A stretch of 32,000 nucleotides of DNA from Mucisphaera calidilacus. GTDB lineage: Bacteria; Planctomycetota; Phycisphaerae; Phycisphaerales; Phycisphaeraceae. Numbering within the stretch: position 1 is the stretch's first letter; each line of letters starts with the position of its first letter. The stretch spans positions 1-32,000 of the forward strand of contig NZ_CP036280.1 of the NCBI RefSeq assembly GCF_007748075.1, read 5' to 3'. Shown piece after piece: positions 1-32,000 of this stretch. Under the pieces are notes generated by a model. It worked only from the letters and a program-made list of their open reading frames with translations. It ran no database searches and was not told where the DNA came from. Made by a program: the position numbers and the translations under genes.

Positions 1-1458
1 TTGAGCGCGATCTGCACCGCTGCTGACGATATTCCCGCGCGTATTGCGAGCCACCTTGCCGACCAGATCGGTTCGCGCAAGTACACGATGTGGTTCGACG
101 GTACGGCTCATCTTGATTTTGATGCGGAGGTTCAGGCGTTACGTCTGACGGTCCCGAATGATTTTGCGGCGAACTGGATCAACCAGAACTTTCGGGGTGC
201 GTTGACGCGAGCGGTGGAGCGTGCGGTCGGGGGCCCGGCGCGTGTGGAGATCGCGATTGATCCGAAGGAGTTTCGGATCGCGGCCTCGGCGCAGGCGTTG
301 GCGGTGCAGCCGGCTGCTGCTGCGCCCCAGGCTGCGGCGGCGTCGGCGGCTCTGGCGCATGGTGTGAACGCGGGATCGCGTTGCCCGCTGCTGCGTCACC
401 GGCTGGAGCGTTTTGTGGTCGGTCCGTCAAACGAGTTGGCGTACACGGCGGCGCTGCGTCTGGCGGAGGGCGATAGCCACCCGTACGGCCCGCTGTTTAT
501 TCATGGCGGGTGCGGGTTGGGCAAGACGCACCTGCTTCAGGGGATCTGTCGGCGGGTGATGGAGCTGGATCCGGGCGCGTCGGTGGTCTACATGACGGGT
601 GAGCAGTTCACGAACGAGTTCATCACGGCTGTGCGTGGGAACAAGATCGATCGTTTCCGTTCGCGGATCCGGAAGCTGAGTCTGCTGGCGGTAGATGACG
701 TGCACTTCCTGGCGGACAAGCAGGCGACGCAGGAGGAGTTCCTGCACAGTTTCGAGCAGATCGAGATGGCGGGTGCTCGTGTGATCATGGCGAGCGACAG
801 TCACCCGCGGACGATCAAGCGTTTTGGCGAGGGGCTTCGCAGCCGTTGTCTTCGTGGTCTGGTGGTTCAGGTTCAGGTTCCGGACGATGCGACACGTGGG
901 CGTCTTCTGCGTGAGTTGGCGACGCGTCTGGAGCTCCGTCTGACGGACGATGCCGCGTCGCTGGTGATGGCGCGTTGGCAGGGATCGGTGCGTGAGTTGG
1001 AGGGGATGCTGCGTACGCTGCACGCGTTGGTGACGCTGGGGCAGGCCCGGGGCTTGTCGCTGAGCGGGATCATTGACCGTGAGGTGGTGAAGCGTGCGTT
1101 GGCGGATGACCGCGAGGCGGGTCCGCGTAGGCCGCTTCGTTACGAGGAGATCGTGGCGGAGGTGGAGCGTCAGACGGGTGTGTCGCGTGGCATGATCGCG
1201 GGTGGCAGCCGCAAGCCGGTGGCGGTTCTGGCGCGTTCGGTGTGCATCCATCTGACGCGGAAGCTGACGTCGATGAGTTTCCCGGAGATCGCGACGGCGA
1301 TGGGGAAGAAGACGCACTCGACGGTGGTGACGGCGGACAAGCGGATGCTTCGGCTGCTGATGGATGGCAAGCCGATGCGTTTTCCGGGCCCGGTGGGTGA
1401 GGTGACGCCTCGGCAGCTGGCGGACCGTGTTCAGGGGTGCCTGATGCGAGGGGGTTGA
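1..1458 (+). CDS. dnaA: Chromosomal replication initiator protein DnaA (TTG start at window base 1)
   Basis: 485-aa ORF. AAA+ Walker A GGCGLGKTHLL and Walker B LLAVDDVHFL. C-terminal DnaA-box-binding domain IV (SFPEIATAMGKKTHSTVVTADKRM). Ala/Gln-rich domain II linker. Confidence 0.95.
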   Translation: MSAICTAADDIPARIASHLADQIGSRKYTMWFDGTAHLDFDAEVQALRLTVPNDFAANWINQNFRGALTRAVERAVGGPARVEIAIDPKEFRIAASAQALAVQPAAAAPQAAAASAALAHGVNAGSRCPLLRHRLERFVVGPSNELAYTAALRLAEGDSHPYGPLFIHGGCGLGKTHLLQGICRRVMELDPGASVVYMTGEQFTNEFITAVRGNKIDRFRSRIRKLSLLAVDDVHFLADKQATQEEFLHSFEQIEMAGARVIMASDSHPRTIKRFGEGLRSRCLRGLVVQVQVPDDATRGRLLRELATRLELRLTDDAASLVMARWQGSVRELEGMLRTLHALVTLGQARGLSLSGIIDREVVKRALADDREAGPRRPLRYEEIVAEVERQTGVSRGMIAGGSRKPVAVLARSVCIHLTRKLTSMSFPEIATAMGKKTHSTVVTADKRMLRLLMDGKPMRFPGPVGEVTPRQLADRVQGCLMRGG

Positions 1459-1485
1459 TTGGGTTCCCGGGGAGGGATGAGGGAA

Positions 1486-1568
1486 TGGGCGAAGTAGGAT
1501 TCGAACCTACGTAGGCGTGAGCCAGCGGGTTTACAGCCCGCTCCATTTGGCCGCTCTGGCATTCGCCC
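1486..1568 (-). tRNA. tRNA-Tyr (anticodon GUA)
   Basis: 83-nt cloverleaf folded by hand on the minus strand. Acceptor GGGCGAA/TTCGCCC; anticodon stem GCGGG/CCCGC with loop CU-GUA-AA. Long variable arm (GGC-TCAC-GCC) typical of bacterial tRNA-Tyr. T arm GTAGG-TTCGAAT-CCTAC; discriminator A; CCA not encoded. Confidence 0.9.
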
Positions 1569-1583
1569 GAGGTGGGATCGGGT

Positions 1584-1613
1584 TTTCTACCTCGTCAGGG
1601 GTGTTGTCGTCAA
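1584..1613 (-). promoter_or_regulatory. Candidate sigma70-type promoter for tRNA-Tyr
   Basis: On the minus strand, TTGACG (1613-1608), an 18-nt spacer, then TAGAAA (1589-1584), about 15 nt upstream of the tRNA 5' end. Based on hexamer matching only. Confidence 0.3.
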
Positions 1614-1744
1614 ATAGTGCGCGTCTAATTGAACCTCGTTCGCTTGTGGTGTGCATTTCAAACGTGTTTTTTACATTGATAGAGTCAATATCAGGGGTTA
1701 CGCTTAATGAGGATAATCGCACATGCAGGAGGCAGCGCGACGTC

Positions 1745-2368
1745 GTGACCGCACTGAACAGCCATGTCCTTGTGTTGAACAGGTTATGGATGGCCGTGCG
1801 GGTCGTGGATGCCCGCCGGGCGTTCTCGATGCTGGTGCGCAACATGGCCGAGGTGATCCGTGTGGATGACGGGTCGTACACGGCGCACGATTTTGACAGC
1901 TGGGCGGACCTCTCCGAGTACCGAGACGCAATTAATGATGGCGTCGAGGCTTATGAGTGGATTCGGACGGTTCGGATGCAGTTGGCGGTGCCGAAGGTGA
2001 TCCGTTTGCTGGGTTATGACCGCCTGCCGAACCAGGATGTGAAGCTCAACCGCCGGAACATTTTTGCTCGAGACCGGAACATCTGCCAGTACTGCGGGTC
2101 GCATTTTCCGACGTCGGAGCTGAGTCTGGATCACATTGTTCCGCGGACGCAGGGTGGCGGGAGTTCGTGGACGAACCTGGTCTGCTGCTGTGTGGCGTGC
2201 AACAGCCGCAAGGGGGGTCGGACGCCTGTGCAGGCGAGCATGAAGCTGATCCGCAAGCCGGTGAAGCCGGCGCGGAACCCTGTGATCAGCATTCGTCTGG
2301 GTCACGACAAGTACGCGAGCTGGCGTGCGTTTCTGGATCACGCTTACTGGTCGGTCGAGTTGCGCTGA
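1745..2368 (+). CDS. Stand-alone HNH (His-Me finger) endonuclease family protein
   Basis: In-frame GTG at 1745 follows AGGAGG (1727-1732). The ORF-track start at 1517 would overlap the tRNA. HNH core: CQYCG...LSLDHIVPRTQGGGSSWTNLVCCCVACNSRKG (two Cys pairs plus DH...N). The N-terminus MTALNSHVLVLNRLW resembles the widespread ~200-aa COG1403-type family. Confidence 0.8.
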   Translation: MTALNSHVLVLNRLWMAVRVVDARRAFSMLVRNMAEVIRVDDGSYTAHDFDSWADLSEYRDAINDGVEAYEWIRTVRMQLAVPKVIRLLGYDRLPNQDVKLNRRNIFARDRNICQYCGSHFPTSELSLDHIVPRTQGGGSSWTNLVCCCVACNSRKGGRTPVQASMKLIRKPVKPARNPVISIRLGHDKYASWRAFLDHAYWSVELR

Positions 2369-2673
2369 TCGTCGCGTGGGTTTGAATCCGTTCGCCGGGG
2401 GCGTGGCGGTGTGCTGATCAACCGCATTTGCGGGGCGTCTGCACCGTGTTATCCATATAAACTCAATCGCATAATAGCTTTGGGGTGTTTTTCGGGCTAA
2501 TGTTGTTTTTGAGTTCACGATGGATGTGTCAAGTGGATGGTTATCGATCGCGGGTGGGTTTGTGTGGGCTGCGGCGCATGACGCGGCTGTGCCGTGCGCA
2601 TCTACAGGGGAACCGTGCCGGTCTGGGCGAGTTCATTAAGTGGGGCAGACCCAGACCCGATTCGTGAATCTGG

Positions 2674-2707
2674 AGTGTCGGCGTGCGTCGACCGGGCACT
2701 TTTTTTT
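2674..2707 (+). terminator. Candidate Rho-independent terminator in the AT-rich spacer
   Basis: GC-rich hairpin AGTGTCGG (2674-2681) pairing with CCGGGCACT (2692-2700): 8 bp with one bulge and one G-U pair. It runs into a T8 tract (2700-2707). No annotated + strand CDS ends nearby; the HNH gene stops at 2368. Confidence 0.5.
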
Positions 2708-2763
2708 CAGGCCGTCCTGCCGGCAGCGGATCGACAGGGCCCAGTCAATTAGGGGAGCCTTCC

Positions 2764-3381
2764 GTGCTAGGAACAACTGGTATGGGCGAGAGCAACGGGT
2801 CGGAACTCACGAGCAAGCAGGTCTTCACGACGGGTGAGGCGGCGACGGTCTGCAAGGTTTCCCAGCAGACAATCATTCGCTGTTTCGACAGCGGCCGGCT
2901 CAATGGTTTCCGCGTGCCGGGCAGTCGTTTTCGTCGGATTCCGCGTGAGGAGTTGATCCGTTTCATGCGTGCGAACGACATCCCGACGGATGAGTTCGAG
3001 TCGACGCGTAAGACGGTTCTGGTCGTGGATGATGACCCTCAGATTCTTGAGGTGTTCCGCGAGCTGATCGGCGGCGACGAGCGTATTGACCTGAAGACGG
3101 CGTCGACGGGTTATGACGCGGGCATCCTGACCGAGCAGGTTCGTCCGGACCTGATGATCCTTGACTACATGCTCCCGGACATCAACGGGAACGTGGTGTG
3201 CAACACGGTTCGGAGCAATGACGATCTGGGTCAGATGAAGATCGTGATTGTTTCGGGTGTGGTGAACCAGGAAGAAGTGGATGGGCTGCTGCGCGCGGGC
3301 GCGGACGAGTTCATCAAGAAACCGTTCAACGCCGAGCAGCTTCTTGACCGTATCGAGACGCTGCTGGGTTTCGAGGGCTGA
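2764..3381 (+). CDS. Response regulator with N-terminal excisionase/MerR-like HTH and C-terminal receiver domain
   Basis: GTG 2764 follows GGGGAG (2752-2757); alternative starts are ATG 2782 and GTG 2683. HTH: FTTGEAATVCKVSQQTIIRCFDSGRLNGFRVPGSRFRRIPREELIRFM. Canonical receiver residues are present: VLVVDDD, LMILDYMLPDINGN, IVIVSG, FIKKPF. Confidence 0.85.
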   Translation: MLGTTGMGESNGSELTSKQVFTTGEAATVCKVSQQTIIRCFDSGRLNGFRVPGSRFRRIPREELIRFMRANDIPTDEFESTRKTVLVVDDDPQILEVFRELIGGDERIDLKTASTGYDAGILTEQVRPDLMILDYMLPDINGNVVCNTVRSNDDLGQMKIVIVSGVVNQEEVDGLLRAGADEFIKKPFNAEQLLDRIETLLGFEG

Positions 3382-3413
3382 TCTCGGAGCCGTTGCGCTG
3401 ATCGGAGGGGATC

Positions 3414-5669
3414 ATGCCAGAAGCGGCCGCGCCGGCGGCTCAACTAGACGACGCTCGACGCGCCGAGCTGATCCTGCGCAAGGTGGACAGCCTGCCGACG
3501 CTGCCCTCGGTGGCGACGCGGCTGCTTGATCTGACCGCGCGTGAGGATGCCGAGGCGGGTGAGGTGATCTCGCTGGTGAAGTCGGATCCGGCGTTGACGT
3601 CGCGGATCCTGGCGATGTGTCGCACGGCCGACAAGGGCGTGAGCAACGAGGTCCTGACGATCGACCGTGCGGTAGTGCTGCTGGGCTTCAGCGCGATCCG
3701 CAACGTGGTGCTCTCGCTTCAGGTGGGTCGTTACTTCGAACAGATGAATCCGGACACGGAGCAGCCCGCGGAGGCGGGGCTGGACCGGACGGGCTTGTGG
3801 ATTCACAGCCTGGCGGTGGCGGTGACGGCGGAGCTGATCGCGGAGCTGCACCCGGAGCGTAAGGAGTTGCGTGCGGACCAGGCGTTTGTTTGCGGTCTGC
3901 TGCACGACCTGGGCAAGCTGACGCTGGATTACGTGCTGCCGCGCTCGTACGGCAAGGTGCTGCGAGTGGCGGAGGAGCGTCAGTGCGGTCTGGCGGAGGT
4001 GGAGAAGCGTGTTCTGGGGATTGATCACCTGACGGCGGGCAAGCGTATCTCGGAGACGTGGGGTCTGCCGGACACGGTTCGTGACGTGATGTGGCAGCAC
4101 GCGTTGCCGGCGGAGGCGTTGCGCGATCAGCCCAGCGGCGCGATGGTTCAGCTGGTGGCGTTGGCGAACGCGTTGGTTCGTTCGCTGCACCTTGGGGTGT
4201 CGGGCAGCCACGGTCGTCGGAACCGGACGCCTGAGTACGCGGAGGCGTTGGGGATCGAGTACGGGTGGCTGGACCGGATCAGCACGCACGTGGTGGAGCG
4301 GATCGAGACGCTGAGCGAGACGCTGGGGATCGGTGCCAAGCCGTCGGTGGAGTTGCTGCTGGACTCGGTGCGTTCGGCGAACGCGGCTCTGGCGCGGATG
4401 AATCAGTCGCTGGAGCGCAAGTCGGTGGCGGGCACGCACGCGGAGCGTACGCTGGCGATCCTGAGTCGTTTCCAGAAGCGGATCAACGCTCAGCACGGTC
4501 TGGCGGGGACGCTGGTGGCGGTGTCGGAGTCGGCGCGGGTGTGGGCGGAGGGTCAGGTTCGTGCGGCGTGGTTTTTTGCGGACGGTCACCGCGGGACGAT
4601 CTGGGGCGGCTCGTGGTTCCGGTTTGATGATCGCCTGGAGCCGGTGAATTCGGGCCGTGTTGATCCGCCGGCGTCGTGCGATCTGGAGGCGTTGGGTTCG
4701 ATGTGGGGTGTGCCGGCGTGTGAGTCGGCGTCGTGGCTGGTTCGTGCCTCGGGGATCGAGGAGAACCCGGGCGACCGTCTGGTGGTGCTGGGTCATCCGG
4801 CGACGGGGTACGCGATTCTGATCGCGAACGCGTCGCGTTGGCCGGCGCAGCAGGCGTCGGGGCCTTTGTTGTCGGCGTGGTCGACGGCGATCGCGGCGGC
4901 GTCGGCGTACGAGCGGACGCAGCGGCTCAACGAGGACCTGGTGCGTGTGGGTGCGGAGCTGAGCGAGGCGCAGGACGAGCTGGTGCGTAACCGCTCGATG
5001 GCGCGTCTGGGCGAGGTGACGGCGGGTGCGGCGCACGAGATGAACAATCCGCTGACGGTGTTGTCGGGTCGTGCGCAGCTGCTGGCGATGAAGTGCAAGC
5101 CGGGTTCGGACGAGCACAAGTCGGCGCAGGTGATGATGAAGGCGTCGGAGAAGCTGACGGACCTGATCACGAGCCTGCATATTCTGGCGAAGCCTCAGGT
5201 GCCGATGCGCAGCGAGGCCGACCTGGGTCAGATCATTCAGGTGGCGTCGGGTCAGGCGCGTGACCTGGCGCGTGCCAAGCCGGAGGTGGAGCTGGGCCTT
5301 CAGATTCCGGAGGGGTTGCCCAAGGCGAATATCGATCCCGAGCAGATCCGTGGCGCGTTGGTGGAGGTGATCTGCAACGCGTTCGAGGCGCCGGCGCGTG
5401 CGTTGGTGCGTGTGAGCCTGGAGCTGGGTTCGGGCGGTCGTCGGGCGTTGATCCTGGTGCGTGATGACGGTCCGGGTATGGACCTGCACACGCTGGAGCA
5501 CGCTTGCGATCCGTTCTTCAGCAGTAAAGCTGCGGGGAGAAGGACGGGTATGGGGCTTTCGCGGGCGCGGGCCTTTATTAACGGTCACGACGGTCGTCTG
5601 GAACTTGACAGCATCCCGGGGCAGGGAACGACCGTCACCCTTCATCTTCCGCTTGACCGGCAGGGCTGA
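3414..5669 (+). CDS. Cytoplasmic HDOD-domain sensor histidine kinase
   Basis: ATG follows GGAGGGG. N-terminal HDOD-like region (LPTLPSVATRLLDL...DPALTSRILAMCRTA...GLLHDLGKL). H-box GAAHEMNNPLTVLSGRAQLL. HATPase G-boxes DDGPGMD and GMGLSRARAFINGHDGRLELDSIPGQGTTVTLHLP. No obvious TM segment. Confidence 0.9.
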   Translation: MPEAAAPAAQLDDARRAELILRKVDSLPTLPSVATRLLDLTAREDAEAGEVISLVKSDPALTSRILAMCRTADKGVSNEVLTIDRAVVLLGFSAIRNVVLSLQVGRYFEQMNPDTEQPAEAGLDRTGLWIHSLAVAVTAELIAELHPERKELRADQAFVCGLLHDLGKLTLDYVLPRSYGKVLRVAEERQCGLAEVEKRVLGIDHLTAGKRISETWGLPDTVRDVMWQHALPAEALRDQPSGAMVQLVALANALVRSLHLGVSGSHGRRNRTPEYAEALGIEYGWLDRISTHVVERIETLSETLGIGAKPSVELLLDSVRSANAALARMNQSLERKSVAGTHAERTLAILSRFQKRINAQHGLAGTLVAVSESARVWAEGQVRAAWFFADGHRGTIWGGSWFRFDDRLEPVNSGRVDPPASCDLEALGSMWGVPACESASWLVRASGIEENPGDRLVVLGHPATGYAILIANASRWPAQQASGPLLSAWSTAIAAASAYERTQRLNEDLVRVGAELSEAQDELVRNRSMARLGEVTAGAAHEMNNPLTVLSGRAQLLAMKCKPGSDEHKSAQVMMKASEKLTDLITSLHILAKPQVPMRSEADLGQIIQVASGQARDLARAKPEVELGLQIPEGLPKANIDPEQIRGALVEVICNAFEAPARALVRVSLELGSGGRRALILVRDDGPGMDLHTLEHACDPFFSSKAAGRRTGMGLSRARAFINGHDGRLELDSIPGQGTTVTLHLPLDRQG

Positions 5670-5736
5670 GCGGTCGATCGAAACCCAACACGACAACCGC
5701 TTGCCGCTGAGCGAGCCTAGTTGAGGGTTCATCACC

Positions 5737-6864
5737 TTGGTCACACACTCATCCACGACAACCCGAAAGGGTCCGCGACTGGCGGGTGCCCGTCGTCCGC
5801 TGGCCCTGCTGCTGGTTGATGCACCATCCCAGGTGTCGGAGGCGTTGGCTTCGGCCGGGACGCCTGAGGGTCGGGAGCTTTCGGTTGAACGGGTTGAGAC
5901 GGCTGCGCAGGCTCGGCAGAGTCTGGACGCGGGCCGCTACGACGTGCTGGTGGTGCGTGCGGAACTGACGGACGGGACGGGTCTGGGCGTGGTGGCGCAC
6001 GCGGGTCAGCTCAAGCGTCGGCCGCAGTGCGTGCTGATCGCGGACGACCCGACGGCGGAGCAGACGCTGGCGGCGATGCGGACGGGTGTGGCGGACGTGC
6101 TGCCCGGTTCGCCTGACCGGGCGTGTGCTGAGGCCTGTCTGCGTCGTGTGCTGGACCGTCTGCAGGCGGACCGCGCGAATTCGGACCGGGTTCGTCGGCT
6201 TCGGAAGCTATGCAAGAAGCTGAACGAGGCGCGGATCGAGGTGAGTCAGCAGGTGGACGTGTTGTGCAGCGATCTGGTGACGGCGTACCAGGAGCTGGCG
6301 GTTCAGATGCAGCACATGGTGCAGTCGACGGAGTACGGGACGGTGATCCGTGAGGAGCTGGACCTGGAGCAGCTGCTGCGTAAGACGCTGGAGCACGTGG
6401 TGGAGAAGTCGGGCGCGACCAATGCGGCGATCTATCTGCCCTCGTCGGCGGACGAGTTTTCGGTGGGCGGTTATGTGAATGTGAATCCTGACGCCGGGGA
6501 GGGCGCCAGCGATATCCTGCTTGATCAGATTGCCGACCGGATCCCCGCGACGATGCAGGGTGTCGAGGAGCTGGTTCACCTGACGGACGACGACGCGATC
6601 GCCGACTGGATGGGAGCGGACGAGTGTTTCCTCGAGGGGAACGAGCTGCTGGCGGTGCCCTGCCGGGCCGAGGAGGAGACGTTGTCGGTGCTGGTGCTGT
6701 TCCGCGACCGGACGATGCCTTACGACGAGCGCGTGCTGGAGACGGTGGAGGCGATCGCCCCGCTGCTGGGCGAGGCGTTGGCGAAGGTGATCCGGGTGCA
6801 TCACCGCCACGTGGCGGACGACTACTACGAGGGCGAGGACGACGGCGACACGCTGTCGTTCTGA
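5737..6864 (+). CDS. Degenerate (pseudo-)receiver / coiled-coil / GAF-like domain protein
   Basis: TTG start follows GAGGG (5723-5727). Receiver-like fold (LALLLVDAPS...YDVLVVRAELTDGTG...CVLIADD...GVADVLPG) with Arg at the expected phospho-acceptor Asp position. Central coiled coil. C-terminal GAF-like region (LLRKTLEHVVEKSGATNAAIYL...LAVPCRAEEETLSVLVLFRD). Followed by a strong terminator. Confidence 0.75.
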   Translation: MVTHSSTTTRKGPRLAGARRPLALLLVDAPSQVSEALASAGTPEGRELSVERVETAAQARQSLDAGRYDVLVVRAELTDGTGLGVVAHAGQLKRRPQCVLIADDPTAEQTLAAMRTGVADVLPGSPDRACAEACLRRVLDRLQADRANSDRVRRLRKLCKKLNEARIEVSQQVDVLCSDLVTAYQELAVQMQHMVQSTEYGTVIREELDLEQLLRKTLEHVVEKSGATNAAIYLPSSADEFSVGGYVNVNPDAGEGASDILLDQIADRIPATMQGVEELVHLTDDDAIADWMGADECFLEGNELLAVPCRAEEETLSVLVLFRDRTMPYDERVLETVEAIAPLLGEALAKVIRVHHRHVADDYYEGEDDGDTLSF

Positions 6865-6890
6865 GGCGGATTCTGTGGTTTAAACGCATG

Positions 6891-6918
6891 ACCCACGGGC
6901 CGGTCCCGTGGGTTTTTT
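6891..6918 (+). terminator. Rho-independent terminator after the pseudo-receiver gene
   Basis: Perfect 9-bp stem ACCCACGGG (6891-6899) / CCCGTGGGT (6905-6913), a 5-nt loop, then a T6 tract (6913-6918). It lies 27 nt after the stop codon. Confidence 0.85.
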
Positions 6919-6940
6919 CGTTCTCCGATACACTCTGGGC

Positions 6941-8455
6941 ATGAGCGACACGAAGACAACGTCCAAGCCGTGGGAGCACGCGAAGAGCTCGGGCAGCGAG
7001 ACCGATCCATTGGCGGCGCGGTTTGTTTCCTCGATCGATTACGACTGGCGGCTGTACAAGCAGGACATCCGCGGGTCGATCGCGCACGCGACGATGCTGG
7101 AGCAGGTCGGGCTGATCACGGCGGGGGACCTCGAGGCGATCGAGGCGGGTTTGCGGGCGATCGAGTCGGAGATCGACGAGCGGGGTCGCGGGTGGCCGGG
7201 GTTCACGTACGAGCTGGAAGACATCCACATGTGCGTGGAGGCGGCGTTGATCGAGCGTGTGGGCGAGCCGGGCCGGAAGCTGCACACGGGGCGCAGCCGG
7301 AACGACCAGGTGGCGTTGGACCTGATGCTCTGGGTCCGCGACGCGATCGAGGAGCGTGTGACGCCCCTGCTGGACGCGTTGACGGACGGGCTGGTGGCGT
7401 TGGCGGAGCGTGATGGCGCGATCGTGATGCCCTCGTACACGCACCTGCAGCGTGCTCAGCCGATCGTGGTGGGGGGGGAGTTGTTCGCGTGGCACGAGGC
7501 GTTCGTGCGTGCGGGCCAGCGTGTGGCGCAGGTCGGCGTGGACATGTATCACTCGCCGCTGGGCTCGGGCGCGGTGGCGGGCACGTCGTTGCCGCTGAAC
7601 CGGGACATGACGGCGGAGGCGTTGGACTTCCCGCTGAACGCATCGAGCAGTATTGACGCGACGGCGAACCGGGACGCGGCGGTTGATTTTGTGTACGCGT
7701 TGTCGATGACGGCGATGACCTTGTCGCGTTGGGCGGAGCAGTGGATTATTTACGCGTCGACGGAGTTCGGATTCATCAAGCTGGATGACGCGTACACGAC
7801 GGGTTCGTCGATGATGCCTCAGAAGCAGAACCCGGACATGCTGGAGCTGATCCGTGGTAAGTGCGGGGCGGTGTACGGCTCGCTGGTGGCGTTGCTGACG
7901 ACGCTCAAGGGTCTGCCGATCGCGTACAACCGTGATCTTCAGGAGGACAAGAAGCACGTGTTCCGGGCGTTTGACGACGTGTGCGACTGTCTGGAGATGG
8001 CGGCGAAGATCGTGGCGGGGACGACTTTTCAGAAGGAGCGGATCGCGTCGACGCTGGACCGTGGTTATCTGGACGCGACGTCGCTGGCGGATTACCTGGT
8101 GACGAAGGGGGTGCCGTTCCGGACGGCGCATCAGGTCGTGGGCCGGCTGGTTCAGGTGTCGGAGGAGCGTGGTCTGGGCGCGTTGGGGAAGCTGTCGCTG
8201 GAGCAGTTCCGGGCCGAGTCGGAGTTGGTGGAGGCGGACGTGTTCGACTGGCTGGGTGCGGAGAACGTGGTGAAGCGTTATCAGTCGGACGGCAACGCGG
8301 GGCTGAGCGGGTTCGTCTCGCTGCTGGAGTGGGTTCGGAGCGAGGGTGCGGCCGAGGGCGAGGCGTTGGAGTGGGACGACATGGTTTCGGGGTTGAGGAA
8401 CCTCGCGGATCAGATGGAGGCCGAGCACGCTTCCAAGCCGAAGGGTGCTGATTAA
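6941..8455 (+). CDS. argH: Argininosuccinate lyase
   Basis: ATG 6941 is chosen because the ORF-track start at 6908 lies inside the terminator. Fumarate-lyase superfamily signature GSSMMPQKQNPD. ArgH-like N-terminus (RFVSSIDYDWRLYKQDIRGSIAHATML). C-terminal acidic tail about 35-45 aa longer than typical ArgH. Confidence 0.95.
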   Translation: MSDTKTTSKPWEHAKSSGSETDPLAARFVSSIDYDWRLYKQDIRGSIAHATMLEQVGLITAGDLEAIEAGLRAIESEIDERGRGWPGFTYELEDIHMCVEAALIERVGEPGRKLHTGRSRNDQVALDLMLWVRDAIEERVTPLLDALTDGLVALAERDGAIVMPSYTHLQRAQPIVVGGELFAWHEAFVRAGQRVAQVGVDMYHSPLGSGAVAGTSLPLNRDMTAEALDFPLNASSSIDATANRDAAVDFVYALSMTAMTLSRWAEQWIIYASTEFGFIKLDDAYTTGSSMMPQKQNPDMLELIRGKCGAVYGSLVALLTTLKGLPIAYNRDLQEDKKHVFRAFDDVCDCLEMAAKIVAGTTFQKERIASTLDRGYLDATSLADYLVTKGVPFRTAHQVVGRLVQVSEERGLGALGKLSLEQFRAESELVEADVFDWLGAENVVKRYQSDGNAGLSGFVSLLEWVRSEGAAEGEALEWDDMVSGLRNLADQMEAEHASKPKGAD

Positions 8456-8457
8456 CG

Positions 8458-10152
8458 ATGCTGGTGATGACGGTGTTGCAGGGCCCGGACAAGGGTCGCC
8501 GGTTCGAGTTGCCGGACAACGAGCCGCAGATGATCGGCCGTTCGTCGGAGTCGCTGCCGTTGTCGGACCAGACGATCTCGCGGCGGCACGCGTCGCTGAC
8601 GCCTGACAATGGCAAGTGGGTGATCCACGACCTCAAGTCGTCGAACGGGACGTTTGTGAACGGCGTGCGTGTGACGAGTGCGCGGACGCTCCGGCCGGGT
8701 GATCAGGTGCGGACGGGGTCGACGCTGATGGTGTTCGGCGACGAGGGCGCGAAGGCGTTCCAGCACCAGATCCGCCTGTCGCGCAAGGGTGAGATGGATA
8801 TCTCGGTCGAGCACACGGTGGCGGCGAACGACGAGTCGATGATCATGGCGGTGCCGGAGCCGTCGCAGGCGGCGGAGTTCCAGTTGCGTGTGGTGTACGA
8901 GCTGGTGGCGTTGATCGGCTCGATGACGGAGAAGCGTGAGCTGCTGGAGAAGGTGATGGACGTCATCTTCGCCTACTTCAACGCGGACCGGGGTTTTATT
9001 CTGCTCAAGGATGGCGAGACGGAGTTGCTGGAGCCGGTGGTGATCCGTCGGAAGGACCCGGAGTCGACGCACGGCCGTGAGGTGGACCCGGCGGAGCGGC
9101 CGAGCACGTTCACGGTGAGTCGGACGATCGTGCAGTACGTCATGCGCAAGGGATTCGGGGTGTTGTCGGCGAACGCGATGACGGACCGCCGGTTCGCGAC
9201 GGGCGACTCGGTGCAGGCGTACAACATCCGGTCGACGATGTGCGTGCCGATCAAGTACAAGGGTCGGCTGTACGGCGTGATCCAGCTTGATTCGCAGGTG
9301 GCCAACTACACGTACACGGAGGATCAGCTGACGCTTCTGACGGCGATCGGTGTGCAGAGCGGTTTGGCGCTGGCGAACCTGGACCTGGTGGAGGCGCGTG
9401 TCCGGAGCGAGCGTCTGGCGGCGGTGGGCCAGACGGTGGCGTCGCTGTCGCACTCGATCAAGAACATCCTGCAGGGGATGCGTGGGGGCGCGGACGTGGT
9501 CGAGCTGGGGATGCGCAAGCAGAACCTGAAGGTGATCTCGGGCGGGTGGGAGATCGTGGCGCGGAATCAGGAGCGGATCTACGAGCTGGCGATGAACATG
9601 CTGGCTTATTCGAAGCAGCGCGAGCCGGAGCTGGAGATGGGCAATGTCGAGCCGCTGCTGCGTGAGCTGGTGTTGTTGATGCAGCAGCAGTACGACGTGA
9701 AGAAGGTGGCGTTGCTGACGGACTTCGCTGAGGACGTCCCGCCGGTGCCGATCGATGCTTCGGGGATGCACCAGGCGGTGTTGAATCTCCTGAGCAACGC
9801 GTTGGACGCGGTGGAGCCGGAGACGGGGGTGGTGGCGTTGAGCTGCACGTACGACGCGGAGGAGCCGGCGGTGCGGATCACGGTGGTGGACAATGGCGAG
9901 GGGATGACCAAGGCGACGCAGGCGCGTTTGTTCGAGCCGTTCCACTCGACCAAGGGGCTCAAGGGCACGGGTTTGGGGCTGGTGGTGACCAAGAAGATCA
10001 TCGAGGAGCACGGCGGCCGGATCCTGGTGGAGAGCACGCGTGAAGATGGGACGTCTTTCACGCTGGTGTTGCCGGTGCGTGACGTGCCGATCGAGTCGGC
10101 GGGGGACACCATGGGACCTTCGGATCCGACGACCGATTTCCCGGACGACTAG
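8458..10152 (+). CDS. FHA-GAF sensor histidine kinase (cytoplasmic)
   Basis: ATG lies 2 nt after the argH stop. FHA: IGRSSESLPLSDQTISRRHASLTPDNGKWVIHDLKSSNGTFVNG. GAF-like: LLEKVMDVIFAYFNADRGFILLKD...STMCVPIKYKGRLYGVIQLD. H-box VASLSHSIKNILQGM. HATPase VVDNGEGM...GTGLGLVVTKKIIEEHGGRILVES. Confidence 0.9.
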   Translation: MLVMTVLQGPDKGRRFELPDNEPQMIGRSSESLPLSDQTISRRHASLTPDNGKWVIHDLKSSNGTFVNGVRVTSARTLRPGDQVRTGSTLMVFGDEGAKAFQHQIRLSRKGEMDISVEHTVAANDESMIMAVPEPSQAAEFQLRVVYELVALIGSMTEKRELLEKVMDVIFAYFNADRGFILLKDGETELLEPVVIRRKDPESTHGREVDPAERPSTFTVSRTIVQYVMRKGFGVLSANAMTDRRFATGDSVQAYNIRSTMCVPIKYKGRLYGVIQLDSQVANYTYTEDQLTLLTAIGVQSGLALANLDLVEARVRSERLAAVGQTVASLSHSIKNILQGMRGGADVVELGMRKQNLKVISGGWEIVARNQERIYELAMNMLAYSKQREPELEMGNVEPLLRELVLLMQQQYDVKKVALLTDFAEDVPPVPIDASGMHQAVLNLLSNALDAVEPETGVVALSCTYDAEEPAVRITVVDNGEGMTKATQARLFEPFHSTKGLKGTGLGLVVTKKIIEEHGGRILVESTREDGTSFTLVLPVRDVPIESAGDTMGPSDPTTDFPDD

Positions 10153-10250
10153 CGGGATTTTCTCTTGAATCGCACCCGGTTGTGATGCAATGATGTAGGG
10201 GTGGGGACGTTCTGCGGTGGTGGTCGGAGTCGCTGATCGGGACAGACATC

Positions 10251-11729
10251 ATGCCGAGTCTTCTTTCACCCATCCCGGATGCCCGCTTCGGGCCTGCCCA
10301 GGCGCGTCACCTGCTCTGTCGCGTTGCTTTCGGCCCGGATCGGGTGCGTGCGGCCCGGCTGTCGGAGCTGGGGGTGCACCAGGCGGTCGAGACGGTGCTG
10401 GCGGGTGCGGACACGTCGGGTTTGCCCGAGCCGCCCGTGGACCCGGACGTGCGTCGGCCGTTTACGCGTGAGGAGCAGCAGGCGTACCGTCAGGCGATCA
10501 ACTCGGAGGACCCGGAGCTGCGTAAGAAGGCGCGTGAGGCGCGTCAGGCGTTCGACCGCAAGGACCGTCAGATGATCCGTGACCTTCAGCCGTGGTGGCT
10601 GGAGCGGATGATGTTGACGCCTGACCCGACGCAGGAGTTCGCGACGCTCTTCTGGCACGGCCACTTCGCGACGGGTTATCAGCCGGTGCGTGACGCGTAC
10701 CTGATGTGGCGGCAGAACGAGGCGTTGCGTCGGTATTCGCTGGACAGTTTCGCGACGCTGGCGCGTTACATCGTGCATGACCCGGCGATGATCAAGTACC
10801 TCAACAATCATCAGAATCGTCGGGGCAAGCCCAACGAGAACCTGGCGCGTGAGCTGATGGAGCTGTTTACGCTGGGCGAGGGGATGTACCGCGAGTCGGA
10901 CATCAAGGAGGGGGCTCGGGCGCTGACGGGGTACACGTTCAGCGACAATGATTTCAGTTTCAACGAGCGTCAGCACGACGACGGGTCCAAGACGATTCTC
11001 GGCAAGCGTGGGAAGTTTGACGGCGAGGACTTCGTGGGGATCCTGCTCAAGCAGCGGGCGTGTGCGCGGTACATCGCGCTCAAGCTCTACCGGCATTACG
11101 TGGCGGACGTGTCGGACCGTTACGAGGACCTGGAGGGTTCGGCGAAGCTGGTGGTGGATCAGGTGGCGCGGGTGCTGCGCAGCAACAAGTACGCGATCCG
11201 TCCGACGCTGCGGACGCTGCTGGCGAGCGATCATTTCTACAGCGATGCGGTGGTGGGTCGGAAGATCAAGAGCCCGGCGCAGCTGGTGGTGGGCACGGCG
11301 CGTTCGATGCGGACGCCCAAGCGTTCGATGGTGCGTCAGCACGAGGGCATGAGGGTGATGGGTCAGACGCTCTTTGAGCCGCCGAGCGTGGCGGGCTGGG
11401 GTGTGGGGCGGTCGTGGATCAACACGTCGACGCTCTATGCGCGTCAGAACACCTGTGTTTACATGCTCACGGGCAAGAGCCCGGGGCGCAAGTGGAACAA
11501 GAAGGGTGTGAACTACGACCCGATGCGGCTGATCACGGACCTGGACAAGGGTGATCCGCGGGGCGTGGCGAACGTGCTGATTGACGAGCAGCTCGGGCCG
11601 GGTCTGCCTGCGGAGCGTCGCGTGCCGCTGATTGACTTTCTGGCGGAGGGGGACAAGGCTATCACGCGGGATCGCCTGCTGGGCTTTTTGACGCTGGTGA
11701 CGGCGATGCCCGAGTATCAGTTGTGTTGA
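10251..11729 (+). CDS. DUF1800 family protein
   Basis: Family-typical motifs LLCRVAFGP, FWHGHFAT, ENLARELMELFTLGEG, FEPPSVAGW. Immediately upstream of a DUF1501 gene, which is the usual pairing. Confidence 0.85.
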   Translation: MPSLLSPIPDARFGPAQARHLLCRVAFGPDRVRAARLSELGVHQAVETVLAGADTSGLPEPPVDPDVRRPFTREEQQAYRQAINSEDPELRKKAREARQAFDRKDRQMIRDLQPWWLERMMLTPDPTQEFATLFWHGHFATGYQPVRDAYLMWRQNEALRRYSLDSFATLARYIVHDPAMIKYLNNHQNRRGKPNENLARELMELFTLGEGMYRESDIKEGARALTGYTFSDNDFSFNERQHDDGSKTILGKRGKFDGEDFVGILLKQRACARYIALKLYRHYVADVSDRYEDLEGSAKLVVDQVARVLRSNKYAIRPTLRTLLASDHFYSDAVVGRKIKSPAQLVVGTARSMRTPKRSMVRQHEGMRVMGQTLFEPPSVAGWGVGRSWINTSTLYARQNTCVYMLTGKSPGRKWNKKGVNYDPMRLITDLDKGDPRGVANVLIDEQLGPGLPAERRVPLIDFLAEGDKAITRDRLLGFLTLVTAMPEYQLC

Positions 11730-11765
11730 GTTTACGCCTGCCTGAGTGCGGGCAAGGAAGGTGCC

Positions 11766-13031
11766 ATGACCGAGAAGCTGCCCTTTACACGCCGTGAGTT
11801 TTTGCAAGGCAGTCTTGCGCTGATGTCCACGCTCGGGACGGTGCCGGGATTTTTGGCGCATGCCTCGGCGGCGCCGAACACGGCGGCGGCCCGCGGGGCG
11901 CTGACGGCGGGGCGTACGCTGGTGATTATTCAGTTGTCGGGCGGTAACGACGGCCTGAATACGGTGGTGCCGGCGGGGATGGATGATTACTACCGTCAGC
12001 GCGGGGGTCTGGCGATTCCGGCCGGCGAGGTGCTGACGCTCGATGACCGCGTGGGGATCGGTTTGCACCCGGCGCTGCGTCCGATTCAGGAGATGTACCT
12101 GGAGGGTCAGGCGACGGTGGTGCAGGGCGTGGGGTATCCGAACCCGAATCGATCGCACTTCGCGTCGATGGACGTGTGGCACGCGGGTGACAGCCGAGCG
12201 GCGGACGGTCACCGTGGCGTGGGCTGGATCGGGCGAGCGTTCGATCAGGAGCTGCGTCGGGGTCGGAGCGACAGCCTGAGCTGCGTGACGATCGGCGAGG
12301 AAGCGCCGATGGCGACGCAGGGGCGTGAGGCGAAGCCGGTGAGTTTTACGCGTGCCGATCTCTTCTCGTGGTCGGGCAAGGACCTTCACGATCAGGTGGC
12401 GTCGGCGTACGACGGCCTTCACGAGGGTCTCGCGCCGGCGTCGAACGATGATCCGGTGGACTTCGTGTTCCGCACGGCGCTGGATGCGCGGGCGGCGTCG
12501 ACGCGTGTACGCCGGGCGGTGGCGCGTGATTCCCAGACGGACTTCCCGAACAACGGCCTGGGCCGTCAGCTGCGTGCGGTGTCGTCGATGATCGCTGCGG
12601 AGCTGCCGACGCGGATCTACTACGTGGCGCTGGGCGGGTTTGACACGCACGCCAACCAGGCGGGGACGCACAACCGGCTGCTGGATCAGCTGGCGACGTC
12701 GGTCCGGGCGTTCTACCGGGAGCTGGAGGCGATCGGTCAGAGCGAGCGTGTGGTGACGATGGCGTTCAGCGAGTTCGGGCGGCGGGTGAAGGGCAACGGC
12801 TCGAACGGCACGGACCACGGCACGGCGGGCCCGGTGCTGCTGTTCGGCCCGAAGGTTCGTGCGGGTCTGATCGGTTCGCACCCGTCGCTGACGGACCTGG
12901 ACAACGGCGACCTCAAGTTCCGGGTGGACTTCCGGTCGATCTACAGTGCGCTGCTGGATGACTGGCTGGGGCTGGATGCTCGTGCGGCGTTGGGGCAGCG
13001 TTTCCGGTCGGCGCCGGTGCTGGAGGTGTGA
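11766..13031 (+). CDS. DUF1501 family protein (sulfatase/phosphatase-like fold) with Tat-type signal
   Basis: RBS AAGGAAGG. Twin-arginine-like N-terminus TRREFLQGSLALMSTLG. Motifs LVIIQLSGGNDGLNTVVP, GGFDTHANQ, SEFGRR...GTDHG. Confidence 0.9.
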   Translation: MTEKLPFTRREFLQGSLALMSTLGTVPGFLAHASAAPNTAAARGALTAGRTLVIIQLSGGNDGLNTVVPAGMDDYYRQRGGLAIPAGEVLTLDDRVGIGLHPALRPIQEMYLEGQATVVQGVGYPNPNRSHFASMDVWHAGDSRAADGHRGVGWIGRAFDQELRRGRSDSLSCVTIGEEAPMATQGREAKPVSFTRADLFSWSGKDLHDQVASAYDGLHEGLAPASNDDPVDFVFRTALDARAASTRVRRAVARDSQTDFPNNGLGRQLRAVSSMIAAELPTRIYYVALGGFDTHANQAGTHNRLLDQLATSVRAFYRELEAIGQSERVVTMAFSEFGRRVKGNGSNGTDHGTAGPVLLFGPKVRAGLIGSHPSLTDLDNGDLKFRVDFRSIYSALLDDWLGLDARAALGQRFRSAPVLEV

Positions 13032-13059
13032 TTATTGGGGCGTGTGTTGTGGTGCGGGG

Positions 13060-13929
13060 TCAGGGCTTGTTGAACAGGCCGTCGGGGTGCTTGGTGGCGA
13101 CGACGTTGTAGGAGGCTTCGCCTGCGGGGGCGGGTTGTTCGCTGACCAGCCTGACCTGCTGCTCGTCGAACCGGAAAATCTTGTAGCCGTAGCCGAGCAG
13201 GAGCGAGCGGACCTCGTCGGTTGAGCTGTCGGATCCTCTGGCGGCGGTCTCGTTGAACTCGCAGAAGATGACGGGGGCGTCATCGCCCGAGAGCAGCCCG
13301 GGGCCGCCGGTGAAGACGCGTGACTCGGCGCCCTCGACGTCGATCTTCATGACGTCGACGTGGTGGATTTTCTCGGCGGCGCAGAAGCCGTCGAGGGTGA
13401 GGGCGCGGACGGTCTCGTGGCCGGCGACGTCGCGGTCGGTGCGGTCGGGGCGGCCCAGGGAGTTGAAGGCTTCCTGGCCGGGCACGCAGGTGGTGAGTTC
13501 GAGGGTGCCCTCGGTGTCTGAGAGGGCGAGGTGGTAGGCGTGGGCGTGGGTCATGTGGTTGAGGGCGAGGTTCTCGCGGGTCTGCTCGTGCATGACGGAG
13601 GTGGCGTCGATGGCGTGGACGTGTCCTGTGTTGCCGACGAGGCGGGCGGCGAGCACGGAGAACTGTCCGAAGTTGGAGCCGACGTCGAGCACGGTCATGC
13701 CGGGCCGCAGGACGGCGTGGAGGAAGACGGCGAGTTCGGGTTCCGAGTAGCCGTCGAGGTAGACCCGTCGGCCGAGCCGATCGATGTGGCGGACGCGCAG
13801 CCTGAGGTTGTGGTCGAAGGGGATGGTGTGGAACCCGAGCGGGTTGATGCGGCGCATCAGGGACGTGTGGGTCTTGCGCCACCATCGCGTGAGGCCTCGG
13901 CTCGGGCTGGTGATGCCTGGTTGCGTCAT
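13060..13929 (-). CDS. FkbM-family SAM-dependent methyltransferase
   Basis: ATG at 13929 overlaps the upstream GT stop by 4 nt (ATGA). SAM-binding VLDVGSNFGQFS. FkbM-type motifs HAIDATS...LSDTEGTLEL...IHHVDVMKIDVEGAE. The remainder of the 570-aa ORF-track entry is a high-GC artefact. Confidence 0.85.
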   Translation of the reverse strand: MTQPGITSPSRGLTRWWRKTHTSLMRRINPLGFHTIPFDHNLRLRVRHIDRLGRRVYLDGYSEPELAVFLHAVLRPGMTVLDVGSNFGQFSVLAARLVGNTGHVHAIDATSVMHEQTRENLALNHMTHAHAYHLALSDTEGTLELTTCVPGQEAFNSLGRPDRTDRDVAGHETVRALTLDGFCAAEKIHHVDVMKIDVEGAESRVFTGGPGLLSGDDAPVIFCEFNETAARGSDSSTDEVRSLLLGYGYKIFRFDEQQVRLVSEQPAPAGEASYNVVATKHPDGLFNKP

Positions 13930-14960
13930 GATGCTGGGGTCACCTTGTTTGATGCGGGCGTGTTGGTGTCGCCTCGGAGCACGTCTTCGAGTGTATCGAT
14001 CAGGCTGTCGCGACGGTATCGGCTGGCGATGTAGGCCCGGGCGTCGCGTCCGATGGTCTCGGCCTGTTCGGGGTCGCTGATGAGCTCGGTGACGGCCTGT
14101 TTCCAGTCGGTATTGTCGTGGGCGCACCAGCCGCGCGGGCCCCGGCCGGGTTGTGTGACGCCGGCGACGTTGAGGTTCTCGCCGACGGCGGAGCCGACCC
14201 AGGGCATGCCGAAGGCCATGTACTGGAGGACCTTGTAGGGGCACTTGCCGCGTGTCCAGGGGGTGTCGGGCATGGGGCAGAGGCCGACGTGGCATTCGCG
14301 GAGGGCGGTTTCCTGCTGTTCGAACGACCAGGGGCGGAAGTCGACTTCGAGCTCGCCGAAGGCCATGGGCTCGTGGGCGACGAGTCGGAGCAGGGCGTGG
14401 CCGGCGAGGGATTCGAGGGCGGGTCGGATGAGGTCGAGGTAGGGCTGGGTGGCCCTGGAGCCGAGCCAGAGGAGGGTCGGTTTCTCGGATCGCTGGTGCA
14501 GTGGCGGCGGGTCGTCGGGGACGTCGACGGGCATGGGGATGACGTGCACGCTGGAGCAGTAGGGCCGGGCCGATGCGGCGAGGTAGTCGCTGGCGGTGGT
14601 GACGGCGTCGCAGGTGCGCATCATGCCGGCGAAGCGGACGCGTCGGGACCAGCTCGGGCGTCCGCCGCCTTTGGCGCTGAAGGTCAGGGGGTCGTCGTAG
14701 TCGAAGACGAGGCGGCGTGCGGCGTGACGGATGATCGGGAGCAGGTGCGGCATGGCGAGGTGTCGCTGCCACCAGACGACGTCGTAGTTTCGGAAGCGTC
14801 GGTAGAGCCGTGGTTCGGCGAGGAGTCCGCGTGGGATGGCGGTCTCGGTGATCTCGTGGCCGCGTCGGGTGAGCGGGGGGATGCAGCGCTGGACGCGCTG
14901 CTCGTAGCTGGCGGCGTCGGGCTTGCGTGTGACGGCGAGGATGCGTAGCGGGCGTTCCAT
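13926..14960 (-). CDS. GT-B fold glycosyltransferase (GT4/GT1-like)
   Basis: Start MERPLRILAVTRK at 14960, sharing 1 nt with the upstream sulfotransferase stop (TGATG). C-terminal GT1 motif GLCPMPDTPWTRGKCPYKVLQYMAFGMPWVGSAVGEN. Confidence 0.85.
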   Translation of the reverse strand: MERPLRILAVTRKPDAASYEQRVQRCIPPLTRRGHEITETAIPRGLLAEPRLYRRFRNYDVVWWQRHLAMPHLLPIIRHAARRLVFDYDDPLTFSAKGGGRPSWSRRVRFAGMMRTCDAVTTASDYLAASARPYCSSVHVIPMPVDVPDDPPPLHQRSEKPTLLWLGSRATQPYLDLIRPALESLAGHALLRLVAHEPMAFGELEVDFRPWSFEQQETALRECHVGLCPMPDTPWTRGKCPYKVLQYMAFGMPWVGSAVGENLNVAGVTQPGRGPRGWCAHDNTDWKQAVTELISDPEQAETIGRDARAYIASRYRRDSLIDTLEDVLRGDTNTPASNKVTPAS

Positions 14961-15697
14961 CAGACCCACATCAGCCGGAGTTTGCGCAGGAGGCTCGGAT
15001 CGGGATCGAGCAGGGGGTAGCCCCGGGCTTTGAGCCAGTCCGCGGTCTTGTGTTCGATGCGTGCGGCCTGGTCGGGTGTCAGCGTCTCGGACCACGAGCT
15101 GCCCGGGACGGCGGTGAGGTGGTTGCCGTGGAGCAGGGACTGCGGGTCGAATTTCTGATCGGGCTGCGAGCGGTTGGCGTCGATCCGGTCTTTCTGTTTG
15201 TCGAAGCTGTAGCGGTCGGCGATCTGCTGGCAGGCCGCCTGGTCGAGGGTGATGCCGAAGAACGCGGCAAGCCGGGCCACCTCGCCGGGGAGGTCGTTGA
15301 TCATGTCCTCGTATCGGCAGACGTAGACCGGGTCGAGTGATCGCCACTTGCGGTCGTCGTCGAGGCAGCTGTCGAGAAAGCCTTCGCGCCAGACTGCTCG
15401 GAATCCGACCTCGCGCATGCGCATGCGTGAGGCGTAGACGTCGCGGAGGTCGCGGTAGGTGTAGACGGCTTTGGCGTTGCCGGCGGCGAACTCGGCCTGG
15501 ATGTCGGCCGAGCAGTGGTGGGACTTGTAGACGAGCAGGTCGGGGTCGTCTTTGTGTTCTGCGCGGACCTGGGGGAACTCGGAGGTTCGCGTGTAGGTCA
15601 GTCGTCGGCCCAGCCCCGCGGTCTCGATCAGCTCAGCCGTGAGCTGGTATTGGAGGGTGGAACCCGATCGTGGCATGCCTGCCGAAAAAACCCACAT
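14960..15697 (-). CDS. PAPS-dependent sulfotransferase family protein
   Basis: ATG 15697 follows AGGAG with a 5-nt spacer; the alternative start 15739 has no SD. 5'-PSB loop GMPRSGSTL. 3'-PB-like YRDLRDVYASR. Confidence 0.8.
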   Translation of the reverse strand: MWVFSAGMPRSGSTLQYQLTAELIETAGLGRRLTYTRTSEFPQVRAEHKDDPDLLVYKSHHCSADIQAEFAAGNAKAVYTYRDLRDVYASRMRMREVGFRAVWREGFLDSCLDDDRKWRSLDPVYVCRYEDMINDLPGEVARLAAFFGITLDQAACQQIADRYSFDKQKDRIDANRSQPDQKFDPQSLLHGNHLTAVPGSSWSETLTPDQAARIEHKTADWLKARGYPLLDPDPSLLRKLRLMWV

Positions 15698-15746
15698 AGA
15701 CGCTCCTGACAAGACGATCCGTCTGGCTCGTGGCATCATACTAACC

Positions 15747-16397
15747 GTGAGACGCCCGGAATGGTCCAGTCGTGAACAGTCGCTTTACAAGGCAGACCGC
15801 CGCTCGCGGGTCTGGTGTTCGGTGGATCCCGGTGGTTGTCGCTGGGTGATCAAGCGGTTTGACCACAGCGTGCTGCGACAGCGACTCGGCTGGTGGCTGG
15901 GGTTGCACCCGGTACAGCGGGAGGTTCATTGTGCGGAGAGGCTTGCGGGCCTGGGGCTGCCGGTGGTGCCGATCGAGTCTTGCGGGATCGAGGGCGGCCG
16001 GGGCTGGCTGATGACGCCTTACGCCGGCCCGTCGCTTCAGGGCGTGCTCGAGCGGCGTGAGGCGTCGCGCGGTCAGGTCCGCGCCTGGTCTCGTGCGTTG
16101 GGTCGGATGACGGGCGCGATGCTCGCGCGGGGCTGGTGGAACCGAGACCTCAAGACGAGCAACGTGCTGGTGGATGCGAGCGGCGGGTTGTGGATGATCG
16201 ACACCGGCGGGGCGCGGCGGACGGGTGGGCGTCTTGAGCGGCCGCTGCGGGTCATGGCGCGGCTGCTGGTCAAGACGGCGACGCAAGATCTTGGGCGGCC
16301 GCTGAGGGAGGGCGAGCGAGCCGCTTTTCTGGCCGGGCTGCGTGAGAAGGCCCCTCTGGCGGTGTCGGTGCTTCGTCGGGCGTCGGTGCCGCTATGA
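15747..16397 (+). CDS. Protein-kinase-like fold protein, Kdo/WaaP (LPS kinase)-like family
   Basis: Catalytic loop NRDLKTSNVLV followed by MIDTGGAR. Putative ATP lysine in WVIKRF. The start is uncertain: GTG 15747 is preferred because ATG 15675 would overlap the divergent sulfotransferase start. Confidence 0.65.
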   Translation: MRRPEWSSREQSLYKADRRSRVWCSVDPGGCRWVIKRFDHSVLRQRLGWWLGLHPVQREVHCAERLAGLGLPVVPIESCGIEGGRGWLMTPYAGPSLQGVLERREASRGQVRAWSRALGRMTGAMLARGWWNRDLKTSNVLVDASGGLWMIDTGGARRTGGRLERPLRVMARLLVKTATQDLGRPLREGERAAFLAGLREKAPLAVSVLRRASVPL

Positions 16398-16491
16398 TGG
16401 TGGGCTTGGCGGGTCAGAGCCCGCTCAACCATCAGGACCTAGAGACGCAGAGGCGGCTGGCGATCGTGCCCCGCCCGATGTCCGAGACGCC

Positions 16492-18282
16492 ATGAACATC
16501 CGTAACTTCTGCATTATCGCCCACATCGATCACGGCAAGTCGACCCTCGCCGACCGCATGCTCATGGGCACCGGGGCGATGGACGACCGCACGCGTCAGG
16601 ACCAGGCGCTGGACTCGATGGACCTGGAGCGTGAGCGGGGGATCACGATCAAGGCGTCGGCGGTGTCGGTGGACCACGTCTACAAGGGCGAGAACTACGA
16701 GCTGAACTTCATCGACACGCCCGGGCACGTCGATTTCCACTACGAGGTGTCGCGGGCGCTGGCGGCCTGCGAGGGGGCGATCCTGGTGATCGACGCGACC
16801 CAGGGCGTCGAGGCGCAGACGGTGGCGAACCTCTACAAGGCGGTGGACGCGGACCTCGAGATCATCCCGGTGGTGAACAAGATCGACCTGCCCTCGGCCC
16901 AGCCCGAGGAGCGGGCGTTGCAGGTCGAGCAGGTGCTGGGGCTGTCGGCGGAGGACTGCATCTTCACCTCGGCGAAGTCGGGTGAGGGCGTGAAGGAGTT
17001 GCTCGACGCGATCTGCGAGCGTTTCCCCGAGCCGCGTGGCGTGGTCGGCGAGCCGCTGCAGGCGCTGATCTTCGACGCCAAGTACGACGACTACCGCGGG
17101 GTGATCATCTACTTCAGGGTCGTGAACGGGACGATGCGCAAGGGCGACCGCATCCGGATGATGAAGATCGGGCGGACGTTTTACGTCACGGAGCTGGGCA
17201 AGTTCCGTCCCGAGATGACGCCGACCCAGGAGCCGTTCGAGGCGGGCGACGTGGGGTACATGGTCGCGGCGATCAAGACGCTTGAGGACGTGCACATCGG
17301 CGACACGATCACGCTCGACACGCGTCCGGCGGAGAAGGCGCTGCCCGGCTACCAGGAGCCGGCGCCGATGGTCTACTGCGATTTCTACGCGACCGGCGAC
17401 ACGCAGTTCGACGACCTGCGCGACGCGATCACCAAGCTGCACGTCAATGACGCCTCGTTCACCTTCGATCCGACGTCGTCGGAGGCGCTGGGATCGGGTT
17501 TCCGCTGCGGGTTCCTGGGCATGCTGCACATGGACATCATCCAGGAGCGTCTGGAGCGCGAGGGCGACGTGAGCCTGGTGCAGACGGCGCCGACGGTGAC
17601 CTACGAGATCGCGATGCGCAGCGGCGAGGTCATCCACATCACCAACCCCGCCGACCTGCCCGACCCGTCGCTGATCAACCAGATCCGCGAGCCGATGGTC
17701 AAGGCGGAGATCATCCTGCCGACCAAGTCGATCGGCGACATCATGAAGCTGTGCGATCAGCGGCGTGGCGTCTACAAGGGCCAGAAGTTCCTGTCCGACG
17801 ACCGGCAGATCCTGGATTACGAGCTGCCACTCGCCGAGATCATTTATGACTTCTTCGACAAGCTCAAGTCGATCACGTCGGGTTACGGCACGATGGACTA
17901 CCAGGTCGACGAGTTCAACGCCGATCAGCTGGTGAAGATGGACATCCTGGTGAACGGGGCGCAGGTCGATGCGTTGTCGGTGATCGTCCATCGGTCGAAG
18001 GCGGAGATCCGCGGCCGTGCGCTGCTCAAGAAGCTCAAGGAGGAGATCGACCGCCACATGTTTGAGATCCCGTTGCAGGCGGTGATCGGCGGGAAGGTGA
18101 TCGCACGCGAGAACATCAAGGCCATGCGCAAGAACGTCACCGCGAAGTGCTATGGTGGCGACGTGACCCGCAAGCGGAAGCTGCTCGAGAAGCAGAAGAA
18201 GGGCAAGGAACGCATGAAGCGCATCGGCACGGTGGACATCCCGCAGGAAGCCTTCATGGCGGTGCTCGACACCGGGGAGTAA
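16492..18282 (+). CDS. lepA: Elongation factor 4 (translational GTPase LepA)
   Basis: MNIRNFCIIAHIDHGKSTLADRML (G1), DTPGHVDF (G3), NKID (G4). LepA-specific C-terminal domain (KCYGGDVTRKRKLLEKQKKGKERMK). The ORF-track start at 16342 is an upstream extension. Confidence 0.95.
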   Translation: MNIRNFCIIAHIDHGKSTLADRMLMGTGAMDDRTRQDQALDSMDLERERGITIKASAVSVDHVYKGENYELNFIDTPGHVDFHYEVSRALAACEGAILVIDATQGVEAQTVANLYKAVDADLEIIPVVNKIDLPSAQPEERALQVEQVLGLSAEDCIFTSAKSGEGVKELLDAICERFPEPRGVVGEPLQALIFDAKYDDYRGVIIYFRVVNGTMRKGDRIRMMKIGRTFYVTELGKFRPEMTPTQEPFEAGDVGYMVAAIKTLEDVHIGDTITLDTRPAEKALPGYQEPAPMVYCDFYATGDTQFDDLRDAITKLHVNDASFTFDPTSSEALGSGFRCGFLGMLHMDIIQERLEREGDVSLVQTAPTVTYEIAMRSGEVIHITNPADLPDPSLINQIREPMVKAEIILPTKSIGDIMKLCDQRRGVYKGQKFLSDDRQILDYELPLAEIIYDFFDKLKSITSGYGTMDYQVDEFNADQLVKMDILVNGAQVDALSVIVHRSKAEIRGRALLKKLKEEIDRHMFEIPLQAVIGGKVIARENIKAMRKNVTAKCYGGDVTRKRKLLEKQKKGKERMKRIGTVDIPQEAFMAVLDTGE

Positions 18283-18288
18283 TCGGCC

Positions 18289-18723
18289 ATGGACCGCGAT
18301 CATTCCTGCGGCGTGATTCCCGTCTTCATCGAGCCCGGCGAGCCGAGGCGTTACCTGCTGGTTCAGCACAACGCGGGGCACTGGGGCTTTCCCAAGGGTC
18401 ATCCCGAGCGGGGCGAGTCGTCGCTGGAGACCGCCATCCGCGAGCTGCACGAGGAGACGGGTCTGACCTCGGACCGGATCATCAGCGACCACCCGTTCAG
18501 CGAGCGGTACGTCTTCCGCAAGGGCTCGGGCCGGGTCGTGGACAAGAGCGTGACGTATTTCATCGGTTTCATGGACACGCTCGACGTGGCCTATCAGGAC
18601 GATGAGCTGCAGGATGCGCAGTGGGGCGATCTCGAGGCGACGCTCGGGCGTATGAGTTTCGAGGAGGGGCGCAAGCTGCTGATGGAGGTCCACGCGTTTC
18701 TGGACCGCGATGCGTCGCGCTAG
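18289..18723 (+). CDS. NUDIX hydrolase (Ap4A-hydrolase-like)
   Basis: Nudix box GHWGFPKGHPERGESSLETAIRELHEETGL. Starts 6 nt after the lepA stop. Confidence 0.9.
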   Translation: MDRDHSCGVIPVFIEPGEPRRYLLVQHNAGHWGFPKGHPERGESSLETAIRELHEETGLTSDRIISDHPFSERYVFRKGSGRVVDKSVTYFIGFMDTLDVAYQDDELQDAQWGDLEATLGRMSFEEGRKLLMEVHAFLDRDASR

Positions 18724-18946
18724 CTGATCCGGCCGGGCTCACCCGTTTCGCCAACGTCGCACAGACGGTTAACCCGCACAGGCCGACCTCCGGGGCCGAA
18801 GGGACGACTTCGCGGTCGTCGGATGGTCATGTTGCGCGTTCGAGGGGTCGATCAACCCTGCAGACGGGCACAGACCGTCAGCCCGACCTGATGAGAACAG
18901 GCACACCCAGCCCGAGCGGCTTGTGCCCCAGCCAGGAGTCTGATTC

Positions 18947-19435
18947 ATGGGAGCCAGCCAGATCAAACGACGTGCCTTCACCCTCGTTGAGATTCTCATC
19001 GTGGTCGTGATTCTCGGCATTCTCGCTGCCGTCGTCATTCCTCAGTTCAGTGACGCAGCGGAGACCGCCAAGGCCAGCAGCCTGGTCTCGCAGCTGCAGA
19101 CGGTTCGGTCGCAGCTCGAGCTTTACATGATCCAGCACAACGGCAACTACCCGTCGCTGGGCAGCAACTGGAACCAGCTGACGCAGACGACCAGTGTTTC
19201 GGGCGCGACCTCGGGTTCGGACTTCGGTCCCTACCTGCAGAAGTCGCCGATCAACCCGTTCGAGAACTCGTCGAGTGTCGATGAGGGCAACAATGCTCTG
19301 GGCACGGCGGCGGCGGGCGTGGGCTGGGTCTACAACCCCGACAACGGGCAGATCAAGGCGGTCGTGAATGCCTCGAAGGCGACCACGCTCTCGCTCTCGA
19401 CCGAGGACGTCGCGACCTACAGCTCGACCGAGTAA
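18947..19435 (+). CDS. Prepilin-type N-terminal cleavage/methylation protein (GspG-like pseudopilin / type IV pilin)
   Basis: AGGAG RBS. Class III signal KRRAFTLVEILIVVVILGILAAVVIPQF (cleavage before F, Glu at +5). GspG-like stretch AKASSLVSQLQTVRSQLELYMIQHNGNYP. Ser/Thr-rich C-terminus. Followed by a strong terminator. Confidence 0.9.
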   Translation: MGASQIKRRAFTLVEILIVVVILGILAAVVIPQFSDAAETAKASSLVSQLQTVRSQLELYMIQHNGNYPSLGSNWNQLTQTTSVSGATSGSDFGPYLQKSPINPFENSSSVDEGNNALGTAAAGVGWVYNPDNGQIKAVVNASKATTLSLSTEDVATYSSTE

Positions 19436-19470
19436 ATCGTCGCCACCGATAACTCGACCCTCTCCGTTAT

Positions 19471-19497
19471 GGCCGCCCCACGTGGGCGGCCGTTTTT
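19471..19497 (+). terminator. Rho-independent terminator after the pilin gene
   Basis: 8-bp GC stem GGCCGCCC (19471-19478) / GGGCGGCC (19484-19491), a 5-nt loop, then G + T5 (19492-19497). Confidence 0.8.
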
Positions 19498-19557
19498 CGT
19501 TGGGGCGTGGGGTTACCCCAAAGTCGCGCCTTGCTCCAGCCGATACCAGCGGAGCAG

Positions 19558-19848
19558 ATGGAGCAGCACCCCCAGGAGGCCGAACCCGTGTCAGCCCGAC
19601 GATCAACGCATCCGTCGTGGTACCTCGTCGCAGGCGTCGTGTCGCTCGGGGTCTGGATGGTGTGGTCGGACTCGGACACGCGTTCCTGGCCGGCGGATGC
19701 TCAGGCACTGCCTAACCCCGCGGAGCAGCGTCTCGAGCTGATCCGTGAGGTGCGTGCGCTGCGCGAGGCCGTGGAGCGGATCGAGCGCGATCTCGGCGGG
19801 TCCGAGAAGACAGATCGATCGGAGGGCGAGCATGCTCGGCTTCGGTAA
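19558..19848 (+). CDS. Hypothetical small single-pass membrane / coiled-coil protein
   Basis: 96-aa ORF from ATG 19558 (alternative GTG 19507). High GC3 like its neighbours. TM segment WYLVAGVVSLGVWMVW. C-terminal heptad-like AEQRLELIREVRALREAVERIERDL. Its 3' end overlaps the pilM start by 17 nt. No recognisable family. Confidence 0.4.
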   Translation: MEQHPQEAEPVSARRSTHPSWYLVAGVVSLGVWMVWSDSDTRSWPADAQALPNPAEQRLELIREVRALREAVERIERDLGGSEKTDRSEGEHARLR

Positions 19849-20869
19849 GAACCGTTACAGCCCGCTCGGGGTTGATTTAGCCAAGGATTGTGTCTGTCTG
19901 AGCCAGCTGCGTCGGGCCGGTGGCCGGGTCGTGCTCAGCGGTTTTGCCAGCTGGGCGTCCGAGGGCGAGGCGGGCTACGCCGGCGTCGCTGAGCAGGTCG
20001 TTCAGTCGCTGAAACGGGACCGCTTCTTGGGCAGGCGTGTGGTGGTTCGCGTGCCCGATCATCTTCTGAACATCAAGAACGTGCGTATCCCGACCCTCCC
20101 GGATGACGAGCTCGAAGAGGCCGTCCGCTGGGAGGCGGGCGAGCGGCTGAACATCAACCCCGACGAGAGCATTATCCGGTTCTACGACGCGGGCGAGGTG
20201 CGGCAGGGGAGCGAGACCCGGCGGGAGATCATTATTCTTGCGGCGCCCGCGCAGCCCCTGAACGAGCTGACCGAGGCCCTCGACGCCAACGGGCTTGAGG
20301 TGCTGGCGCTCGAGGCAGCGCCGACCATGCTCGCGCGTTTTCAGGGCTACATCGAGGAGAGTGTTTACGTCTCGGCGGGTGATGCCGAGGCCCCGCACGT
20401 CATCTTGCACATCGGGGCCGAGCACACCTGGGTGCTGATCGCGGACTGTGGGCGGCTGGTTTTCGTGCGGCAGATGCCGGTCGGTTCTCTCGATCTCGGC
20501 CAGCAGCAGCAGGCTCAGGCCTCGGCCGAGGAGCCGGAGCGGGCGACGTACGACCTCGACGACCCGGAGCCCAGGACGCAGGCCCGGCCGCGTGTTGACG
20601 TGGGTCAGGAGCTGGCGTTGTGTCTTCGGTACCACGGCGTGACGTTCCCCGGGCGTCGCCCCGAGACCGCGTGGCTCTTTGCGCCGGATGAGGTGCTTGC
20701 CGGCGTGGCCGACTCGATCAGCAGCCGCACGCACCTGGCGGTGATCAGTCCGGCGACGATCACGGAGGCGTTGCCCGACCTCAGCGGCGACACCGACGAG
20801 CCGCTGTCGCAGATCGCCCCCTCGCTGGCGCTGGCCATGAACTGGCCGGGCGGGAGGTTGGCGGCATGA
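19832..20869 (+). CDS. pilM: PilM-like actin-fold pilus assembly ATPase-like protein
   Basis: ATG 19832 follows GGAGGG (19821-19826). N-terminus LGVDLAKDCVCLSQL resembles the PilM GxDxG phosphate-1 region. About 345 aa. Directly upstream of PilN/PilO-like genes with a 4-nt overlap. Confidence 0.8.
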   Translation: MLGFGKNRYSPLGVDLAKDCVCLSQLRRAGGRVVLSGFASWASEGEAGYAGVAEQVVQSLKRDRFLGRRVVVRVPDHLLNIKNVRIPTLPDDELEEAVRWEAGERLNINPDESIIRFYDAGEVRQGSETRREIIILAAPAQPLNELTEALDANGLEVLALEAAPTMLARFQGYIEESVYVSAGDAEAPHVILHIGAEHTWVLIADCGRLVFVRQMPVGSLDLGQQQQAQASAEEPERATYDLDDPEPRTQARPRVDVGQELALCLRYHGVTFPGRRPETAWLFAPDEVLAGVADSISSRTHLAVISPATITEALPDLSGDTDEPLSQIAPSLALAMNWPGGRLAA

Positions 20870-21459
20870 GTGATCTGAACTTCCTCCCGTTGTCTTATCG
20901 CAGGGCTCGGCTGCGTCAGCGTGTGCGTCGGATCGAGATCGGCACGGTCATCCTGCTGGCGGCGTTGTTTGCTGCGGGTTGGGGTCAGCTCTGGACGCTG
21001 CGCACCCAGCTCGCCGAGCGTGTCGCCGGGGCCGAGGTGCTCGCCGATCAGGCGTTTCGGCTGCGCGACGAGCTGCTGGGGCTGGAGTCCGAGCGGCTTG
21101 AGCTGCACGAGCAGTCGCGGCTCTACCGGACGCTCGAACCCCGGTTGCGATTCAGCGACGCGCTGCGCATCCTTGCGGGCACCCTCCCGCCGGAGAGCGG
21201 CCTGGCCGATCTGGACGTCCGGCACCGCGACGACGCCTCGCCGCGTCTCGACCTGGGGCTGCGTGTGATCTGCGCCGACGACCGCCAGGTCGCCAGCGCC
21301 GTCGCCTCGCTCGCCCAGCACCCGATCTTCACAGGCATCGAGGTCCAGGCCGTGGTTCCGGTCGAGGAAGCGACGGGCCCGATGCGTGAGGTGAGTCTCG
21401 AAGCGACGATCGACCTGAACCGCCGGTTCACGCTGGTGACGGAAGGAGCCGCGCCGTGA
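20866..21459 (+). CDS. pilN: PilN-like bitopic pilus alignment protein
   Basis: Characteristic N-terminus MSDLNFLP, a basic stretch and a TM segment (IGTVILLAALFAAGW), then a coiled coil. ATGA overlap with pilM. Confidence 0.8.
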   Translation: MSDLNFLPLSYRRARLRQRVRRIEIGTVILLAALFAAGWGQLWTLRTQLAERVAGAEVLADQAFRLRDELLGLESERLELHEQSRLYRTLEPRLRFSDALRILAGTLPPESGLADLDVRHRDDASPRLDLGLRVICADDRQVASAVASLAQHPIFTGIEVQAVVPVEEATGPMREVSLEATIDLNRRFTLVTEGAAP

Positions 21460-22019
21460 GGGTTACGCTCCGCGATACCTGGCGTCTGATGGTCGCCGTC
21501 CCTGCGATGGCGCTGCTGTTTGTCGTGGGTGCCTGGCTGCCGCACAGTGCGAGCACCGGTGATCTTCAGCAGCGGCTTGATGACGCCAACCAGGCACACT
21601 CGTCACTCGATGCGCTGGAGGCTCAGGTCGCCCGCGCCCGCCGTGACATCGACGACCTCGCCGAGGCCTACCGCGACCGCAGCACCGGTCTGGTGCCGGA
21701 CATCGACCCCATGCCCGAGGTGATCGGGCGTATCGCTCGTCTCACCGAGGCGGCGGGTGTTGTCGATCACGAGCTGATGACGCTCGGCCAGGAGGAGGGC
21801 GAGGGCTACCGTGCCCAGCGATTCCGCCTGACGTTCTCGACCGGGTTCGAGGCCGCCTACGAGATCCTCGACGCGATCGAGCACCTGCACTACCTCGTCA
21901 ACGTTCGGTCGATGAACCTCACGCGTGACAGCGAGCAGGAGCGTCTGAGCGTGGCCCTTGAGCTGCTGGCCTACGCCCGCGTCTCCGGCGACGCCTCGGC
22001 CGCAGGAGATACGCCATGA
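21456..22019 (+). CDS. pilO: PilO-like bitopic pilus alignment protein
   Basis: GTG start overlaps the pilN stop (GTGA). TM segment (LMVAVPAMALLFVVGAW), coiled coil, and a ferredoxin-like C-terminus (FEAAYEILDAIEHLHYLVNVRSMNLTR). Confidence 0.7.
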   Translation: MRVTLRDTWRLMVAVPAMALLFVVGAWLPHSASTGDLQQRLDDANQAHSSLDALEAQVARARRDIDDLAEAYRDRSTGLVPDIDPMPEVIGRIARLTEAAGVVDHELMTLGQEEGEGYRAQRFRLTFSTGFEAAYEILDAIEHLHYLVNVRSMNLTRDSEQERLSVALELLAYARVSGDASAAGDTP

Positions 22020-22558
22020 ACAGCTGGTGGGACCAACTCGTCAGCAGTTACAAGGCCCAGCCGACCAAGGTGATCGCGCTGGCCGGCATGAGTGTCTTCG
22101 GGCTGCTGCTGTGGGGGCGACTGCTGCTGACCGACCCGCCACGCGTCGCGACGGCGGACCCCGAGCCGACGGTGAATCAGGCCGAGACTCGGTCTGCGGA
22201 AGACGCACGCCCGTCGGCCGAGTCGACCATCAAGCCCGAGTTGGTGGTCCCGGTGTCCCATAACGCGCCGCGCAACCTCTTCCAGGCCCGAGATGTGGCA
22301 TCAACCGGACCATCCGCATCGACCGGAGAAGAGTCACAGACGGATTCGGACGATAGCCCGAGCAGGACCATGATCCGCGAGCGCGCCCAGCAGCTGAGTC
22401 TGCAGGCCGTCGTGCTCGGCAGCGAGCCGCGTGCCGTGATCAACGGCACGACCGTGCGGCCCGGCCAGGCCATCGACGGATTCAAGCTGCTACGCGTCGG
22501 CAGGCGACACGCGGACCTCGAGATGCATGGCACGACCGTGCGGATCGGCCTGCCCTGA
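22016..22558 (+). CDS. PilP/GspC-like secretin-interacting inner-membrane protein
   Basis: ATGA overlap with pilO. N-terminal TM segment (VIALAGMSVFGLLLWGRLLL), a disordered linker, and a C-terminal beta-domain LSLQAVVLGSEPRAVINGTTVRPGQAIDGFKLLRV. Its position immediately before the secretin fits this role. Confidence 0.5.
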   Translation: MNSWWDQLVSSYKAQPTKVIALAGMSVFGLLLWGRLLLTDPPRVATADPEPTVNQAETRSAEDARPSAESTIKPELVVPVSHNAPRNLFQARDVASTGPSASTGEESQTDSDDSPSRTMIRERAQQLSLQAVVLGSEPRAVINGTTVRPGQAIDGFKLLRVGRRHADLEMHGTTVRIGLP

Positions 22559-22571
22559 GACGGGAGAAGTG

Positions 22572-24584
22572 ATGATCAACGAGCCATCCCAACCCTATCG
22601 CACGCTCCACCGCCTCGGCGGTGTCTGCCTGGCACTCGCCCTTGCTGCCGGCGCATCGGCGCAGGTGGACGCGCCCGGCGATGACGGGATCATCGACCTC
22701 ACCTCCGACAACGCCGCTGCTGACCTCGTGCCCGCGCTGAGCGTCACCGCGCTTGGTGAGATCGACCTGAACGTCCGCGACACCGAGATCGACACCGTGC
22801 TCAACCTCCTGAGCGAGCAGGCCCGCCACAACATCGTGGTCAGCCCGAACGTCCGCGGGACCATCTCGGCGAGTCTCTACGGCGTCACCTTCGACGAGGC
22901 GCTCGACAGCCTGCTTACGCCCAACGGCTTCCGCTACGTGCGCTCGGACAACTTCATCCACGTCTACACCGCCGAGGAGATGCGCGAGATCGAGGCGACG
23001 ACCAACAAGCCCGTCACGCGGATCATCCGGCTCGATTTCATCAGCTCGACCGACGCCCAGACCTTCGCCGAGCCGCTGCTCTCGGAGAACGGCCGTCTCG
23101 CCATCAGCAGCGAGGTGCCCGAGGGTTTTGAGGCGACCATCTCCGATGGCGGCGCGAACACGTACTCCCACGCCGACACGCTGATCGTCCACGACCGCCC
23201 CGAGCACGTCGAGAAGATCGTCGAGCTGCTCGAGGAGCTGGACCGCATGCCCGAGCAGGTCATGATCGAGGTCACGATCCTCCAGGCCAAGCTCAGCGAG
23301 AACAACGCGTTTGGCGTGGACTTCGCGATCCTCAGCGACATCTCGATCTCCGACGCCACCTCCCCGCTGGCCGCCGTCGACGAGTTGATCAGCGGCGACC
23401 TGGCCGCCGACTCGGCCGCGGCCATCACGAGCATCGCGGGCAACACGACCAACGGCGAATCGTCGGTCAAGCTCGGCGTGATCGGGGGCGACGCGGCGGT
23501 CTTCGTCCGTGCGCTCGAGAGCATCACCGACACGACGGTGATCTCGACGCCGAAGGTCGCAGTGCTCAACCGCCAGCGTGCGGTGGTGGATGCGACCGAG
23601 CAGCTGCCCTACATCTCGACGACCGAGAGCGAGATCTCCAGCACCGAGACGATCGAGACGATCGACGTCGGCACGCAGCTCATGGTCCGGCCGTTCATCA
23701 GTTCCGACGGGTACATCCGTCTTGAACTCAACCCCGTGCTCTCCGAAGGCAGCACCGAGCTGAGCCCGCTGGGCGTGATCCTGCCCAACACCTCGCGGCA
23801 GGCGCTTCAGACCAACGTCATGGTCCGCTCCGGGCAGACGGTGGTGCTGGGCGGTCTGTTCAAGGAGGACACCACCAACACGACCAACCAGGTGCCCTAC
23901 TTCGGGCGGATCCCCATATTGGGCAACGCCTTCAAGGGACGCGACGACAGCTCCGAGCGTGTCGAGATCATCTTCCTGATCAAGCCGACGATCGTCCGCG
24001 ACCGCGTGCTCGCGCACGCCGGCGAGGAGGCCCGCCAGGGCATCGAACGCATCCGGCTGGGCTCACGCAGCGGGCTGCTTCCCTTCTCGCGGCTGCGGAT
24101 GCTGCGCTCACACCTGGCCCGCGCCGAGCGATACGCCCGCGAGGGCGACAGTGAGCGCGCTCTCTGGCACACCAACATCGCCTTGTCGCTCGAACCGATC
24201 TCGGCCGAAGCGCTCAACCTCAAGGGCAGCCTGATCGGTCGGCGGCTGCAGGAACGCGAACGCGGCCTGCTCGACGGTCCTGTTCGGCGTGCGCTGCAGT
24301 CGGCGATCGAGACGTTCAATCAGCCGGAGCCGACGCCCGAGCCGGCCGCCACGCCGCCCGCGTCGTCGGAACCCGAAGACCGGGCTTTGCCGCGCGGCAG
24401 CGACCGGATGGTGAGCGGGCAGGCACGCGCCAACCGCAGCCTCTGGCTGACGCCTCAGGAGGATCGGCCCGGTCCGGTTCAGCAGGGTGAGGCGCCGGAC
24501 CAGGACAACTGGGTGAGCGCGATGATCGACGAGATCCTTGGCAGGGCGGACCGCCAGCAGGCCGCCGTGGAGGTCAAGCCTTGA
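22572..24584 (+). CDS. pilQ: Secretin (PilQ/GspD family) with long C-terminal extension
   Basis: ATG 22572 follows GGGAGAAG. Signal peptide LGGVCLALALAAGASAQV. Secretin core TIDVGTQLMVRPFISSDGYIRLELNP...QTNVMVRSGQTVVLGGLFKED...VPYFGRIPILGNAFKG...IIFLIKPTIV. About 195 further residues follow the core. Confidence 0.9.
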   Translation: MINEPSQPYRTLHRLGGVCLALALAAGASAQVDAPGDDGIIDLTSDNAAADLVPALSVTALGEIDLNVRDTEIDTVLNLLSEQARHNIVVSPNVRGTISASLYGVTFDEALDSLLTPNGFRYVRSDNFIHVYTAEEMREIEATTNKPVTRIIRLDFISSTDAQTFAEPLLSENGRLAISSEVPEGFEATISDGGANTYSHADTLIVHDRPEHVEKIVELLEELDRMPEQVMIEVTILQAKLSENNAFGVDFAILSDISISDATSPLAAVDELISGDLAADSAAAITSIAGNTTNGESSVKLGVIGGDAAVFVRALESITDTTVISTPKVAVLNRQRAVVDATEQLPYISTTESEISSTETIETIDVGTQLMVRPFISSDGYIRLELNPVLSEGSTELSPLGVILPNTSRQALQTNVMVRSGQTVVLGGLFKEDTTNTTNQVPYFGRIPILGNAFKGRDDSSERVEIIFLIKPTIVRDRVLAHAGEEARQGIERIRLGSRSGLLPFSRLRMLRSHLARAERYAREGDSERALWHTNIALSLEPISAEALNLKGSLIGRRLQERERGLLDGPVRRALQSAIETFNQPEPTPEPAATPPASSEPEDRALPRGSDRMVSGQARANRSLWLTPQEDRPGPVQQGEAPDQDNWVSAMIDEILGRADRQQAAVEVKP

Positions 24585-24589
24585 AGACG

Positions 24590-25795
24590 ATGGCACGACA
24601 GTTTGGCGTTCTCTTCGCCGTCGCGCTCGCGGCGGTCTTCGCGATCGGCTGCGAATCGACGCGTGACGTCGATCAGCACAAGGTCGAGGCGGACGCCCGC
24701 TGGTGGGACCTGCGTGGCAACATGATCCTCGAGCAGGCCCAGTACCAGTTCGACAACAGCGAGCTGGATCAGGCCGAGGCCACGCTCCACGAAGCGATGC
24801 GCATCAGCCCGGAGAACCCGAGGCTGCTGATCCTCGCCGGGCGCATCGCGCTCGAACGCGGGGAGCTGGAGCGTGCCGCGATCGCGCTGCGGTCCGCGGC
24901 CGAGGCCGACCCGCAGGACGCGGTGGCTCACTACTACCTGGGCATCGTCGAGCAGCGTTGGCAGCGTACTCAGGCCGCTCGCGATCACTACGCCCGAGCC
25001 GCCGAGCTGGACCCCGACAACCTCGAGTACCTGCTGGCTCATGCCGAGTCGGAGGTTGCGCTGGGCAACGACGCTCAGGCGGTCGCGCTGATGGAGCAGC
25101 GGCTGGGCTATTTCGCTCACCACGCGGCGCTGCACCACGCGCTGGGCAGGGCGATGGTTCTTGTGGATCGTCGGGTCGAGGCGCTCGATCACCTGCACGA
25201 GGCCGCGATCCTCGACCCCGACAACCTCACCTACCGCACCGACCTCGCGTTCGAACTCGTCGACAGCGGCCAGCCCGAGGAGGCCGGACGCATCCTCGCC
25301 GAGCTCCTGAAGGACCCGCGCTACGCCGAGCGGCACGACCTGCGACGCGCCTACGCCCGCGCCTGCGAGGAGGCCAGCCGGTGGGCCGAGGCCCGGCGGC
25401 TCTACCGCGACCTTTGCCAGAAGCAGGACCCGCTCGCTCAGGACCTGCTGGGTCTGGCGCGCATGAGCTGGCAGCTCGGCGACGCCACCGGTGCCGAACG
25501 CGCCGCGGCCCGCGTGATCGAGCGTCACCCCAACAACAGCGCCGCCATGATCTGGCTCGGGCTGGCGGCCCTCGAACGCGACGACGCGCTCCAGGCCAGC
25601 CGCTGGTTCGAGATGGTCACCGCCCTCACGCCCGAGGACGCCCAGGGGTGGGCGCTCTACGGAACCTCGCTCCAGCGGCTCGGCAGGCTGCCGGAGGCCG
25701 TCGAGGCTTATCGCAAAGCCCACGAAATCGACCCCGGCAACCCGCAGATCCGCGCTCTGCTGAGCCAGGTCCGGAGGCCGGCGAACCCCGCGTGA
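24590..25795 (+). CDS. TPR-repeat lipoprotein (PilF/PilW/Tgl-like candidate pilotin)
   Basis: ATG 24590 (the ORF-track TTG at 24581 overlaps the secretin stop). Lipobox MARQFGVLFAVALAAVFAIGC. At least 8 TPR-like units (e.g. AHYYLGIVEQRWQRTQAARDHYARAAELDPDN; GWALYGTSLQRLGRLPEAVEAYRKAHEIDPGN). Confidence 0.85.
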   Translation: MARQFGVLFAVALAAVFAIGCESTRDVDQHKVEADARWWDLRGNMILEQAQYQFDNSELDQAEATLHEAMRISPENPRLLILAGRIALERGELERAAIALRSAAEADPQDAVAHYYLGIVEQRWQRTQAARDHYARAAELDPDNLEYLLAHAESEVALGNDAQAVALMEQRLGYFAHHAALHHALGRAMVLVDRRVEALDHLHEAAILDPDNLTYRTDLAFELVDSGQPEEAGRILAELLKDPRYAERHDLRRAYARACEEASRWAEARRLYRDLCQKQDPLAQDLLGLARMSWQLGDATGAERAAARVIERHPNNSAAMIWLGLAALERDDALQASRWFEMVTALTPEDAQGWALYGTSLQRLGRLPEAVEAYRKAHEIDPGNPQIRALLSQVRRPANPA

Positions 25796-25822
25796 GAGAC
25801 GCGCACCCCGACAGGGCCGACC

Positions 25823-27325
25823 ATGAGTACCCCCGCCCCCAACGATCGGCAGCCGTACGTCGCGACGACGCGTGAGCGCCTGCGCCGGCTCGGCATCCCC
25901 GTGGTCGATCTCGCGATCGACGGGCACACGGTCACCCACGCCATCGACTGCCCCGTGTCCAGCACCACGCTCGATCACCTGCTCGCCGCGTCGGTCATCC
26001 GCGAACTCACCGAGACCCCGCTGCGCTTCTGCCCCATCACTGACACGCTCTACGCCATCAACATCAGCCCCGAGCAGCCGACCGACACGCTCGCGGTCGC
26101 GTTGATCAGCCACGGCGACCATGCCAGCACGCGCTCGGAGGCTCATCGGATCGAGCAGCTGCTCCGCTGGTGGAGCGAGGACACCCAGCAGCTCGAGGTG
26201 GCCCGGCACACGGCGCAGCAGAACGGCCACGAGCTGGCCCTCGCCTACGAGGAGCTCAGTCTCATCGACCACCTCACCCAGCACAGCGAGCTGCGCGAGT
26301 CCACCGAGAACCGGCTGGACGAGGCGGTGCAGGACCTGCGCGAGGTCGCGCGGCTGCGTTTCCTCGCCCTGCACCTCGCCGACGACCGGCCGCGCCTCAA
26401 CGTGCTCCGCGGCAAGACCTTCTTTCCCGAGGACTCGGTCACGAGCATCCGCTCCATCCGCGCCGCCGGCGACTGGCTGCTCGCCCGGTTGGGCAACACG
26501 CCCGGCGTGACGCGATTCGCGCCCGAGCTGCACGAGGGGCTCTCGGCGCTGGGCACCGAGATCCTCGCGATGAAGATCCGCCACCGCGATCAGGTCCTCG
26601 GCGTGCTGTACGGCGCCGACCGCTTTGACGGCCAGCCCTTCGACGCCACAGACATGGCACGCTTCGAGTCGCTGGGCACGAGCATCTCCGTGTTCCTCAA
26701 CAACGCGCTGCTCTTCACCGAGATGCACGGCCTGTTCGTCGGGACCCTCAGCGCCCTGTCCACCGCGATCGACGCCAAGGACGCCTACACCCACGGGCAC
26801 TCGCAGCGTGTCGCCTCGCTCACACGCCAGCTCGCCAGGGCCGCCGGGTTCGGCGTCGTCGACACCGAACGCCTCTACCGCTCGGCGCTCGTGCACGACC
26901 TGGGCAAGATCGGCGTGCCCGAGGCCATCCTGACCAAGGAGGGCAAGCTGACTCGCGAGGAGTTCGATGCCATCAAGCGACACCCGCAGATCGGCGCACG
27001 GATCCTCCGCGACATCGAGTCGATGACCGAGCTGATCCCCGGCGTGCTCTCGCACCACGAGCGTTGGTCCGGCGGCGGCTACCCCCAGGGCATCGCCGGC
27101 CGCGCGATCCCCTTCGAGGGACGCGTCATCGCGCTGGCCGACAGCTACGACGCCATGCGCTCCAAACGCAGCTACCGCGACGCCATGCCCCACGAGCAGG
27201 CCATGGAGGAGGTCCGGCGAGGCCGCGGCACGCAGTTCGAGCCGGAGTTGGCCGACGCCTTCCTGACCCTCGACTTCGACGCCTATAACGACCCGCAGCA
27301 GGACAGCACGCGGCGGGCCGCCTGA
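25823..27325 (+). CDS. HD-GYP domain protein (candidate c-di-GMP phosphodiesterase) with N-terminal GAF-like sensor region
   Basis: HD-GYP core HGHSQRVASL...LVHDLGKIGVPEAIL...HHERWSGGGYPQGIAG...ALADSYDAM. GAF-like stretch MKIRHRDQVLGVLYGADRFDGQPFD. Confidence 0.9.
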   Translation: MSTPAPNDRQPYVATTRERLRRLGIPVVDLAIDGHTVTHAIDCPVSSTTLDHLLAASVIRELTETPLRFCPITDTLYAINISPEQPTDTLAVALISHGDHASTRSEAHRIEQLLRWWSEDTQQLEVARHTAQQNGHELALAYEELSLIDHLTQHSELRESTENRLDEAVQDLREVARLRFLALHLADDRPRLNVLRGKTFFPEDSVTSIRSIRAAGDWLLARLGNTPGVTRFAPELHEGLSALGTEILAMKIRHRDQVLGVLYGADRFDGQPFDATDMARFESLGTSISVFLNNALLFTEMHGLFVGTLSALSTAIDAKDAYTHGHSQRVASLTRQLARAAGFGVVDTERLYRSALVHDLGKIGVPEAILTKEGKLTREEFDAIKRHPQIGARILRDIESMTELIPGVLSHHERWSGGGYPQGIAGRAIPFEGRVIALADSYDAMRSKRSYRDAMPHEQAMEEVRRGRGTQFEPELADAFLTLDFDAYNDPQQDSTRRAA

Positions 27326-27333
27326 GAGACGCC

Positions 27334-27678
27334 ATGAAAATCAACCTCGAACAACGCGACGACATCGGGCTGATCACCATTACCGGCGAGGTCAGCGAGT
27401 CCGACTCCGACCTGATCCGCTCCTGCGTGCTCGAACACATCGAGGCCGGCGGGCACGACGTCGTCCTGGACATGGTCGCCGTCGAAGGCCTCGACTCCCG
27501 CGCCCTCGAGTCGCTGCTGGTGATCAACGAGATGATCGCCGAGCGTCTGGGTCGGCTGGTGCTGGGCGATATCTCGGAGACCGTCGAACGCATCCTCCAC
27601 GCCACACGCCTGAACCGGACCCTCGAGCACCACCCGACGGTCGACGCCGCCATCAAGGCGATCCGGGAGGCAGCATGA
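27334..27678 (+). CDS. STAS-domain protein (anti-sigma-factor-antagonist fold)
   Basis: 114 aa: IGLITITGEVSESDSDLIRSCVLEHIEAGGHDVVLDMVAVEGLDSRALESLLVINE...LVLGDISETVERILHATRLNRTL. Starts 8 nt after the HD-GYP stop; its stop overlaps the ATPase start (ATGA at 27675-27678). Confidence 0.85.
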   Translation: MKINLEQRDDIGLITITGEVSESDSDLIRSCVLEHIEAGGHDVVLDMVAVEGLDSRALESLLVINEMIAERLGRLVLGDISETVERILHATRLNRTLEHHPTVDAAIKAIREAA

Positions 27679-29408
27679 ACACCAGCGACACCAGCCAACG
27701 CAGCGCGCGCCCCCTGCGCATCGGCGACGTCCTGCTCGCGCAGGGTCTCATCGCGCAGGAGCAGATCGACGCGGCCCTCGAGCACCAGCGCAACGAGGGG
27801 GGCGGCAAGCTCCTCGGCCAGGTGCTCATCGAGCTGGGCATGGTCACTGAGCAGCAGACGCTCGAAGCCGTCGCCGAGGCACTCGACCTGCCCTTCGCAC
27901 GCCTTGATAACGCGATGGTCGACCCGCACCTCAACGAGCTGCTGCCCCAGAGCTTCCTCGACGAGCACGTCGCCGTCCCGATGTTCCTCGTCAAGGACCT
28001 GCTGACCCTCGCCGTGAGCGAGCCGACCGACATGTTCCTGCTCGAGGAGGTCGAACGCCTCACCGGCAAGACCGCGCAGCTCGTGGTCGCCACCGAGCAG
28101 GACATCCGCGACGCTCAGCGGTATCTCCAGGCCGGCGCCGCCTCCTCGTCCCTGGACGACCTTGTCCGGGACATGGACTACACCGACCCCGAGGACGCGG
28201 CCAGCGTCGCCGACATCACGGCCGAGGCGATCGCCGACGGCAGCTCGCCGGTGATCAAGCTGGTCAACCACATCCTCTTCCAGGCGGTCCGCGAGGGCGC
28301 CTCCGACATCCACATCGAGCCGGGCGATCAGTCGCTACGCGTTCGCTTCCGCATCGACGGCCGACTCACCGCGACGATCACTCCGCCCGCGCCGATGCAC
28401 GCTGCGATCACCAGCCGCATCAAGATCATGGCGGGCATGGACATCTCCGAGAAGCGCATCCCTCAGGACGGCGGCATCGCGATCCAGTGCGACGGCCGGC
28501 CGGTCGACCTGCGTGTCTCGACCATGCCCGGGCGCTACGGCGAGAAGGTTGTCATCCGAATCATCGACGCGCGCAATGCGATGGTCGACCTCGAGCTGCT
28601 CGGCCTGAGCCCGCGCATGCTCCGGCGCTACATGGACGTGATCACCCAGCCCAACGGCATCGTGCTCGTCACCGGGCCGACGGGCTCGGGCAAGTCCACG
28701 ACGCTCTACGCCACCCTCCGCCACATCGTCGACGCCACCCGCAACATTTCGACGGTGGAGGACCCCGTCGAGTACGGGCTCGATGGCGTCAACCAGTTCC
28801 AGGTCAACGAGAAGACCGGCTTCACCTTCTCCACCGCACTGCGCGCGCTGCTCCGCCAGGACCCCGACATCATCATGCTCGGCGAGATCCGTGACGCCGA
28901 GACCGCGCGCATCGCCACCCAGGCGGCGCTCACCGGCCACATGGTCTTCTCCACGCTGCACACCAACGATTCGCCTTCCGCCGTCACGCGGCTGATCAAC
29001 ATCGGCGTCGAGCCTTATCTCATCGCCGCGTCGGTCCGTGCCGTGCTCGCCCAGCGACTCGTGCGCAAGCTCTGCACCAGCTGCCGCGAGAAGCAGCCCA
29101 TCGAGTACGAGCACAAGCGCATCCTTGAGCGACTCGGCGTCGAGGTCGACGAGAACACCGAGTTCTACCAGCCCGTCGGCTGCCGCAAGTGCCGCGAGAC
29201 CGGCTACAAGGGACGGCTCGGCATCTACGAGATCTACATCCCCACGGACGAGGCGCTCGACGCCATCAGCCGCGGGGCCGCGCTCCAGGAGCTCCGCACG
29301 CTCGCGCGCGGCAGCGACGGCTACATCACCCTCAGCGAGGACGGACTGGCCAAGGTGCAGGCCGGCGAGACCACGCTGAGCGAACTGCTCACCGCGACCG
29401 CAGCCTGA
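27675..29408 (+). CDS. pilB: PilB/MshE/GspE-family secretion ATPase with N-terminal MshEN (T2SSE_N) domain
   Basis: Walker A GPTGSGKSTT. Asp box and Walker B IIMLGEIRD. His box ALTGHMVFSTLHTN. Tetracysteine CTSC...CRKC. N-terminus LRIGDVLLAQGLIAQEQIDAALEHQ. Confidence 0.95.
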   Translation: MNTSDTSQRSARPLRIGDVLLAQGLIAQEQIDAALEHQRNEGGGKLLGQVLIELGMVTEQQTLEAVAEALDLPFARLDNAMVDPHLNELLPQSFLDEHVAVPMFLVKDLLTLAVSEPTDMFLLEEVERLTGKTAQLVVATEQDIRDAQRYLQAGAASSSLDDLVRDMDYTDPEDAASVADITAEAIADGSSPVIKLVNHILFQAVREGASDIHIEPGDQSLRVRFRIDGRLTATITPPAPMHAAITSRIKIMAGMDISEKRIPQDGGIAIQCDGRPVDLRVSTMPGRYGEKVVIRIIDARNAMVDLELLGLSPRMLRRYMDVITQPNGIVLVTGPTGSGKSTTLYATLRHIVDATRNISTVEDPVEYGLDGVNQFQVNEKTGFTFSTALRALLRQDPDIIMLGEIRDAETARIATQAALTGHMVFSTLHTNDSPSAVTRLINIGVEPYLIAASVRAVLAQRLVRKLCTSCREKQPIEYEHKRILERLGVEVDENTEFYQPVGCRKCRETGYKGRLGIYEIYIPTDEALDAISRGAALQELRTLARGSDGYITLSEDGLAKVQAGETTLSELLTATAA

Positions 29409-29427
29409 ACCCGCAGGACCCGACGCT

Positions 29428-30651
29428 ATGCCCGATTTCACCTTCAAAGCCAGGACCAGCGCGGGGCAGATCGACACCGGCATCCTCGACGCCGACTCGC
29501 TCGCCCAGGCCGCCGCTCGCCTGCGCCAGCGCGGGCTCTTCCCTGTCTCCATCAACCCCGCGCGCGACGGGCAGCGCAGGCAGAACACCAAGCCCACCAG
29601 GCCGCAGGGGAGCGTCAAACGCGCGGATGTGATCGCCTTCGCCAACGAGCTCGCCATCCTGCTCGACGCCGGCGTCATCATGCGTGACGCCCTCGCCTGC
29701 GCGACCGGCCAGGCGCGGAACGATGCCATGGGCGCCGTCCTCAAGGACATCCAGGACCACGTGCAGTCGGGCGGGACGCTCTCGGACGCCCTCGCCCAGC
29801 GGCCCGACGTCTTCCCCACGCTCATGGTCAGCATGATCAGCGCGTCCGAGGCCTCGGGCACCCTGTCCGACATGCTCATGCGTGTCGCCGACTACATGGA
29901 ACAGGAACAGAAGATCCAGCGCACCGTGCGCTCGGCGATGACCTACCCGCTGGTGATGTTCGTCGCGACGTTCACGATCACGGCCTTCCTCATCGGCTTC
30001 GTCCTGCCCCGTTTCGCCTCGATCTACGCCAGCCGCGGGGCCGACCTGCCCCTGCCCACACAACTGCTGATCGGCATCAGCACCACCTTCACGAGCTACT
30101 GGCCCCACATGCTCGCCGGCGCGATCGCCCTCGGGATCGGGGCCTACTTCTACTTCCGCTCGACCCACGGCCGGCACCTCATCGACACCGCCAAACTCGG
30201 CCTGCCGCTCTTCGGGCCGCTCTTCAACAAGCTCTACCTCACACGCTCGTTCCGCACGATGAGCGTCATGCTCGACGCCGGCGTGCCGCTGCTCGATCTC
30301 ATCGGGATCACGCGCAACATCACGACCAACCACCACATCGCACGCCTCTGGGACGACGTCGCTGATCAGGTCAAGCAGGGCGGCAACATCTCGACCGTGC
30401 TGCGCGATTCGCCGTATATCTCGGGTTCGATTGCGCAGATGATCGCATCGGGCGAGCAGGCGGGGCGTGTCGGCGACATCATGGCACGCGTCGCGCAGCG
30501 CACCGAGGAAGAGTTCGAGCGAGGGGTCAAGGCGATGACGCAGTTCGTGGAGCCCGCCATGATCGCGGCGCTCGGCCTTGTCGTCGGCTTCGTCGCCATC
30601 GCGCTGCTGCTGCCGATCTTCTCGGTTGGCAAGGTCGTCTCCGGCGGGTGA
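29428..30651 (+). CDS. pilC: PilC/GspF-family inner-membrane platform protein
   Basis: 407 aa with two T2SSF repeats (ELAILLDAGVIMRDAL...SMISASEASGTL and FRTMSVMLDAGVPLLDLI...QMIASGEQAGRV) and three TM blocks. Confidence 0.95.
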   Translation: MPDFTFKARTSAGQIDTGILDADSLAQAAARLRQRGLFPVSINPARDGQRRQNTKPTRPQGSVKRADVIAFANELAILLDAGVIMRDALACATGQARNDAMGAVLKDIQDHVQSGGTLSDALAQRPDVFPTLMVSMISASEASGTLSDMLMRVADYMEQEQKIQRTVRSAMTYPLVMFVATFTITAFLIGFVLPRFASIYASRGADLPLPTQLLIGISTTFTSYWPHMLAGAIALGIGAYFYFRSTHGRHLIDTAKLGLPLFGPLFNKLYLTRSFRTMSVMLDAGVPLLDLIGITRNITTNHHIARLWDDVADQVKQGGNISTVLRDSPYISGSIAQMIASGEQAGRVGDIMARVAQRTEEEFERGVKAMTQFVEPAMIAALGLVVGFVAIALLLPIFSVGKVVSGG

Positions 30652-30751
30652 TCCAAACCGTAATCCAACACGTTTCTTACCGAAGATTCACGCGTCCTCC
30701 TCTGCTAGTTTCCGTCGCTCGGGAACCCCCAAACCACAGAGGAGATTCAGC

Positions 30752-32000
30752 ATGAAGTCCGCCATCACCCTGACCGCTGCCGCCTGCGCTCTCGCGCTCA
30801 ACACGTCCGTTGCCGACGCCTGGACCATGGGCGTCCTCACCGACACCCAGGGCGCCGGCCAGTACCCGCTCGTGTCGACGCGCCTGATGGACCCGGTCGT
30901 CGATCGTTTCGTCAACCACCACCAGATCGACATGCTCATGTCCGTCGGCGACCTCTCCGACCGTGGCACGCAGGCCGAGTTCGATCTCTGGAACCAGCAC
31001 GCGGCGCCGCTCTACGACGCCAACATCCCCATGTACATCGCCCGTGGCAACCACGACGTCAAGACCGAGAGCGAGATCCCGGCCATCGACCCGCTCTTCG
31101 GGCCCGTCACGCTCCGCGGCACCGAGCTCTGGGACGCCAACATCCAGGTCCCCGCCAACCCGACCGTCACGCCCGGCCCCGGCGCGAGCTACACCTTCGC
31201 CTACGAGAACACCTTCTTCATCAACATCGACGTCTACGGCACCGCGCCCTCCGAGCTGATCGGCTGGCTGACGCAGGTCGCCCTTCCCACCGCGGCGCTG
31301 TCCGGTGCCGAACACAAGTTCCTGTTCCAGCACGAGCCCTGGTTCGGCAAGGCCCGCTCGGGCATCCTCGCCGCCGACCCCGCTACCGAGCTGGAGCTGC
31401 TGACCGGGATCGCCCAGGCCGGCGTCTCGACCATCTTCGTCGGGCACGACCACCAGTACTCGCGCTCGGTCGCACTCGACCCCTCTGGCGACGTCCTGCT
31501 CAACCACATCGTCACCGGCTCCAACGCCGAGAAGTACTACCGCCTCGAAGAGGCACCCGGTCCCAACGAGGGCCAGGGCATTCAGATCAACGACCGCGTC
31601 GGCTACTCGATCGTCGAGATCGACGGCCCGCTCGTCAGCTTCACCCACTACGACTCCTTCGCGCCCAGCCCTCTGGACACCGAGCCCTGGACGCCCGAGT
31701 GGACCGTCGCCGACCGCTTCACCTTCGCTTCCAACGGCGACCAGTTCTTTGTCGAGGCCGACGCGTCCTTCGCCGGCCTCGGGAGCACCAGCCCCAACGG
31801 CACGGTCGCCACGATCCTCGACGGCATCAACGAGACCTACGAGACGCTGACCACCGATCCGGATCCCGGCGAGACACCGCAGACCTTCACCCTCGGCCAG
31901 ATCGTCAACTTCGCCTGGATCGATGCCACCGACGAAACCCTCTCCGACATCCTCGTTCTCAACGGACTGGCCGACGAGGCCAACGGCATCGCGGCCGACG
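30752..32000 (+). CDS. Secreted calcineurin-like metallophosphoesterase (3' end beyond window)
   Basis: Absent from the ORF track because no stop falls within the window; I translated it by hand from ATG 30752, which follows AGAGGAGA. Signal peptide MKSAITLTAAACALALNTSVADA. Motifs GDLSDRG, GNHD, GHDH. The frame stays open to base 32000. Confidence 0.8.
   Translation, partial: MKSAITLTAAACALALNTSVADAWTMGVLTDTQGAGQYPLVSTRLMDPVVDRFVNHHQIDMLMSVGDLSDRGTQAEFDLWNQHAAPLYDANIPMYIARGNHDVKTESEIPAIDPLFGPVTLRGTELWDANIQVPANPTVTPGPGASYTFAYENTFFINIDVYGTAPSELIGWLTQVALPTAALSGAEHKFLFQHEPWFGKARSGILAADPATELELLTGIAQAGVSTIFVGHDHQYSRSVALDPSGDVLLNHIVTGSNAEKYYRLEEAPGPNEGQGIQINDRVGYSIVEIDGPLVSFTHYDSFAPSPLDTEPWTPEWTVADRFTFASNGDQFFVEADASFAGLGSTSPNGTVATILDGINETYETLTTDPDPGETPQTFTLGQIVNFAWIDATDETLSDILVLNGLADEANGIAAD

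What the first reader, a model, noticed from the sequence alone, without database searches (positions are those of the whole stretch)
18947..30651. One co-directional 11.7-kb pilus/T2SS-like supercluster mixing T2SS-type and T4aP-type parts
All core parts lie in a single + strand block. In order: a GspG-like pilin closed by a strong terminator, a small TM ORF, PilM-N-O-P-like genes joined by 4-nt overlaps, a secretin, a TPR lipoprotein, an HD-GYP protein, a STAS protein, a PilB/MshE-like ATPase and a PilC/GspF platform. The major subunit resembles a T2SS pseudopilin, while the alignment subcomplex (PilMNOP) is T4aP-like. The window contains no prepilin peptidase, no PilT-type retraction ATPase and no minor-pilin set. 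Classical T4aP loci usually split pilMNOPQ from pilBCD, so this consolidated layout with signalling genes inside it is atypical. Such clusters are functionally uncharacterised in PVC-type bacteria.
Basis: partly seen in the sequence, partly recalled or inferred. Interest (0 to 1): 0.7.

Follow-up and report, generated by a model that had tools for sequence, protein, structure and literature searches.

The report
Conserved Phycisphaerae pilus-type machine with signalling genes
This is a real 12-gene operon for a pilus/secretion-type filament machine in the planctomycete Mucisphaera calidilacus; the same layout, with cyclic-di-GMP and STAS signalling genes placed directly before the motor ATPase, recurs across the class Phycisphaerae and fits none of the described machine families cleanly.

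Summary
Window 18947-30651 carries 12 co-directional genes: GspG-like prepilin plus terminator, small membrane ORF, PilM, PilN, PilO, a TM+HR-domain protein, secretin, TPR lipoprotein, GAF-HD-GYP, STAS, assembly ATPase and platform. The window is from Mucisphaera calidilacus Pan265 (Phycisphaerae).

What changes is the reading. The cluster is a reduced copy of a class-wide operon. Secretin<TPR<HD-GYP<ATPase<platform is colinear in 55/57 related loci, and a STAS gene abuts the ATPase in 74/75. Most relatives also carry a PAS histidine kinase and a receiver gene before the HD-GYP. At least two carry a full minor-pilin set (I/J/K/H-like) before PilM.

The backbone order equals the MSHA "secretory" operon, so consolidation is not unusual. 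However, the ATPase and platform form their own clades outside T2SS, T4aP and MSH references. Every core protein scores below NCBIfam equivalog cut-offs. The "PilP" is a GspC/GspB-type HR-domain protein.

Best reading: a distinct type IV filament lineage whose extension motor is gated by a dedicated HD-GYP/STAS module. Pilus versus secretion output is unresolved. This is a new variant of a known kind, of moderate interest.

The parts
18947..19435 (+). Major prepilin, GspG-like (162 aa). The leader is MGASQIKRRA|FTLVEIL. There are no cysteines.
   Evidence: N_methyl 29.6 bits and T2SSG 23 bits pass the Pfam cut-offs. TIGR01710 GspG scores 61 bits, below the 88.85 cut-off. PulG 5wda aligns over residues 11-107. 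Orthologues have G or A at position -1 and a conserved GPYLQKxPxNPF motif.
19469..19503 (+). Intrinsic terminator-like hairpin plus T-run, directly after the pilin gene.
   Evidence: The stem has 10 pairs, 8 of them G-C, with a loop of 5, followed by TTTTTCGTTGG.
19558..19848 (+). Small membrane protein (96 aa from ATG 19558; the ORF is open from GTG 19507). It has one TM helix and then a conserved PNPAEQRLELIRE segment. It overlaps the PilM start by 17 nt.
   Evidence: No family hit. It is conserved only in the Mucisphaera lineage: 58% identity in L001 and 46% in L092. The GC3 of 0.75 for the ORF read from GTG 19507 is coding-like, and GGAG lies upstream of ATG 19558.
19832..20869 (+). PilM (actin-like cytoplasmic ring protein).
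   Evidence: PilM_2 scores 27.7 bits against a cut-off of 27. TIGR01175 scores 61.5 bits, below 133. The only PDB sequence hits are PilM proteins: Thermus 7.9e-10 and M. xanthus 1.4e-8.
20866..21459 (+). PilN-like bitopic protein with an N-terminal LNFLPLSYRR motif, equivalent to the INLLP PilM-binding motif.
   Evidence: No single-sequence hit. The orthologue profile A1 hits M. xanthus PilN at 5.6e-6 and Thermus PilN at 7.6e-5. The motif is seen in the alignment. Precomputed PF05137 PilN hits exist on the L090 and L093 orthologues.
21456..22019 (+). PilO-like bitopic protein.
   Evidence: Pfam PilO scores 21.8 bits against a cut-off of 22. Profile A3 hits M. xanthus PilO at 5.6e-20 and P. aeruginosa PilO at 6.7e-12.
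22016..22558 (+). Bitopic TM + disordered linker + C-terminal HR (homology-region) domain protein.
   Evidence: In the AF2 model, residues 120-178 have pLDDT of about 90. Foldseek top hits are the GspC HR domain 3oss_C (prob 1.0, TM 0.70, 2.4 A), GspB 4wfw (prob 1.0) and the PulC HR domain 6hcg_e. There is a weak T2SSB hit. It has no lipobox cysteine.
22527..24584 (+). Secretin (likely start ATG 22572, giving a signal peptide ending ASA|Q). The architecture is N0 + one N-domain + secretin domain + an unassigned C-terminal extension of about 185 aa.
   Evidence: Secretin 141 bits, STN and GspD_N0 (both above their cut-offs), plus a sub-threshold Secretin_N match at 25.2 bits against a cut-off of 28.2. 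GspD 217.8, PilQ 207.6 and MshL 148.8 bits are all below their cut-offs. The best PDB hit is Neisseria PilQ at 130 bits. The extension has no Pfam hit.
24581..25795 (+). TPR lipoprotein (lipobox FAIG|C), a candidate secretin assembly factor of the PilW/PilF/Tgl/MshN type.
   Evidence: There are multiple TPR families. TIGR02521 PilW scores 68 bits, below 154, and Tgl scores 34 bits. It occupies the same position as the TPR gene mshN in the MSHA loci.
25823..27325 (+). Unassigned N-terminal domain (1-160) + GAF + HD-GYP phosphodiesterase.
   Evidence: HD_5 120.9 bits, HD 74.5 bits and GAF_3 31 bits. The HD, HHE, GYP and D..DA motifs are intact; the window reads HHERWSGGGYP.
27334..27678 (+). Single-domain STAS protein (SpoIIAA/RsbV-like). 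Its stop codon overlaps the ATPase start (ATGA).
   Evidence: STAS scores 60.8 bits. The DS motif serine (S55) is conserved in 60 of 61 orthologues. A STAS gene lies directly upstream of the ATPase in 74 of 75 loci.
27675..29408 (+). Assembly (extension-type) ATPase with an MshEN-like N-terminal domain, Walker A GPTGSGKS and a CxxC...CxxC tetracysteine motif.
   Evidence: T2SSE 449 bits and MshEN 64 bits. NF053729 c-di-GMP motif scores 54.2 bits, above the cut-off of 38. PilB 590.8 and GspE 571.2 bits are both below their cut-offs. It sits in its own clade in the NJ tree.
29428..30651 (+). Inner-membrane platform protein (GspF/PilC family).
   Evidence: T2SSF x2 scores 194.6 bits. GspF 354.5 bits is below 424, and PilC models at about 270 bits are below 700. 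It sits in its own clade.

Best explanation
The block is the Mucisphaera calidilacus copy of a Phycisphaerae-wide operon for a separate lineage of type IV filament (TFF) machine.

Proposed mechanism:
1. The GspG-like prepilin is made from its own attenuated transcription unit. It is cleaved by a prepilin peptidase encoded elsewhere.
2. It is polymerised on the GspF/PilC-type platform by the hexameric extension ATPase.
3. PilM docks on the PilN N-terminus, and PilN/PilO form the inner-membrane alignment complex.
4. The bitopic HR-domain protein links that complex to the N0 domain of the secretin.
5. The TPR lipoprotein helps the secretin assemble in the outer membrane.

Inferred control: three genes fused to the motor gene gate its activity. 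These are a GAF-HD-GYP phosphodiesterase that lowers local cyclic-di-GMP, a phosphorylatable STAS partner-switch protein, and the MshEN-like N-terminal domain of the ATPase, which acts as the c-di-GMP sensor. In most relatives, a PAS histidine kinase and a receiver protein feed this module. M. calidilacus has lost these two genes and also the operon-linked minor pilins.

Output: I favour a surface fibre over a secretion pseudopilus, at about 60:40.

Shown: gene content, homology, conservation and the separate clades. Inferred: protein contacts, c-di-GMP binding, the role of STAS, and pilus versus secretion.
For: Identity and homology of each part.

Source organism: M. calidilacus, from 100% identical proteins on a 3,486,541-bp contig. 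That size matches the genome reported in PMC8882080.

Conservation:
- The order is colinear in 55 of 57 loci.
- STAS abuts the ATPase in 74 of 75 loci.
- The histidine kinase is present in 60 of 65 loci and the receiver in 62 of 65.
- HD-GYP catalytic motifs are intact in 72 of 72.
- The STAS serine is conserved in 60 of 61.
- HD-GYP, STAS and ATPase genes overlap or lie no more than 40 nt apart in the window and in L030, L090, L092 and L093.

Separate lineage:
- The ATPase clade has 100% bootstrap support. It is distinct from T4aP, T2SS and MSH, each also at 100%, with 47-53% identity to all three.
- The platform clade has 98-100% support and lies outside all three.
- All equivalog cut-offs are missed.

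c-di-GMP sensing:
- NF053729 scores above its cut-off.
- Motif I, RIGDVLLAQGLIAQEQIDAALEHQ, fits the consensus of PMC5013675.
- Motif II starts LLG, like the 6-nM binder PilF GSPII-B.

Fibre rather than pseudopilus:
- The pilin gene comes first and has its own terminator.
- PilM/N/O are split proteins.
- The pilotin candidate is a TPR lipoprotein.
- The secretin is PilQ-like, with N0 plus one N-domain.
- The organism is reported to have a 'polar matrix or fibre'.
Against: - The pilin (Pfam T2SSG) and the HR protein (GspC/GspB fold) are the T2SS-like parts. The platform scores best against GspF.
- No retraction ATPase or prepilin peptidase is linked in the loci whose gene content I examined in detail.
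- Motif II of the ATPase fails even the relaxed regular expression of PMC5013675 in 0 of 81 orthologues. It has Q24->A family-wide and L17->T in the window. The spacer is 7 residues rather than 5.
- No kinase or phosphatase for the STAS serine is in the window.
- The trees are neighbour-joining with few references. The sister relation to T4aP has only 33% support.
- The operon-linked minor pilins are absent here, and a search with the K-like protein found no M. calidilacus homologue. This copy could therefore be partly disabled.
- There are no expression or functional data.
Confidence: 0.6

Rival explanations
1. It is a type II secretion system. The GspG-like subunit forms a short periplasmic pseudopilus that pushes folded exoproteins (for example polysaccharide-degrading enzymes or the neighbouring phosphoesterase) through the secretin. 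c-di-GMP signalling tunes secretion.
For: - The pilin passes Pfam T2SSG, and its best model is GspG.
- The globular part of the pilin aligns to PulG.
- The fourth alignment protein has a GspC/GspB-type HR domain and a bitopic topology.
- The platform scores best against GspF.
- In relatives, the minor pilins are I/J/K/H-like.
- No PilT is linked.
- T2SS loci are usually encoded in a single locus (PMC4793230).
- A signal-peptide-bearing Metallophos protein follows the operon.
- c-di-GMP-binding T2SS ATPases are known (PMC4624772, listed).
Against: - There is no GspL or GspM. Split PilM, PilN and PilO are found instead.
- The HR protein has no PDZ domain.
- The secretin has one N-domain rather than N1-N3, and it scores higher against PilQ in the PDB.
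- The pilotin candidate is a TPR lipoprotein rather than a GspS-type protein.
- The ATPase and platform lie outside the canonical T2SS clade.
- The pilin gene has its own terminator, unlike gspG embedded in gsp operons.
- The downstream gene is not conserved; in L092 it is gyrB.
Confidence: 0.3
2. It is an ordinary but divergent T4aP or MSHA-type pilus operon. The HD-GYP and STAS genes are passengers with no direct action on the machine.
For: - The backbone order is identical to the MSHA secretory operon (PMC4624765).
- The MSHA locus in Aeromonas also begins with a GGDEF-EAL gene.
- The top PDB hits for the ATPase are PilB proteins of Geobacter and Myxococcus.
- PilT-independent loci are normal for MSHA, where pilT lies elsewhere (PMC4624765).
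Against: - The ATPase does not group with MshE or with T4aP PilB.
- MshL scores 148.8 bits, below 250, and there is no Secretin_N_2 domain.
- MshM is absent.
- The pilins are upstream rather than downstream.
- Passenger genes would not keep the same position and the tight or overlapping junctions with the ATPase in 74 of 75 loci across orders of Phycisphaerae.
Confidence: 0.1
3. The M. calidilacus copy is a decaying remnant. Having lost the minor pilins, the kinase and the receiver, it no longer builds a filament.
For: - The minor-pilin set present in L090 and L093 is absent here and in L092.
- The HK and REC genes are absent.
- No homologue of the K-like minor pilin from M. calidilacus was retrieved.
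- Motif II of the ATPase is more degenerate in the window than in the family consensus.
Against: - All 12 ORFs are intact, with coding-like GC3 of 0.75-0.94 and preserved catalytic motifs.
- The same reduced form is kept in three related genomes (window, L001, L092) at 44-84% protein identity, which indicates purifying selection.
- Minor pilins may be encoded elsewhere. The genome could not be scanned.
Confidence: 0.1

Closest known systems
MSHA (mannose-sensitive haemagglutinin) pilus locus of Vibrio/Aeromonas (mshI-F secretory operon, MshE ATPase)
   Same: - The backbone order is the same: PilM/N-like, PilO-like, small protein, secretin, TPR protein, MshEN-domain ATPase, platform (PMC4624765).
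- No retraction ATPase lies in the locus.
- A c-di-GMP-related gene (mshH, GGDEF-EAL) sits in the Aeromonas locus.
- The ATPase has an N-terminal c-di-GMP-type domain.
   Different: - There is no MshM AAA ATPase.
- The secretin lacks Secretin_N_2 and scores below the MshL cut-off.
- The pilins are upstream rather than in a downstream operon.
- HK, REC, HD-GYP and STAS are inserted between the TPR and ATPase genes.
- The ATPase and platform are not in the MshE/MshG clade.
Type IVa pilus machine (PilMNOPQ, PilB, PilC, TPR lipoprotein PilF/PilW/Tgl) as in Myxococcus, Thermus and Pseudomonas
   Same: - PilM, PilN (with an INLLP-like motif) and PilO are separate proteins.
- The secretin has N0 plus one N-domain.
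- There is a TPR lipoprotein.
- The extension ATPase has a tetracysteine motif and an MshEN-like N-terminus.
- Relevant calls: 22, 25, 27, 29, 65, 99.
   Different: - The PilP lipoprotein is replaced by a bitopic HR-domain protein.
- There are no AMIN domains.
- The pilin is GspG-like and lacks a disulphide.
- No PilT or PilD is linked.
- All TIGR/NF equivalog cut-offs are missed.
- The ATPase clade is separate, with sister support of only 33%.
Type II secretion system (Gsp/Xcp)
   Same: - The major subunit is GspG-like.
- The GspC/GspB-type HR domain would contact the secretin N0 domain.
- The platform scores best against GspF.
- The system is encoded in one locus.
- Relatives carry I/J/K/H-like minor subunits.
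- Relevant calls: 4, 6, 63, 70.
   Different: - There is no GspL or GspM, no PDZ domain on the HR protein, no N1-N3 array on the secretin and no GspS pilotin.
- The gene order differs from gspC-M.
- The ATPase and platform lie outside the GspE/GspF clade.
c-di-GMP control of T4P motors (MshE, M. xanthus PilB, Thermus PilF GSPII domains; the FimX-PilZ-PilB complex described for Xanthomonas)
   Same: The motor has an MshEN-like N-terminal domain. A c-di-GMP-metabolising protein is functionally tied to a pilus motor.
   Different: - Here the phosphodiesterase is an HD-GYP encoded inside the machine operon, next to the motor.
- It is accompanied by a STAS protein. A 2024 review of PilB cofactors mentions neither STAS nor HD-GYP.
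- Motif II deviates from the consensus.
Akkermansia Amuc_1098-1102 type IV pilus-like cluster (another member of the PVC superphylum, which groups Planctomycetes, Verrucomicrobia and Chlamydiae)
   Same: Both are PVC-group clusters with a secretin, a PilM-like protein and a pilin-like protein. There are weak NCBIfam hits to the Amuc_1101 and Amuc_1098 families.
   Different: The scores are far below the cut-offs: 35 against 650, and 59 against 750. This cluster is not an orthologue.

Membership tests
Type II secretion system (T2SS) | GspE ATPase and GspF platform of the T2SS clade | tested here: not met
   TIGR02533 scores 571 bits, below 630. TIGR02120 scores 354 bits, below 424. NJ trees place both outside the XcpR/GspE and XcpS/GspF clades, each supported at 100%.
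Type II secretion system (T2SS) | GspG major pseudopilin | tested here: inconclusive
   Pfam T2SSG scores 23 bits, above its cut-off of 21. TIGR01710 scores 61 bits, below 88.85. The single-sequence AF2 model is unusable at pLDDT 45.
Type II secretion system (T2SS) | GspC (HR + PDZ/coiled coil), GspL and GspM assembly platform | tested here: not met
   An HR-domain fold is present, but there is no PDZ domain. PilM, PilN and PilO are present instead of GspL and GspM. tblastn with GspC, GspL and GspM finds nothing.
Type II secretion system (T2SS) | Minor pseudopilins GspH-I-J-K in the locus | tested here: not met
   They are absent from the window. I/J/K/H-like genes are present in relatives L090 and L093.
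Type IVa pilus (T4aP) | PilM, PilN and PilO alignment proteins | tested here: met
   PilM_2 scores at its cut-off, and only PilM proteins are hit in the PDB. The orthologue profiles hit PilN and PilO.
Type IVa pilus (T4aP) | PilP lipoprotein and PilQ secretin (equivalog level) | tested here: not met
   The fourth protein has a TM helix and no lipobox, and its best fold matches are GspC and GspB. TIGR02515 scores 207.6 bits, below 284.
Type IVa pilus (T4aP) | PilB and PilC of the T4aP clade | tested here: not met
   TIGR02538 scores 590.8 bits, below 675.65. The PilC models score about 270 bits, below 700. Both proteins form a separate clade, and the sister relation to T4aP has only 33% bootstrap support.
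Type IVa pilus (T4aP) | PilT retraction ATPase and PilD prepilin peptidase in the genome | not testable with these tools
   They are absent from the window.
MSHA pilus (MSH) | Gene order mshI-J-K-L-M-N-E-G | tested here: inconclusive
   The backbone order matches the A. caviae and L. adelaidensis loci. However, MshM is missing and four signalling genes are inserted.
MSHA pilus (MSH) | MshL secretin and MshE ATPase clade membership | tested here: not met
   TIGR02519 scores 148.8 bits, below 250.2, and there is no Secretin_N_2 domain. The two MshE references form their own clade at 100%, and it excludes the window protein.
MshEN c-di-GMP-binding domain | Two tandem 24-residue motifs RLGxxhhxxGhhxxxxLxxxLxxQ | tested here: inconclusive
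   NF053729 scores 54.2 bits, above 38. Motif I is a perfect fit. Motif II is LLGQVLIELGMVTEQQTLEAVAEA, with R1->L (as in the high-affinity PilF GSPII-B), L17->T and Q24->A. None of the 81 orthologues matches the relaxed pattern for a second motif. Binding itself was not tested.
HD-GYP phosphodiesterase | HD, HHE, GYP and downstream Asp motifs | tested here: met
   HD_5 scores 120.9 bits. The motifs are present in the window and in 71-72 of 72 orthologues. Activity was not tested.
STAS / SpoIIAA-type anti-sigma antagonist | STAS fold with a phosphorylatable Ser, plus a cognate kinase and phosphatase | tested here: inconclusive
   STAS scores 60.8 bits. The DS serine is conserved in 60 of 61 orthologues. 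No RsbW-type kinase or PP2C phosphatase is found in the cluster.

The most novel reading that the evidence does not exclude
The Phycisphaerae operon defines a further family of type IV filament machines, on a par with MSH or T2SS. Its extension ATPase is gated by a previously undescribed cofactor pair encoded inside the operon: a phospho-switchable STAS protein and a GAF-HD-GYP enzyme acting as a local c-di-GMP sink. In most species this pair is driven by a dedicated PAS kinase and receiver.
Probability: 0.3. Interest if true: 0.7.

Novelty: new variant of a known kind. Interest (0 to 1): 0.5.

Why it matters
Phycisphaerae are abundant polymer degraders, yet their envelope machines are essentially unstudied. 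The class-level genome survey and the species description that I searched say nothing about this cluster.

A single, strongly conserved operon holds every structural part of a filament machine together with its sensor kinase, receiver, c-di-GMP phosphodiesterase and a STAS protein. This gives a compact and testable system for two questions. How is a type IV filament motor switched on and off? Where does the line between pilus and secretion system lie?

If the STAS protein acts on the ATPase, it would add a new class of motor cofactor to those known, such as PilZ, FimX and direct c-di-GMP binding.

The mosaic of T2SS-like and T4P-like parts also illustrates that the current classes, defined mainly on Proteobacteria, do not partition the diversity in the PVC (Planctomycetes-Verrucomicrobia-Chlamydiae) superphylum.

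Tried and rejected
- Exact-sequence look-up of the ATPase found no record. The organism was identified later through the HR protein and the STAS protein.
- Profile search of the 'PilP' alignment against PDB sequences gave no hit. The fold comparison was needed instead.
- The single-sequence AF2 model of the pilin had pLDDT 45.5 and was discarded.
- There is no riboswitch or other Rfam family near the pilin leader. The consensus scan found no sigma-70-type promoter.
- I searched for a M. calidilacus homologue of the K-like minor pilin and found none. This is not proof of absence, because the search is word-indexed.
- I tested whether the upstream signalling genes of the window (HTH-REC, HDOD kinase, REC-GAF, FHA-GAF-HATPase) are conserved neighbours of the operon. 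Only one locus (L093) has an HTH-REC orthologue, so I rejected the link.
- The small ORF 19558-19848 shows no similarity to the 107-aa protein at a comparable position in L090.
- The Denise et al. 2019 text and supplements contain no classification of a Phycisphaera system.
- I considered filing the cluster as MSHA because of the gene order. I rejected that after the MshL, MshM and MshE tests failed.

Full report
**1. What is in the sequence**

The window has 65% G+C. Positions 18947-30651 carry twelve + strand ORFs with coding-like third-position G+C of 0.75-0.94 and mostly GGAG-type ribosome-binding sites. Profile searches confirm the following:
- A prepilin: N_methyl plus T2SSG. Its best NCBIfam model is GspG at 61 bits, below the 88.85 cut-off.
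- PilM: PilM_2 at 27.7 bits against a cut-off of 27.
- A secretin: 141 bits, with an N0/STN domain and one weak (sub-threshold) Secretin_N domain.
- A TPR protein with an AIGC lipobox.
- A GAF-HD-GYP protein: HD_5 at 121 bits.
- A STAS protein: 60.8 bits.
- A T2SSE ATPase: 449 bits, with an MshEN domain.
- A T2SSF platform: 194.6 bits.

A hairpin with a 10-bp stem (8 G-C pairs) followed by a T-run lies 34 nt after the pilin stop codon. Four-nucleotide overlaps join PilM/N, N/O, O/HR-protein, secretin/TPR and STAS/ATPase.

Nothing else in the 32 kb resembles a prepilin peptidase, PilT, a minor pilin, GspC/L/M or MshM.

**2. The weak calls**

'PilN' and 'PilP' gave no usable single-sequence hits. 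I collected positional orthologues from 80 related loci and built profiles.
- The PilN profile hits M. xanthus and Thermus PilN (5.6e-6 and 7.6e-5). The family has an N-terminal xNFLPxxY motif that corresponds to the PilM-binding INLLP motif.
- The PilO profile hits M. xanthus PilO at 5.6e-20.
- PilM hits only PilM proteins in the PDB.
- The 'PilP' profile hits nothing.

An AlphaFold model was built on homologues from the protein database. It shows an N-terminal TM helix, a disordered linker and a confident (pLDDT about 90) six-stranded C-terminal domain. The best structural matches for that domain are the GspC HR domain bound to GspD (3oss_C: prob 1.0, TM 0.70, 2.4 A), GspB (4wfw) and the PulC HR domain. 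The fourth alignment protein is thus a bitopic HR-domain protein of the T2SS type, not a PilP lipoprotein. The HR fold is the shared secretin-N0-binding module.

**3. Origin and conservation**

The HR protein and the STAS protein are 100% identical to proteins of Mucisphaera calidilacus, on a contig of 3,486,541 bp. That is the genome size reported for strain Pan265, a spherical, motile Phycisphaeraceae isolate described as having a 'polar matrix or fibre' and no crateriform structures (PMC8882080).

The 80 best genomic relatives of the ATPase are all labelled Phycisphaerae or Planctomycetota, apart from one bin labelled Vicinamibacteraceae (L064). Among them:
- In 55 of 57 loci with a full 10 kb upstream, secretin<TPR<HD-GYP<ATPase<platform is colinear.
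- A STAS gene lies directly upstream of the ATPase in 74 of 75 loci.
- Between the TPR and HD-GYP genes, 60 of 65 loci carry a PAS-HisKA-HATPase kinase and 62 of 65 a single-domain receiver.
- The window, L001, L004 and L007 lack both of these genes.

Gene calls around more distant members (L090, L093) show one or two GspG-like pilins followed, directly upstream of PilM, by a run of small genes; in L090 these score as GspI/PilV-like, J-like, 387-aa GspK/PilX_N-like and GspH-like. In M. calidilacus and its relative L092 the arrangement is LepA-NUDIX-pilin-small ORF-PilM, without minor pilins. The window therefore holds a reduced version of a class-wide operon.

**4. Which class?**

All core proteins fall below the NCBIfam equivalog cut-offs of every class:
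- ATPase: PilB 591 against 676, and GspE 571 against 630.
- Platform: GspF 354 against 424, and PilC about 270 against 700.
- Secretin: GspD 218 against 351, PilQ 208 against 284, and MshL 149 against 250.

I assembled reference loci from annotated records:
- P. aeruginosa Xcp, E. marmotae Gsp and Comamonas Gsp.
- A. baumannii PilBCD and N. gonorrhoeae PilF.
- The MSHA loci of A. caviae and L. adelaidensis.
- PilB/PilF sequences taken from PDB alignments.

In neighbour-joining trees the Phycisphaerae ATPases form a clade with 100% bootstrap support. It is separate from the T4aP, T2SS and MSH clades, each also at 100%. Identity to all three is 47-53%, and support for a sister relation to T4aP is only 33%. 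The platforms behave the same way: their clade has 98-100% support, lies outside the other three, and shows 28-32% identity to them. These trees are rough, because they are NJ trees with few references. They are nevertheless enough to reject clean membership in any one class.

**5. Layout**

The backbone order is PilM/N-like, PilO-like, small protein, secretin, TPR protein, ATPase, platform. This is exactly the order of the MSHA mshI-F operon, which I verified on two loci and which is documented for V. cholerae (PMC4624765). That pilus also uses a PilT encoded elsewhere. What has no precedent that I could find is the block of signalling genes between the TPR and ATPase genes.

**6. Mechanism**

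The structural part follows from established knowledge of TFF machines. The platform and the extension ATPase polymerise the pilin; the ATPase has Walker A, a tetracysteine motif and a His box. PilM, PilN and PilO align the inner-membrane complex. The HR domain contacts the secretin N0 domain. The TPR lipoprotein assists secretin assembly.

The regulatory part is inferred, from the following evidence:
- The HD-GYP catalytic motifs are intact in 72 of 72 orthologues.
- The STAS serine of the DS motif is kept in 60 of 61.
- The HD-GYP, STAS and ATPase genes overlap or lie no more than 40 nt apart in the loci checked.
- The ATPase N-terminus passes the NCBIfam c-di-GMP-motif model at 54 bits, above the cut-off of 38.
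- Motif I matches the consensus of Wang et al. 2016 perfectly.
- Motif II departs from the consensus, with R1->L, Q24->A and, in the window, L17->T. It fails even the relaxed pattern in all 81 orthologues.
- An LLG start is nevertheless exactly what the 6-nM binder PilF GSPII-B has (PMC11731258).

I therefore rate c-di-GMP binding as plausible (about 0.6) but unproven. The proposed logic is as follows. The kinase and receiver, where present, together with the GAF domain, set the HD-GYP activity. The local c-di-GMP level and the phosphorylation state of STAS then decide whether the motor engages.

**7. Pilus or secretion?**

Features that point to a pilus:
- Split PilM/N/O proteins.
- The TPR lipoprotein.
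- The PilQ-like secretin architecture, with Neisseria PilQ as the best PDB hit at 130 bits.
- The pilin's own terminator.
- The reported polar fibres.

Features that point to a T2SS:
- The GspG-like pilin.
- The GspC/GspB-type HR protein.
- The GspF-leaning platform.
- The absence of a linked PilT.

I favour a surface fibre at about 60:40. This cannot be settled in silico.

**8. Novelty**

My literature searches found no description of this operon or of a STAS or HD-GYP cofactor for a TFF motor. A 2024 review of PilB cofactors mentions neither. Denise et al. 2019 left 884 systems 'generic', and neither the text nor the supplements classify a Phycisphaera system.

I rate this as a new variant of a known kind, with interest 0.5. 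It is a solid and conserved case that generates testable hypotheses, but it is not categorically new.

Noticed in passing
window 1-1458 and 16000-22000: The window opens with dnaA (Bac_DnaA, DnaA_N and DnaA_C domains). GC skew is strongly positive (+0.15 to +0.27) up to about 16 kb whatever the gene strand. It then flips to negative (-0.06 to -0.22) from about 21 kb, and AT skew flips too. This is a terminus-like polarity switch only about 20 kb from dnaA. The same operon sits entirely on the C-rich strand in L001 (skew -0.3) and on the G-rich strand in L092. The cause is unexplained; it could be an inversion breakpoint or an unusual origin placement.
   Followed up: partly
window 1486-1568 (- strand): A tRNA gene (Rfam, 57.5 bits) overlaps the 5' end of the mechanically called HNH-endonuclease ORF 1517-2368. 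The true start of that ORF is probably further downstream.
   Followed up: no
window 2683-10152: A dense run of signalling genes: HTH_17-REC, HDOD-HisKA-HATPase, REC-GAF and FHA-GAF-HATPase, interrupted by argininosuccinate lyase. Only the HTH-REC gene has an orthologue near the operon in another locus (L093), so a link to the pilus operon is not supported.
   Followed up: yes
window 10251-13031: A DUF1800/DUF1501 gene pair.
   Followed up: no
window 30752-32000 (+ strand, runs off the end): A signal-peptide-bearing calcineurin-like metallophosphoesterase (Metallophos, 44.7 bits) lies immediately downstream of the platform gene. It could be a secretion substrate, but the downstream neighbour is not conserved; in L092 it is gyrB.
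   Followed up: partly
window 24024-24581 (secretin residues ~500-685): The secretin has a C-terminal extension of about 185 aa after the secretin domain. It has no Pfam hit and only a weak TPR-like match (designed CTPR protein 7obi). Orthologue lengths vary from about 600 to about 1,160 aa, so this region is plastic.
   Followed up: partly
window 25823-26302 (HD-GYP protein residues 1-160): [quoted passage not shown] Orthologues also carry about 200 unassigned residues before the GAF domain. It is a candidate docking or sensor domain.
   Followed up: partly
L036 13740-18780 (Fontivita pretiosa): Directly downstream of the operon lie an ECF-type sigma factor, a second, shorter T2SSE ATPase (400 aa, 38% core identity) and two T2SSF proteins. 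This is a second filament system adjacent to the first.
   Followed up: no
L025: This is the only locus of 75 in which the ATPase and platform pair lacks the upstream STAS, HD-GYP, TPR and secretin genes.
   Followed up: no
alignment A3 (PilO orthologues) against the PDB: The PilO profile gives a weak sub-threshold match (E about 0.3) to Akkermansia Amuc_1100. This hints that this much-studied protein is PilO-related.
   Followed up: no

Follow-up and report, generated by a model that had tools for sequence, protein, structure and literature searches.

In Xanthomonas and Pseudomonas, motility by type IV pili is known to be affected by HD-GYP enzymes. The type IV pilus/T2SS ATPases known to be controlled by c-di-GMP through an MshEN domain include V. 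cholerae MshE, T. thermophilus PilF, PilB of Myxococcus and Chloracidobacterium and P. aeruginosa PA14_29490; to our knowledge no operon-encoded enzyme or STAS partner is known for them, and none was identified in the literature searched. In vitro, the ATPase activity of MshE is barely altered by c-di-GMP and external factors have been suggested to be needed (PMC5013675).

Two further groups of systems contain STAS-type proteins. MlaB is an obligate accessory subunit of the ATPase MlaF; it binds MlaF with the face formed by helices alpha1-alpha3, at the centre of which is Thr52, the equivalent of the phospho-site (PMC7367683). HsbA-HsbD and SiaC-SiaD of P. aeruginosa are STAS-type switches in c-di-GMP signalling with a non-sigma output and control the motile/sessile choice (PMC5085249, PMC7647112). 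HsbA and SiaC act on diguanylate cyclases and have their own kinase and PP2C phosphatase in the locus (HsbR; SiaA/SiaB).

The locus described here belongs to Mucisphaera calidilacus (Phycisphaerae) and was analysed within a window of 32 kb, this being the whole stretch of DNA under study. It comprises an HD-GYP gene, a STAS gene and a PilB/GspE-type ATPase gene, in that order. The triad is proposed, with moderate confidence, as the core of a module by which c-di-GMP and STAS would locally control the extension ATPase of a type IVa-pilus-like machine. No description of such a module was found in the literature searched, and the cassette points to an undescribed control of pilus assembly throughout a planctomycete class.

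The surrounding operon and its output

All the genes of the operon lie on the forward strand. The first is a PulG/T2SSG-type prepilin gene (18947..19435; Pfam N_methyl 4.6e-07, T2SSG 8.4e-05), whose equivalent slot in one relative (L001) also contains an N_methyl gene. Directly 3' of it is a terminator-like hairpin (19469..19493; a 10-bp stem with 8 G-C pairs, then a T-run), which was identified by consensus match only and is possibly an attenuator ahead of the assembly genes. These are PilM-like (19745..20869; PilM_2 2e-06, with precomputed PilM_2 matches in the orthologues of relatives), PilN-like (20866..21459), PilO-like (21456..22019; PilO 2.2e-04, with PilO matches in relatives too) and PilP/T2SSB-like (22016..22558; a weak T2SSB match, 1.4e-03, in a position kept in relatives). 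The PilN-like gene had no Pfam match in the window and was assigned by position and orthology, the latter confirmed by phmmer in L001, and its orthologues show weak PilN matches. An outer-membrane secretin follows (PilQ/GspD-like, 22527..24584; Secretin 3.3e-41 plus STN and N0 domains) and directly 3' of it, in an order kept in relatives, a TPR protein of the PilW/PilF/Tgl-like accessory type (24581..25795; multiple TPR families and type_IV_pilW at 68 bits, below cutoff). Next are the HD-GYP and STAS genes, the hexameric ATPase as putative pilus extension motor (27675..29408, 577 aa; T2SSE 1e-134) and the PilC/GspF platform protein (29428..30651; T2SSF 6e-58), considered the last gene of the operon because the genes 3' of it differ among relatives. 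The same 12-gene operon was present in independent gene calls on long contigs, and this pilus-like operon is conserved throughout class Phycisphaerae.

The machine might instead be a type II secretion system, in which case the cassette would control protein secretion by c-di-GMP, for example of polysaccharide-degrading enzymes; this would alter the output and not the logic of the module, and is considered unlikely. The ATPase (PilB 590.8 vs GspE 571.2 bits), the platform and the secretin score about equally on the GspE/GspF/GspD and PilB/PilC/PilQ models, all below the equivalog cutoffs, and to these are added the PulG/T2SSG-like prepilin, the T2SSB-like match in the PilP slot, the presence of c-di-GMP-binding MshEN domains on T2SS ATPases as well (PMC5013675; PMC12943098) and the lack of a PilT gene in the 32-kb window. 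However, in several relatives a true retraction ATPase of the PilT family (415 bits against a cutoff of 319) is encoded between the ATPase gene and PilC; PilM, PilN and PilO are separate genes, not GspL and GspM; a lone prepilin gene with a terminator-like hairpin behind it is the usual pattern for major pilins; and Mucisphaera calidilacus forms a polar matrix or fimbriae (PMC8882080). A pilus-like machine is the preferred reading.

Composition and conservation of the cassette

The HD-GYP ORF (25823..27325, 500 aa) and the STAS ORF (27334..27678, 114 aa) are separated by 8 nt (gagacgcc), and STAS stop and ATPase start share an ATGA at 27675..27678; on rechecking, ORFs and junctions were exactly as given in the first-pass annotation. 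The matched stoichiometry that it had deduced from the ATGA was an over-reading, since STAS and ATPase overlap in only 17/76 loci (median gap 11 nt). Overlap is commoner between HD-GYP and STAS (35/73 loci, median gap 3 nt).

The HD-GYP protein (Pfam HD_5 6e-35, HD 1e-20, GAF_3 4e-07) can be aligned with PmGH and V-cGAP3 with the metal ligands kept. Its AF2 model (pLDDT 82.5) comprises PAS-like (11-95), coiled-coil helix (100-153), GAF (161-267) and HD-GYP (326-481) regions, and its Foldseek matches were PmGH, PA4781 and c-di-GMP-bound DvhD. The catalytic motifs, previously described as intact, are invariant in 58 orthologues (H326, H358-D359, H387, H411-H412-E413, G419-Y420-P421 and D440).

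The ATPase contains an MshEN-type c-di-GMP-binding motif region in residues 15-68 (27717..27878; NF053729 54.2 bits, cutoff 38), which was not noted in the first-pass annotation and provides an obvious mechanistic link to an HD-GYP c-di-GMP hydrolase. Orthologues of the ATPase, 52-71% identical, were identified in 80 genome loci. The region is conserved in orthologues, reaching 63.7 bits in that of Fontivita, and exceeds the curated cutoff in both orders, Phycisphaerales and Tepidisphaerales. Compared with MshE of V. cholerae (5HTL), motif I is canonical and matches the c-di-GMP-contacting residues of that protein (PMC5013675). Motif II is diverged: it starts with Leu-Leu-Gly, as in GSPII-B of PilF, a 6 nM binder (PMC11731258), but ends without the Gln that forms a hydrogen bond with c-di-GMP, in Mucisphaera has Thr in place of Leu54, and is preceded by a spacer of 7 residues vs 5. 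The affinity of this region for c-di-GMP is uncertain because of the diverged motif II and the longer spacer.

The STAS protein (PF01740 1.2e-16; TIGR00377 56.8 bits, cutoff 53.45) matched four anti-sigma antagonists of the PDB in sequence. Its AF2 model (pLDDT 92.6) has a full SpoIIAA-type fold, with Foldseek TM of 0.84-0.86 to SpoIIAA and RsfB and only 0.53-0.59 to MlaB, and its top structural neighbours come from antagonist-kinase complexes (RsfB-UsfX, SpoIIAA-SpoIIAB and RsbV-RsbW). The candidate phospho-serine context noticed earlier, GLDSRALESL, is supported: its Ser55 (27496..27498) falls where TM1442 has its phospho-serine, opens helix alpha2 of the model and is kept in 155/157 orthologues. 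The exceptions are two orthologues with Gly, both retaining the same gene context, so phospho-control at Ser55 cannot be universal. Thr91-Arg92-Leu93 (27604..27612) is invariant in the 157 orthologues, whereas Gly or His replaces Arg92 in the solved antagonists of the alignment (THL in TM1442, TGL in 4QTP), which suggests a family-specific partner. When orthologue conservation is placed on the model, the conserved residues cluster on the alpha2/alpha3 face.

STAS was identified directly 5' of the orthologous ATPase in 76/77 assessable genome loci of Phycisphaerales and Tepidisphaerales, and HD-GYP 5' of the STAS-ATPase pair in 73/75. With STAS as seed, the ATPase was directly 3' in 64/65 metagenome loci and HD-GYP directly 5' in 57/64. 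Some 140 independent loci show the arrangement again, although their STAS proteins are only 24-63% identical to that of Mucisphaera, which is far beyond chance; the reading as a random neighbourhood fails decisively. HD-GYP, STAS and the ATPase have been conserved as one functional unit.

The HD-GYP gene of most relatives is preceded by genes for a PAS-histidine kinase and a CheY-like receiver, likewise not noted in the first-pass annotation. The most persistent element next to the ATPase is STAS, followed by HD-GYP, the receiver (67/72) and the histidine kinase (63/70). The arrangement is ancestral to class Phycisphaerae and the Mucisphaera cassette is a reduced form that has lost the kinase and the receiver, not an insertion upstream of the ATPase as had been described. 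HD-GYP is absent from eight STAS-ATPase loci (L025, L089, L096, L100, L103, L112, L121 and L147), whose STAS proteins form at least five mutually distant groups (32-56% identical). In six of the eight the closest relative bears HD-GYP and is closer than any other locus lacking it, a pattern that suggests several independent losses of this gene in separate STAS lineages. As HD-GYP was apparently lost repeatedly with STAS and ATPase kept together, STAS would be tied most tightly to the ATPase.

Proposed control and the target of STAS

In the proposed module the ATPase would sense c-di-GMP via its N-terminal MshEN motif, and the HD-GYP phosphodiesterase, under the control of the PAS-like and GAF sensor domains that it carries, would be a dedicated local c-di-GMP sink setting the ligand-bound fraction of the ATPase and with it pilus assembly. 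STAS would be a dedicated partner which licenses or blocks the ATPase, docking on it, or on the ATPase-phosphodiesterase pair, by the helix alpha2/alpha3 face (Asp54-Ser55, Leu58-Glu59 and Thr91-Arg92-Leu93). A kinase encoded elsewhere could free it by phosphorylating Ser55. The histidine kinase and receiver of most relatives would provide an extra input, lost in Mucisphaera.

A different target is conceivable, if improbable: STAS could mainly switch the HD-GYP phosphodiesterase on and off, the ATPase being affected only indirectly through c-di-GMP, following the precedents of HsbA and SiaC controlling the diguanylate cyclases HsbD and SiaD (PMC5085249, PMC7647112). The more frequent HD-GYP/STAS overlap agrees with this, as does locus L119, where STAS lies beside HD-GYP and the ATPase is elsewhere. 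The top mirror-tree partial correlation of STAS is also with the HD-GYP catalytic domain (r 0.18 vs 0.10 for MshEN; permutation p about 0.007), although the signal is weak and the effect small. Against it, the eight loci without HD-GYP keep STAS and ATPase together in several distant STAS lineages, and in one of them, L025, STAS still overlaps the ATPase start. Moreover, no locus with HD-GYP and ATPase but without STAS was identified among those surveyed; in L039 STAS is present but frameshifted, the kinase gene being split as well.

Planctomycete genomes encode many partner-switch components. STAS could be an ordinary anti-sigma-factor antagonist of a dispersed partner switch with a transcriptional output, whose RsbW-type kinase, PP2C phosphatase and sigma factor would lie elsewhere in the genome; its place in the pilus operon would serve only to make its abundance a readout of how strongly the pilus genes are expressed. 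The TIGR00377 match, the SpoIIAA-type fold nearest to kinase-bound antagonists and the retained phospho-site serine speak for this, yet we regard it as quite unlikely. RsbW-type/GHKL serine kinases, PP2C phosphatases and sigma factors were not identified in the 32-kb window, where searches of every large ORF against Pfam and NCBIfam agreed with the first-pass annotation, nor within ±10 kb in three independently annotated long-contig contexts. STAS furthermore holds its fixed place between HD-GYP and ATPase across two orders, its junctions with them overlapping or nearly so, and both the invariant Arg92 and the two Ser55-to-Gly variants in unchanged context depart from this role. The earlier proposal that STAS acts on the ATPase or HD-GYP rather than on transcription therefore stands in part: the lack of local partner-switch genes fits such a target, but a remote partner-switch kinase could still act on STAS because its fold is nearest to kinase-binding antagonists.

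The only HATPase protein of the window without a Pfam HisKA match (8458..10152) is no RsbW-type kinase: it carries a normal H-box and belongs to the AtoS/ZraS-type histidine kinases. Diguanylate cyclases were not identified in the window or the three ±10 kb contexts; a crude search for the GG[DE]EF motif pointed to candidate ORFs in four of the 6-kb genome flanks.

Comparison with described systems

The Mucisphaera STAS shares with SpoIIAA, RsbV and RsfB the fold, the length, the serine at the N-terminus of helix alpha2 and TIGR00377. It differs in belonging to a pilus operon, in the cognate partners not being found in the window or the three long contexts checked and in the invariant Thr-Arg-Leu. 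With MlaB it shares being a small stand-alone STAS in the same operon as an ATPase, and the conserved residues of its family lie on the equivalent of the MlaF-binding face. However, MlaB is a truncated minimal STAS whereas this one is full-length, and MlaF is an ABC-transporter ATPase whereas the Mucisphaera motor is a PilB-type hexameric AAA+; the likeness is one of analogy and not of membership.

Unlike HsbA and SiaC, this STAS lies beside an HD-GYP phosphodiesterase with no local serine kinase or phosphatase found, and its most persistent neighbour in Phycisphaerae is a pilus ATPase. Like PmGH-type enzymes, the Mucisphaera enzyme presents the GAF plus HD-GYP architecture with all metal ligands, but with an extra N-terminal PAS-like domain and coiled-coil helix; Glu185, the third-metal ligand of PmGH, is replaced by Tyr, so the site is probably binuclear. 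In contrast to the RpfG-dependent pilus control of Xanthomonas, which involves a GGDEF/PilZ relay, the enzyme is linked directly by its operon to the receptor ATPase.

As in the MshEN-controlled systems, the Mucisphaera motor is a PilB/GspE-family ATPase with an N-terminal region passing the curated c-di-GMP-motif model, with motif I like that of MshE and a motif II starting with Leu-Leu-Gly like that of the high-affinity PilF GSPII-B (PMC5013675, PMC11731258). It departs from them in its motif II and spacer and, throughout the class, in having the genes of a phosphodiesterase and a STAS protein immediately 5' of the receptor ATPase.

Gene order and conservation of the cassette

The HD-GYP (25823-27325, 500 aa), STAS (27334-27678, 114 aa) and PilB/GspE-type ATPase (27675-29408, 577 aa) genes are located within a tightly packed plus-strand operon. 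Domain scans identified GAF and HD-GYP domains in the first product (HD_5 6e-35), a STAS domain in the second (PF01740 1.2e-16; TIGR00377 56.8 bits, cutoff 53.45) and T2SSE in the third (1e-134). The preceding operon genes, all on the plus strand, encode PilM (19745-20869), a PilN-like protein (20866-21459), PilO (21456-22019), a PilP/T2SSB-like protein (22016-22558), a secretin (22527-24584) and a TPR protein (24581-25795), and PilC/GspF (29428-30651, +) follows the ATPase. The PulG-type prepilin gene (18947-19435, +) comes first, and a strong terminator-like hairpin at 19469-19493 (+; 10-bp stem, 8 G-C pairs, T-run) lies directly 3' of it and 5' of pilM. This arrangement is classic for operons in which pilin is highly expressed and transcription reads through into the assembly genes. 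No structured RNA was found in the operon with Rfam, and no sigma-70-like promoter consensus between 18.2 and 31 kb of the window.

The conservation of this order was assessed from an ATPase scan with one genome per species, in which the best 80 of 544 relatives were examined (52-71% identity). Nearly all of these loci carry the taxon labels Phycisphaerae, Phycisphaerales or Tepidisphaerales, and one of them is from the complete Fontivita pretiosa genome; other labels on a few MAGs may be binning noise. Gene counts were HMM-based, with assessable loci as denominators. STAS was identified directly upstream of the ATPase in 76 of 77 genome loci, HD-GYP upstream of STAS in 73 of 75, a CheY-like receiver upstream of HD-GYP in 67 of 72 and a PAS-HisKA-HATPase kinase upstream of the receiver in 63 of 70, so that the canonical cassette is formed by kinase, receiver, HD-GYP, STAS and ATPase. 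Independent gene calls and precomputed Pfam matches on long contigs confirmed this order. A metagenome scan seeded with STAS found the ATPase directly downstream in 64 of 65 assessable loci and HD-GYP directly upstream in 57 of 64. Both the STAS-ATPase pair and the HD-GYP-STAS-ATPase triad, whose co-occurrence across genomes the first-pass annotation proposed to measure, are therefore conserved. None of the cassette kinase, receiver, HD-GYP or STAS has a curated NCBIfam family beyond superfamily level.

Mucisphaera and its closest relatives (loci L001 and L002) lack the cassette kinase and receiver, and no orthologue of either was identified within the window. Since both are missing in this clade, the arrangement is a reduced form of the fuller cassette found in most relatives, and not an insertion upstream of the ATPase as it had been described. 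A random neighbourhood and a recent insertion were both rejected, the order being ancestral to two orders of the class.

The first-pass annotation gave the three reading frames, the 8-nt spacer between HD-GYP and STAS and the ATGA stop/start overlap at 27675-27678 exactly. Both junctions are tight among the relatives: HD-GYP and STAS are separated by a median of 3 nt and overlap in 35 of 73 loci, and for STAS and ATPase the median spacing is 11 nt. An overlap such as the ATGA of Mucisphaera, itself real, is not universal (17 of 76 loci), and the matched stoichiometry once read from it exceeds the data.

The window opens with dnaA (1-1458), which places it near the replication origin. GC skew has strongly positive values up to about 16 kb, then drops to near zero, and is negative from about 21 kb. 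A tRNA gene (1486-1568, -) lies between dnaA and an HNH-endonuclease ORF (1517-2368) whose listed start overlaps it. Upstream of the operon a dense signalling block (2683-10152) comprises an HTH-receiver regulator (2683-3381), an HDOD-histidine kinase (3414-5669), a receiver-GAF protein (5737-6864) and an FHA-GAF-histidine kinase (8458-10152); none of the block's genes is an orthologue of the relatives' cassette kinase or receiver. After the operon, and continuing beyond the window, is an ORF for a secreted calcineurin-like metallophosphoesterase (30749-32000, +; Metallophos 2.7e-11) that has a signal-like sequence at its N-terminus. It is probably unrelated to the operon, since the genes downstream of PilC vary among relatives.

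Losses and rearrangements

Eight STAS-ATPase loci from other genomes or metagenomes lack HD-GYP: L025, L089, L096, L100, L103, L112, L121 and L147. Their STAS proteins are mutually 32-56% identical, with the exception of the close pairs L096/L100 and L121/L147, and six of the eight loci are nearer to an HD-GYP-bearing relative than to another HD-GYP-less locus, the exceptions being L112 and the pair L121/L147. Such distant STAS proteins with nearer HD-GYP-bearing relatives suggest that HD-GYP was lost several times independently. In L025 kinase, receiver and HD-GYP are all absent, yet the STAS gene and the ATPase start still share 4 nt. The opposite case, HD-GYP and ATPase without STAS, was found in none of the loci examined. 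In L039 STAS is present only as a frameshifted copy and the kinase gene is split too, which suggests assembly errors.

Two further loci present separated parts. In L119 kinase, receiver, HD-GYP and STAS (4501-4836) are present and minus-strand genes follow, with no adjacent ATPase; in L026 an ATPase-PilC pair (ATPase 5974-7680) adjoins a gene for Asx-tRNA synthetase and the cassette is missing. The two loci may represent complementary halves of one type of operon split. Taken together, the HD-GYP-less loci and L119 indicate that STAS is the most persistent neighbour of the ATPase, yet is able to stay with the phosphodiesterase. Mirror-tree partial correlations of STAS, calculated to identify its co-evolving partner, were weak and exploratory: 0.18 for the HD-GYP catalytic domain vs 0.10 for the MshEN domain of the ATPase.

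Other rearrangements were identified in single loci or pairs. In the related metagenome loci L096 (4067-4501) and L100 (1496-1882) a divergent CheY-like receiver, scoring about 118-120 bits vs about 200 for typical orthologues, lies directly before STAS-ATPase, kinase and HD-GYP being lost; this suggests that action of the receiver on STAS or the ATPase does not require the phosphodiesterase. In Fontivita pretiosa (L037, 10778-13504) another GspE-like ATPase, shorter at 400 aa, and another PilC-like gene are encoded a few kb past the operon. In L032 and L034 a stretch of 3-4 kb separates the ATPase gene from PilC downstream, which implies an insertion.

Properties of the ATPase, the phosphodiesterase and the STAS protein

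The ATPase clearly belongs to the PilB/GspE family and is assigned to neither equivalog (TIGR02538 PilB 590.8, cutoff 675.65; TIGR02533 GspE 571.2, cutoff 630.25). Its residues 15-68, overlooked in the first-pass annotation, match the NCBIfam MshE-related c-di-GMP-binding motif NF053729 with 54.2 bits (cutoff 38), and the Fontivita orthologue scores 63.7 bits. The MshEN consensus comprises two tandem 24-residue motifs, (R/K/L)LGxx(L/V/I)(L/V/I)xxG(L/V/I)(L/V/I)xxxxLxxxLxxQ, with a 5-residue spacer, and was judged here by direct alignment to the sequence of the Vibrio cholerae MshE crystal structure. Motif I (RIGDVLLAQGLIAQEQIDAALEHQ) fits the consensus with two conservative Leu-to-Ile changes and retains Arg9, Gly11, Gly18 and Gln32 of MshE. 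In motif II (LLGQVLIELGMVTEQQTLEAVAEA) LLG, LI and G are retained, Leu58 is replaced by Val and Gln61 by Ala and, in Mucisphaera, Leu54 by Thr; the spacer is of 7 residues, vs 5 in the consensus. Motif II opens with Leu-Leu-Gly, as does GSPII-B of Thermus thermophilus PilF, a domain whose c-di-GMP binding, at 6 nM, involves no arginine (PMC11731258). Given the match and the diverged motif II, binding of c-di-GMP by the ATPase N-terminus is likely, not certain, and the motif offers a direct reason for an adjoining c-di-GMP hydrolase gene.

The machine served by this ATPase could be a pilus or a secretion system. T4P and T2SS models give similar scores for ATPase, platform protein and secretin, none of which reaches an equivalog cutoff, and the prepilin is PulG-like. 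A T2SS-like role may apply. The window carries the type IV pilus operon context of PilM/N/O, secretin, PilC and prepilin. A type IVa-pilus-like machine is favoured because PilM, PilN and PilO are separate genes, because a PilT-family gene occurs in relatives (in L117 between ATPase and PilC, 415 bits, cutoff 319, with similar second-ATPase matches in seven others) and because Mucisphaera calidilacus forms a polar matrix or fimbriae (PMC8882080). No PilT gene was seen in the Mucisphaera window.

The HD-GYP protein contains the HD-superfamily metal ligands and the HHE...GYP signature, as aligned to PmGH (4MCW) and V-cGAP3 (5Z7C). Invariant in 58 orthologues are H326, H358, D359, K362, H387, H411, H412, E413, G419, Y420, P421, D440 and D443. 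In Foldseek its model matches PmGH, PA4781 and c-di-GMP-bound DvhD. The third-metal ligand of PmGH, Glu185, is replaced by Tyr, so the metal site is probably binuclear. The protein is thus a putative c-di-GMP phosphodiesterase; its preferred substrate may be c-di-GMP or cGAMP, since the top PDB sequence match is the cGAMP-specific V-cGAP3. The model comprises a PAS-like domain (11-95), a long helix (100-153), a GAF domain (161-267; GAF_3 31 bits, cutoff 27), a second long helix and the HD-GYP domain, and PmGH aligns across GAF and HD-GYP. The PAS-like N-terminal domain was previously unassigned, and Pfam models gave no match to it in four orthologues. In the nearest Mucisphaera-clade orthologues, annotated at 393-401 aa, the start lies about 100 codons later, so that the region equivalent to 25823-26120 is left out. 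Because residues 11-95 fold confidently as a PAS-like domain in the AF2 model, the shorter annotations may be truncated, or the clade may be losing the domain.

The AF2 model of the STAS protein (pLDDT 92.6) has the STAS fold with the full SpoIIAA-type topology, b1-b2-a1-b3-a2-b4-a3-a4. The nearest solved structures are RsfB, SpoIIAA, TM1442 and RsbV (TM 0.75-0.86; Foldseek TM 0.84-0.86 for SpoIIAA and RsfB), several of them solved in complex with their own serine kinases. Ser55 opens helix alpha2 and corresponds in the alignment to the serine of 'MDSAGL' in TM1442, the phospho-site position of that protein, which makes it a candidate phosphorylatable residue at the N-terminus of alpha2. Among 157 orthologues (153 distinct), Thr91-Arg92-Leu93, which closes alpha3, is invariant, and Asp54, Ser55 and Glu59 are each kept in 155; two loci have Gly for Ser55, both with full gene context. 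Identity to the Mucisphaera protein is 24-63% among the first 77 of the 157. A word-based search with this single protein recovered only itself and one relative, and a profile built from the locus-derived orthologues was used instead. It recovered at least 1321 clusters, of which the best 120 are all stand-alone proteins of 111-114 aa, every named one from Phycisphaerales or Tepidisphaeraceae, with no natural fusions to T2SSE or HD-GYP domains.

The only present database label of this protein is 'anti-sigma factor antagonist'. Such antagonists are usually co-located with a cognate GHKL serine kinase, a PP2C phosphatase and a sigma factor. No GHKL RsbW-type kinase, PP2C phosphatase or sigma factor is encoded in the 32-kb window, where domain scans agree with the first-pass annotation, nor was any identified within ±10 kb in three independently annotated contexts. 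The FHA-GAF-HATPase protein (8458-10152), the only window HATPase protein without a Pfam HisKA match, was considered as an RsbW-type kinase and rejected, having the normal H-box of an AtoS/ZraS-type histidine kinase.

Proposed role and comparison with known systems

The most likely role of the cassette is to control the extension ATPase locally through c-di-GMP. Gene order, domains and conservation are the observations; from them we infer the following steps: the ATPase would read c-di-GMP via MshEN, the sensor-gated HD-GYP enzyme would remove it locally, and STAS would use its alpha2/alpha3 face as a dedicated ATPase partner that perhaps also bridges to the phosphodiesterase. Phosphorylation of Ser55 could be an optional release switch, and kinase and receiver would be an extra input in most lineages. 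The more specific proposal, that STAS is a dedicated subunit or regulator of the PilB-type ATPase, with HD-GYP setting MshEN occupancy locally and readout only with the presence or phospho-state of STAS, is put forward tentatively, as less likely than not.

If true, this would be a partner-switch-type protein with a molecular motor, not a sigma factor, as output, and type IV pilus regulators would gain a new class. The proposal bears on how MshEN-type ATPases turn c-di-GMP binding into pilus assembly. In at least 150 independent loci one operon encodes a putative receptor ATPase, a predicted dedicated hydrolase and a small switch protein, a concrete three-protein system in which local c-di-GMP signalling could be studied in vitro. 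Regulation of the pili of Phycisphaerae, an abundant class of polysaccharide degraders that has been little studied, thereby gains its first hypothesis.

Full-text literature searches found no paper linking STAS to PilB, GspE or type IV pili, and a survey of HD-GYP proteins and a genomic review of Phycisphaerae do not mention such an arrangement. The nearest precedents are of three kinds. The STAS protein MlaB binds and licenses the MlaF ATPase by the same face as proposed here, with the phospho-site-equivalent Thr52 central (PMC7367683). MlaB-type accessory STAS proteins are minimal, without the C-terminal strand and helix, and bound to an ABC ATPase; the protein described here, unlike them, has a full C-terminal helix (103-113) in its model, is structurally distant from MlaB (TM 0.53-0.59) and neighbours an ATPase of another superfamily. 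It is therefore outside the MlaB type, and MlaB is a functional analogy only. Diguanylate cyclases are the targets of HsbA and SiaC (PMC5085249, PMC7647112). The ATPase activity of MshE is hardly altered by c-di-GMP in vitro, and the authors of that study suggest a need for external factors (PMC5013675); STAS, if the tentative proposal holds, would be a candidate for such a factor. The parts of the cassette are all of known kinds and their combination, above all STAS fixed before a PilB-type ATPase, appears undescribed; it would widen the roles of STAS and partner-switch proteins from transcription, transporters and cyclases to a motor of the secretion superfamily.
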